Source: Zootoca vivipara (Eukaryota). From it: 64,000 nucleotides of DNA. Under the pieces are notes generated by a model. That model worked only from the letters and a program-made list of their open reading frames with translations. It did not search any database and was not told the DNA's origin. Below, one piece after another: positions 1-64,000 of this stretch. The stretch is taken from the NCBI RefSeq assembly GCF_963506605.1, contig NC_083281.1, positions 47,802,001-47,866,000 of the forward strand. Reading direction: 5' to 3'. Within the stretch, counting starts at the first letter, position 1; the number at the start of each line of letters is the position of its first letter. The translations under genes were made by a program, and so were the position numbers.

Positions 1-1300
1 TGAGAACAATAATAAGATCAGTTAAACAAACTCAAATCTTCACACACACTCTAAAGAAAGGATTTCATCAGGTACAAAATTGATCTTCCACAAATGGTAA
101 GGTTACACCTCAGGGAAAGCCTTCCTCTAAACAAAAATGTATTCCATAAGCACTTAAACATCATCCTGTGGGGTGCCTGACTGTTTTTGGTAGGTAACTG
201 ATTCCAGAGACCTTATGTTGCAACACTAAAAGCCTGGTTTCTAATGCAGGCTAAGGACACCTCTGGGGCAGGCAGTACTCTGGGGCTGCAGTTGCAGGGC
301 AGCAATCTATGGTGCAAGGCAGCCCTAGACCCTTGAGAGATGAAGAAAACGCTTTTGCAGCAGATTATGCAAAAAAGCCCTCTCAGGGACAGACCATGAG
401 ATCCTTGGCAGCTTGAGGCATTCTTCCCAATGTCTAAGAAACCATCACTGCAACGCTAAAGCCAGCCCAACCTCACTGTCACCTGCCTCCTCATAAGGGA
501 AGATGGGGAGCGGGCAACACAACTGCAGCTCTGTTGTAGCATATTTTGGTGCACATGGGCATCCCAACATTTTGCAGCCTCCAAAAGAAAACCCACCAGG
601 AAAAGAGATAACTCAAATGGAGGAAAATTCACCATGGCAGGGAAGCCTTGAAAGGCTTCCAAAGCTGCAATAGGACCTGAGGACACTAGCGTGCCCACAA
701 GCCCACAGCGCTGCTTCCTGCAATAGTTGTTACTGTGAAGAAGTGGGGGGACACATTTTCCCAACAACTCAACGCTGCAGTTAGAGAACAGGGGAAATGC
801 TTTGCCCAGGAGCAGATGTGCTAGGTGTTGGTGTTGGGGACATTCTCTGGATCACTCATATTGACTGGAGGCAGCAGCCCATTCTGGGCCTGGGAAGACC
901 CAGAACACCCCTCCCCAGATGGTGCCCTCCAGATGCTGGCTGCAGATGGCAGAAGCTGGAGGGTGCCATGTCGGCTGCCCCCCCCCCCGCTTGACTTGGC
1001 AACTCTTAACACAATCTTCAAGAGCACTTTGATCTCAAACTCAGGTTGGACTGGCCTTTTGAAGGCTGACTCAATGGGCCCAAAGCCCCACAGTTCACTC
1101 ACCTGGCCTGCACCCTGCGACCATCCAGTGTGGGGGTCTCTGGCCAGGGGCTTGCTGCCGGCCACTCGGGACTTCCCCCAGACCAGCTGCGCCCTTCTTC
1201 CCATCTTCTGCAGCTCTCGCAATTCACACCTGGGCAGATTCATCTGCAGCCCCCCAGGTGATTTCCTCTTCCCTAACCTGCCTCTTCACAAGGGCCTCAC

Positions 1301-1420
1301 CTGGATGGCAGGGGCTCCTGAGTCCAGCCCCATGTAGGTGCAGGCATCAAGGGGTGACATGACATGGGTGGCCAGAAGCTGCTCCGCTGCTTCAGAGGAG
1401 AAGAAGACAACCCCACACAC
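1301..1420 (-). CDS. FCSK: FCSK coding exon 8 ([40 protein letters not shown]); gene continues beyond the left edge
   Basis: 120 nt, cag| acceptor and |gtgagg donor; matches human FCSK [40 protein letters not shown]. Confidence 0.95.
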
Positions 1421-1870
1421 CTGCAGGATTAATAAGCAGCTCAGCTTTTCAAGTGTGTTCAGCTCTTCAGTGAGATTTCAAGAGTTTCAGGCAGATGGTT
1501 CTGCTGCAGGCTTGCCCTGCAACTGAGGGCTCACCCACACTTAACTTTTGCCCTGCAGTTTGTAGCCACAGGTCCATGCTACCCTCACCCCCCGGATTTC
1601 CACAGAAAAACCTGCTCTTTGATGCTGAATCAGAATACATAGCCATTTGGGTTTCCATGGGTTGCCATTTGCTCTGGTTCAGTCTACCTCTGAATACCAG
1701 ATTATGGGGAATAACAATGGGAAAGTTGAAGTTTCCCTCGGGTTCTGCTTGGGGGCTTCCTTTCCTTAGGGGCATCTGCTTGGCTATGGTGAGAACAGGA
1801 TGCTGCACTAGATGGGTCTCATCCAGCTGCAGGGCTCTTCTTGTGACTCCAGCCCAGGCCCAGAACTCAC

Positions 1871-1951
1871 CAGTGGGACCTTCCCGTCTGGCCCCACGCA
1901 CTGCTGGATTTGGTCTTCGGGGCTTTGGTAGAAGATGTCATGCACTACCCC
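1871..1951 (-). CDS. FCSK: FCSK coding exon 7 ([27 protein letters not shown])
   Basis: 81 nt, ccag| and |gtgagt; matches human [27 protein letters not shown]; absent from the ORF track. Confidence 0.93.
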
Positions 1952-2571
1952 CTGGAGGGACAAGGATGAGCAGAGTTACCCCAAGGAGCGTCAACAGCCA
2001 ATGCACTTGGGCAGCAATTATCTATGAGAGGAAGGCCTAACGAGACACGGTGCTAATCACTTTGTTGGCTTTTTTATTTTTCTCTGAAATAGTAGCCCGG
2101 AGACTGAGGCTTTCACCCTTTGTCTCTTCCACAGTCCTGATCTGGGCTGCATCTGCCAAACCACATCTATCTGCCCTGGAAGGAAAGATACACAACTATG
2201 TCTTCTTACGGGCCCATGAAAGTAGTGGGGCAAGTGAGGAGAGGCATCTTCAGATGCTGCTGGGTTTGTAGCTCTCATCAGATCCTGCAAGAAGCATGGC
2301 TAATGGCTAATGGCCAGGGAAGATGGGAGGAAATGCAAGGGAGGAAGATGCCTGGAGGAAAGCAAGCAGCCCAGGAGAAGGGTGCCTTCAAAAGGGAAAA
2401 ACACCCAAAAGAACTCTGGGCCTGAAATTTGTTATCCATTACTTTTGTGAATTGTAGAGGCTTTCCAGACCAAGTGCCGAAAAGATCGTCCAGGATGCTC
2501 CTCTGCCTGTCCCAGGCAGGGGGTTAGAGGGGCAACTGGGTGGCTGCTGGAAGAGGCCTTGGGCGAGGTAC

Positions 2572-2669
2572 CTGAGCGTCAGCGAGGTAGACTCCATGCT
2601 GCCTAGCATAGGAAATGCTCCCAGGCACAGCAATGACTCTCACCCCCTGGAATCCATGCCAGTCGATCT
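2572..2669 (-). CDS. FCSK: FCSK coding exon 6 ([33 protein letters not shown])
   Basis: 98 nt, phase 1 start, cccag| and |gtacct; homologous to [32 protein letters not shown]. Confidence 0.95.
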
Positions 2670-2906
2670 CTGGGAGAGGAGGGGAGGCATCCAGCTTTAC
2701 ATAAGATTTGGCAAATCTTGCCCATTGAGGAACACCCACCCATGACCTCCCAAAATAGAAATCAAAATTAAAGGAACACCTCAAAATGAATCAGGGGAGG
2801 AGAAAGAAGGCACTTTTTAGCCATTCCTCAGGACGCAACCTTTTCCGGCTTGCACAGAACCACCACTCTCTCCCAGCCAGTCCTTGCAGCCTCCCATACA
2901 CCTCAC

Positions 2907-2979
2907 CTTTCATGGTTGGGACTGTGAGAAGCATATCCGTGCTGGAAACCCAGACCCCTGGGGGGGAGCCTCTGCACAC
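2907..2979 (-). CDS. FCSK: FCSK coding exon 5 (VCRGSPPGVWVSSTDMLLTVPTMK)
   Basis: 73 nt, ttccag| and |gtgagg; GSPPGVWVxSTDMLL motif. Confidence 0.96.
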
Positions 2980-3132
2980 CTGGAAATGAAGGCAAGGAGG
3001 AGGAATCTGAGCCTGTAGGAGCAGGAGCTGCACCTCTGAGCCCCTGCAGGGCACGGTGGGGGTTGGCAGGGAGAGGGCAAAGCCCACCAAGGCACTGAAA
3101 CAGGACAGCCTGCAAGGATCCACCACACTGAC

Positions 3133-3258
3133 CTGGTGCATCAGGGTTGCAAGGAGGCTGTCCAGGTTGCAGGTGAGTGCCTCAGCAGGGGCTGCAGGAT
3201 CCTCCAGGGGGAGGCAGGTGAATGCTCGGCTGCAGTCATCGAATAGGAAGTCCCGGCC
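3133..3258 (-). CDS. FCSK: FCSK coding exon 4 (GRDFLFDDCSRAFTCLPLEDPAAPAEALTCNLDSLLATLMHQ)
   Basis: 126 nt, gccag| and |gtcagt; matches [21 protein letters not shown]. Confidence 0.95.
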
Positions 3259-3484
3259 CTGGCAAGAAGGAAAGCAGAATAGCAGAGCAGCAGAGGGAGC
3301 AGGCCGAAGGCACAGCCTCCAAGTAGCTGAGGATTAGGAGCAGCTTGTCCCATCCAAGAGGAGGGAAGTCTCCTGCTGTGGAAGCTCTTCTCCTTGGTGC
3401 CTGACTAGAAATGAGGCACCGCCCTCTTGCTCTTCTGAGGATCGCACCCAAGCACGGTCAGTACAGCCCCGCCACAGAGCTCAC

Positions 3485-3535
3485 CATGTGCAGAATGAGG
3501 ATCCAGGCCTTTTGCAAGACATCAGATGTGACCAC
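3485..3535 (-). CDS. FCSK: FCSK coding exon 3 (VVTSDVLQKAWILILHM)
   Basis: 51 nt, tccag| and |gtgagc; matches VVTSDVLHSAWILILHM. Confidence 0.95.
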
Positions 3536-3702
3536 CTGGAAGGAACATCAGAGGGGGGTCTCTTAGATTAGGAAATACAATGGTCTGGAAGCTGAAGGAC
3601 AAAGGCAGGTGCCGTGAGCAGGGCAGAGGAGGCAGAAGGAGGCAGCTTGGGGTCAGGGATCCTGGCAGTGGACAGTTGGCATTTGTCTTCTCCCTTGCTC
3701 AC

Positions 3703-3854
3703 CGTGTAGCCTGCTCGAGCGCTCAAGTGCTCAGCTGCCACTAGTAGTGCGTTGAGGGTGGCTCCTCCGCTGCCAACCTGGCCCTTGGGGTCTTCAACCG
3801 TCAGCAGGATGGGCTGTCGCCCCAAGGAGCCCCGATCCCTGCGGACCTCCAGTT
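3703..3854 (-). CDS. FCSK: FCSK coding exon 2 (ELEVRRDRG...[25 protein letters not shown])
   Basis: 152 nt, ttccag| and |gtgagc; [30 protein letters not shown] motif. Confidence 0.97.
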
Positions 3855-4508
3855 CTGGAAGCCAAACGAATAGAGACTCAGTAAACACAGATCACAGCAT
3901 AGAGAGGGAGAAGGGGGGAGGCCCCCGGCAGCTTGTGAGAAGCCCCGGAGGTAGGAGTGGAAGGGTCAGTGGCTCCCTGGTTGGTTCCAGCCTTTCCTGC
4001 ATCCCTCAGCCCTGCCAGCCCTTGTCTGATGCTGGTCCAGCCATGCCTGCCAGTGGATTCTCAAATACTAAAAGTTTTCAGGGTGACCCAGGACACTGCT
4101 TGGGCTTGCTTTTGGTCAGGCAGCAGAATATTAAAGGCTCATAATTAGCTGCTAAGCCTGCCACCTCCCCAAAGACATCAAATCTAGCCTAAAGCGCGAG
4201 AATAGCAATTAAAGGATTGCCTACGATCAACAAGGTGTCGTCAGTGAAAAATTTAATACCATACTGCCAACTCATTTTTTAAAAAAACCACAGTGCTCTA
4301 CAACAAAATCATGAAAGCATAATGAAATTACAAAATCACAAAATAGCTCTGGATTTTCAACAAAGGGTTGAGTGAGGTGGCCTACAAGCTCCATTCCAAC
4401 TTCATTGTTCTGAGGCCCCCCCCCCATTTTTAATTCAGCTCCAGCCCTAACCTTGCCCTGCAATGTGTTGGCTCGGATCTCTGTGTGGACAGGAAGGCCT
4501 CCACTCAC

Positions 4509-4587
4509 CTTTTTGGAAGGCAAAGACGCTGTCCTTGTGCTGACATGTCAGAACGATGACGGTCCAGTCCACCTCTCCTCCAGCCAT
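4509..4587 (-). CDS. FCSK: FCSK first coding exon (MAGGEVDWTVIVLTCQHKDSVFAFQK); exon probably starts at 4627
   Basis: ATG at 4587, donor gtgagt after 4509, acceptor ctcccttatttgcag before 4627; matches human [22 protein letters not shown]. The 8 exons join in frame (780 nt). Confidence 0.95.
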
Positions 4588-6009
4588 GCGTTTAAAACAG
4601 GCCTCTCTGCTTTTTGCACTGCTGAGCCTGCAAATAAGGGAGCCACCTGCCAATCAAGCTCAGCTTAAAAGCCACTGATCTGAGTGACACAATTAAACAA
4701 GCCCTGCCAAATCACAAGGTTGGGCCCCTCCAGTATCTATTAGTGAACATGGAAAAGGGGTGGCATATGTCAGCCCAACCATGCAGTTCTTGGGTCTACT
4801 GAAGAGCCAACGTGATTTTTTGTTGGACTACAACTCCTATCACCACTGAACACTGGGTCATTTTTGGCTATTGCTGATGGGAGATGGAGTGCAACAACTT
4901 CTGGGGGACACCATATGGGTGCAGTGGGTGAAGAGAGTAGGGGAACCAGTGTTCCAATTGCTGTCTGCTTATGAATCTTGCTGGCTGATTGATGTGGGCT
5001 ACCTGCTGTCTCACTGGACTACTGTGTGTCCCTGTGCCTGCCTGTAGGTAAACCTAAGTGGGTATGACTTCCCTAATGCGTACATTGTTCTTTCCCACTT
5101 CCCTCCTCCTGCCCATGCAATCTCAAATATACATTGGATGCCCCTTGCAGGACAGGGTGGGTAGGGCAGTGGCGGCTCTCCTCTGGCGCACTCTATAAAC
5201 ACCAGGAACACCATGGATGAAGTTATATGCAAAAATAAATAATACAAAGGTTACTGCATATCACCAAAGGGCATTGCATCTCTCTCATACTTCTCTCAAA
5301 AAGAAATGGATTTATGTTCACTCTCTCCTGGATAAAGTTTATTTATGCTGATAAAAAAAATTGGTCCCCAGAAGGCAAGGGGTCATTGATAGGTCTATGG
5401 GGAGCTTTGGGTCTCTAGCTTTTGTGGTCACCCCACCATTCTGGCGGCAAAGCAATTGTGAGGATCCTGCTCTTTCAGCGCTTTTGTGCATCATTCCTTC
5501 TTTCACAAGCTGAACAAATTAAGCTGAATATATAAATATAAAACATGCAGAATTAGCATGATTTATACTGGCTGCAAGATTTGTTTTTCTCTAATGCCAC
5601 TAAACATAGACCTAAGTGTTTTAATCAACACAGCCTGACGTAAAAACAATCCTGGGCATTAACTTGGGCGGGGGAAACAAAACAAATTGTGCCAGGACTA
5701 CTTGGCATTGGCATCCTGCCCCCCTGCCCAAGTAGGTGACTCTATTTTGTACCACAGTGAAACAAAGAGTTTGTGGGATCTTGCCACAGCCCCACTCCCA
5801 TTACAAATAACTGCATTTTTGACATGCATGTGTGCCGCCAAAGCCAAGGCCTTCCTACTGGGCTCCCTGCCAACATCATCCCTGAAATTTTATCTTTTCC
5901 ATTTTATCAGTTTCATTGTGTAGAGAGGAAAAACCCACCCCACAGTCTCACCCCAGAGGGCTCAGCATCTGAAGAATACTTGCTAAGCTTTTACATTTTT
6001 TAACGTTTT

Positions 6010-6220
6010 GTCATTATTGTTACATTTCTATCCCACTACCTTTTCTACAAAGAGCTCATGGAGGTGAAGATGGTTCTCCACCCACCTCCTCATTTTTATC
6101 CTCACACCCACCCTGTGAGGTAGGTTAAGCTCAGAGAGCGAGAGACTGCCATGGCTGAGCGGAGTTTTGAACCCAGGTCTCCCAAGCCCTATGAGGCCAG
6201 CACTACACACCACACGGCCA
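6010..6220 (-). mobile_element. Degenerate tRNA-derived Squam/CORE-type SINE
   Basis: ctcacacccaccctgtgaggtagg...ttttgaacccaggtctccc...cactacacaccacac pattern, similar to the copy at 49265-49515. Confidence 0.6.
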
Positions 6221-6560
6221 TTCAGCTGCCCTTGAGGGGGGCATTCCCTCCCTCATAGGAGCCAGGCGCCCCCTCCACTCCTTGGGGGAAGGACTTTCCG
6301 GCCCTCTCACGGGGCTTCCTTCCGTGAGGCCCACTTTGCAGGTAGCGAAGCTGTTGCAGCCCGAAAGTGCATGACACGCTTACACGGGAGTAAGTCCCAC
6401 TGGAGCCAAAACGACTTACTTCCGAGTAGACGTGCAACAAACCCCTTTTAAATATCGGATTAATCAGCCCCTCCTTAACACGCCACGACAACCTCCTCCT
6501 CTTGCACTGGCGCTTTAACTGAGCCCTCTTTCCCCTGGATCCCCACCCCACCCCGAGATA

Positions 6561-6640
6561 TGCACTCTGGGAAATGTAGTCCACTCACTCACAAACCGGG
6601 GAAGGTCCATCTGCTCGTAGAACTACACTTCCCAGGAGGC
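6561..6640. promoter_or_regulatory. Probable FCSK promoter with two oppositely oriented ZNF143 (SBS)/THAP11-type motifs
   Basis: Minus strand GGACTACATTTCCCAGAGTGCA (6561-6582) and plus strand AACTACACTTCCCAGGAGGC (6621-6640), in a CpG-enriched region about 2 kb upstream of the first coding exon. Confidence 0.7.
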
Positions 6641-7424
6641 GTTATGCTTCGAGTCGGGAGGTGGGGCTGCTCTTCCTTCTTTAAAGGCACAGGCCCTCTT
6701 TAGCTCACATAGGTGCCTCCTAACCAGCCTCTGCGGCGGCGATATTGCAGGACTTGAGTCAGCACCACCTTGCAATGCTAATTCCTTGGAAGTTTTATAT
6801 GTGTGTGCTTGCGTTTGCGCGCGCAGTGGTCCTATGCGGCTTACTTTGAAGAAAAGCCCTCTGAGTTCAGCAGGCGTTAACTCTCAACTAGATGTTCAGC
6901 CGGATCCTATGCTCACTTACTAGGAATGAGCCCCTAAGACCTTCATTGGTACCCTTGGGTAGATGCCCCAGACCCTGAGCTTTCACTTAAATATTAAAAA
7001 GTAAGTCTCTGGACCTCCGAGAAAGAAATTTGGGAAGCAACTGTGAGGGTACCTTTGTAAGCAAACTGTGAGAGTGCCTTTCTGAAGTGAAATGAGCCAA
7101 ACGCTTTCCCCCCTTGCGGCCTGCCACTCTTCTTAGCTAATCAGCAAAGTCAGAGTTATGAATGATTGACGACGAGCGCGATGTTCCGACACCAGGGGAA
7201 AATAATCCCGGAGTCTTAAAAGCGGCCGTTTCCTCCTCCCATTTGGTGTGCTTTCCCTGCCTCCTCCTCATTTTCTATCTAGCCCATGGAATCTCCACCG
7301 TTTCCACTGCCTTTACTACCAGGCAGCAATACTAGTATGCATCTTTCTTCTCAGAAAAGTGGTCCCTAAAAGGCTTATTCTGAGATCAGGTAGTCTCTAA
7401 AGAAAGTCATTTATAGTATGTGCA

Positions 7425-7515
7425 CATAGCTGCCAAGTTATCCCTTTTTTTAAAGGGAAATTCCCTTATGCTGAATAGGCTTCCTCGTGAGAAAAGGGAA
7501 AACTTGGCAGCTATG
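7425..7515. mobile_element. 91-bp MITE with 15-bp terminal inverted repeats (TIRs) and a 6-bp TSD
   Basis: CATAGCTGCCAAGTT...AACTTGGCAGCTATG flanked by TGTGCA on both sides. Confidence 0.8.
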
Positions 7516-9129
7516 TGTGCAGGCGGATGTTAAAAGAAAGCCCTTCTCTCCCCCGCCCCCTCTACAAACGTAAAAACGTCTTAGGCACGTTTCCTGGTGT
7601 GCAGCAGCTGAACGCCATACACTCTTTAAGAATTTACTGTATTGTTAACTTGCAGCACCATAATATACGTCTATTCAAAAGAAAGCCTCTTTGTTTTTAA
7701 GAGTGCTTACTCCCAGGTAAGCGAGTATAAGATGACAGCCTAGGCTTTGGTTTAGGTTGGCGCTAGGGAAAATCGGGTTTTTTGTACCTCGAATAGCTGC
7801 ATGGCAGGCAGAATTTCAACAGGTTAATACTTTTCTGGTATGAAAAAGCCTCACCATGACTGTACTCGTTCTAATTTTGTGTTATGCTCTGTCCCCCTCC
7901 CTGGCAGCCATCCCTGTGCCTTGAGTAGTACAGCCCAAAATTCAAAAGTCTTCAAGCAGGAGGCTTTCCCAGCCTTGCTTGAAGGAGTTGAACCAGGAGT
8001 TGCACCTGTCCTGGGACCTTTTGATTGCAAGTCAGGTGCTCTGCCACTAAGCCTTTGCTCTTCATGAGTCCCCTTAGCTTGCTCAGTGTGTTAAGAATGT
8101 GCGTGAGAAAGCAGGCTGTCTGTGGACTTGTGAGAGTGTGTATGTTCTGGGCTATTATTCTCAGGTCCCATCCACACTATGCATTTAAAACAGCATCTTG
8201 CTACTTTAAATGGTCATGGATTCCCACAAAGAATTCTGGGAACTGTTGTGTGATAAGGGTGCTGGGAGTTGTTAGGAGAGCCCCCCCCCCAAGCTGCAAT
8301 TCCCAGAGTTCCTTGGGCAGAGCAATTGATGTTTGAACCTACTCTGGAAACAGGAAATGGGAAATGTAATACAGGAGATGTATTAGTGCACGTGGGGAAA
8401 ACAAGTGTCTTGTGCTAACCATGTGATGGAGGAGCTGTCCAAAGAGTTCAGAGGTAAATAATGAATGAGATCTCTCCTCGTGGCAGGAAGCTTAGCTATT
8501 GCTCCATAAGATGGGACAATCTGAACACTGAAAGTGGGCTTGGGGGTGGGGGTCTGCTGATTGCTCAAGAACTCCCAAATCAACAATGGGTGCTTCCAGG
8601 CAACAACCTGCTCATTGATTTGCTTGCATCCCTCCACCATTCTTTTTATTGCTGTTCGTTTGGGGAAGAAGCACGCAGCTTTGCAACCACTTCACCTGAG
8701 TTCGGCAGTACGTGATGAAGGCAGGACGCTTCTAGACTGTCGCTAACTCAATCAGGCATTGGCAAATTCGGGTCTCACAATTACTGCACGTTGGGAGATT
8801 TTGCACATTGAACGAATTCCCCCCCACCTACCCAAAGATCGAGGGGTTTGGGTTAAGGAAAGTGCCGGGAAAATGCTCTTCTTTGCATCCGACTTCCTCA
8901 CAAACAAATCAGTATACAGTAGTTCAATAAATAGTCAATCCCGGGGGGGGGGGTGAGTTTTACCAATAGTGACTCGAGGCTCCCCCACCTTTTAGAGGAG
9001 CTGTCCCTTTAGCAAGCACAACCACCGAGCTCCCCGCACCCCAGTTTTCTTATTTCCATCCGCTCTTCTCGGAGGTCGGTTTATGCCGCCTTGCAAGGAA
9101 GCGCACAGCCTGGCTTTCTTGGCCACGAG

Positions 9130-10350
9130 TAGCGCATTAAAGGCCGCGCGCCGATGCCCTGAAAGAGCGCGTGCTCCTGCCGGTGCCCTTGCTAGATGCC
9201 TTGGGGCAGAGATCTCGGAAAGCGCCGGGGACGCGTCCCGCAGGGCTAGGAGGGCTACGTAGCGGCGCCCACCCGATCACAGAGGCAACGGCAGCCCTGC
9301 TGGAGAGGAGTGGGCTGCGGCGGTAGCCCCCTCCACCCGCTCTTCCCACCGCCGAGGCGAAGCTGGCGAGGGGCCGAAGAGGCGGTCTCTTCTTCCCGCC
9401 CCGGGGGCCGAGGCAGCTGGGAGCCCCCCGCCCCTCGCCCCTCCGCAGAGTCTCCGCCCCTCCTCCCCTCCCCTCCGACGGCCGGCCTCGCTCCCTCCTT
9501 TCCGCGCGCATCTCGGCCGGCGGAGCGGCGCTGAGGATGGGGCGGCGGGGCGCCTGCGAAGGCAGCAGCCAGGAGCCCCGCGGCAGGACAACGACGCTGC
9601 CCTTGCTGCTGAGGAGGCCGCTGCCGCCGCCTGGTGAAACGGGGCTGAGCTGAGCTGGGCCCGGTGTCGCCAGTCCGCCCGCCCGCTGCCGCTGAATCCC
9701 CCAAACGCCCACCATGGATGGGGCCCGCGGCAGCCGCCGGCCGCAGAAGCAGGTAAGGGGCAGGCAGGACGACGACGACGAAGAGGAGGCCTGCGCGGGG
9801 CTGGGCAGCGAGCAGCTCTTTCCGCCGCCTTTGTCTCTCCGGCCCTCCGGGGGAGTGGACCCGGCCCGCAGAGCAGCCCAGTGGGGCGGACCGCCTGCCT
9901 GCCTGCCTGCCGCAGCATCGCGAGGGGCTGCTGAGCTGTGGCAGAGGCCGAGGGAGGGCCCGGCCGGGGGCTGTTGCTGCTGCTGCTGCTGCTCCCTTCT
10001 GGCTTCTCTTGCTCTGCGAAGCAAAGGGGCGCTCGGTCGCCGCCGCGCTTTCAGGGGCTTTTCCCGCTCGGGAGGGCGCCGCCGCCTTGGGTTCTGCGCG
10101 CCCGGCTGTAGCTAGCCCGGCGGAGTTCTGCCGCTGCTGCCTGTGAGGGGTCCCAGGTTTCGACCTGGCTTTGCCGGGAGGCCGAGCCGAGCCGGGATCT
10201 CTATTCTGGCAGGGGGGCCGGGGATTATCCTGGGCCCCTCGCCTTTCCAACGCGTGCCTCCGGGATCCCTGGCTTGAAAAGGGGCTGCTTCCGGCCGGGC
10301 CTCTTGCCGGCTGCTCCTACGGAGTCTTCCTCAGCCCCGAAATCGGTAAA
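9130..10350 (+). promoter_or_regulatory. ST3GAL2: CpG island / ST3GAL2 promoter
   Basis: Very GC- and CpG-rich, several GC boxes (CCGCCC), contains a strong splice donor at 9752. Confidence 0.85.
9470..9752 (+). other. ST3GAL2: ST3GAL2 non-coding exon 1 (5' end approximate)
   Basis: Donor CAG|GTAAGG at 9752/9753 inside the CpG island; as recalled, vertebrate ST3GAL2 has a distal non-coding first exon and a long intron 1. Confidence 0.7.
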
Positions 10351-11847
10351 ATTCGGTATGTAACCGGAGTATTACCTTGCCACGGCTGTTCCCTCTGCAT
10401 TCGGTTGCTTCTGGGCATGTGTAGAGTGGACTGCCTGCCGCAGCTGAGAGCACTTTGAGGCAGCACCTCTCTCGTTGTTTTGCGTTGGTGCCCAAGAGTT
10501 CGAAAAGGGGTCAATTGCCTCCTGAGGGCACTTCAGTGGCAGAGAGTGCTGGAGTGGAAGACCCCGGGTCCAGTCCTGGAAGAGCTGCTGCCAGTCCGTG
10601 TAGGCAGAACAGGGCAAGATGGATCCATAGTCTGACGGCAGCCTTCCCCAACTACCTGCCTTCCATATGTTTTGGGCTGCGCTTGACCCCAGCATCCTAC
10701 AGCTGTGCTAGGTGAGAGGAGTTTCAGTCAGAAACATCTGGAGGGCACCAAGCTGGGGGTCCATCCACCCCACCCCATTCTCTGTTCCCAGCACTGGTCA
10801 GCCAGAAGTCTCAAAGAGAAGCCCCACAAATTGGACATGATGGCAACATTGCATGCCCCCAGCACCTGCTGTCCAGAGGTAGACTGCCTCTGGATGTGGA
10901 GGTTGCATTTAACTGTGATGTTAGACAAAGCTATAAAGGGAAGGCCTATGTCAGTGGCAATCACTGCCCCTTGTGGTGAGGGGTTCCCCATAAACTGATG
11001 GTTTGTTTTGTGTGATTGAATGGACTTCCATCCTTACTTAACAGTCTGTTGTCAGCAAACTTCATTGCATGACCCTGGGGCCTAGTTTTTAAAAGAGCTT
11101 CGACTTCTTTAACTGTGTGATGTCGTCAGTCATATGTATCAAATTCTTACATCTTGATACAGAGCACCACCCAAACCTGTGTTTCAGGTCAGCCTTGACA
11201 AAAGTCTCTAGCCTGCTAAGAGACTGCTAGCAGCCTGCCCTGGAGGATTCTTGGCTGTCGAGTAAGCAGACTGGGGGGAGGAGGGAGGGAGAGATCATTC
11301 TGCTGCCCTTGAGCCATTGGGCCAACCCATTTGCTTTCTGTGCTGGTAGCCACAAGGGAATTGACCTTTCTTCACAGCTCAGCACAGAAAGCAAGTGGGC
11401 TTGGATCTGCTCCTCTGCTAGCCTGTTGTTGTGTTTCTGTTTTGGCTTCCTTCTCCTCTCTGTGTCTACAACAAAAACCAAGCCATGCAGTGATCTCTCT
11501 CCCCACCAGCCTACTCACTTGCCAGCATGGAATTCCTTGTTGCCTATAGCGACTAGGCTTGCTATTTAAAGCTGGTTCCGATGGGTTTCTCTCTCCAGCA
11601 TTTTGCACAGTGAGGACGGATGCAATTTCTGCTCTCCAGCAACCCTTTGCCATCATGGCCCTGGCTGGCTTCCATTTCCTGAGGTATTTAAATTGGTTGT
11701 CTTTATGCCTTTAGGAAAGAACACTTCAAATGTCTTCATTTGCTGTTTGCTGTATGCACTTGTCTGCTCAGGGTTTGTGTTCCTTTTTGTTCTCATTCAG
11801 GGGCAATATGCTTTGCACTCCCTCCCCCCCCATTCTTATGACTTCTA

Positions 11848-13356
11848 CCGTGTTTCCCCTTTTTTAATACGTAGTCATTAAGTAAGCCATGGCAGGATTT
11901 CTAGGCATGTGCGAAACGTAAGACATACCCCGAAAATAAGACATACCTTGGAGAGGTTTGAGACCATGTGGGAGGGGGTGCATGAATTGAGCGCGTTGCC
12001 AGGCGAGCCGCGCTGGGAGCCTCCCCGCTCTTCCCAGGACTTTTTTCCACTCGGGCCGAGCGCCCGGACAGGGAAACCCCCCGGCGTCGGGAGCGCTGCT
12101 GGCCCCTTCCACGCCTCTGGAGCATTGTGGGCTGCATGGCCCAAGGCTGAGCGGCGGCGGGAGGCCCGCTGGCCCTTCCATGCCGCCAGGGCAACGGACG
12201 GCGGCGGGAGCGCTGCTGGCCCCTTCCACTCCTCTAGAGCGTCGTGGGCTGCATGGCCCAAGGCTGAGCGGCAACGGGAGGCCTGCGGGCCCTTCCGTGC
12301 CGCTGGGGCAATGGGTGGCGGCGGGAGCGCTGCTTGCCCCTTCCGCGCCTCTGGAGCGTCGTGGGCTGCATGGCCCAAGGCTGAGCGGCAATGGGAGGCG
12401 TGCGGGCCCTTTCACGCCGCCGGGGCAACGGACGGCTTTTTTTCCTAGCTGCTTTTAAAAACAAGGCGCTGGACTGGAGGCACCTTTGGTTTGGTCCGCC
12501 TGGGCTCTTTCTGTTTAAGCGCGGGAGAACAGTTCTTCGGAGAGGCTCTCCCAGCTCCCGCCTTGGGCTCTGCAGCACCACCTCCCACACAGAGGAAGCG
12601 TGAGAAGCGCAGCTGCCGAGGGCCCCGCTGACCCCCGCGGAATCCATCACGCCCCTCCCTCAAAGCCATGTTGTGCCGGAGCAGCCCAGCAGCTTAGCCG
12701 GCAACGTCTTGCCCCGCTCCCAATCCGCCTTGCCACCCACGACTGGGCCATTTCAGATTCCACCCCACTCCTGCCCTGCCTCCTCAGCCGCTGTGCGATC
12801 TAGCCCCCGCCAGCCAGCCGCCCAAGCCTGGCTCCTTGAAGGCTTCGCCTTAGCAAAATCCCTGCCTAGGCTGGAGCTGGGGGAGCCTCGCGCCATCGCT
12901 TCACACACCCGCTCACGGCGCGCCCCAAGCACCAAGCTACCCCGGCGAGGGACCTGCCCGGTTCCCGCGTGCGCAGGTTCAGGCCGCGGCTTCGGCACCG
13001 AATGGACGGTGATGGGAGCGCTGCTGGCCCCCTTCTGCCCCGCCGGAATGTTGTGGGCCGCATGGCCTCGGCGCCCAGAACCGGCGGCTGCTGCAGCGCC
13101 AAGCAGCGCCCCGAGCCAGCGGCCTGTCATAAGGTACCGACTATACTTTCCTCCCTTCCTGTATTCCGAGAGCCAGTCTCTGCAAATTTCACCTTTCCTG
13201 TCTGCCTTATAAGACCAACGAGCAACAGAAGGTACCGTAATAAAATAAAATAAAAACCTAATAAAAAAATTAAGACATCCCCTGAAAATAAGACACCTTG
13301 TGTTTTTTTGAGGAAAAAAAGTTATAAGACGGTGTCTTAAAAAAGGGGAAACACGG
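11848..13356. mobile_element. Non-autonomous Tc1/mariner-pogo (Tigger-like) DNA transposon with a GC-rich internal tandem array
   Basis: TIRs CCGTGTTTCCCCTTTTTTAA...TTAAAAAAGGGGAAACACGG, TA on both flanks, subterminal AAAATAAGACA repeats, three ~118-bp internal units at ~12085-12440. Confidence 0.85.
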
Positions 13357-16300
13357 TATAACCCCAGGCAGAATTGCAGTTGACTGTCAGGAGATGCAGT
13401 AGAATGGTAGCATGTATGTTTTTGAATTTGCACCTTCTTGTATTTAAACACTATTGCACAAATATTTCATTCCCCCCCCCCCAAAAGGCTTTGCATAAGT
13501 CAGTTAAAGGCCAGTTTAAAAGTGAGTGAATGAAGCATATCTAGTCCATTTCATAATACTAATATTAATGTTCAATTAAAAGCAACACTGAATTATTTGT
13601 TGAAGAGGATCTTAAATCAAATGAATATATAGACAAAATGCTTCATTGGGCAATATGCTGAGTTCTTGTTCCTCTGTGATACATACTATCTAAGCCTCTA
13701 CTATAGTCGTTTCAAAAGAACCTCCAAGTTTCCTTAATGGATTTTGATTCTTCCCTGTAACATCTCTTTTACAAATCCTTCATTGTTGAGTAATTCTCTG
13801 TCCTGAAATTAAATACGACTTGAGTAAGACTTTCTGGACATTCTTCCACTCACAGACATGTTGAATTTGATCATGCTGTGCTAGCTGCTGCTCCCAGAAA
13901 GTTTTTCCTGTGCTGTTACTTAACAGCTTCCTGCAGTGCTCCATGATTCAGATTTCCTAAATGGATATTGAGGGAAACCAATGAAAGGGTTAATGAAATT
14001 AGGAGGGTCCAGGAGGAGTGGCCTGATATTTTCATAAAACATGTGGCTGGAAACTTTTAAATTAAAGCTCAGGGTTTTCCAAATTCTGTGCCAGACAGCA
14101 GTTTCTGTGACTGCCCAGGAGTTGAATTGGATAGCGCCCAATAAGATGGTTGCAGTCAAAGCTGTGGGGCAACTGAATCCTCACCTCTGAGCATAGTTTA
14201 TGTGATGCTTCTGTGATGGATGTGGGCCCAGAACAGAAGTGCTTGGTGAAGAAAACGCTTCTGTGCCCATCACTGCTTTCAAAACACCACAGTATAAAAT
14301 ATTCTTTTATTGACATATCTGCACTATTGGCATAGCCTCCCACTTGTTGTCTTGGTGTGGCATGGTGTGCTTTGCAAAGAGTTGGGGGTCCAACCTTGTC
14401 GAGTTTCTTGGACTGCAGGTTCAAGGATTGGGCTGGAAGGTTTTTAATGAAAAAAATATTAGCACCCATTTGGCTCCCATCTTAGACTCAGGAACCAGTT
14501 CAGACTTGCAGTTGAAAATAAGCAAGTTGATGAGCACACTTGTTTCAGTTTGTGGGCAATGCAACACACATCCTGTTACCAAACCCCCTGAAGTCACTGC
14601 ATGGTAAAATCTGCAAGATCCCAAGCACAAAGCATACATGGCCTGGTTGTTTCTTTTAATTAAAGTCCTGGTTGAAACCTACTGTTACAAGATGTAAAAG
14701 GCAAAGACATTTTAGAGAGTGTGAGAAAAGTTACTGTGTCTGGAGCCTGCTGTGCTCCTGATGATGTCAAGGGCTGCAAACCAAACCTGCCCTGAGGGGG
14801 CAGCAGCCAGCTTGAGGCTGCTCAGGAATTTTCTGAATTGTGTCTGGATTTCTGTTGTTTCTAGAGCATCTGTGCACACTGCACCTCCTCTTGGATGATA
14901 GGGCCTGCCACTTTGACCCGTACTTTTGCAACTGCTGAGCTTGACTGCTTTGGTATGCTTCACGTGGGGCTGCCCTTGATGATGACTTGGGAGATGCAAA
15001 ATTCTGCAACCCATCTGTTAAAGGGAAGAAGCAAGGAGCATATTTTCCTCCTTCACTTCCAGAGGAGGGGTTGGCACCACAGCTCATTGGCCCAGTTCAA
15101 GGTGCTCATGCTTAACCTGTAAAGATTCCCATAATCTAGTACGCAGATGCCTCTGACACAAGTCATCTCTATTGCTTTCTTTGTTTACCCAATCAGATCC
15201 TGCTTCATTGAGAGCATCTGTTGCTAGGACGGCACTCTCTCCCTCTGGAACTGAGAATTTGTTCATCTTATAACTTGAAAGGACTGTCACAACTTTTCCT
15301 TGCCTGCTTCTAGCACAGCCTATCCCAGTCTGGTGCCCTCTGGATATTTTGGACTACAACTCACATCAGTTCTCACCAGCACAGGTGTATGATGCTGGGG
15401 CAGATGGCAGTTGTGGTCTGAAGCATCTGGAGGGCATCTGATTGGAGGAGGCTGCTCTAGGATTTTTCCTTGGGGTTTTTTTCTCAAAGGCTGAGAACAT
15501 CTTCTACCTAAGGAGGTTGTTTTTTTTAATTGTGGTTCATCAGTTGTTTGCAGTTGCCTTGAACCCATGTCAGAAAAGCAGCAAATACATATTTTAAAAT
15601 AAACAATGAAAACCATTCGAGGATGGCTAAGTTGGTAGATCCAGCCCCAAGGCAGTTTCACAGACTAGCTGAGGTGCAGTAAAAGTTTGCCCAGGGTTCT
15701 TACCTGAGAGGAGAAAAGAAAGGAGTTCAAAGTTTTTCCTCACTTTAATTGCCTCTTTATTTTCTATGTGACATCTAAATTATCTTACATCTGCACGGAG
15801 TGCAAGGGAGCCAATAGCAAAAGTGCAAAATGTACTTCTGGCCTTTGGAGCGTGGCCTGCAAACCAGAGGCAGGTTCTTGAGAAGATAGTTGATGGCCAA
15901 ATTCACATTTGGTCTTTTCAGTAGCTGTTGCAGTTAAGAGGCCTCCTTGCTCTTTGTATGTGTGTGAGAGACAATGCTTCTAGGGGTACTGATGGACAAG
16001 TGTGTGATCTGCATTGTACTCGGATCTGTTTCTGTGCAGTGTTTTGTAGAGAGATGGATGGCACCAGAGCCATCTTAGTTAACTTCAGTGCAACACAGAT
16101 TCTTGCAGGGCTCTTTAGGTCTGACTAGATAGGTGCCTTTCCCCCCTAACCTTTTCTAGATCTGTGTGCCAGAGCTCCAGAGGAAGGGACAATGAACGCT
16201 GGACAGCGGCAGCCACATATTCCACCTGCATAAAGCACTTTAAACTGTACAATTGAATCTGTGCTGTGGTGCCCAGTGTGATATAGTGGGCAGTTAATTA

Positions 16301-17193
16301 TAATTGCAACAGTTAACCTTGAAGGATAATCCAGTTGGACACTTCAACTCACTTTACAACAACAACATCTAAAATGAGCTGGAGAAATGTATACTCAGGC
16401 AGTGTTACCGTTACTATGGCCCAGATTTCTGAAACTTCTCAATATGTACAAAAATACCCAGGCACCCACTCTCTGTCCAGAAACCTTTTAAAAGGGTGAC
16501 TTGTGGGTTTCATTGGCCCACACAGACCTAAGAGGAGGAAGGGGGAGCCCTTTCAAGAGCACAGAGAACTGAGGAATGAGGGGGGCACATGGGAAAGGTT
16601 CCTGCCCATTTAGCAGCCACTTTCCTTCAGGTACTGTGAGGTTTGCGGTTTTGCTATTCATGCAGCCTCTCTCCAGTCTCCTGATTTTCCTGTGGATAGA
16701 GCGTAGGCTCTTGGCTCTGTTTGGCTACCACCACCGCTGCCACCTGCTCCTGTAAGCAGCCAAGCCTTGTTCACCTACACAGGAGGATGTGGAGTTAGCC
16801 TGAATCATGTGCTCAGCCTGCAAAAGTGGCTTCATTGGAAAGTTTAAATACCCAACGGTTACTTCAAACCCCTTACTTGCATTGTAACTCCTGCCCCCAA
16901 TCAGAGAGTGTTTTAAGTAAAGAGGGAGCTGAAAACATTACCAGAGTGTGATCTTCTCTTAGAATGACTCTGTTCCAAATCTAAAGCGATTTGGGGTGTG
17001 AAGTTCCTTCTGGCCAGCACCATATCTCAATCTGTTTGCCGGTCCCCACTCACTCGGTGTAGGAACTCCATGCAAATGAAATGTTGGGGTTTGTTTCAGC
17101 ATAAGCTTTACTTAAGTTGTAAACCACCCTGTGATCTACAGATGAAGGGCAGCATAAAAAAATTAATTACTCATACAGTAATCCTAATAATAT

Positions 17194-17552
17194 GGGACGC
17201 AGGTGGCGCTGTGGGTTAAACCACAGAGCCTAGGGCTTGCCGATCAGAAGGTCGGCGGTTCGAATCCCCACGATGGGGTGAGCTCCCATTGCTTGGTCCC
17301 TGCTCCTGCCAACCTAGCAGTTTGAAAGCACGTCAAAGTGCAAGTAGATAGATAAATCGGTACTGCTCTGGTGGGAAGGTAAATGGCATTTCCGTGTGCT
17401 GCTCTGGTTCCCCAGAAGTGGCTTTGTTATGCTGGTCACATGACCTGGAAGCTGTACGCCAGCTCCTTCGGCCAATAATGCGAGATGAGTGCAGCAACCC
17501 CAGAGTCGGTCACAACTTGACCTAATGGTCAGGGGTCCCTTTACCTTTACTT
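17194..17552 (+). mobile_element. Full-length Sauria SINE
   Basis: GGGACGCAGGTGGCGCTGTGGGTTAAACC head, GTTCGAATCC B-box, (ACCTTT)n tail, direct repeat TAATCCTAATA at 17179-17189 and 17553-17563. Confidence 0.92.
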
Positions 17553-18434
17553 TAATCCTAATACATTTTATTCTATAGCCCACCCTTTCTTTAAGAAGCT
17601 GAAGGTGAAGAACCTGCTTCCCTCCATCTCTTCCATTTTATAGAAATTGTGCCAATCTGCATATTGTATCGCATCCTATAAGAAGAGCGCTACAGCTGGA
17701 TCCGACCAGAGGTCCTTCTAGGTCAGCTTCCCATCCCTCTTGGTAGAAGCTCTTTCTGACTGCCCCCCCCCAGCCTTGCCCTCTCTCTCTCCCTGGGCCA
17801 AGGCCTTGCCAAGCTGCCTCCGATTTATCTGTGGTTGGCTCAAATTCCCCCTCAATTGGCAGTTTCCACCTGGTGGAGTCTGCAGGCTGATATCTAGCCA
17901 ATGGAAGGATCTCAACGGCTCCAGCAGAGCTGCTGCTGCAGTGCAGCACCATGAAAAGGAGGTGGGGTTCCTCTTCCTCCTCCTCCTCCCAGAAAGTGTG
18001 CCAGATGCACACTCAAGTCTAGTGCTGCTTTTCTGCAGCAACTGTTATGAGAAAAAGGAGGACCCTCCTCTTAAGTGATGGCGCAATGGATTCAGCATGC
18101 AGCATGGGCCCTCTGGAGAAGGTGACTGTTTCCACAGAAACTGTTATAGGATGCCGACCCACCGTGCTCTTCCACCACCTTCCCTACCAGACTTCCAAGC
18201 TCAGTGCTTATATTGGGGAAACACATGTTTTCCGAATGAAAATTGAAGAAGGGTTTCCCTTTTGGCACCCAGCAAAATCATTTGGCTCTAAAGGAGCCAT
18301 CCCCTCTGTTCTGGTTGGACAGAAGAAGGAAGTCCAGGGCAGTGAGGCCAGATCATCCAGTCTGCATGAGGTGAGAGTTCATTTGCACCTAGTGTCCAGC
18401 ATATGGAATGACAGGCAGGGCAATTGCCTTAAAT

Positions 18435-18570
18435 CAGGCTTGGCCAAACTTGGCCCTCCAGCTGTTTTGGGACTACAATTCCCATCATCTTTGATCATTG
18501 GTCCTGTTAGCTAGGGAAGATGGGAGTTGTAGTCCCTAAACAGCTGGAGGGCCAAGTTTGGCCATGTCTG
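18435..18570. mobile_element. hAT-type MITE (~136 bp, palindromic)
   Basis: CAGGC...CTG ends, GGACTACAATTCCCATC core, 8-bp TSD CCTTAAAT/CCTTAAAC. Confidence 0.85.
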
Positions 18571-19433
18571 CCTTAAACTGATAATGAAGCAGCAGGCCCA
18601 GAATGCATCAGATTGCATTTAAGAGCAAGTTTTAGCTCCCATGATTCTTCATGAAAGTGATGGAGAACGAGCAGAAAAGTTGCATTGTAATCACCATAAG
18701 CCTGTCCCATGCTGGAGGCTGGGTTGAGCCTTCAGGAAGCAAAAGAACTGAGAGTACCCAGAGCAGCTGACTCTGGTCATCTGCAGTCAACAGGACCCTT
18801 GCATACCAGGGCAGGAAATGTCTGTAGTTGGTCTGATAAGGTGGCTTTTTAGAAGTCTGTAAGACCAGGCCCGATTTTTCCTTTTCCTTTTTTGAAGGCC
18901 ACTTCCTTTCTTAGCCTCTTTTGTTTTGCTGCAGCTCTCATTTGAATAGAGGGCAATTCTGAGTGCATCTCTCTTGACAACAGGCTCAGACTCTGGGCTC
19001 ATCTACACCTCCATTTGCCCCACTGGTTTCCCTCAGGAAAACACAAGTTTTAGTGCGGAATCGGAACAATGGGTGCATTCTTCTTGAAGCTGTCGAGCTG
19101 TGAAAATCACGTCCACTGTCCCCCTAGAAGGTCCAAAACCATTCTGGGATTCAGGAAGGGTAGCCTTGGATATTGTTAGGAGATGGTTTGCTAAGGCCCT
19201 TGCAAGAATTTTGCCGGCTGCAGCTAATAAAGAGATGCCTCAATAGTTTCTACAATCTGTTCTAGTACCTTTAAAAAAAAGAGAGAGATTGATAATTTTG
19301 GTATCCCTAAAGTCTGCTGAGATCTCCTCTCCCAGATTTTTCTGATGAACTTGTGAAGTTGTTGTGCAAGCTCAATTCTGCCCACTTTGAAGACTACGGC
19401 AGGTATCCCATCAGGTCCGCTGGCTTTGTTGTT

Positions 19434-19773
19434 GTTTTCCAGATTTAATTTTTATTTACAAACCCATCCAGTGTGATTAGTCTTAGGAGTATGCTTTCTT
19501 TCAGAAAAGTTGTACTCTAGATAAACTTCTATCTTCACTCCATTAATGTATGTTTACTTCTTGAGTAGCTGGTGCCTTACAATAAAAGGAGCAGCAAATC
19601 CACTTCCAAAGAAGGCTGCCATCATTGCCAATAATCGCCATTTGTTTTCCACAGAAAAAGGGAGGTTCTTTCCAGGCCCCTCCTCATAATGCGAACGGCA
19701 AATGGCCGAGGTGGCGAACCGGCGGACGCTGACACCCAACATGGCGCCGGGAGGACGAGCATGCAACAACAGT
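19434..19773 (-). pseudogene. COX7C: Processed COX7C retrocopy (intronless; CDS 19554-19742, 62 aa, open frame)
   Basis: [62 protein letters not shown]; no introns; AATAAA (plus-strand tttatt 19451-19456); TSD AACAACAAAG at 19424-19433 and 19774-19783. Confidence 0.93.
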
Positions 19774-20208
19774 CTTTGTTGTTTTTCATTTGGTTAATGG
19801 TTTTGGAGATACTGCACGCTCATCTCTAATTTGTTTTTGAGAATTTGTGAGAGGACCTCAGCAGCTACGGGGCAGTTGCAGCTAAGGAGATTCTGACAAT
19901 GTTCTTTCCAGTGCAGTGTAATAGCTTCTTTATCTTTTAGAAGTGTGGTACCATCTGTTGAGCTTAGGGGGCATATGCCATGATTTATTGGCCTATAGAA
20001 GGTCTTTGTGGCCTTAAAGAAATTCTGTGCATCGTGAGTGTCAGCTAAGTGCTGGATCTCTTGACCTTTTTTTTTTTTTATCCACCTCATGTTCTTTAGT
20101 CCTCTGGTTCTTCTTTGGACCTCAGCCTTAGCGTTGGCATAGGGGTTTTTTCTTAGTGGCACAATTTCTATCTCTTTGCCAGATTTGAAAGGCCTTCCTT
20201 TTCTTGTC

Positions 20209-20239
<31 letters not shown>

Positions 20240-20852
20240 TTTTATTTATACCCCGCCCTCCCCAGTCAAAAACCGGGCTCAGGGCGGCTGACACCAACAG
20301 AATTACAATAAAACATAAAAACAATTAATTAAAATACAGTATTAAAATTTAAAATGCAGCCTCATTTCAAGTAGGCCATAAATCCAAGCCATGAGGGAGG
20401 AAAACACAGGGGTCAGGCTGAGTCTAACCCAAAGGCCAGGCGGAACAGCTCTGTCTTGCAGGCCCTGCGGAAAGATGACAAATCCCGCAGGGCCCTGGTC
20501 TCCTGGGAAAGAGCGTTCCACCAGGTTGGGGCCAGTACTGAAAAGGCCCTGGCTCTAGTAGAGGCCAATCTAGCCATCTTATGACTCGGGATCTCCAGAA
20601 TATTATTATTTGTGGACCTTAAGGTCCTCCGTGGGGCATACCAGGAGAGGCGGTCCCATAGGTACGAGGGTCCCAAGTCGCATAGGGCTTTAAAGGTCAA
20701 AACCAGCACCTTAAACCTGATCCTGTACTCCACCGGGAGCCAGTGCAGCTGGTAAAGCACTGGATGAATGTGATCCCGCGGCCGGGACCCTGTAAGGAGC
20801 CTCGCCGCAGCATTCTGCACCCGCTGGAGTTTCTGGGTCAGCTTTAAGGGCT
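20209..20852 (-). mobile_element. 5'-truncated L2-clade LINE, 3' end with (TTA)n tail
   Basis: KLQRVQNAAARLLTG...LHWLPVEYRIRFKVLVLTFKAL...RAFSVLAPTWWNAL, the typical L2 ORF2 C-terminus; tail at 20209-20238. Confidence 0.9.
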
Positions 20853-23800
20853 GTATGTGTTCAATAATGTGTTCAATCTCACTGTCATTCTCATCAAACC
20901 AGTTTCTTGGTTTGGTATCCAATAGTTTGTTCACAGGCTGCAATAATGGATTTTTTAGCTTGGTCCAGTGTTCCTCGATGTTATCGGGGAACTTCCTCAA
21001 TATCAAAGTAGTTTCCTGGATCTTCCTCTGTTCTCCATCTGCTCCACTGAAAATAAGTTGAGTATTTGTAAACAAACACAACACCTGTACAAAACATGCA
21101 GAAGGGATTCAGCTGATCTTGGAATGTCATTTAACATGCTCTGTAGAGTCAGGAGTTTCTTTTGGAAGGAAGTGTCAAAAGAAATGTGGTTATCCTACGG
21201 ACTATGTAAGGAATTTCCCAAAAGACAGATTGCTGATGGGGGGAAAGAGGTTCTGCATCCTGCTATTTATGCATGAGAGGAATGGGAACCATTATTATTA
21301 TTTAATTGTCTTGTGGAATTATATTGTTAATTTGGTTTTTCAGCTGACGCACCCTGCCAAAGTTGCTAGATCCAGCTTTGCATTGCGTAGCCCAAGGCAC
21401 TTTCCCAGTACTTAGGCATCTCTACTTTCACTGCTGTTAGCATTAAGTCTTTTGTAAATAGAGAATGTTGTTAATAGCAGATTGGGGTAATAAAATAAGA
21501 GTTGGAAGCGGCCTTGGAGGTCCTCTGACCCTACCCCTTGCTGTTTGGCAGATCTGCAATGCAGGATCCAGGGAAGACTCCCTGGCAGTTGGCCCAGCCA
21601 GTCACAAACAGCCTGTTCCCCTGTTGAAAAACAGGTTTTCCCATTAGCATAGCTGAAACCTGCTTCCATGCAATTTCTGCCACTTGGTTCTGAGCAGCTC
21701 TCATGGCATCCCCATGTAAACCCCTCTTTGCCAGGCTTACCGTAGCCCAGCTCTTTCCACTGTTTCTCAGAGGGGTCCCTGGCCACCATCCTGGTCTTCC
21801 TCTTCTGGGCACACTCTGTTTGGCAAACACCCTCCTTTTAAAAATTCATTTCAAGTTTTTCTTTTTGATGTTTTATACAGGTAACCCTTTGGGCGCGCGG
21901 GGGGGGGGATTTAAAAAAAATGTTGAGGAGGGTGTGCCCAGTCACTTGAAACATGTCCATATATGAGATTGGTATACCATCTTGTCTTAATTTGTGGAAA
22001 GCTGCTTCCTCATCTGCAGCACAGTCAAGTCACATCCTCTGGCCCTTGCACTATTGAATAGGGCAGGGGGTGGCTGTTCTTTCCAGTCCTGGAATAAGAG
22101 CTAGTTAGCCACCATGACTGTACCTAGGAGCCAGTCACATTCTCCATCAGTCATTGCTATCTTCTTTTTTAAAAGAACCCCAAGATATGAACCAGGCTTC
22201 AGCCTGTTGCAAAAAAATACACATAACATTAAAAAATTCTGAGCCCAAGAATTTCTCCTGAGTGCTAAAACTGGATGGACTGCACAGTCCTTCCATGCAA
22301 AAATCCATTGTGGTGATCTTTAAGTTCTCTTCATTTCTGCAATATACTTTGTGGGGGTGGGGTGGCTCATTTCATTGCTAATATTGTTAAACAACTGGGA
22401 GTAAAAAAGCATTACCTGAATCCTTCTGCCCACCTTCAATCTAGAATCTAGAGGACTTGATGCCGCCTTGACAAAACTCCCACCACAGAGAAAGCTAGCA
22501 TGTTGAGGCATGCCCTGCCATGCTAGCTTTTTTATATGCATGGTGGCTGTGTTGTGGTTTTGGTCTCTTTGCCAGGACTGCAGAACCAACTTCAAGAAGG
22601 TGCTGCCTATCTGAGCCGTTTAAATATTCATAATCCATAGCCAGATGCGGTTGGTGGTGGCTTTTGAGGTGCAGTGAGTGGGTGGGGAGAGATGCTTCAA
22701 GTGAGTTTTCTTGCCGAAGTTCCCCTTTTGTAAGCCGCTCTGGGGATTTTGCTGAGGGGTGGGAAGTGCAAATCCCTAACTGCTTCCAGCTGTGCCAGAG
22801 CTGCTTTTGCAGCAAATCTCTCTCCCATTGCAAGGATTACCCTGGATTCCTCCAGCTGCTGTTTTAAGAAGGAGCCCATAGGAGCTTGCTTTGCCTCCTG
22901 GCGGATAATGTAAGGGGAGGGGCTAAATCCAGGCAGGGGGAGGGGGAGGGCGTCATGGATACAAGCTGGAGCAATTGATGGCTGTTGGGTGGGCATCAGA
23001 GTGACCTGCTGGAGGAAGAGGAGGAGGAGGAAGGGGGACAGGAGATGCTAAGAAGAGACTGAGAGTTGTCCTCTTCAGTCTTGAAATACAAAATGTGCTG
23101 ATGAATGGGAGCCCTTGAAGGGTCATCACAGGTCAGTGGGAAACAGGAAGAGACTAACACCTCTGAGCCAAGAGAGGCGAGCATTTTCATGTTAAGGGCT
23201 GCATTTCCTTGGGTGGCACGTGTAAACTATTAGGGGCCAGATCCTGGACCAGACTTTCTCTTGCTCTTTTTCTGCATACGGTCCAATTATTTCCTGTTCT
23301 GGAGCTAAATCATTGAGCTTATTTTTGCCATTTTGGCCATGCCTTGTTAAACTATTCAGTTATTGTAGTGAGTTGCTTGGTCAGCTTGACATCCTTCAGG
23401 ATTCAGGTCACTTTCCAGGTGCTGCAGCAGTTAAATCTCTGGGTGGGGAAGGGGATCCATTTTGCCTATTGCACATGTAGGTACCGGTAAATGTGTGCTA
23501 GCTCCACACGGAAACTCCACCGCAGGTGCTTTTTGCCAGTTCATCTGCTGAATTGGTTGATAAACCTGATTCTAGGGCATAGTGGTTGACTTGCATGTCC
23601 TTAAGCAGAAAAACAACCTTACGGGAAGGGTTGTGTTGGAATGAATAAAGGGAGCATAAGGCTGTGTGGGGCAGGGCAGCTTCACCCAACCTGGTGCCCT
23701 CTAGATATTTTGGACTACAACTCAAAAGAAGGGATTGTGAGGAGCTCCAGATGGAGAATGAGCAGCAAAATGGCAAGTGCAGTTCGGTGTAACAACTGTG

Positions 23801-23879
23801 AAGCGATGCATGTTGGGGCAAAAAGATATTGATTCACAGCTATGTTCCCAGGGTGGTGACTGACCATGAATGAAACCTT

Positions 23880-24440
23880 GGGGTCACAGTACATAACTCA
23901 ATGAAGATGTCACCCCAGTGTACAACATTTGTGGAAAAGACATATTCTATGCTAGGGATCATCAGGAAAGAAATTGAAAATTAAACTGCCAATATCATCA
24001 TGCCACTACAGTATATAAATCTATGGTGTGATCGCATTTGGAATGCTGTGTACAGTTCTGGTTGTCTTACCTCAAAAAGGATATTGTAGGGTTGGGAAAA
24101 GGTTCAGCAAAGGGAAACCAAAATGATCAAGAGGATGGGAGTGACTCCCCTATGAAGAAATGTTTCGGCATTTGAGTATTTTTAGTTTAGAGAAAACGTG
24201 AGTAAGAGGCAACATGATGAAAGTTTATAAAATTATGCATGGCTTGGAGCAGGCATCCCCAAACTTCGGCCCTCCAGATGTTTTGGACTACAATTCCCAT
24301 CTTCCCTGACCACTGGTCCTCTTAGCTAGGGATCATGGGAGTTGTAGGCCAAAACATCTGGAGGGCCGCAGTTTGGGGGTGCCCGGCTTGGAGAAAGCGG
24401 ATAGAGCTAAGTTTTTCTCCCTCTTTCATAACACTAGGAC
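23880..24440 (+). mobile_element. CR1 LINE fragment containing a hAT MITE (24250-24385)
   Basis: CR1-like tgtgtacagttctggttgtcttacctcaaaaaggatatt; MITE with perfect 8-bp TSD GCTTGGAG (24242-24249 and 24386-24393). Confidence 0.8.
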
Positions 24441-25882
24441 TAGGTTGGAGGTTGACCTGGTTACTCGTAATGCTTTTATTGTAGCTAGAATATTATTGTA
24501 TATTTTAATTGATAAGTATTCATTATTGCAAGCAGTCCTGGAAATTTTATTGACAGGTGAGGTATAAATTCCTATAAAAAGAAATAAATAATTGTGGTTT
24601 TTTCCTACCCAGTTTGAGGCATGCAATGGTATTTGGGTAGCCAAAATTTCCAGCCAAACTAAAATATATTGATTTCATTGACTATTTCAGATAACAAGGT
24701 AATCCTAGGATCCGTTCCTATTAGGTATCAAAGTATCTTATAGTTTACAAAACATATTGCTGTCACTTACATATTTAGACACCTCCCCCACCCCACCCCA
24801 GGTGTGTATGAAGCTATTTAGCAAATTTGTGTGTTTTGGCTTTCTTAAGAGTGAAGGCATAACTTACCTTTGTTCATTGAACCTGAGTGCCCAGGTCATT
24901 CTTATTGCTTAAGAACTTTAGGAGTGCCCTGCTGAATCAGGCCAAAGTGCTGGGTTCTTAGCATGAATCCCAGGAAATGGCAAGTTCAAAGCAGTCTTGA
25001 CCAATCAGTTGTTTTCCATGAGCTAGTAATCAGCTAGTAATTTTACCACCTGTAGCCAGGACTCCTTCACTGGAGGCTTTTAAGCGGAGGTTGGATGGCC
25101 ATCTATAATGGATGCTTTAGTTTAAATTCCTGCATTGTAGGGGGTTGGAATAGATGACTCTCAGGGGTCCCTTCAAACTCTACAGTTCTATGAATTGTGT
25201 CTCAGTCTTAAAGTTAACTTTAAGATCTACCAGGACTAGTATCTAGCGTTCTCTAAATGTATGATAACCTTTGTAGCTATGAGCCCTGTTTACTGTACGA
25301 ACTGCTATCTTCGACAGGGACACTGTGGTTGCACGCTGCAGTTAATGTTAGCTTATTGTTCGTTTGAAACAACCAGCTTCAAAACTGCACAGCCAGAGGA
25401 GGGATCAGGAGGGGTGAGAAGCTGCAGGGCTCAAGCGGCCCTTGTGTGTGTAGCCCTTAACTTGGATGGCTGAGGTTTTTGTCTGCATGAGGACAGGGCT
25501 TTTTCATGGAATGTACTCGACAGTTACCAAATCGGGAGTTTTTCATCAGACATACAATAAAAACAAGACAAAACACATAAACAACCCTTGGAACACTTCC
25601 AACAAATCACAAAGGGCACACATTTTGTATAAAGGTCGTTTGTTAATCTGAGGAAGGAAGGCGAGGTGAAGAATCTTTAATATCGAAGGTCGCAGGAATG
25701 TATGGGAAGCAAGGCAGCCGGTCTGCAGTTGAAGTCCAGAGTGAACAATAGGAGACCATTGGTTCTCCTCTCGGAATCTTTTGACATTGAGACCTGAGTG
25801 CGTCCTGAAGCTGTCACTTTTATGCCACTGATTAGGGAACACATGCCTTGGTTTAAGAACGGACTTCCAGAACGGATTAAGA

Positions 25883-26011
25883 NNNNNNNNNNNNNNNNNN
25901 NNNNNNNNNNNNNNNNNNNNNNNNNNNNNNNNNNNNNNNNNNNNNNNNNNNNNNNNNNNNNNNNNNNNNNNNNNNNNNNNNNNNNNNNNNNNNNNNNNNN
26001 NNNNNNNNNNN
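25883..26011. other. Assembly gap (129 N)
   Basis: Run of N. Confidence 1.
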
Positions 26012-27974
26012 TACGGAAACAATTGACACAGACTTTCATCAAGAGCACACTAGCAGTAGCTTACAGGCCAAGCTTGCCAGTTCTAAAAGCAGAGGCAGAA
26101 ATGCAAAGCCAGAGCTAGATGGGGTAAAATTGGGCAAGTTGGAGAAAGAGGCTCGTTGAAGCAAGGAGGAGTGACAGGTGAGGTGAGGAGATGAAATGGA
26201 TGGTGACTGGGGCTGTTTGCTGCCAGAAGAGAAATAGAAGTTTCCAGAGGAAGAAGGCAGCTTTTGGGTATTGACTTTGTGAGGCATAGGCATTAGGTAA
26301 GATTCGGGCAAGAATGGAAAGAAAGCTGTGGGAGACTTGGGGGGCATGGCTTGTGAATGGGTGGAAGGCAAGTTATATACCAGCAAAAAAAAGCAGAAGT
26401 GCAGATGAAGGAGAAAAGGGCAAAGCAAGAGCAGATCTCCAAAAGCAAGATTGGAGAAACGGGGGCTGAGAGTGAGCGAAAGCTTGTAGTCCTGTAGGGG
26501 AGAGATTGGGGGCAAGAGGGAAAATATAGAATTTGGCCAGCTAGTGGTCTGTGCACTCTGGCATTCATCACAGTGTCCCATTGTACCAGAAGTGGTTTAG
26601 TCATGCTGGCCACATGACCTGGAAAGCTGTCTGTGGACAAATGTGAGATGAGCACCACTCCCCATAGTCGCCTTGGACTGGGCTTAACCATCCAGGGGTC
26701 CTTTATCTTACCTTTTGCCTTACCGGTACTTCTGATGAAGATGAAGATGAAGACGTGGTGGGGCTGAGAAGAGACAAGATGGGTTTCCACGTGGAATGTC
26801 GTTTGTGAAACGAGTGAGATTTCTTCAGGGGTTCCAAAGGTTCCCAGCTGCTAGGGCAAAAAGCAATTGCTTTTATGCCCAAGATAAGAGCTTCATGATG
26901 TGAATAGAAGCAAAGACTCGCAATCCATTTTTTCCTGCCTACTCAAACTCCCTGGATTCAGAGGTTGTCGTTCCCTTGGTTAAAGGCCTTGGTTAAAGGA
27001 TAAAACCAACCTGAGCTGCAACCACCTTTGTCTGTTGCTTCTAAGTGGGGGACTTGGTTTTTTAATTTAACAAGCAATTCAGAAGGAGCCACAGGTGTGG
27101 GGGCTGAGACAGTGTTGTAGATGCTCCTCCACCAGGTTTTTGGTTATGACACAAGCTGCTCTGATCTCTTTGTATGCCTAGAATTTCAGCTGCCATGATC
27201 TCAATCAAGTTGATCTCATAACAGTGGCTGTATGAAAAAATAATGCACCAGGAGCACTCACTGACTTAAGTAAGGGGCAGCTTCATCAGGGATTGAATCT
27301 TGTGAAAAGCAACATGCTTGCTGCTGAATGAATAGAGCATTGGTCAGAATAATGGACATACTGTGTGTTTGCATGTAAGTAAGTGGGCCAGACAATGCAA
27401 TGCAGAGGCTCTTGTCGTTCTATTGACAAAGTCGGCCTTGAACTCTTGCCAGTGAATCCTCTCTGTGAGTTTTCTGTTTGAAACAGAGGAAGACTTCCTT
27501 TGTTTTAGGGAAGAAAAGAATCTGTGTCTTTTCCTATTGCAGTAAATTAAGCAGATTCTTATTAGGAGTCCTCCCCTAACAGAGTTGTGGGGCCTCTCAG
27601 CTTCATATATAACAGCGTGATGATTTGACCCTCTCACTTGGTACATTTGTAACATAAGTTGGCACCTCATTGGAGGGTGATTTTAGGAGTTAGCATCCTC
27701 TTCCAAGCTCAAGGACCACTTTGTAATTCCAATTTATGTTTGGTCAAATGAATCTTCTTGGGGTTTCCCCCCCCTCCCAAATTTAAGATGCTAACTGTGT
27801 TCTGGAGACTATTGTGCAATTGGTGATCAGCTGCGTGTGTAGTGCTCACCCCAGTATGGAAATGTCATTGCATCTAACCTCTGGGTTTCTCCACATCTGC
27901 CTGGAGAGGTTCTCCCTAGCTATTCTAGGCTGCACCAACAGAAGCATTGTGTTCACATCAAGGGAAGAAATAAA

Positions 27975-28338
27975 AGGTAATGGTACCCCTTACCTGACCG
28001 TTAGGTCCAGTCGTGGAGAACTCTGGGGTTGTGCACTCATCTCGCTCTATAGGCCAAGGGAGCCAGCATTTGTCTGCAGACAGCTTCCGAGTCATGTGGC
28101 CAGCATTACTAAGCTGCTCCTGGCGAACCAGAACAGTGCACAGAAATGCCATTTACCTTCCCGCCAGAGCAGTACCTATTTATCTACTTGCACTTTGACG
28201 TGCTTTTGAACTGTTAGGTGGGCAGGAGCTGTGACCAAACAATGGGAGCTCACCCCATCATGGGGATTTGAACCACTGACCTTCTGGTCGGCAAGCCGTA
28301 GGCTCTGTGGTTTAGACCACAGTGCCATCCGCATCCCT
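27975..28338 (-). mobile_element. Sauria SINE
   Basis: Reverse complement of the 17194 element; aaaggtaatggtacccc tail end. Confidence 0.88.
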
Positions 28339-28344
28339 AAGGAA

Positions 28345-28825
28345 TAGTACTACTCTAGTCTGTCTTGGTCAGATCCCACCTGTTCTACTGTGCCAGTTCT
28401 GGGCACCACAATTTAAAAAGGATATGGACAAGCTGGAACATGTGTGAGGGTGGGTGACTAAGCTGGTAAAGGGTTTGGAAGCCAAGCTTTGTGAGGAAAT
28501 GTTGAAGGAGATGGGCATGTTTAGCCTGGAAAAGAGGAGACTTAAGAAGAAATATGATAGGCCTCTTCAAATATCTCAAGGGCTGTCACATGGAAGATGG
28601 AGCAAGCTTGTTTACTCCTGCTCTGGAAGGTTGGACCCAAACCAGTGGATTCAAGTTACAAGAAAAGAGATTCTGACTAAACATCACGAAGAACTTTCTG
28701 ATGGTAAGAGCTGTTTCACAGTGAAATGGACTCCCTTGGAAAGGGTGGACGTCTGGCCATGGATGCTTTAGTTGAGATTCCTGCATTGCAGGGATTTGGA
28801 CTAGATTCTAGGATTCTGTGATTCT
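28345..28825 (+). mobile_element. CR1 LINE 3' fragment
   Basis: cagttctgggcaccacaatttaaaaaggat, tttagcctggaaaagaggagact, (ATTCTRTG)-like tail. Confidence 0.85.
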
Positions 28826-29181
28826 TTGGAGAAGTATTTCAGGGAAGTGGGCATGGAATATGGCTGTGGGTCATATTGTTTTGGATGCCATTGGGCATTT
28901 TGAGGTTACCAGTCACTGCTTCCTTCCTGTCTCCTTGGAAAAGGGATGTTTAGGAATCTGATACACAGCAGCCTGCAGTATTGGCTGCTGTTGGAGTGTC
29001 AGAACTGATCCAAGGCCAGGCTGGGTTGGGAAAGATGGGCTGCTTGCTCTTTTTGATTAAAATAAAGGAGCAAGCTTGGTTTGTGGATGTGCTGTTCTTT
29101 TCTGCAGAATTCCAAGACGTGATTTTAGGAGAATGACCAAAGCCAGCTGGATGTCCTGTTGTGGGCAAATGCCTGCTTTTA

Positions 29182-29738
29182 CAGTCATACCTCGGTTTAA
29201 GTACGCCTCGGTTTGAGTATTTTCAGTTTAAGTACTCCACGGACCCGTCTAGAATGGATTAATCCACTTTCCATTACTTTCAATGGGGAAGTTCGCTTCA
29301 GGTTAAGTACGTTTCAGGTTAAGTACGGACTTCCGGAACCAATTACACTCATACCTCGGGTTAAGTACGCTTCAGGTTGAGTACTCTGTGGACCCGTCTG
29401 GAACAGATTAATCCACTTTCCATTATTTTCAAAGGGAAAGTTCACTTCAGGTTAAGTACACTTCAGTTTAAGACTCAGGCATTCCCAAACTGTGGCCCTC
29501 CAGATGTTTTGGCCTACAACTCCCATGATCCCGAGCTAACAGGACCAGTGGTCGAGGAAGCTGGGAATTGTAGTCCAAAACATCTGGAGGGCTGAAGTTT
29601 GGGGGTGCCTGGTTTAAGTACTCCACGGACCGTCTGGAACGGATTAATCCACTTTCCATTACTTTCAATGGGAAAGTTCGCTTCAGGTTAAGTACAGACT
29701 TCCGGAACCAATTGTGTTTGTAAACCTAGGTACCACTG
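29182..29738. mobile_element. Tigger/pogo-like non-autonomous element with a nested hAT MITE (29476-29611)
   Basis: TA|CAGTCATACCTCGG...GGTACCACTG|TA ends, internal repeats of cttcaggttaagtac and ggattaatccactttccatt. Confidence 0.82.
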
Positions 29739-30409
29739 TATTTTAAAAGAGCATGTTCCTATCCCTGGGGTTCAGTCCTTACTAGCAAAAGGACATGATC
29801 CAAGACAGTGAGAAATGCAAAATTGTGCCAGAAAGTGCCCAGAGCTGGGTGTGTGGTGCTTCTACTTTGAAAGGCAGTTCTAACTTGAAGCCTGACACCC
29901 ATAGCCTGCAATGGATTTGCACAACAGAGGGGGGTGGGTCCAGGAAAAGGGTTTTTCTTCAACCTTCTGAGTTAGTTCTTGGAGATCAGTGTGGCAATCT
30001 GAGGCTTTGACTACAAAGATTTATAGTGGATTTCTGTTCATGGCACAATTGATGCAAAGGGAGAGAAGAAGCCCATGGAAAGCAGTCTGCTCTTTTTCTT
30101 ACTGTGGTACCCTGGGTTGCGACTGGCTTGAGCCATCTGTAGCAGCCCTTCATTGTCTATCCTGCAGGAGAGGACAATTTCACACAAGTTCCCTGTTTCT
30201 TACAGGAGGGGAGGAGGGCTTGCATTGATCAGATGTTGCAACCAAGAATTTGCCTTCCCTGGGGGCTGTTGGAGCATATTGGGGGTGGGGGGGGGGAGTG
30301 TCCCTTCCACCAGGCACCCTTGGGCAAGAGGCTTCCTCCCTCTGGCTGACCTTTGACAAGTCTTATTTTACATATGTATCATTTTTAAAATCCTCCTCTT
30401 TCTCTCCAG

Positions 30410-31360
30410 TTTCAGGGCTTTGTTGCAGCAGAACCTTTTCTGGGCCAGCAAGTGGAGAGGGAAAGATTGCCAAGGGATTATTTAAAAGCCTAAGCAGCGG
30501 AGGAGGAGGAGGAGCCACTGGGACACTGCACTTCCACGCCTGCCAGATGCCAAATTGGAGAGGAAGTTGCAGGGCTGAGCGGGAGCTGTGTCTGCAGACT
30601 GAGCGTGTGTGGCAGCAGCAGAGGGCGGAGAGAGCGCCTGGGCCACCCAAGCGGCGGCTGTCCCCGGGCAGCGCTGATCCAGATGTGCAGCTGCCAGCTC
30701 AGAGGCGAGGTCCTGGGATGGGAACTGGCAGGAGCTTCCTGTCTGCTGGAGTGGTGGTGCTGAGGGAACGTGGCTCATTAACCCCGAGGATGGAGCTGCT
30801 CTGATACTTGACAAACAGCTGCTTTCTCTTTCTCCGGCTGGGATGCAGAGCCTTGAAATGTGTGCCAAGGAGCAGACAGGACCATGACATTCTGCTTTGT
30901 GTTAGGACAGGCTCTGCCTCTCCTCTCAGGAAGGAAAAATACTCAGGCAGAGTTGGGGACCTAGTTTGCTGGGAGACCCTGTGGAAACGGCTCTCTTTTG
31001 AGTCAAACAGTGGAAGAGGGCAGAGGTCGCTCTTATTTTGCTCTCCTGTGGCCCAAATTCTGTATGCAAAATGCTTGGGCGGGGCCAGAGAGGTTGTGAC
31101 TGATGTAAGAAGAACCCAAAGAGTTGTGGCTGGAAGCTACCTGGGATGGTCTGTTCCAAACACCTGCCAACAGCTGCTGTTGCATTTCCGTAACTAAGTT
31201 GGTCTCTGCAGCACCTGGAGAACTGTGAGGGTTCCCATAATAAGCTTTTGAGAAGCCAAACACTTTCTCTGCCAGCTTTCCCCCCTGCCTTTTTTTCTGT
31301 TGCAAGAGAGAGACAGACCAAGTGACCCTTCCTGGCCTCTCCTCCCCTCTCATGCCCACC
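30410..31360 (+). other. ST3GAL2: ST3GAL2 exon 2, 5'UTR portion (~950 nt)
   Basis: Strong acceptor tcctcctctttctctccag at 30409; no recognisable TE up to the ATG; consistent with the ~1 kb exon-2 UTR I recall for mammalian ST3GAL2. Confidence 0.65.
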
Positions 31361-31690
31361 ATGAAGTTTTCGCTGCGCTTCTGGTTCCTCTCCACGGCTT
31401 TCCTGCTTGTCTTCATCATGTCCCTCCTTTTCACCTACTCCCACCACAGCATTGCCTACCTAGACCCCAGTGGGCTGAACGGCATCCACCGGGTGAAGCT
31501 TGTGCCAGGCTACGCTGGTATGCAGCGCCTCAGCAAGGAGGGGCTCTTTGTGCGGAGCTGCACCTGTCGCAGGTGTGTGGTGGACGTGAGTGACTCAGAG
31601 TGGTTCGACACCCGCTACGACAGTAACATCTCCCCAGTGTGGACCAAAGAGAACATGGACTTGCCGCTGGATGTCCAGAGGTGGTGGATG
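31361..31690 (+). CDS. ST3GAL2: ST3GAL2 coding exon 1 (cytoplasmic tail, TM anchor, stem)
   Basis: cccaccATG; [30 protein letters not shown]...DVQRWWM|gtgagt, 330 nt. Confidence 0.98.
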
Positions 31691-32979
31691 GTGAGTTTTT
31701 TGGGGACCGGGGACCGGGGGAGGGGTTGACATTCCCACTCCTATTACAACCACTTAGGGCAGCAAGACCAGGACAGCCTGCTAAGTCTAAGCACCGTGCA
31801 ACAAAATTCCCAGCCTGCAAGCTGCTTAGTCTGTATCCTGTATCCTGTTAGTGGTTCCCATCAAGCTCTCTGGTACTATTGCTGCTATAATTTACAGTGC
31901 TGTGATTAATCCAGGTGAAATAGCACCTTGCCTAGAAGTGATCACTATATAGCAGGGCTTCTCTCCCCAAAGGCCAGATGGAATGCAGTTCCTGGGTTGT
32001 CTTAGTGAAGGGATGACTAAAAGTCACATTAAAGCCTCTCCCTAGATCTCTGAACTTTTAAGAGTGATTTACCTCCCGGCACCCCTCCACCACCCCAAAA
32101 GTAAAAAAATATATCCTGTTTTTTTGTTGTTGTTTCTTCCTTTTAAGCTCCTCTAATGCACCATCAAATTCTGTCCATTCCACATTTACCAGGGCCATTG
32201 TGTGGCTAGCAGTTGGCTGCCCTTGGGCTCCTTTGGGTGAAAATGTGGGCTACAAAAGGAATAATCAAACTAATAGTGTGTGCTCAAGTAGCAGCTGACC
32301 ATGAGTGCTTTTTGTCAGTTGTACATGGCAACAGGGCTTCCTAGACATGAGGGTTGCTATCTTGCCTGCAAATCTTAAATACCTGTTCTTCAGCATCTGC
32401 AGACAAGGCCTTGCACTACAGTCTTCCAGGGTCAAGCGACAAAGATGGTACAGGCATCATTTTCTTGAAAGCTGCTTTGGTTTGCTTTTCTCCTCTGCAG
32501 GAGTTTCCCCCTTAGCGCAAGGGGAGGAGAAGCAGAAACCTGCAGTCTAAACAGAGCCATGACTCATGCATGTGCAGGTTGCTTGGCTTTTGCCTCCCTC
32601 TGCCGTTTGGGCAGAACCAAGGTTTGTGCCTCTCCAGATGTGTTCTTAGTTTGGGTGTTGCTACTTGGGAAGCAGCAACCAGCTGCAGCCTCTGCCTTGG
32701 ATAGCCTGCTTCTTCCTCTCCTCTCCTCTCCTTTTGGCCATCCAGCAGCACCATCTGTTTGATGAAAGCTGCAGAGCTTTTTGCTGAGTGACTGAGGCTG
32801 GATTTGCTGCAGGGGCTGAACTTCTCACCTTTCTTAAAAGGCCCAGATTGGTGCTCTCATTGTGTAACTGCTAAGAAGAATAAGGAAGCAGCAGGCCAGC
32901 TGTTCCTTGCCTCTTGCCTTGCCATCTATCTCTTCCAGGAATGTTTCCCTCCCCAGCCTAGTGCCATCCTTTTGTCAGA

Positions 32980-33100
32980 CTAGCTCAGTCGGTGGAGCTA
33001 GGGCCATGGGTTTGAGCCCCGCATTGAGCAAAATATTCCTGCATTGCAGGGGGTTGGACTAGAAGATGGCCCTTGTGGTCCCTTCCAGCTCTACAGTTCC
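32980..33100 (+). mobile_element. tRNA-headed SINE fragment with CR1-derived tail
   Basis: tagctcagtcggt A-box-like head, then ttcctgcattgcagggggttggactag...cccttccagctctac. Confidence 0.6.
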
Positions 33101-33849
33101 TACCAGCATGCCTTTGCTGGCTGAGGCTGATGGGAGTCTTAGCCCAAAGCATCTGGGTGGGGGTCAGGAGGCACCAGGCTGGGGTTGGCTGGTTTGCTCC
33201 AGCCAGGAGTAGCTCTCCAGGGTCCTCAGCAGAGAAGGGCTTTTCCTAGTCCTGCTACCTTTTAACTGGGGATTCGGAGGAGCCAGGTGAGGATACCTGG
33301 GGGGAAGGCACCATCCATCCTCTTAGCATCTCTGGCACTGGGAAGAGAAATAGGCCATATGCAAGAACCACTTTCTGCCTTCCTGAGGATATGATGGCTG
33401 GTCCTTGCTGTGTAGTTTGGTCTGTCCCCCTTCAGCCACCTCTGCAGAGGAGAACGTTCTTCTTTTGAATTTAATATTTTGCAGGTAAACAACCAACCAA
33501 ACAGAACAGGGTAACAACACAACCTATTCTTATGTCCTCAAGGGAGTCAAAACCATATCTCACCATTTGTTGTCCTCCAGAGAGATGTCACCAGTCCTGG
33601 GAATAGTCTTTCATTTCTTGTTTTTATCCAGAGTCAATGCTTTGGAGATTTAGTGAAGAACTTTCTTAGGGCCTGCTGCAGGAAAGGCTTGCCCCCAACC
33701 CCCCGCCCCACCCCACCCCACTGTTTCTTGTGTCCAGCAGAGTGTGGACATCTCATGCAGGGCAGAATTCCCAGGACCAAGAAGTACACAGTGCTCTATA
33801 TTCTTCTTTGGCTTCTGTACATTTCTGAATATACAGCATCAGGAAATGC

Positions 33850-34510
33850 CATCTCACACTCTGCTTTTCAGCCTCCCATCTCTTGTAACACATCTCCTCC
33901 ACTCCCCACTTCTTTATTTTTCAGTTTCAAAAAACACGTATAACAAGCAATCCCCATATAACCCCCAAGAAGCATTATGTGAATATACAAAGTAAATGCT
34001 ACTGTCAAACAATAAGCAGGTTAGTACAATAGTTCATGGTTGATTATGGCAGTTAAGGGTCTTCTACTCTGTTTTAACAGATTGTCCCAGAGTAAGGCAT
34101 CGGTAGCTGGTGGTGGGTGGACAACATTGCCCTTTCCATTGTACTAAATTAAACATCCACCTTTCATTCCACATTACAGTTCCTCTGGTCTTTGTCTTCC
34201 TGAGCACTCTAAGATGTTTCTCCATGAGGATTATATCCCATAGTCTATCCCACCATGCCTCCAGAGCTAAGATAGTATGGTAGCTGTTTTCTAATATTGT
34301 CTAATTGTATTTCTAGCTGCAGACATGAAAAAGATTAGTAGTAGGTTCTGAAATAATAAATTCTTATGGTCATCTGTAAACAGATTTAATAAAGCTAGCC
34401 TTGGATCAGGTTGTATCACCTGCCCTGTAATAGAATAAACTTCTTCAAAGACTAATTTCCAAAATAATTGGAAAACAGGTATGCATTCACACCACATAAT
34501 GCAACACACC
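33850..34510 (-). mobile_element. Old L1-clade LINE 3' fragment
   Basis: IMWCEC...FWKLVFEEV...AARNTIRQY resembles an L1 ORF2 C-terminus. Confidence 0.65.
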
Positions 34511-35055
34511 TTGACTCCTGAGGAAAGAGGCTTGTTAATACCCTGGATTGCATCTTGATGTTATATTTGTATGTTGCTCTTTCCCAAATATGCTTGAGCT
34601 AGTGCAGCGGCTCACATCAATTGTAGCCCCATCAAATTTCATTTTGTCAGAATAGCAAAAGCAATACAATATATATCTGAAATTCATAAAAGAAAATCAC
34701 AGAAGCATATTTCATATCAGTGACACAGTGATAACAGCACTGAATACCAGGCCAAACTATCAATCACCTCTGCCTAATCCAATACAATTTGTATCACAAG
34801 AAGCGAATAATATTATTGTAAAGGGATCTCCGCTCCCTCTCAAGTCTTCAGCTCCTAGGATATGTTTGGGGGAAGCTTTGGTGTTAAGCTGGTCTGAGTC
34901 CAGTTTCAGAGCAAGGTGTAAATGTAGACAAAAGGCAGCATGTCCTTCTCCTACTCCCATGTGTGAAGGATTTAGTATACCACACTAACAGCTGGCTGCT
35001 TGGTGCCTGTGGGGTGTTCACTTTGGCCTCATGTTGCCCTCTCCTTTCCCTGCAG

Positions 35056-35249
35056 ATGCTACAGCCACAGTTCAAGTCCCACAACCTGAACGAAGTCTTG
35101 GGGAAGCTCTTCCAGATTGTCCCTGGAGAGAACCCATACAGCTCCCAGAACTCACAACCGTGCCGCCGCTGTGCTGTGGTTGGCAACTCGGGCAACTTGC
35201 AAGGCTCTGGTTATGGCAGGGAAATCAATGGGCATGACTTCATCATGAG
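35056..35249 (+). CDS. ST3GAL2: ST3GAL2 coding exon 2 (start of sialylmotif L)
   Basis: 194 nt, tgcag| and |gtgagt; [30 protein letters not shown]. Confidence 0.98.
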
Positions 35250-36149
35250 GTGAGTGACTGGGAGGGCCAGATCCCTCTGTGTCTTGGGCTGTCTTCTCTC
35301 CATCATTGCTGGGCTGGCTCTTGCATCGGAGAACAGCAGCCCGGCAAACATTGGGGACGAAGAAAGCAGCAGCAGCAGCTGGTGCCACCTACCTCTTCCA
35401 CTCCAGTTTCTCTCCCTGCTGAGGAAGGAGGTTTGACTCCCAGCCCCTCTTGCCTGGCCAAGGGACCATCTGACTACTTGGCGATTCTCTGTTCGCCACC
35501 TTCAGCCACCCCACTAGCTGTCCAAGGAACAGATACCTGTGCTTGCATTTAGTTGCTGCTGCCTGAAAGTTTCCAGAAGCTCTGCCAGCATTTGGGGTCT
35601 GTCACTGGGCAGACATTGCTTTGCAATTTGAAATAGTATGAACGTGTATCTGGATTGGCTGAAACAGGCCTAAAGTGGCTGAAACTTTTTCCCAGAGAAA
35701 GGCCTGGAAAGCTGGCATTTCAACTGGAAGCAAATAAAATAAACATTGATGAACTTGGGCAGCTGCTCTTGAGTCCCCTGAACTGGGTAGTTTTCCCTTG
35801 AATGCATGAGGTGGGGTGACCTATTACTCCGACAGGATTGCCTGCAGTGCAGAGTCAGTTCAGTTCAAGCATAGGCAACCTTGGCTCTCCAGGTGTTTTG
35901 GAACTACAACTCCCATGATCCCTGACCACTGGCCCTGTTAGCTTGGGATCATGGGAGCTGTAGTTACAAAACATCTGGCCAGCCAAGGTTGCCTATGCCT
36001 GGTTCAGGTGTTTGGCTGCAGGTCAATATGGCATTTGGATGGTGTTGTCAAGTGGACACTTGGTTAATCGTATTCGTTCCTCCACCTCTTCTCTCCCACT
36101 TTCCCCCCAACTCCCCGCTCCTTTCATCTCATGGCTTTCTACAATTGCA

Positions 36150-36497
36150 GCGCGGGTGGCGCTGTGGGTTCAACCGCAGAGCCTAGGGCTTGCCGATCAG
36201 AAGGTCGGCGGTTCGAATCCCCGCGACGGGGTGAGCTCCCATTGTTTGGTCCCAGCTCCTGCCAACCTAGCAATTCAAAGCACGTCAAACTGCAAGTAGA
36301 TAAATAGGTACTGCTACAGCGGGAAGGTAAACGGCATTTCCGTGTGCTGCTCTGGTTCGCCCGAAGCAGCTTTGTCATGCTGGCCACATGACCTGGAAGC
36401 TGCACACCGGCTCCCTCGGCCAATAACGCGAGATGAGCGCCGCAACCGCAGAGTCGGTCACGACTGGACCTAATGGTCAGGGGTCCCTTTACCTTTA
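36150..36497 (+). mobile_element. Sauria SINE, preceded by a hAT MITE at ~35867-36001
   Basis: GCGCGGGTGGCGCTGTGGG head to GGGGTCCTTTACCTTT tail. Confidence 0.9.
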
Positions 36498-36676
36498 GGT
36501 AGGGGGTCCTTGTGTTCTTGTACAGCACCTAGCACATATGAGATGCTTTTGCATATAACACGTAAGTGGTGTGGGGAACCAGAGTTCTCATTCTGAATCC
36601 AGCTGACTGTGTCTGCCCTACCACCACAGCACCCCTTTCGGGACCCTTTTTGCGGCTATAAGATCCTTCATCACCT

Positions 36677-36696
36677 TGCTGCCATCTAGTGGCAGC
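36677..36696 (-). promoter_or_regulatory. Candidate CTCF site
   Basis: Minus strand GCTGCCACTAGATGGCAGCA matches the CCASYAGRKGGCRS consensus. Confidence 0.55.
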
Positions 36697-37585
36697 TCTC
36701 TCAAAAGGCAGCTTGAGGTGAAGCATCCTGCAGGGTCCCTGGTGGACAGGGTTGCCAGCTGCCCTTAAAGAGCAGGTGTGGGATCCACATGTTTCTCTGC
36801 CCGCTCTGGAATCACATCCTGGATGGGGCTTGGCTGCCTCCTGTGAAGCAATGCGGCCTCTCCTTTCTCAGTGAAGCAAAACCCACGGGTCTTTCTCCTT
36901 GGTTACTATTATTAGGCCTAATGTTGTGATTTTGCCTAACTTGGCAACTGGTGGGTGATCCAGGACTGAGCTGAAAAACTTTGCTCCCTTCAGTGTTTGT
37001 TGGAGATGGGAGAGACCTAGTTCTGTTGCTGTTTGCATTTGAGGAGAGCCAGAGTCAGAAGTGTGGATGTTTTCATCAGAATTGCCCCTGGTCATCACTT
37101 GTTTGATTTACTCCCATCCGGATGTCAGTACAGGACTCTATTTACAAAAACATCTAGGCACAGGAATAGCATTTTTCCTTGTGCCATCAAAATGTTGAAT
37201 CTGTAGTTGTGGGCGGAGGGGGGGCCAGTTGGTGGTGTGCGTCTTTTCACTGTGCTGTTGTATTGTGGGGGGAATACTGTTTGTATGAGGTACGTTTTAT
37301 CTTTACATTGCAATGAAGTCGAAGCAAAATTCCAAGTATGGTTGATACTTGGCCAATAAATTATTCTATTCTGCAAATAGTTACAAAGGCACTGTGATTC
37401 TTCACTGTATGCTGTTATCATTGCAATGTAAAAGTTGTGCAAGCACCCCCCCCCACCCTCAAAATAATATTTTAGTGTTCAGAGGCTGGATTGAGCTGCC
37501 ACACACACCCTTTTGTAATAATGAAATGCTCCAGACCACAACTTCAGCTAATGCTTCTCCCTGCTCCCCTATTCTTTCCCTGCAG

Positions 37586-37765
37586 GATGAACCAGGCCCC
37601 TACAGTGGGCTTTGAGGCGGATGTTGGGAGTAGGACAACTCATCACTTCATGTACCCAGAAAGTGCCAAGAACCTGCCTGCCAACGTTAGCTTTGTTCTT
37701 GTGCCCTTCAAAGCCCTGGACCTGCTGTGGATGGCAAGCGCCTTGTCGACGGGCCAGATCCGATT
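37586..37765 (+). CDS. ST3GAL2: ST3GAL2 coding exon 3
   Basis: 180 nt; [42 protein letters not shown]...GQIRF; tgcag| and |gtacgt. Confidence 0.97.
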
Positions 37766-38435
37766 GTACGTATCCTGCATTGCAGGGAGTTAAGCTTGGA
37801 TGACCCTTTGGATACCCTCCAATGCCACAATTCCATGATTCTATCCCACCCAGTGAGGAAAAGATGGGCAGCCCTGGCCAACAGGCACCATGTCATTGCC
37901 TGGGGACGAGTAATTCCCATTCCTGTGCCTTCAACCCTTTCTGGACCTTTTCCAAAAGATGGCTGTCTTAGGTAGCATGCTGGTCCCACCCATTATTATT
38001 TTCCAGTGTATGGTTAAATGTTTGAAAGCAAAAAAGTTGCTTCCAGGGTGTAAGCAGAACAGACAGTCCACACTTGAATGTTGTACACAAAATGAGGGAT
38101 GTAACATACATAAAGGTATGCTCTGCTACCTGTATGTGAAAGTTCACGTTTTGTGACAGCCAAGAGTGGCGGTAATGAAGGAAAGAAGAGAATTGTGTTC
38201 TCTCTGTAAAACTCCAGAGCTGCTTGGTTCAATTTCAGGTTTGTCCAGTCCCCAAATTTTCACTGTGTCTGTTGGCCCCTCCATGCCCCCCTCTTCCTTT
38301 AAGAGTTAATATGGGGATGTGACAGAAAGAGGGAAGGGAGGGCAGAGGGGGCAATTGAGCAGAGCATCTTTTTAGCAAGAGGGGGGGCGAGGAGCATCTC
38401 ATTCACGTTATTTCTCCCTTCTGCTTCTCTCATAG

Positions 38436-38481
38436 CACTTATGCGCCCGTGAAGCCTTTCCTTCGGGTGGACAAAGACAAG
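38436..38481 (+). CDS. ST3GAL2: ST3GAL2 coding exon 4 (TYAPVKPFLRVDKDK)
   Basis: 46 nt, catag| and |gtaagt; keeps the frame; absent from the ORF track. Confidence 0.95.
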
Positions 38482-39090
38482 GTAAGTCTGGCCTTCATGG
38501 AGGAGAGGGAAGGGATTCTCTGAAAATATCCATGTTGGCTTCATCTGCATGGGTATTTTCTAAATTCTCATCTCTCTTAAGTTAGCTTGAGAAGCAAGTA
38601 TTTTGTTTTTTCAGGGGTTGGTTGGTTCTACTAAAAATACAAACATACTACAGTCATACCTCGGGTTATGGCCGCTTCAGGTTGCGTGCTTTCGGGTTGC
38701 CTCCCACACGGATCACGTTCGCAACCCGAGCATCCACTGTATATGCATTACTATACACATACACACTCCAGGTTTCCTAAGGCAATCAGATACATTTAAA
38801 AAAATGGAAGTCGCTCTGCAGCACGAAGGGCAACTGAGCATCAAGCAACAGCAATGGGTCCAGGATTACCCCCAAGCTGCTTATGCACTCCTTCAGAGGG
38901 TGTGTAACCCCATCAAGAGCAGGCAACTTCCCAGCCACCCGGTCTAGGGAACCATCCACTAACAGTGCCTCAGCCTTTTCCTCTGGACTGTGTGGACTGA
39001 GATTGAAATACTCAATGGCCATGTGGAGGGGCTTCCCACAGAGAAAGCACTGCCTGTTGTGATGTTGTCTTCTGTGATTTGTGTCCTTAG

Positions 39091-39210
39091 GTTCAAATCT
39101 ACAACCCAGCTTTCTTCAAATACATCCATGACCGATGGACAGAGCACCACGGACGCTACCCTTCCACGGGGATGCTGGTCCTGTTCTTTGCCTTGCACGT
39201 TTGTGATGAG
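39091..39210 (+). CDS. ST3GAL2: ST3GAL2 coding exon 5 (sialylmotif S)
   Basis: 120 nt; [40 protein letters not shown]. Confidence 0.97.
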
Positions 39211-40113
39211 GTGGGTTCTTAAGTAGCTGGAGAGGCTTCCCAGCTTGTAAACAGAGATTTCATGTTGCAGAGGGAGGGCCAGCGCCTGGAATTTGGCAGG
39301 CTCCTCTGGTCTATTTAACAGACTGGATGCATGTGTGTGGGTGTGGGTGGGTGGGTGTGGGTGTGTACGTGTGCCTGTGTGTGTTTTAAAGGGGAGGCAA
39401 GAGAGACAGAATGTAAAAAGGTGGGTCACAGTTCACAATCACTCAGCACAGAGATTCAACACAAAGCAGGACCATGGACAGGTCTGCCAGTTTTACTTAA
39501 TTATACGGTAGTACATTAATTCACACACACACACACGGACATAATAATAAAATATGCTGTATATTGAAAGATAGAAGAGATTATAACCAAACAACCTGAT
39601 GGGGACCAACAATGCTAGGTGTCTTCTATGGCTGTATCCACACTGGGACATCTGTGTGTATGTGGGTTGCTCATTCCATGTGTGCATCTGTGCAACTTCA
39701 TCCACACATGAACGCATTTAAAGTTATGCGTCTAAAATCTGTCTTAGTGTTTCCCATCCACGTTAGTTGACAGTGTTGATGGATAGTATTTGTCTTCCAT
39801 GTTGCAGTCCTCTTCCACCTTATGTTCTGGAAACATGAGGCCCATTGTGGGCATGTGCACAGATAATCTTAAAAAGGAAAAAAACAATTTAATGTTGAAA
39901 TACAAGTTTCCTAATATGCCAGATTTGCACAAAAGAGCAGTGAAAAAAAATGAATGTGCCCATTTGGCTCCAAGCTGGGCAAGTGTGTGGAGCCCCTCCC
40001 ATGAAAGGCCTGCCACTTCCTCTCCTCCCGTTGTTGTTGTTAGAATTTATATACTGCCCTATATCCAGAGGTCTCAGGGCGTTTCACAGAATAAAATCAA
40101 GACATAAAACCAC

Positions 40114-40149
<36 letters not shown>

Positions 40150-40427
40150 AATAACCCCCCCCCAAAAAAACATTTTAAAGGGCATAGGATGTAAATCAGA
40201 TTAACCAAAGGCCTGATTGAAAAGGAACATTTTTTGCCTGGCGCCAAAAGGTGTACAGTATGTATAATGATACGGTGAAGCCAGCTTTGCAAAGTTTGGA
40301 AGCCATTTACACCTACAGTGCCCCCCTGCCACTCCATTGTCTCTTAGCGGGTAATCCCACTGAGTTTCAATTCAGTGGATGTTTCCCTTGCTGACAAGGA
40401 CCCTCTCTTTTCTTTCCCTGGCTATAG

Positions 40428-40601
40428 GTGAACGTTTTTGGGTTTGGGGCAGACAGCCGTGGCAACTGGCACCATTACTGGGAAAACAATCGCTATGCAG
40501 GAGAGTTCCGAAAAACTGGGGTGCATGATGCTGATTTTGAAGCCCATATCCTTGATATTCTGGAGAAGACAAACAAGATTGATGTTTATCGTGGTAACTG
40601 A
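40428..40601 (+). CDS. ST3GAL2: ST3GAL2 last coding exon (motif III HYW, VS motif HDADFE)
   Basis: [60 protein letters not shown]; total CDS 1044 nt = 347 aa. Confidence 0.97.
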
Positions 40602-43600
40602 CCCCTCCAGGCTGCTGTGTTCCAGCACTGACTTGGTGACTGGCCTGCAGGGGATGATGGGCCAGGTGGCTACCTGTAGGGCCTGGGCTGAGCACTGGGT
40701 TTCCCCTGAACCCATCAAGATGGACCCTGGGAAAACTGCACCCCAGGGAGACCCCAGAGAGCAAATGAGGTACACTGTTTCTGAAAGCAATTGCAGCAGA
40801 AAGATACTCTCAAAGGGGAGTGAAGGAAGTGTGTGTGTTTTGTTGTTCCTCTCCCCTCAAATCAAGAGGATTTTCAAATAGAACAAATCAAGTTTTGAGT
40901 ACGTAGCACAGGCTTCCCCACCTGGTGGCTAAAAGGAGATACATTGCTGCACATTTTCTTTCTTTGAATGAAGATTAAAAAGTAGGAAGGGGTGCACAAA
41001 AGCAGCCAAAGGAGGAGGAAATCTACCTGGTGGCTGGCCAGGTTTGGCTGCTCTTTGACCAGTTCTCAGAGGTCTGCCATTCTGAGTCTGCTGGGAAGCC
41101 TGGACACTGACTGGTTGCTAAGAGCGACACACTGCAAGGCTGCCCCAGAAGCTGCAACTGGAAGAAGCCCTTACAATCCAGAGAGGCTCCGCTGTTTTTA
41201 TTTTTTTTAAAAAGCAAATGAACAATCAACTTTCCTTTGCTAAATGGCACTTCTCGTTTCCCACTTTTGTCCAGGGAAGATTCTTTTTTGTGTGTCTTCA
41301 TTTTGTACAATCAGGTTTAAAATGCAGAGAGCAGCTGGATTGTATTTGTTGTTGTTACAATCAAGTAAACTCTGGAAGATTTTGCTTGCGGAAGCCAAGT
41401 CTGGGAGGTGCGGTGCCTACGGAAGACTCTGTCGTTCGGCACCCTGACTCTGGTGGGTGGTTATGGACACAGGCGGTTTTCAGGGAGCCAGTGCCACTAG
41501 GGACAGGCACTGCCCCCTTGTGCTAGAACCTAAGGGGAACCCATGCCAAAGCCACCCGAATTTCAGACCTGGTGACTTCTACCTTTCTCTACCATTCATG
41601 GCTGTAATCAAGTTGACCGCCATCTTGGGTTTGGGTGAGCAGGAGGTTCCCTCTCATGGCAAACCGTTTCTTGTGATCTCAGAGCAGGGTGCCTGCATGT
41701 GTTTGCCTACTCTACCTCCACCTTTCTGCCCCACCCTTTTACTCAAATTGTTTCAATGATTGGGGGGGAGCCAGGGAAGTGGCCCCCAGTCTGAAAGGAC
41801 TGGCCAGCTCCCTCCAGTTAGTCCGAACCTTGGCTGAAAGAACTGCTTGCTGCCCCACGACCAAGACTCCCTGCCATTGGACTGATTTGTGTAGCTAAGT
41901 CCCTCCAGATTGCAGCAGAGAGAGAGAGAGAGATGGTTTGGAAGGGTGGAAGAGCACCAGGCTGCATTGTTGGAGGGTAGCAAGCTAGCTGGAGGGCAGA
42001 GTAGGAGGAGCCAATTTCCTTCTTGTTGGGTTTGCTCTCTTGCCCTAGAAGCTAGGCTGGTGGAAAGTAGCATAGCATGTGGAGAGCTGCCTAGTTTCAG
42101 GGTTTGTTTGTTTCCCTTTTCTCAGAATCATATTCAGATGCAGCAGGGGTTCCTGCTGGTGAGCAGAAAGTCGGGGCAGGTGAGCCATGCTACTCAGGAA
42201 CATGTCCTTCAGGAAAGGAATCTGGTGTTCGGTTCAGCTGCCTTTGGGCAATTGAAGAGGACTGGCTGGCAACTTGTCAGCCCTCTAGACCTAATGTTTT
42301 CCATTCCTGAAGGCTTCCAGGATTTAACCAACACAGGTATTGCACACAGGTATTAATTAATGCTTTGCTGTTGGGCCATGGGCGAATTCTGCTGAAATGT
42401 TTTATAACCACTGAAAGGAGCAGGCAGATTTGTCCTTTGAACGGAGCCCTGTGGCATCCTCACTTCGCACTGTCCATGGGTTTGCACTGGCCTCGCCTTT
42501 TAGTTGGGGGCAGGAGGCTTAGGAAGTTGGGCTACATTACATTACTTGACCTTGGAAGGGAGGAGAGCAGGGACGAAGGCAAAGCTAAAGGACTTCCCTC
42601 TTGTTTGGGCATCAGGGATTTGTGGGTATGCAGGCCAAGACCCCAGGCACCAGCCCGCCCTTTTCTCTGCCCTTCAAAACTGCAATCATGCCAAACAGTA
42701 TTGAATAAGTATTTCTTTTAAAAAAAAAGATGAGTTGTGTAGGAGGGAGCAGCCCCAAAGGGGACCAATCCTAATTCCTTGTGGCAACAGTGACTTAACT
42801 GCACAGCCTAGAAAACCCTGTTTCTTCCTCTTTCCTCCTGTACCTCCCCCACCCTGTTTACATGCCTCTCAAGAGGGTTGTGTGTGTTGAGGGAGTAGAG
42901 CATATTAGAGGGTTGTGTGTGTTGAGGGAGTAGAGCACATTAGAGACCAGAGAGATGTTCTTTGTTTGAACTGCAAAGTCTTCTGCTAATGAGCTTCTGC
43001 TGCCATCTGGATGCTGAGAGGCAGCAGGACTGGCCTTCCAGCTGCTGTGTATGGTCAGAGCAAAAGAGAGCAAGTCTGTCTCTAGAAGAGCATCAAACAG
43101 CCATGTACTTCTAGGGGGGCAGCCATCCAAGCACCACCCTCCAGGGGTTTGAGACTCCTCCAAGCCAGTACTGCCTCATGCTGCTGTGGCTGAGAGTCTA
43201 AAACCCCTGGAAGGCACATCTGGTTGGGCAAGGAAGTCTGGAGCCTGCCAGCTGGCTGAGGGAGCAGGCAGTCCACCTGTTCTTTTTTCTTCTTCTTTCC
43301 AATACTTTCCTAAAATCTCTGGGCACTTTTTGGGGGGGGCGGTGTGTGGGGGATAAATTTTGAGCATCAAAGAGTGCCTTGACTTGCCCTGCTGGCTCCC
43401 TTGGACTCTTTCCACTCCCTGGTGGTTTTGTCTGCTATGTGTTTGCCTTTTTCTCTCTGTCTCTCCCTTCCTGCTGCTCTGTGTGGAGAGGCTTTGCCTG
43501 GGCGAAAGAGCCAGCTTGGAACAAGGCTAGGGCCTGCCTGGCTCTCAGCAGCACCTGCATGGCTGCTTTTTGGTGGGAGTGATGGGACAATCTTTCCAGG

Positions 43601-44948
43601 CCACTCCACCTCTGGGTCTTCAGAGCAGCAAATATTCCTCATCTCACTCTGTCACTTGGAACTGGAAATCTTCCCCACCCCCTCCCTCTGCCTCTTTTGT
43701 GGATGGCTTGAAGAAATCTCTTCTGCCTCTTCAGCAGCCTGGTCACTTAATGCCTGCAGGAGACAAAGCTGGTAGGTTGTGATGGGTGACTATATCCAGG
43801 TAGAACTTGTATGGCAGAGCATGAAATGTTGGGCAACCTTGACCGGATCCTGCCTTACCACTTGCCTTCTCCTTTGGACCATCTCTGATCCAAAGATAAA
43901 AGCTCCTCCCCAGGAATGCATTCTACATTGCCGACAGTGAGCTGTGGACTGGCAGGATCAGAGTTCCGATTGTGTAAGTGGCCAAGTGAATGTTCAAAGT
44001 TTGAAAGATTCTTTAAGATGCTCATGCTGGGCATCTCTGTTGGCTGAACCCAGGTTTCTCCCCCCCACACACACACACCTTCAGTGAGGTAATTTCCACT
44101 TGACTTTACGGTAGTTTTGCCACCTGGTCAAAGAGTCCTGCATCTCTGAGCCACCCTCCCCTGGCTCCTACAAATGAGCTGCCAGCTGGACACGGGGCCA
44201 GCTCATCCATAGGACAGGGCAAATGGTTGTTCCTGGACTGGATCATTTGCAAGGGAGCTTCCCACTGCGGCTGTGACACAATTCCTTTCTCCACGGTAGC
44301 TGACCTTCAGTCCCCAGCCAGCAATTTTGCTGAATAACCGGGGTGGGGGGGTGGGGAGGGGGGAACTTTAGAACTACAGGGAACAAACCTCTGCCATTTC
44401 AGAGCTGGCAGTGGCTGAGTTGGACGATGTATGCGGTGGCTGCTGGCAAACCCCAGGACGGTTTCTCAAACCGGCAAAATGGTCTGGGTAGAGGTTGCAG
44501 GTGTGAGAGGTGTGCCCCATGCGTCTTAAGGGAAGGAAAAGTCTGGAGAAGGCCTTGTGCTTTCCCCAGTGTGATCAGAAGGACTCCTGCTTAAATCCCC
44601 CTTCTGCTTCCTGAGCTCCACAGACTGGGGTAGACTTGGAGGCCTGGACCTTCAGCTCCCACCCATGGCCCAAGCCCCAAGCCTGACTTCCTTTCTCTTC
44701 CTCTGAATGGAAGTTCTGCCTGCCCCCCCCCATCCCTTCTGCCTTGGGCTGCCTCTGTAGACAAATCTCTTATAAGCAGCTACTTATAAACTAAGGAAAT
44801 CATGGATCCAAAGCTGTTTGCCCTCCTTTTCTAGCCTACACTTCACTTTATCAGTATTACATGCAGTTCTGCTGCCTCAGTTTGTACTTTTTGACTTCAC
44901 ATGCCACAGTTGGAAGAAACTGGATTTATTTTGTGTTCTGTTGTACAA

Positions 44949-44954
44949 AATAAA
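44949..44954 (+). terminator. Likely distal ST3GAL2 polyadenylation signal
   Basis: AATAAA preceded by TGTA elements and U-rich tracts, followed by U/GU-rich sequence. Confidence 0.7.
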
Positions 44955-46197
44955 ATCTGTACCTTTTTCCTTCTGCTGATTTCTGCAATGGCTGCGTGGG
45001 TGGAGTTTCCCCCCCTTTTCCTTTCTATGTTTGTGTTTCTGGCCCCCTAAGTATCTCCCAACCCAGGTTATCAGCCATCACCTGGGGGTAGGGAGCAGCG
45101 AGGCGGCCTCTCAGGCTGCACTCAGTGAGCTGACCTTCATCTTCATGGATGAAGGTGGTGATGGTGGCAGGTGATGGTATAGCAGAAGTCATTAAAAAAA
45201 CAACCCCACACATCTCCTAATCTTGGAAGGGCATCCCAAAATTGTCTCTTAATAGATACTGCTGGATCCAGAGGTATAAGAAGTATTAGAATTGGCTTAT
45301 TTCATGTACTTTCCTTAAATTTGAACTGAGTTTTTTTATTGAAACACAGAATGTAATTCTGCAATCTCAGCTCTTGTTTGTGACTTCCTGGCTCCAATGA
45401 GCCCCCAATGAGCCCCCACCCCCCCAATACTTGGGCCCCATCTGCACTACACATTTAAAGCACTATGCTGCTGCTTCAAACAATCTTAGCTTCCCCCCAA
45501 AGAATCCTAGGAACTGGAGTTTGTTAAGGGTGCTGACAGTTGCAAGGAAGCCCCTAGTCCCCTACCAGAGGTACAGTTCCCAGAGCACCCTGGGAAGACC
45601 CTCTTCAAGAGAGCCCTACAGTTGCCACCAAGGATTGGCGTATTCTTCATTTACCACCTCAGGCCTTCTGTGGGCATACAGTGCCAAGGACAGGGTCTCA
45701 CTGATGAGAGAACCCCCCTGTCCTCATTGAGAGACAGGCGTGCCACTTTCCCTCCACACAACGGCTTCTAGGCTTAGTTTCTTCTGCCTCAGGTGAAATT
45801 TTTGAAGGATGCTCTGAGAGGTCACTGGACAAAAGAGGAGCCTTTGAAGAATAACTCATTTCTTCCACCACAATAAATCTTCCTGAGTTTCAGGTGCCAC
45901 AAGACCCTATTTAGGGTGTGTATTTAACATTATTATGCACTTCTTGGTGTTCTAGCACGTACGAATGGGACTTTAAAAAATTGTTTTCAAAATTAGATAT
46001 AGTTACCTGGCTTTAAGACTTAAGAACTTCAGCCATCTCTACTCTAGGTCAAGATTTTACCAGTTTTTTTGGGGGGGGGCCTTTCATATAGGTGAGAGGT
46101 TGGGCAGTTTTGTAGCTGGCTTTAGCGATTTGCCAGCGAAGGAGACAGCACCCAGAAGGTCAGCAGACTACTACCAAAGTCTAATCCAAGAGCTCCT

Positions 46198-46203
46198 TTT
46201 ATT
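46198..46203 (-). terminator. Likely polyadenylation signal of the SDR gene
   Basis: AATAAA on the minus strand ~120 nt after the stop codon. Confidence 0.6.
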
Positions 46204-46323
46204 GCTTTGCACCCTGAGTAGCTGAAGACCCCAAACTGTGGCTCTTCCCATCTCCTGTGTGAATCTGGCATGCCCCTCAGGATTTCTGGAAGGCCCTCAA
46301 CTTCTGCCTTTGTATCTTCTTCC

Positions 46324-46437
46324 TCACCAAGGGACAGTTTTTCCTTCCCAGTCTAAAAAGGTTCCGTTGTCCTGGGCAGAGAGGCGGGAAAGCACTTGGA
46401 TGATCCCTCTTGTGCTGGAGGCCACACTCAAGACTCC
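46324..46437 (-). CDS. C-factor-like SDR exon 6 (GVLSVASSTRGIIQVLSRLSAQDNGTFLDWEGKTVPW-stop)
   Basis: 114 nt, ttttgttccag| acceptor; family-diagnostic C-terminus NGxFxDWxGxxxPW; absent from the ORF track. Confidence 0.92.
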   Translation of the reverse strand, partial: GVLSVASSTRGIIQVLSRLSAQDNGTFLDWEGKTVPW

Positions 46438-48359
46438 CTGGAACAAAAAAAGCGACATCATGCTGCATTATTAAGTGGCCAAAAGCTGCCATCTGTTCTA
46501 CCACCAGCTCCACACAGGTTCCTGGCATTCGCAGAAGCAAGGCTGGCACCTCCTGGGGATGTGCCTGCTGCAAGAATCTGATTTGACTGACAAAGAAGCC
46601 TTCCTTCAGGAGTGCCAGCCCACCGCCCTGGGCATGCTGGAGCAGACTTGCCAGGCAAAGGATGTGGGGGTGAAGGGCTGCAAATGGGATTTGAGGGGAC
46701 GGGAGCTGAAGTCTGGGATGTGGCACCACACCAGTCTGGGTGGAGGGCATGGAATTATTGAGACTGGTGGAAGGAGGCGCCTTGGGAAATTTGGGTGTGC
46801 CCCCCCCCCCAAAAAATGCAAGCTAAACTTTGCTTCAAGGTATAAACTGAGCCCAATTTCAGCTTCCCTCTGCTTGGGAACTGGTAGGAGGGAGACGCTT
46901 GAAGTAGGCCTTGCTGCACCACTGCTTCTCAGAAAGAAGCTGTGTTTCACCCCTGGCTCTTACAGCTCCTTCCTCTGATACATGAACTTGCCTAGTTGGA
47001 CTGGGAGAGACCCTGCCGTACGTTTCCATGGGGCTGCAGCACAGCCCTGCTCCCCTTGGTCACAATGACTCCCCAGAGCCCTCGCAAAACAGCCCAACTC
47101 CACATGGTTCCCTGCTTGTGTTCCTGGTGGTATAGGAGAAAGTGTCCGACCATTTGGCCATAATGAATAAGTAAAGAAGTTGGAGTTCTTGACTGAAGAT
47201 CCCACAGAAATAGTAGAAAGGCAAGAACTCAGGCCACCGTAGTAATGTATGACAGGGCCCTGTTTTGACAATTCTTCAGCAAGTAGACTTAAGAGTCAAC
47301 GTGTACAGGTAGATCAAATATCAGTTCTTGCCTTTCTACTATTTCTGTGTGTTCCTGGTGGGGCAGAGGAAGAGGGCAGTCGGCAGCCCTTTTGGCTTTG
47401 TTTCATGTGGAAAGGAAATGCCCCACCCACTCCTGGTTCTGGCTCTACCCAGTACCACCCTCTGGCCCCTGACACATGACTCTATGGGAAAGTGGCCCTC
47501 AACAGGCCATCTCCTCCCCCCTCCTACTTGCCTCCTTCCTGAGTCATGGGATGCCTCCACCCTTCCCTGCTTTATGCTGCCTGTGGGTGTTAACCAGATG
47601 CCATTCTGGTTGGGCAGCATTTCTTAAGTCAGTCCGTAGGTGTCAACAGCAACTACAGGCGATGTTAGTGAGCACACCAGGGAAACCAGAAGACCAGCTC
47701 CTTGATTGCATTAATGATGAACCTGAATTTTGCATTAATGATGAACCTGAATTTTTGTCCCAACTCTCACCTCAGCCTCATCCCACGGAGACATTTGCAT
47801 CGTGGAATCTGACCAGCAGGTCCCAAAACGCTGTCGTGGGCGGGTGGGGGGGGACGAAAGGTCCACTCTAAAGGTGCTCAGAGGGCACCGCTGCATGGAA
47901 GCCGTGCAGGCTGCGTTTTCCCCTGCTGCCGTTGAGCTGGATGAGGCTGACCTCATCTGTGACCTCCTGCCAGTGACTCTGCAGTCCAGGCAAGTAAGGA
48001 TGATCACGTGTGGGCGCTGCTCTCACTTATTTAATATTCCATAAGTGCCTCTTTCCAAGCTCCCACAACAACTTAACTGGTCTGTATGTGAAAGCTTGTG
48101 CCTTTTTCATCCCATGGGTTCACAAGGCTTCCCCTGACTCAGGGTTGTAGAATTCACTCCCCTCCCCTTCCTGTGCATCCTCTCTGCGACCTTAGAGTAG
48201 CGAAGTCCAGGAGGGTCTGAGCTCCCTGCAGGCACATCAAAATCCACCCTATATCGTTGCTCAGAAGTGGGCCCTGAGGATTCTTCTTCGGGGGTGGTCA
48301 GGCTGAAATCCACAGCACCATGTCGTCCCCCCCCCATTATCACTTGGGCTGGTGCCTAC

Positions 48360-48470
48360 CTGCTCTACTCCAAGTTGGGTCTTCACTCCTCCAGGGTGGA
48401 TAGAGACACACAGGATCCCATAGGGGCCATACCCAAGAGATTGGCAGCGCATTAGCATGTTCAGAGCTGC
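48360..48470 (-). CDS. C-factor-like SDR exon 5 (AALNMLMRCQSLGYGPYGILCVSIHPGGVKTQLGVEQ)
   Basis: 111 nt, ctgcag| and |gtaggc; AALNM and HPGxVxT motifs. Confidence 0.93.
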
Positions 48471-49264
48471 CTGCAGAGGAAGAAGCACAGTCAATTGGGA
48501 CCTGTTGGTTCAAGGGATGCCTAGCCAAGTGTGAGGCTGCAAGAGGGGGTTACGTTGTTGCCTGCTTTCATGCCCTGGCTGGTTCCAGCCGTCTACAAGC
48601 ATATTGTGGCTCTCAGGCCATGGAGTGCCTATCCCATCAGTGCCTGACAGAACCATCCATGGCCTGGAAGGGTGGTTGGGCAGCTCTGCGGGAGATTTGT
48701 AGTCAAATCCAATAATACATATTGCTGCTGGTTTGCATGTGGAGGGGTTAAGACCATAGAGCTGTATTGCCAATAATCCAACTCAGACCATAGAAACATA
48801 ATTAGTAGAGATGACTCTGTGTGGTGTCATTTCCCCTCCTCTCCAGGAGGGAAGAAGCAAAAGTATTTTCTGTCCTCTCCCCCTCCTCACTCTCACTCTT
48901 TTCAACCAGCCACGAAGGAGGACCTGCCTCTGATCACTCCTGAGGCTGTAAACACATTGTACCTGCCTTTGGTTCTAATGCTGTTGCTGCTAAGGATGAA
49001 TGCTTGACTGTGAGTAAAATATATGTTTTAAACTTCCTTTTCGGTCTGTAGCCACTTTCTTTGATAAACGTGGTAACTGTTATAAGAATTTTAAGAACTT
49101 ACATATATAAAATAAATGTTCCGAAATCTACCAAGCAAACAAACACACACACACACACACACACACATATCACATGTCTGAAGCCACAGAAAAAGTCCTG
49201 AAACCATTTTGTCCCTCCCAAATTGACCTCAAATATTTCTCTGCAAGATCGAAGGAAATGGGAA

Positions 49265-49515
49265 GAAGAAGAAGAGAAGAAGAGTTTAGATTTGATATCC
49301 TGCTTTATCACTACCCGAAGGAGTCTCAAAGCAGCTAACAATCTCCTTTCCCTTCGTCCCCCACAACAGACACCCTGTGAGGTGGGTGGGGCTGAGAGAC
49401 TTCAAAGAAGTGTGACTAGACCAAGGTCACCCAGCAGCTGCATGTGGAGGAGCGGAGACGCGAACCCGCTTCCCCAGATTACGAGTCTACCGCTCTTAAC
49501 CACTACACCACACTC
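49265..49515 (-). mobile_element. Squam-type tRNA-derived SINE
   Basis: Minus strand agtgtggtgtagtggttaagagcggtagac head, CORE-like cacagggtgtctgttgtgggg body, (TTC)n tail. Confidence 0.8.
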
Positions 49516-49539
49516 CCCGTTGTCTCTTTGCTCACAAAT

Positions 49540-49915
49540 CCTGTCTTAAGGGCACATTTAAGATATGAATAGGGTGAGCCTGTGACCTGGATTTAGGTAG
49601 TTATCGTCACAAAAGAATAGCCAGGCTCTCCAGGTAAACCCCTTGAACAACCAGGTATACTCATCAACAGGTTTCCTGCCGGCCCCTTCTCCTATGTATG
49701 ATCTTTCTGGGAGTGGTCTTGAGCTCCAGAGCGGGGAATTTCAAAAGTCTATATAGGAGTTCTCAGTCCCTCCTGCCTCCAGCGTGTGGTTGTGAGCACC
49801 CTGTTGCAACAGTTAATAAAGATCAGGCTTACTAGTGGCTTTGCTTCTCAATATTCTCTGGGTAGCTTCTGTTATTTTCTCCTACCGATAGAGAACCTAC
49901 AAAAGGTCTAGCTTG
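49540..49915 (+). mobile_element. Probable solo LTR (boundaries approximate)
   Basis: TATATA ~49750, AATAAA 49815-49820, LTR-like U3-R-U5 spacing. Confidence 0.55.
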
Positions 49916-49921
49916 TCTAAC

Positions 49922-50940
49922 TATAATGACACCAATATGCAACTCAACAAGGAAAAAACATCTAAACAGGCGTGGCTGCTGGCTACTTCCCTCCGGAGAT
50001 CCCATCCTGCGAACAAATAAAATGTTTGCATAATCATTATCAAAGCCATAACACCTATTGTCCTACTGAAGTCCTCACATAGGAAAACCTGTCAACCTTT
50101 GTACTTACCTGATTGCTCCCTGTAACTTGTTTCTTCCCGCCCTATTCCTGTCATTTGGTAATATTGGGAAAGAAAAACTATAAAAGTCGGGGGAAATCCT
50201 TTGTTCTGGGTTCTTCGCTCCGTCTAGCTACGTGAGAGGGGAACCGCTGTTGCAACAGCTTTTTATTTTGTCTTAGAATAAATCGCCTTGCTTTTTAGGA
50301 AGTCCTGGTGTGGTCTCTGTCATTTCGCTGTCAGTAAGAGCTCCTAATTTGTACCTCTTACTGAGGTTCTTGGACTCCTCCTGGGTCAGAACCCTTGCTT
50401 CTCTGGGTCTTCAATGCCCCCCCCCCCAAATTCCTATAACACAAGCCAGGCAGGAGTTTCGGTTGCCCAGATTCTGGGGGCGAGGAAGGACTGGTGATCC
50501 AGCATGCACCAGGCCATTTGCCAGGAGGAGCCACCAGTCCTCCAGTGATCCCAGGGTCTGGAAATAACTGGAGTTCCAGCGGGGCTAACCAGAGGAAGCA
50601 AAGCTCGATCGGGCCGGCCTTAAACAACCAGTCAAGAGATCCCTGGATCGCCAGGAACAGCGCACGCAGAAGTGAGTATGAGAGAGAAAATGGGGAATTA
50701 AGGAAACCAGGGTAGTGGGCGAACTAACCACAGCAACTAAAAATCTTCTCTATCTTTACTGTCCAGTAACAAAGGGGGAAGATCAGCCTAATGCTTTCAA
50801 TTAAACTGCATAAGATGGGATATAAACTCTGTTCAGCCCTGCACTTTTAAGCACAAGTGGTAAGCTGATCCTTTTGTCTGTTAAACTCCCCCCCCCCCCG
50901 GTGGGTCTGTAGGGGGATAAAATATAGTTAATTATAGTCC
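49922..50940 (+). mobile_element. ERV-like 5' LTR (49922-50441) with a degenerate primer-binding site (PBS) and leader
   Basis: TATAAAA 50179, AATAAA 50277, end CCTATAACA followed by CAAGCCAGGCAGGAG (similar to the tRNA-Arg PBS TGGCGAGCCAGCCAGGAG), donor-like AAGTGAGT ~50670. Confidence 0.6.
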
Positions 50941-51238
50941 CTCATCTACCTAATAAAACCTTTCAAGCTCTTTGCCTTCCATGAGGCTGCTAAAGAAAAC
51001 CCTGTGTGCCCTGAGCAAAAGTAGAACTGATGGATCCCAGGCCCAGGGAACACCCATCTCACCCAGCTCCCAGTTGGCCTGAGAGGACTCTGCCATTCTC
51101 TGCATTTTATATCATTTATTTGCTTTAGCGTTTTGAAATTGTAATTGACCTTAGGCACCTATAAATACATCAAATAAATAAACCTATGTGTCCTCATAGA
51201 CAGTACAGTGTGCCTCAGATTCACCCTGTGCCCCAATC

Positions 51239-51377
51239 NNNNNNNNNNNNNNNNNNNNNNNNNNNNNNNNNNNNNNNNNNNNNNNNNNNNNNNNNNNNNN
51301 NNNNNNNNNNNNNNNNNNNNNNNNNNNNNNNNNNNNNNNNNNNNNNNNNNNNNNNNNNNNNNNNNNNNNNNNNNNNN
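51239..51377. other. Assembly gap (139 N)
   Basis: Run of N in SDR intron 4. Confidence 1.
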
Positions 51378-51427
51378 TACTCCCGGGCTCCTTAGCACGA
51401 GTCCAGCCTCTCCCCCTCCTTTCCCAC

Positions 51428-51586
51428 CTTGCTGCAGCGGTAGCTGACGTCTTGCTTCCACTCCCACCCGTCAACGAGTGAGATGGAGCCATAGCTGCTC
51501 GACATGTTGATCACGGCGGCTTTGCTGCAGCTCATCCCGCTGTGCGTGCTTTTCTGAGCCGCCATTTTGAGCAAAGGCAAGAAGGC
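51428..51586 (-). CDS. C-factor-like SDR exon 4 (AFLPLLK...AAVINMSS...SYRCSK; catalytic Ser and YxxxK)
   Basis: 159 nt, ttacag| and |gtggga. Confidence 0.95.
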
Positions 51587-51825
51587 CTGTAAAGGGAGAG
51601 AGAAGCAGCACCCATCATCCATTGTTGTGCTTCACCCTATAGGCCCCCACCCATCTCATTCTCTCTCCTGCTAAGAAGCCTCAATTCTTTCCTCCATTCT
51701 TTTAAGATTAGCTGGAGACCGGCTTCCTGCCGCTTCCTCTCAGTGGGAAGAGGCCCACAGCTGGAGAACTGGCTTATGGGTAGGACAAGTGGCCTTGCAA
51801 GGGTTTTAACCAACTCTCTCCTCAC

Positions 51826-52013
51826 CTGACACACCAGCATGGGCCCAGTCGTGTTGGTGGCATATACGGACAACATGTTCTGGGCGTTCTCGGAGCTCAG
51901 AGTTGTTTCACAAGCGATGGCGGCATTATTTATGAGCAGGTTGAGACCACAACCTGCCACACGCTCTTCCACTTTCTTGGCAGCTTCCTTGATGCTGTGA
52001 GGATCTGTGACAT
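51826..52013 (-). CDS. C-factor-like SDR exon 3 (DVTDPHSI...GLNLLINNAAI...NTTGPMLVCQ)
   Basis: 188 nt, phase 1 start, tttag| and |gtgagg. Confidence 0.95.
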
Positions 52014-52202
52014 CTAAATCAACAGAGGAATTTAACAAGTTTGGCAGCTGCTGCCACTCTGCCCCTTCCTGTGGCAAAAAGCAAAATATTTCTGTGGTAA
52101 TTCTGCAATTGTGGAGAATCAGGGTAGGTTAAGGAGAGTGGCAAAGGTATACAGGTGCGAACTGAATTCAAATCTCTCTTTGGCCACTGTCTCTTGCCTT
52201 AG

Positions 52203-52575
52203 CAGGTGGCGCTGTGAGGTGGAGGTGTGAGCCTCCTGGGCTTGCTGATTGGAAGGTCGATGGTTTGAATTCCTGCAACCAGGTGAGCTCCCATTGCTCT
52301 GTCCCAGCTCCTGCCAACCTAGCAGTTTGAAAACACACGAGTGCAAGTAGATAAATGGGTACCGCTGCAGCGGGAAGGTAAACGGCGTTACTGTGCACTC
52401 TGGCTTCCGTCACGGTGTTCCGTTGTGCCAGAAGTGGTTTAGACATGCCAGCTGCATGACCCAGAAAGCGTCTGTGGACAAACGCCGGCTCCCTCTGCCT
52501 GAAAGCGAGATGAGCACCTCACCCCATTGTCGCCTTTGACTGGACTTAACCGTCCAGGGGTCCTTTACCTTTTTT
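52203..52575 (+). mobile_element. Sauria SINE
   Basis: GCAGGTGGCGCTGTG head to GGGGTCCTTTACCTTT tail. Confidence 0.88.
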
Positions 52576-52750
52576 TTACCTAACCCTAGCCTACCTCAGA
52601 GCATTGTGAAGATTAAAGATGGGAATTGTTATCTGCTACCTGCGTTCTTTGGAAGAGGTGGAGGAATTAGGAAAGACGAAGAGCAACAACAAATGGGTTG
52701 CCAGTGGAAAGGGCAGTGCAAGACTATCATAGGTCATGGTGGGTACATAC

Positions 52751-52811
52751 CTAGTTGAAGTAGAACAAGAGTTGAGACGTTTGAATACCTGCGAGCCAGT
52801 TCCTTTAATAC
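52751..52811 (-). CDS. C-factor-like SDR exon 2 (VLKELARRYSNVSTLVLLQL)
   Basis: 61 nt, ctccag| and |gtatgt; links exon 1 (phase 0) to exon 3 (phase 1), giving the ...LQLDVTD motif. Confidence 0.9.
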
Positions 52812-53986
52812 CTGGAGAAAGAGAAATCAGTTTGAGAAAACAGGCAAGTTTACATGCTAGTCCCTAAGCAAGCGCTTGCTCCAAAATTCAAAAGCAACTG
52901 GGCTATGGCTTGGGGGGGAGGGGGAGAGATAAATGGAATCCCTACACAGGTGGGGCAAGCACCTGTTATATCAGGCCCAGTTTCAAAGTCACATTTTCTC
53001 CTACCCCCTGCCCCAGCTTCCATAATATGTATATTATTATAATTATTATAATATTTTATTTTATAATAATTTTATGAGTTTTCAATTACAATCCAATAAT
53101 AGCCTCATTATAACAATATCAATTTATAATACAGTTATTAATATCAATTCAAATACTGAATTATATAATTTAGATAAGGCGGCCCCCCCACGTGCTAGAA
53201 TTGATGGCTTGATTATTTGCTTTATTTCTGCATTCCAAAATCTTAATCATTTGCATTACATTCCAGCCATAATAATAATCCCCTATACAACAACTGCAAT
53301 ATTAATAACTTCTATTCGTGTTGACACTTTAAATGATTTATAAAACAACAAGTGAGGAACTCAAACTATATCCTTCCTGTGTGTGGTAATTATTCTGTCT
53401 GTGGTGGTTCTTCCTATCCTTGTAAGATGTTATGTTTTTCTTTCCCCCGGTTGTTGCTGTTATCCATCATGCCTTGGGCGGAGCTGATATCCCATTGTTT
53501 CTTTAAAAAAAAATCTCCATTGCTCTGTCCTGTGCTTCATTGTTTTGCAACTTTAACAACAGATGCAAAAAACACTCTGTCCCAGTAAATAATCTGTTGT
53601 CACCATTATTATTTTTCTCAGCCTGGGGCAAAGAACAGTCTGTTGAACTGCAGATAAACTCAATAAAGAACTTTATCAGTTCCTTGGCAGTTCACACACT
53701 CCTTTCATCCTTCCATCCAACTGAAGATAAATGAGTAATTACACTTCCTATTAAATTAAATTCTAAGTCCTCTTAGCGTTATTCAGTTCACTCCATTAGT
53801 AATAAAGGATGGGGAAGAGTCAGCTCTAAGCTTCCATCATAAACCTTTTGTAAAATAGAGCTTCCCTCCCTTTTTTTTCTTTTTCACACACACAGTTCCG
53901 TTTAATGTTATATTCCATATCTATAATTTGTGATCTAATCTTTTCTAGCACGCGCCTGTACTTTAGTCCAATAAAACTCTACTTAA

Positions 53987-54300
53987 CAGGGCTTGCTGAT
54001 CAGAAGGTCGGCGGTTTGAATCCCCGCGACGGGGTGAGCTCCCGTGCTCTGTCCCAGCTCCTGCCCACCTAGCAGTTCGAAAGCACGTCAAAGTGCAAGT
54101 AGATAAATAGGTACCACTACAGCGGGAAGGTAAACGGCGTTTCCATGTGCTGTTCTGGTTCGCTAGAAGCGGCTTTGTCATGCTGGCCACATGACCTGGA
54201 AGCTGTACGCCGGCTCCCTCGGCCAATAATGCGAGATGAGCGCGCAACCCCAGAGTCGGTCACGACTAGACCTAATGGTCAGGGGTCCCTTTACCTTTTT
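53987..54300 (+). mobile_element. 5'-truncated Sauria SINE
   Basis: agggcttgctgatcagaaggtcggcgg...ggggtccctttacc. Confidence 0.88.
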
Positions 54301-54564
54301 AACAGGAGAACACCTGCTTCTTAATGGCAGTGTTGGTGGATTTTCAACAGACGAAGTGCTTTTGCACTCAGCGCCTCTCTGCTTCCTGCAATCCATGCTA
54401 GAGTGAGAGCCAGGTACCAAGGCAAACTGCGAGTAAAGCCCGTTTCCCCCCCCCCATTCCCTGGGGGGAATCTGCAAGGATAATTACCCTCACTCATCAT
54501 TGTTTTTCCTTTGCCAATGATCTCCCGCTGTCGTGGGTCTGCCTCCATTAAGGCAGACCAGAAC

Positions 54565-54565
<1 letters not shown>

Positions 54566-54616
<51 letters not shown>
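54566..54616. repeat. (ATT)n microsatellite, probably a retroposon tail
   Basis: ~17 ATT units. Confidence 0.95.
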
Positions 54617-54617
<1 letters not shown>

Positions 54618-54799
54618 TTACATTTGTATACTGCCCTTCACCTGCAGATCTCAGGGTGCTTCACAACATAAAAAAATATGAAAGCACAAAATACAATATA
54701 CAATATAAAAGCACAAAATAAAAAGTACAAAACCACCAAACAATAACCCCACCCCTCCCACAAACACATTTAAAAGGGGTTTAAGATGCTAATCAGCTA

Positions 54800-55110
54800 A
54801 AAAGGTAAAGGTAAAGGACCCCTGACAGTTGTCCAGTCGCAGACGACTCTGGGGTTGTGGCGCTCATCTCGCTTTACAGGCCGAGGGAGCCAGCGTTTGT
54901 CCACAGACAGTTTTTCCGGGTCATGTGGCCAGCATGATTAAGTCGCTTCTGGCGCAATGGAACACCAAAACCAGAGTAGCGCACGGAAAAGCTGTTTACC
55001 CTTCCGCCAGAGTGGTACCTATTTATCTACTTGCACTTTTTGGCATGCTCTCGAACTGCTAGGTTGGCAGGAGCCGGGACCAAGCAACGGGAACTCACCA
55101 TGTCGCAGGG
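54800..55110 (-). mobile_element. Sauria SINE
   Basis: aaaggtaaaggtaaaggacccc tail reading on the plus strand, followed by SINE body. Confidence 0.88.
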
Positions 55111-55906
55111 AAAGTTCTGCATGGGGTCACAGGTGGCAGCTGTTTAGTCTGCTCCCTGAACAGCCACTTTCTACTACAAATTTGCAGAGTTTTGGAATGG
55201 AAAGGGACAGTGGCTTTGCTGGTTTAGAAGTGCACCCATCACTGGCTCCACTTTAACTTCTAACTTTTAACCAATACAACACAAAACACTTCAGTACTTA
55301 GCTCAGCCAACACAAAATGCTTTTGAACCAAATGCAGATAAATGCTGTATATATTAATTAACAGAATTAACAGAATTAATTAACAGAATAAACAGTACAA
55401 GCAGTGTAGTCTGGTACAAAATGAATGCAACGCAGGAAAATGGTTATTTGGTATATCTTCAAGAATGCACATGCAACACCCACCCATTGGAAGATTTCAA
55501 AACCATTCCATTCAAAAATGCCCAGAGTTCAGTGGTTAGAGCCACTGGTTTGCATGCAGAAAGTCCCAGGTTCAATTCCCAATGTCATCTCCTGGAAGAG
55601 CTGGAAGAGACTCCCAAGCCTGAAACTCAGGAGAGCCATTACTGCCAGTGTAGACAACACTGGCTCTCTGCCTGCTTGAACCCTGATTTCATTAATTTAC
55701 TCCCCTGAAAGTAATTTACTCTACTGAAGGAGCCTTCTGAAATCTCCTGGCTCTTGGCCCTCCCTGGTGTCAATTGGAGTCAGGTTGGCTCCCACCTAGG
55801 CTTCTCTGTATTCTTACCCAGATACTCAAGGGGAATAATGGATGGATATTTCAGCCAGCAGATTGGCCAATGTCCAACTGTTTCATCCCAATCCTCAGGT
55901 GCTCAC

Positions 55907-56053
55907 CTGTCCTTCGGGTCCATCTGGATGCCGGCAGGTGGCAAAGATGAGCTGAGGTGGATATGGCAGCTGGAGAAATTGCTCCACCAAACCCAGGCCA
56001 ATCCCCCGGTCGCTTCCTGTCAACAACATGCTCTGAATTCTGAAATCTTCCAT
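55907..56053 (-). CDS. C-factor-like SDR exon 1 (MEDFRIQSMLLTGSDRGIGLGLVEQFLQLPYPPQLIFATCRHPDGPEGQ)
   Basis: gacaacATGG start, TGxxxGxG Rossmann motif, FATCR, donor gtgagc; the six exons sum to 780 nt = 259 aa plus stop. Confidence 0.95.
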
Positions 56054-56424
56054 GTTGTCTGTCCGTCTGTCTGTGTGCCTCTCTCTCCTCTGACTGGAGG
56101 AACCTGGGTGGAGTGGAGATATAAGAGACACTGCCCATCTTCAGCTGATATTAATGGTTATGCAAGTTTGCAAAATGTAAATTAAGTTGTCACAGCACCA
56201 GAGTAATCACACACGAGCAGCTTTAATTTCAGCAACAAGGAACTATTTAAAATGATGCATAACCTCAATGTGTCAAGTTCAGGTGTGACCTGAATGATGT
56301 TGAGACATTTGAAAAATAGGTCTGATCACACCATCTTCCCTGAAAAGCATTAGCAGTGGGTGTTTGATTATGATGTTGACGATGACTTGATCAGTTTGGA
56401 GAGCTCTTGTTGCAATTCATAGAA

Positions 56425-56554
56425 CAGGCATCCCCAAACTGTGGCCCTCCAGATGTTTTGGCCTACAACTCCCATGAGCTAACAGGACCAGTGGTCAGGG
56501 ATGATGGGAATTGTAGTCCAAAACATCCGGAGGGCCTAAGTTTGGGGATGCCTG
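56425..56554. mobile_element. hAT-type MITE
   Basis: CAGGCATCCCCAAAC...GTTTGGGGATGCCTG with TSD TCATAGAA/TCATAGCA. Confidence 0.85.
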
Positions 56555-56752
56555 TCATAGCATCATAGAATTGGAAGGGATCCTAAGGGTCATCTAGTCC
56601 AAACCCCTACAATGTCGGAATCTCAACTATAGTATCTATGACAGATGGCCATCCAATCTCTGCTTAAAAACATCCAAGGAAGGCGAGTCCACGACCTCAC
56701 AAGTGAGTCTGTCCCACTGTCAAACAGCTCTTACTGTCAGAAAGTGCTTCCT

Positions 56753-58162
56753 TTTTTTTTTATTTAAAATGATCTTTATTGAAATTCTTTAAAAAACAAC
56801 ATATAGAAAAAATAAAATGTAGAAAGCAAATATAACAAACATGACAAAGAAAAAACCTAGGAATTAAACAAAGCAAATCAAACAATAATATCAACACAAG
56901 AATTGCCGCAAATGAAAAATAATATCTAACTTAAAATAACCTGACATAACGTAACGTAAAATATCATAACAATTATAACATAACATAACGTAACTTAATA
57001 TAACTTAACATAACAAACACAATTTAATAAAAGAAAAAGAGAAAAAAAGAAAAGAGAAGAGAAAAAAGACATGTTTAAACAAATATTGCATTGCGCATTG
57101 TTAAAATCTGTTGTCCCCCCACCCTTCCCCCCTCCACCATGTCGTGACTTCCAACCTCTCCTATATTCTGACTTAAATTACTCTGATAATCCGCATACAC
57201 CTATCTGATTTAATTTGATTTCATGATATTGTACCCCTCATAAATCCGCTATCAGTTGCGCTTTTTCCACTTGTTTTTGTAAATAGGTCTTGAGTGGTTT
57301 CCACTCTTCTCCTGCTTTTTCTTCGCTTAGACCTTTAGATATCCCAACTTTAATTGCTACATTTTGAGAATTTATTAATTTGGTCAACCACTCTTCTTTG
57401 CTTGGTGTTTTTTCACTTTTCCAATTTTTAGCGACTAAGAGTCTGCCCGCTGTGGTCGCATGCATTAGCACGCATCTGTCTTTTGGTTTTATTTCTTCCT
57501 TCAACATACTCAAGAGGAAGATTTCAGGTTCTTTTTTAAAGGAGTATTTAACTATTTTTTTTAATTCTTTATATATCTCATCCCAGAACTTCTTGATTTC
57601 TTTACAACACCACCAAATGTGTAGGAAGGTACATACTTCAACCTTACACCTCCAGCAGATGTTACTGACCCCTCTATACATCTTAGCCAATTTCGAGGGG
57701 GTGAGATGCCACCTAAATTGCATCTTGAGCACATTTTCTTTTAGGTCGTAATTTGAAATATAATTTGAGTCTCTAATCCATAAACTTTCCCAATTTTCAA
57801 TCGTAATTATTTTTCCCATATCTTGTGCCCACTTTATCATAACTGCTTTGGTTAACTCATCTTTTGTAGCCCAATCTAATAATAATTCATACAAATTTCG
57901 AATAAATTTATCTTTTCCCTCCAATAGTATTTTCCCAAATTTGGATATCTCTCTTTCAAAACCAATTTTTTTTATCTTCCCTAAATTTCTGATTTATTTC
58001 AAAATATTGCAGCCAAACATTGCAATATTTTTTGACTTCATTATATTCTTTCAACTTCAAGTTTCCATTCTCTTCTTCTAAATAAATCTTTATACATTGG
58101 CCAATCTTGATCCATATTAACCCTTTTAACTGCTATTGCTTCTTTAGGTGACAACCACCACG
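56753..58162 (-). mobile_element. 5'-truncated L1-clade LINE inserted in a CR1 fragment (CR1 ~56555-56752 and ~58163-58430)
   Basis: 228-aa ORF with CWRCxxxxxTFLHIWWCC cysteine-rich motif, poly(A) tail, TSD GTGCTTCCT at 56744-56752 and 58163-58171. Confidence 0.9.
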
Positions 58163-58429
58163 GTGCTTCCTGATCTTCCGTTATAATCTCCTTTCTTGTA
58201 ACTTGAAGCCACTGGCTCGAGTCCTACTTTCTGGAGCAGGAGAAAACAAGCTTGCTCCATTCTCCTTGTGAAAGCCCTTCAGATCTGAAGATGGCTATCA
58301 TATGTTCTCTCAGTCTGTTCTTTTCCAGATTAAACATACCCAACTCCCTAAACTGTTGCTCATAAGGCTTGGTTTCTCAACCCATAATCATCATTGTTGC
58401 CCTCCTTTGCAACATGTTCCAGCTGCTGC

Positions 58430-59245
58430 ATCACACAGTTGACATTCCTGCCTAATTGTAGAATCTGAAAGTCCTTAAATGGATCACGGTGCCAGATTTT
58501 ACCCGGCGGAGAACAAGCTGTGAAGCTTCGTATAATCGGCAAATGTCCAAATCTGATGTCCAACTCTGAACTCTGCTGAACAGTGTTTCCGGATAACAAC
58601 TACCGTTTCATTGAATTCTTCATCAGCCAATTAGTTCAACACTCGTAAGTAGAAAGATATGTATTTTCTTCATTAACTGAAAATAAAATATTCAAACGAT
58701 GACCTGCCACATGCATAACAACAACTTCAAGTAGCATAGAAATTATAAACTGTAACATAAAGAAGTTACATACCCAATCTTTTTTCGAATATGGCAGATA
58801 TAATATACATGTGAATGAAAAATACTCTGGAACAGTGCTCATGCGATTATGTAGTCACTGTTACTGACAACATTTTTTGAAAAATATATATAGCCAACCC
58901 CAGGTGATACTAATAACAAGGAGACCGAGTTTAAAGACACAGTACAAAGTAACAGATAATCAAATAAAACAATTGAGGTCTAATTCAGAGTTAATTCCCC
59001 CTGGATGAATAGTTTTAAACATAAAAATAAAACGGGTTTCTTGCTGCCATAACTGTCACTCATAATCTTTTCTGATACTAATTGTCTTCTGGTTCACCCA
59101 TAAAACTGTAAATAATAAATCCGTGTCTGAATGATTGTGAGAAACAAAATGTTCTACCAGAGGTGCCTCCATGTTGGCATTATGTATGTGTGAGTGATGT
59201 TCCCCAATCCAAACCCCAGCTGCTCGAGTGGTAGAGCCTATATAC
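58430..59245 (-). mobile_element. Penelope-like element fragment (GIY-YIG endonuclease C-terminus plus 3' terminal-repeat region)
   Basis: YIGSTTR...IGEH...PLVEHF...H...QETRFIFMFKTIHPGGINSELD. Confidence 0.8.
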
Positions 59246-60590
59246 AATATTTAAATAATATTTATTAAGAATTATAGCAACACAAATAAAGAGTAACACA
59301 AATAAATAGATAAGACAATACAGCAATACAATAAAAGAAGAAACCACATAATTAACAACCTCCATCACCTTGATCTTTAATATTTAATACTTCTTCAATT
59401 GCAACTTATAATTCCCCCCATCCTATTTTATTCTGCTATGTTGTTTATTTTTATTCTTAATATACACATTCTTTTCATTATATTATCCAATAACCTTGCA
59501 ATTCAAAATCTACTCTATTTCCTATTGCCTACTTTCCCTTTCCCTATTTCCTCATCTATCTCTCTTCACTTTCCTATTCTTTATTATCTTTTTTTCATAT
59601 ATAATTCTACGCTTTCCCATTCTTTATTAGCTTTCTGGATAGAGCCTCCTCTTACTAATACTGTTAATTTTGCCATTGTCATAAACTCACAATTTTTTAT
59701 CTCCATTCCAACAATTCTGGTATTGTTGTTGTTTTCCAATTCTTAGTGATTAATATTCTTGCTGCTGCCGTCCCATAAAGAAATATATTCCTTTTGTCTT
59801 TTGGGATGTCATCCGTTAGTAAGCCCAGTAAGTATGCCTCTGTTTTTTTGTGAATTGTCATTTTCAATATATTTTTTAATTCTTTATGAATCTTAACCCA
59901 GAACTGCTTTATAGACCTACATCCCCACCACAGATGGTAGAGAGTTCCTACCTCTGCATTGCACTCCAGCAGAGATTGGAAGAGTTTTTATAGATCTTGG
60001 CCAACTTCACTGGAGTGAGATACCAGCGATGACACTTTTCCATAATATTTTCTCTTATCGAATAGCGTGCGGCAAAGTTTATATCATGGCTCCATAATTT
60101 TCCCCATCTATCTAAATTAATTGCGTTGCCCAAATCCTGCAACCATTTTATTGTAGTTTCCTTTATAATTTCTTCTTTTAACTCCCATTCTAATAATATA
60201 TTATACATTCTCGTTTTTATTTTTTATCTGATTTTAATAATTCATTTTGTAATTTAGAAATTCCTTGTTCAAAACCTTTCTTCTTATCCTCTTTGACCAG
60301 GTTTGCAATCTGATAATATTGAAGCCAACTGCTACAATATACTTTAATCTCCGCATAAGGTTATAATTTTACTACACCTTGTTCTTTTACTAATAATTCC
60401 TGGTATGTTGGCCAGATCTTTCCCATATTTAATTTTTTAAGTCCTATGACCTCTAGTGGTGAAACCCACCAGGGTGTTTTTTGTTCAAGCAGCCATTGAT
60501 GAGTTACCCATACCTTGTACAAGGATTTTTTAATTATATGGTTTGAGAAAACTTTGTTTACCGCCACCTTCCCATATATCAGGTAGGAGT
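59245..60590 (-). mobile_element. Second L1-clade LINE 3' fragment
   Basis: KTPWWVSPLE, RWYLTPVKLAKIY...CW, related to the 56753 element. Confidence 0.85.
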
Positions 60591-61117
60591 GCCACCATGG
60601 GCGTAGGCAGGGGGGGCAGGAGGGGGCAGCTGCCCCCCCCAGAAGCAAAATATTAATGTATTTTACAGACCATAACCAGCACTTTTCCCCTCCAAAAACT
60701 GAAGTGGAAAGGGCTTTGCTTTAGCAAGAGCAGCTCAGTCTCCACTTGCTGGGGGGGGGGGGAGGGTGGGAACACAGCTGTAACAAAAACACATCAAATA
60801 AATAAAGCAAAGTGGCTACCGGTAGTTAAGCAGTTAAGACAATGGAGCAGATACCCCCAGGCAAGATGTGATAGCTCACCACTTCACCCTATTGTTCTTC
60901 AGTGGGAGTTGTCAATGAGCATTCAGGGATCAAATTAATAGTTCCATTGGCAATTTAATGAGGGTGCAGAGGATTCAATTTGACTAAGGTGGCTCTGCAA
61001 GGCTAAAAGGAAGTGAATAAGAAAAAGGGGGGCTGTAGCTTTGATAGACACAGTGATGTTTATAAAAAGCAGTGGTGTTCCAGTCTGCCCCTCCTCCTGC
61101 ATCTGTATACTGTAAAT

Positions 61118-61457
61118 CAGGGGTGACCACCTCCCAAGAGACTCTGATCTACTCACAGAGTTTAAAACTGGGAGTGATCTACCCCCTTTTGGGGGGTTCA
61201 GATCAAAGCTGTTGAGTTTTTTTTTAAGGAAGGGAAGCCCTGTTTTGGGGGGTTTAGGTCAAACTTGTTGAGCTTCTTTTAGGAGGGAGGGAGGCCCATT
61301 TTTGTTTAGGGCTTCAGGTCATAGTTCAGCTTTTTTTTAGGGAGGAGGGAAATTTTGGGTGAGCTTTTCTTAGGGGTGCCAGTGATCTAGCAGTGATCTA
61401 CCACAGACATCCAGTGATCTACTGGTAGATCACAATCTACCTGTTGGGTGTGCCAGC
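61118..61457. mobile_element. hAT-like non-autonomous element with GATCTAC subterminal motifs and internal repeats
   Basis: CAGGGGTG start, repeated gatctac and gtagatc, degenerate internal tandem repeats. Confidence 0.6.
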
Positions 61458-62054
61458 TGTAAATCAAGCAGAGAGAAAGCTGCTTACAAGGCTCCTGTAC
61501 AGGCGTACGGGTATCTTCCTCTTGCTGCAGAGTTCCAGCATCACAGCGTCACCCAGAGGCACCCACAAATATGAGTTATCCCTCTCTCTATTTCTTCCTT
61601 CCTTCCCTCCCTCTTCCATCCTTAATAAAATACTGGGGGGGGGGGCAGATAAGCACCACATAGAAAGCCCATCAACATGGGGGGGATGACTCTTTCAAAT
61701 ACGGTATTTACCAGTAATTGGGGGGGGGGGCACCTAGGCCTCTAGGAGTTGGCTGCTATGCCTAGGAGTAGGACAATTCAAGAAAGCAGAATGATGCATA
61801 TACTATGGTAATATATCAATAGAATCATAGAATTGTAGTCGGAAGGGACCACAAGGGTCATCTAGTCCAACCCCCTGCAATGCAGGAATTTCCCCCCAAG
61901 GTGGGGCTTGAACCCACAACATGGTTGAACTATTATGCTGATATGCAGCAACGCCTCGGAGCTGTCGTAACTGCCAGCGTGCTCTGAAAATGACATGTAT
62001 ATCTGTACAGTTGAAGGTATGCAAAAAAATGTATTCCCTTGGGATACAGTATAT

Positions 62055-62346
62055 CAGGGGTCAGCAACCTTTTTCAGTTGTGATGGGCCGGACTATATTT
62101 TGAGGGGGGAAATGAATGAATTCCTACGCCCCACAAATAACCCAGAGATGCATTTTAAATAAAAGCACACATCCCACTCATGTAAAAACACCAGGTAGGC
62201 CCCACAAGTCACCCAGAGATGCATTTTAAATAAAAGGACACATTCTACTCATGTAAAAACATGCTGATTCCTGGACCATCCGCGGGCCGGATTGAGAAGG
62301 CGATTGGGCCGCATCCGGCCCACGGGCCTTAGGTTGCCTACCCCTG
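62055..62346. mobile_element. hAT MITE with an internal ~70-bp duplication
   Basis: CAGGGGTCAGCAACC...GGTTGCCTACCCCTG, perfect 8-bp TSD CAGTATAT (62047-62054 and 62347-62354). Confidence 0.88.
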
Positions 62347-64000
62347 CAGTATATACAAGCTGCTGTTATTCAGGTAAGAATTTGCGCTTGTATTTGAGGG
62401 TGTGATTCAGAATATTTTTTTCCTTGTAAAAAAACTAGGTGCGTCTTATGGTCAGGTGCATCTTATGGAACAGAAAAATATGATAGGTATCACCTGCCAC
62501 TGGCAGATTTTCTCTTGCCAGATTTTCCTCTTGTAGCATAAACTACTTAGGATTTTTTCCCCCTCAGGATTTCCAAGTAGGATTTTCTCTCTCTCAGGAT
62601 TTCCAATTAAACCAGGCTCATTGGTTCTTGGGTTGTTTTTTTACTCACCTTCCTGGTATTTCCTCTTTTGTCTTTTCTTACTCTTCCTTCCCAGGCTTTC
62701 TAAAATTGCCACATCAGTTTTCAATAATAATTCCCAGTATCAAATCAAATCAAAATGACCAAAGGCTCAGCAGTCTGAGCCTCCTTTGTTCCGTAGTATG
62801 GTGCCTCTTGGTTAATCTGGAGATCTCCTGCACCAGTAAGGTACTCCTGTATCTAATGTTGGTGTCGTTGATTGTTGGCATTTGTCTTGAGAGTCAATGG
62901 AGTGCACCTCTGGGAGTGGATTCAAATCTCTGTGTTAGCGGCACCAAAGTGACCTCCCTGGGGAGCAAGCCTGTGTAGTGTGTATGAAGGTCCTTGGTCT
63001 CCAGGGCCGCCTTAAGCATGTCGGGTGCCCGGGCGCCGTGGTGCGGAGATCGCTCCAGCACCCCTGCCCCGTTTCTTGTTGTGGCTGGTGGGCAGGCGCG
63101 GCGCCCCCTGGCAGCCCCGCGCCCAGCCTTCCCCTAGAGCTGGCCCTGTTGGTCTCACTGATGTGGTCCAAAGGAAAGCAGAGCAATATGTTTGGCATTG
63201 GCTTGGCTGCAGGAGTTGCCAAAAGGAGGTGTACAAGGTGCCACCCAACCGTCTTAGGGACTCCAAATTGTGTAGGGTTTTTGTGTAGGTGGACCCACTA
63301 TTAGTCTCATCTGTTCAGTCCACCAGAGCCTGCCTTTCTACACAGAGGGAATACCTAACAGAGAGTTTCAGACCCATTGGCTATGCTAACTTGGTTTAGC
63401 CAGCCAGTAGAAGCCATTCCAAGGATGTGGCCGCTTCTAGGAGGCACAGGGCAGCTGTCTACCAGCTCCATCTAGTATGGCGGCTGAGATCCTATCTGCC
63501 TTGCTAGAGTGGTAATATCCTTTAGCCAGGATAGTGAAACTGCTGCATTTGCAAGCTCACTCATCTGATGTCCAGTCAATACTAGATAATGGGCATGTGC
63601 CAATCACTCAGCAGCTGGAAGAATTTGTTGTGCCCTTGGGATGTTCCAATTCCAATAGGCACCCTTTCCCAAATTCCAATAGGCACCCTTTCCCCAAACA
63701 AGATTGCAGAAACGTCTCATGAGGAGAGGCGGAAGGAAGTTGGGATGCTAACTCTGAAGAAGAGAAGGCAGAGGGGGGAATCTGAAAGTCCTCTCCAAAG
63801 GGTGGGTGGAACAGTCACAGAGAAGAGGACAAATACCCAATGGGGACTTCCTGCATCAGGCTGGGGGCTGGATCCCTAGATGGCCTACAACACATACACA
63901 CAACTCTAAGCTTCTAGTCCTTTTCACTAGCAACCAGAATAGCCTTTTTAAAAGCTGTATAGCAGCCTGGGGTCTAACGCGGAGTAATAAATGGGTGCCA

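Follow-up and report, generated by a model that had tools for sequence, protein, structure and literature searches.

An intact C-factor-like SDR gene of the lizard Zootoca vivipara: a putative NADPH carbonyl reductase with a predicted reshaped substrate pocket

What does the C-factor-like SDR gene on the minus strand of the 64-kb Zootoca vivipara window encode, and is it as new as it appears? (The window is the whole stretch of DNA analysed; coordinates are positions within it.) A preliminary description had proposed an intact six-exon gene for a 259-aa SDR, and this structure is confirmed by five GT-AG introns (phases 0,1,0,0,0), by five RNA-type junctions and by the identity of the spliced protein (0/259 differences) to XP_034975490.1, automatically annotated as 'C-signal [Zootoca vivipara]'. 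The coding sequence comprises 780 nt, i.e. 259 aa plus TGA; alternative exon boundaries yielding 253-256 aa were rejected because the junctions and the annotated protein agree with the 259-aa form. The protein has the features of a classical SDR, namely a Rossmann TGxxxGxG motif (TGSDRGIG) and the tetrad Asn-Ser-Tyr-Lys (Asn123/Ser162/Tyr181/Lys185) with YxxxK (YRCSK), together with ATCR, NNAA and DWEGKTVPW, and it matches Pfam adh_short at E 2.4e-27. A stretch of N (51239-51377) falls within intron 4 and touches no exon. A motif scan of the 3 kb upstream of the gene found no full ERE, ARE, HNF1 or HNF4 motif and no proximal TATA.

Table 1. Features of the SDR gene and its neighbour in the 64-kb window
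Feature	Position	Strand	Remarks
Exon 1, coding part (aa 1-49)	55907..56053	-	ATG, beta-1, TGSDRGIG Gly motif, beta-2 ATCR; exon 1-2 junction in X1 contigs, depth 369
Exon 2, 61 nt	52751..52811	-	Splice model and X1 junctions
Exon 3, 188 nt	51826..52013	-	Asp70, NNAA motif, Asn123; adh_short E 2.9e-7; junction evidence
Exon 4, 159 nt	51428..51586	-	Catalytic Ser162, clade-specific Tyr164 and Asp178, YRCSK; junction evidence
Exon 5, 111 nt	48360..48470	-	HPGGVKT; Gly213 at the family's Trp position
Exon 6, coding part	46324..46437	-	DWEGKTVPW and TGA stop
Candidate polyadenylation signal AATAAA	46198..46203	-	About 120 nt 3' of stop
Minor alternative exon 1 extension, 89 nt, alternative GT donor	55818..55906	-	In-frame stop; joint depth 23 vs 369 (X1)
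GT29 sialyltransferase, tail-to-tail with SDR gene (context only)	31355..40574	+	Exons include 35062-40574

A fucokinase-like gene lies upstream of the GT29 sialyltransferase. From the human N-terminus and the gene order, we take this sialyltransferase to be probably ST3GAL2; an atlas search with its first exon returned no gene name.

Expression is supported by spliced junctions in runs X1, X4 and X14. Indeed, RNA-type contigs of X1 contain 5/5 SDR junctions at the predicted sites, with a depth of 234-369, whereas the listed intronic contigs of that run reach about 4-20. The junction across intron 3 is seen again in X4, from another study, and in X14, from another organism.

As regards family identity, the protein nests in our trees among C-factor-like proteins, and its closest solved structures are 3WXB and Sniffer. 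A model (pLDDT 92.6) of the Podarcis orthologue, which is 93% identical, was compared by Foldseek and superimposes on 3WXB ('NADPH bound carbonyl reductase from chicken fatty liver') with a TM of 0.95 at 1.5 A and on Sniffer (1SNY) with a TM of 0.91; phmmer with the exact SDR protein gave E 1.6e-84 and 1.9e-48, respectively. Structure match, phmmer and tree placement all uphold the proposed membership of the sniffer/C-factor family. That the family is uncharacterised does not hold: a chicken member, the fatty-liver NAD(P)H carbonyl reductase of Fukuda et al. 2015 (PMID 26206323), has been crystallised (3WXB), and five chicken paralogues have been the subject of an expression study (PMC7136477). 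Related bacterial NCBIfam models score far under cut-off on the lizard protein (114 of 251 bits). Within the non-subscription literature covered, no title on C-factor-like genes concerns lizards.

The SDR gene belongs to the paralogue array that had been suspected: the Z. vivipara genome holds at least 13 intact family copies, two of them directly beyond the window. All 13 yield open frames under an imposed six-exon pattern with phases 0,1,0,0,0, a pattern confirmed by junctions for the window gene only; exon 2 of the latter is 9 nt longer than its counterpart in the other 12 copies, which measures 52 nt. One paralogue (A3) looked frameshifted in tblastn, a reading rejected since it splices into an open 257-aa frame. 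In the trees, the orthogroup of the SDR gene unites lizards (intact orthologues in geckos, skinks, lacertids, iguanians and one anguid) with a clade of 253-aa bird proteins (99/96 support) that includes chicken LOC101751691, so that the gene is not the reptile orphan first supposed; no snake or turtle orthologue was found among the matches placed on the trees. NADB-LER1 belongs to another clade of bird proteins (3WXB itself is not on the trees), and we judge LOC101751691 to lie outside the NADB-LER1-5 set.

The absence of a human counterpart is corroborated by published c-factor gene counts (human 0, tilapia 2, gar 2; PMC8073704 Table S27). A clear orthologue among characterised mammalian SDRs was not found either, the best human-type SDR among the PDB matches listed for the Podarcis orthologue reaching only E 3e-6. 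In the manatee, an intact homologue (46% identical) was identified; the tree places it outside the orthogroup, but placentals are not entirely devoid of the family. What is undescribed is thus the orthogroup and not the family, the gene being a new copy in a known family; the literature searched contained no enzyme assay on any orthogroup member.

Constraint was estimated from two comparisons: pN/pS is 0.21 against run X14 (8 synonymous and 6 non-synonymous differences, p 0.004) and 0.55 against X7 (p 0.21, not significant). Asn123, Ser162, Tyr181 and Lys185 are retained in 12/12 lizard orthologue rows. It is therefore extremely improbable that the gene is a decaying redundant duplicate or encodes a catalytically dead cofactor-binding protein, as might be argued from the X7 comparison, the lack of snake and turtle orthologues among the tree-placed matches and the loss of a conserved Trp and of Asn15 (see below): the intact orthologues across five lizard groups, the complete tetrad, the spliced expression and the X14 ratio all speak against it.

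We favour as probable a cytosolic NADPH carbonyl reductase of restricted tissue expression that acts on lipophilic aldehydes or ketones, with a substrate range predicted to be shifted from that of its paralogues. The predicted cofactor follows from a rule given in PMC2792337, whereby a basic residue in the Gly motif and/or after beta-2, without an acidic beta-2 end, denotes NADP(H). The lizard protein conforms to this rule (Arg16, Cys40, Arg41, His42), and the NADP(H) signature put forward earlier is borne out by Arg16 and Arg41. Among lizard orthologue rows with the residue present, Arg16 occurs in 8/9 and Arg41 in 9/10; position 42 is His, not Asp, in 7/10, and no acidic residue closes beta-2. 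On the other hand, Asp15 (9/10 lizard and 52/52 bird orthologue rows, Asn in 127/128 other family rows) sits beside the predicted 2'-phosphate site and could weaken NADPH binding, and both arginines are gone from the bird orthologues (Arg41 in 2/52), which have Gly16, Leu41 and Asp42. These residues could instead point to a dehydrogenase that prefers NAD(H) or accepts both cofactors, with a hydroxylated lipid, steroid or retinoid as the substrate to be oxidised; on this view the whole orthogroup has moved away from NADPH, completely in birds and in part in lizards. Several bird orthologues are moreover auto-named RDH/HSD17B6-like, CsgA is NAD+-only, and Sniffer can oxidise cardiolipin with either cofactor (PMC4579348). 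We consider this reading unlikely for the lizard enzyme, which retains Arg16, Arg41, mostly His42 and a non-acidic beta-2 end; automatic names, for their part, reflect best hits and not tests.

For an NADPH carbonyl reductase, the catalytic steps can be inferred from established SDR chemistry: NADPH would bind first, its 2'-phosphate held by Arg16 and Arg41; the carbonyl would be polarised by Ser162 and Tyr181; Lys185 and Asn123 would assist the proton relay; and transfer of the hydride would yield the alcohol. The pocket geometry was derived from a motif-anchored comparison with human CBR1, whose Trp229 and Met141 have pocket roles described in PMC2741203, where the Trp229/Pro230 and Met141/Gln142 differences between CBR1 and CBR3 provide a precedent for a specificity shift. 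Position 213 is Trp in 122/129 other family rows and in 0/64 orthogroup rows (PGW to PGG), and position 164 is Tyr in 10/12 lizard rows as against Gly or Ala in 115/129 other family rows. The substrate pocket is thus predicted to be reshaped, with a Trp gone and, in lizards, a Tyr gained on the opposite wall: Gly213 (CBR1 Trp229) would open one wall and Tyr164 (CBR1 Met141) fill the other, so that flat para-quinones would stack less well and a substrate of greater bulk or polarity would be preferred. Loss of Trp213 marks a sub-branch and is no ground for excluding the gene from the family.

The protein has no N-terminal extension, and its top 19-residue hydropathy is 1.13. This absence of a presequence or hydrophobic segment for reaching the inner mitochondrial membrane, like the fact that the nearest vertebrate structure is a carbonyl reductase, makes it very unlikely that the enzyme is a phospholipase-C-like oxidase of the 2'-OH of cardiolipin or phosphatidylglycerol, as for CsgA and Sniffer, although Sniffer, its nearest assayed invertebrate relative, does oxidise cardiolipin in vitro (PMC4579348).

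As to the physiological setting, chicken NADB-LER1-5 reach their highest expression in the liver, the kidney and the duodenum according to PMC7136477, and by analogy with these paralogues carbonyl or lipid handling in liver, kidney or gut is the most likely one. In PMC12111442, the chicken orthologue LOC101751691 ranks at the top of the unnamed genes that formaldehyde induces in embryo liver, together with others. Since bird orthologues lack both arginines and the PGWVxT loop, the lizard and bird enzymes may not share the same function, and what was seen with formaldehyde in chicken may not apply to lizards. A dedicated role in skin, femoral-gland or pigment chemistry, raised in the preliminary description, found no supporting evidence and is distinctly unlikely. 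It would fit the conserved, predicted reshaped pocket and a tissue-restricted expression (SDR exon reads were essentially nil in 3/3 raw RNA runs of about 7.5 million reads each, against high contig depth in others), but the tissues of these runs are not stated, the chicken data point to liver, kidney and gut, and the SDR known from red carotenoid coloration is homologous to BDH1 and not a C-factor gene (PMC8416024). LOC101751691 is auto-named 'D-beta-hydroxybutyrate dehydrogenase-like' in PMC12111442. A link to the red-carotenoid enzyme BDH1L was considered and rejected as improbable, fish bdh1a being described as a BDH1 homologue and the chicken protein nesting among C-factor genes.

A bolder scenario, which we put forward tentatively, is that a single-copy orthogroup, retained since the lizard-bird ancestor, serves a dedicated endogenous substrate in a pathway lost in human, the aromatic wall of the pocket having switched sides in lizards and the cofactor having changed from NADPH to NAD(H), perhaps with reversed direction, in birds. 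If so, the substrate would be a steroid, retinoid, bile or gland lipid, and the lizard/bird pair a natural cofactor switch. Sauropsids have an expanded SDR family that is missing in human, so that part of sauropsid carbonyl/lipid metabolism has no human model. The fold and basic chemistry of the family are already known and the gene alone opens no long-standing question; as a conserved, expressed outlier, with a lizard-bird contrast at cofactor-determining residues, it poses a cheap and well-posed question of enzymology.

Among known systems, Myxococcus xanthus CsgA belongs to a related SDR group and is the origin of the automatic name, which implies no signalling role for the lizard SDR; CsgA being membrane-associated and NAD+-only (PMC4579348), the label is also misleading as to cofactor. 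Human CBR1 and CBR3 are, like the lizard SDR by prediction, NADPH carbonyl reductases, but form a separate SDR family, absent from the 38 PDB sequences matched by the Podarcis orthologue at E up to 1e-5. Drosophila Sniffer, which reduces 4-oxonon-2-enal (as cited in PMC4579348), shares fold and motifs at 38% identity but retains PGW, and it is a single-copy neuroprotective gene whereas the lizard SDR is one of 13 copies. Chicken NADB-LER1-5 share the family and its clustered organisation, NADB-LER1 being 56-57% identical to the lizard protein. Finally, 3WXB is a different paralogue (52% identity in the structural alignment) that lacks a 3-aa insertion of the lizard SDR and has Asn15, Ala164 and Trp213 in place of Asp, Tyr and Gly, yet both proteins have in common family, fold, 259-aa size, YRCSK, both arginines and the C-terminal Trp.

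The six exons located by the preliminary description were all confirmed (see the table): every intron is GT-AG, and the product, of 259 aa with a TGA stop, matches Pfam adh_short (E 2.4e-27). An automatically annotated protein already in the public record, P0189 (XP_034975490.1, 'C-signal [Zootoca vivipara]'), agrees with it at 259/259 residues, so the gene had been modelled before. Introns 1-2 carry SINE-like repeats, and a palindromic element lies upstream; these draw most raw RNA reads and could pass for expression. A nearby open frame has no Pfam match; we take it to resemble the Cys/His end of LINE ORF2.

Coordinates of the SDR gene, neighbouring elements and paralogues (C6, contig NC_083281.1)
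Feature	Coordinates	Strand	Basis
SDR gene, six exons	window 56053-55907, 52811-52751, 52013-51826, 51586-51428, 48470-48360, 46437-46324	-	
Three SINE-like repeats, ~310 bp	window 52200-52585, 53988-54300, 54795-55111		
Palindromic element, ~130 bp	window 56424-56555		
Open frame, 251 codons	window 57238-57993	-	
Two paralogues directly beyond window	C6 47.867-47.873 and 47.881-47.889 Mb	+	exon-3 search, imposed splicing
Remaining paralogues (number)	C6 45.25 (1), 56.28-56.30 (2), 56.60-56.72 (6), 80.8 Mb (1)		exon-3 search
Copy A2	C6 47867416-47872913		
Copy C1	C6 56282257-56288145		
Copy C2	C6 56291367-56303175		
Lone extra exon-1 copy	C6 56290136-56290363		

Expression was assessed across eight sequencing runs. 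Contigs of run X1 contain all five predicted junctions at a depth of 234-369 (listed intronic contigs, ~4-20), along with a minor alternative donor (depth 23) leading into a stop. Over the exon 3-4 stretch compared, the intron-3 junction is also present in X4, from a different study, and in X14, from a different organism; in X7 the two exons are covered to a depth of 950-1850, with loose ends that match the neighbouring exons, and X11 has no contigs there. These spliced joins identify as RNA runs whose nature could otherwise only be guessed. By contrast, three RNA runs of raw reads labelled as the same species (~7.5 million reads taken from each, 6% of the run) gave next to no depth over the exons. 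Expression is thus present but not universal. We regard a skin, gland or pigment enzyme as quite unlikely.

That the gene is a decaying copy is hardly credible. Over 76 codons, counting only differences listed away from contig ends, X14 differs by 8 synonymous and 6 non-synonymous changes (pN/pS 0.21, p 0.004); although X7 would accommodate decay (5 and 10 changes; pN/pS 0.55, p 0.21), leaving one of two comparisons significant, intact orthologues span geckos to iguanians, a stronger counter-argument than pN/pS. The preliminary description would have abandoned its reading for a silent, neutrally evolving gene; the spliced contigs, the orthologues and the X14 ratio point the other way.

Its picture of an uncharacterised orphan was overstated. 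The gene is real, expressed and constrained, and is a new member of a known family, for which a vertebrate structure and the basic chemistry have already appeared in print. Among solved structures its closest relatives are 3WXB (E 1.6e-84; 'NADPH bound carbonyl reductase from chicken fatty liver'), Sniffer of Drosophila (1.9e-48) and the worm homologue, and the AlphaFold model of the Podarcis orthologue (93% identical, pLDDT 92.6) superimposes on 3WXB with a TM of 0.95 at 1.5 A. Five chicken paralogues, NADB-LER1-5, are oestrogen-induced liver, kidney and duodenum genes, restricted by that study's BLAST to birds and lower vertebrates (PMC7136477), and a c-factor-like protein is abundant in chicken caecum (PMC8614574).

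The lack of a human counterpart stands, and the absence of a placental orthologue is not contradicted. One survey counts two c-factor genes in tilapia, two in gar and none in human (PMC8073704). Of the 150 representatives of 50% clusters that were listed, 20 were named, and one of these is placental: P0242 (KAM9607128.1, 'C-signal-like [Trichechus inunguis]', Amazonian manatee), a single automatic record of 261 aa on a 79.6-Mb contig, 46% identical to the SDR gene product and with every catalytic motif intact. Placentals thus do not lack the family entirely, and a late, patchy loss in mammals is suggested; P0242 forms a long branch inside the amniote family and outside the SDR gene's orthogroup.

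In a 62-row tree, the gene falls within a 12-row lizard clade (100/99) that branches broadly as the lizard phylogeny. A profile of this clade plus one ostrich sequence retrieved a 253-aa bird clade, and a 66-row tree of hand-chosen sequences joins 9 lizard with 14 bird rows in a single clade (99/96), separate from NADB-LER1. The chicken member, LOC101751691/XP_015134703, has SDR gene exon 4 as its best Zootoca match; it was named in one paper, among the top formaldehyde-induced unnamed genes of chicken embryo liver (PMC12111442). None of the snake or turtle proteins included in the 62-row, 66-row and manatee trees joined the orthogroup; because Anolis and Varanus were likewise unseen, this may be an annotation gap rather than loss.

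The paralogue array anticipated by the preliminary description exists: an exon-3 search found at least 13 family places, all on C6. With the gene's six-exon phase pattern imposed, 13/13 copies give open frames of 253-267 aa, and the paralogues are 44-60% identical to it. The six-copy array includes a very recent pair, D2/D3 (branch lengths 0.03 and 0.006); the lone exon 1 between C1 and C2, whose further exons were not found, indicates partial duplication. The gene and its two nearest copies are flanked on one side by a GT29 sialyltransferase and a fucokinase-like gene, and on the other by LRR, BTB and RhoGEF-PH genes, presumably LRRC36, KCTD19 and PLEKHG4 by human gene order; alanyl-tRNA synthetase matches lie 24 Mb away. 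On these presumed identities, the three-SDR cluster (47.80-47.95 Mb) probably lies at the boundary of two human 16q22 blocks and, these being ~3 Mb apart in human, may mark a rearrangement breakpoint.

Residues were compared in 193 proteins (12 lizard orthologue, 52 bird orthologue assigned by identity, 129 other rows), a set that combines the 13 copies with collected proteins 200-330 aa long and excludes longer fused models. The tetrad Asn123/Ser162/Tyr181/Lys185 is retained in 12/12 lizard rows. Lizards also keep Arg16 and Arg41; by a published SDR rule (PMC2792337), this signature makes the lizard enzyme NADP(H)-type, in agreement with the preliminary description, and an NAD(H)-type dehydrogenase is unlikely. 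Bird orthologues mostly have Gly16, Leu41 and Asp42, with a Pro-rich loop replacing PGWVxT, and by the same rule are likely not NADP(H)-type. P0213 and the 52 bird rows have lost both arginines and much of NNAG, with Ser, Tyr and Lys retained; a cofactor switch or altered function is possible. Both arginines are missing from A2, C1 and C2 as well (TGSNQ/TGSNS; ATSLD/ATTLD), so the lizard array may include NAD(H)-type copies. At position 15 the orthogroup has Asp, as do two snake paralogues excluded from the alignment, versus Asn in 127/128 other rows; Asp178 is present in 63/64 orthogroup rows.

Taken together, the product is probably a soluble NADPH-dependent carbonyl reductase, in which the well-established SDR mechanism, hydride transfer with a proton relay through Tyr, would reduce a carbonyl substrate. 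Cardiolipin oxidation, reported for CsgA and Sniffer (PMC4579348), is very doubtful here because a sequence scan found neither presequence nor membrane segment. The lizard-bird orthogroup, its changed pocket and its apparent cofactor divergence are so far undescribed in the open literature searched. Substrates of human CBR1 stack against Trp229, with Met141 as the facing wall (PMC2741203); with the catalytic Ser (+2) and the PGW motif as anchors, these residues would correspond to Gly213 and Tyr164. Position 213 is Trp in 122/129 other rows and 0/64 orthogroup rows, and position 164 is Tyr in 10/12 lizard, Leu in 51/52 bird and Gly/Ala in 115/129 other rows. The aromatic wall would thus be shifted across the pocket, and this motif-based comparison predicts a substrate range different from that of 3WXB.
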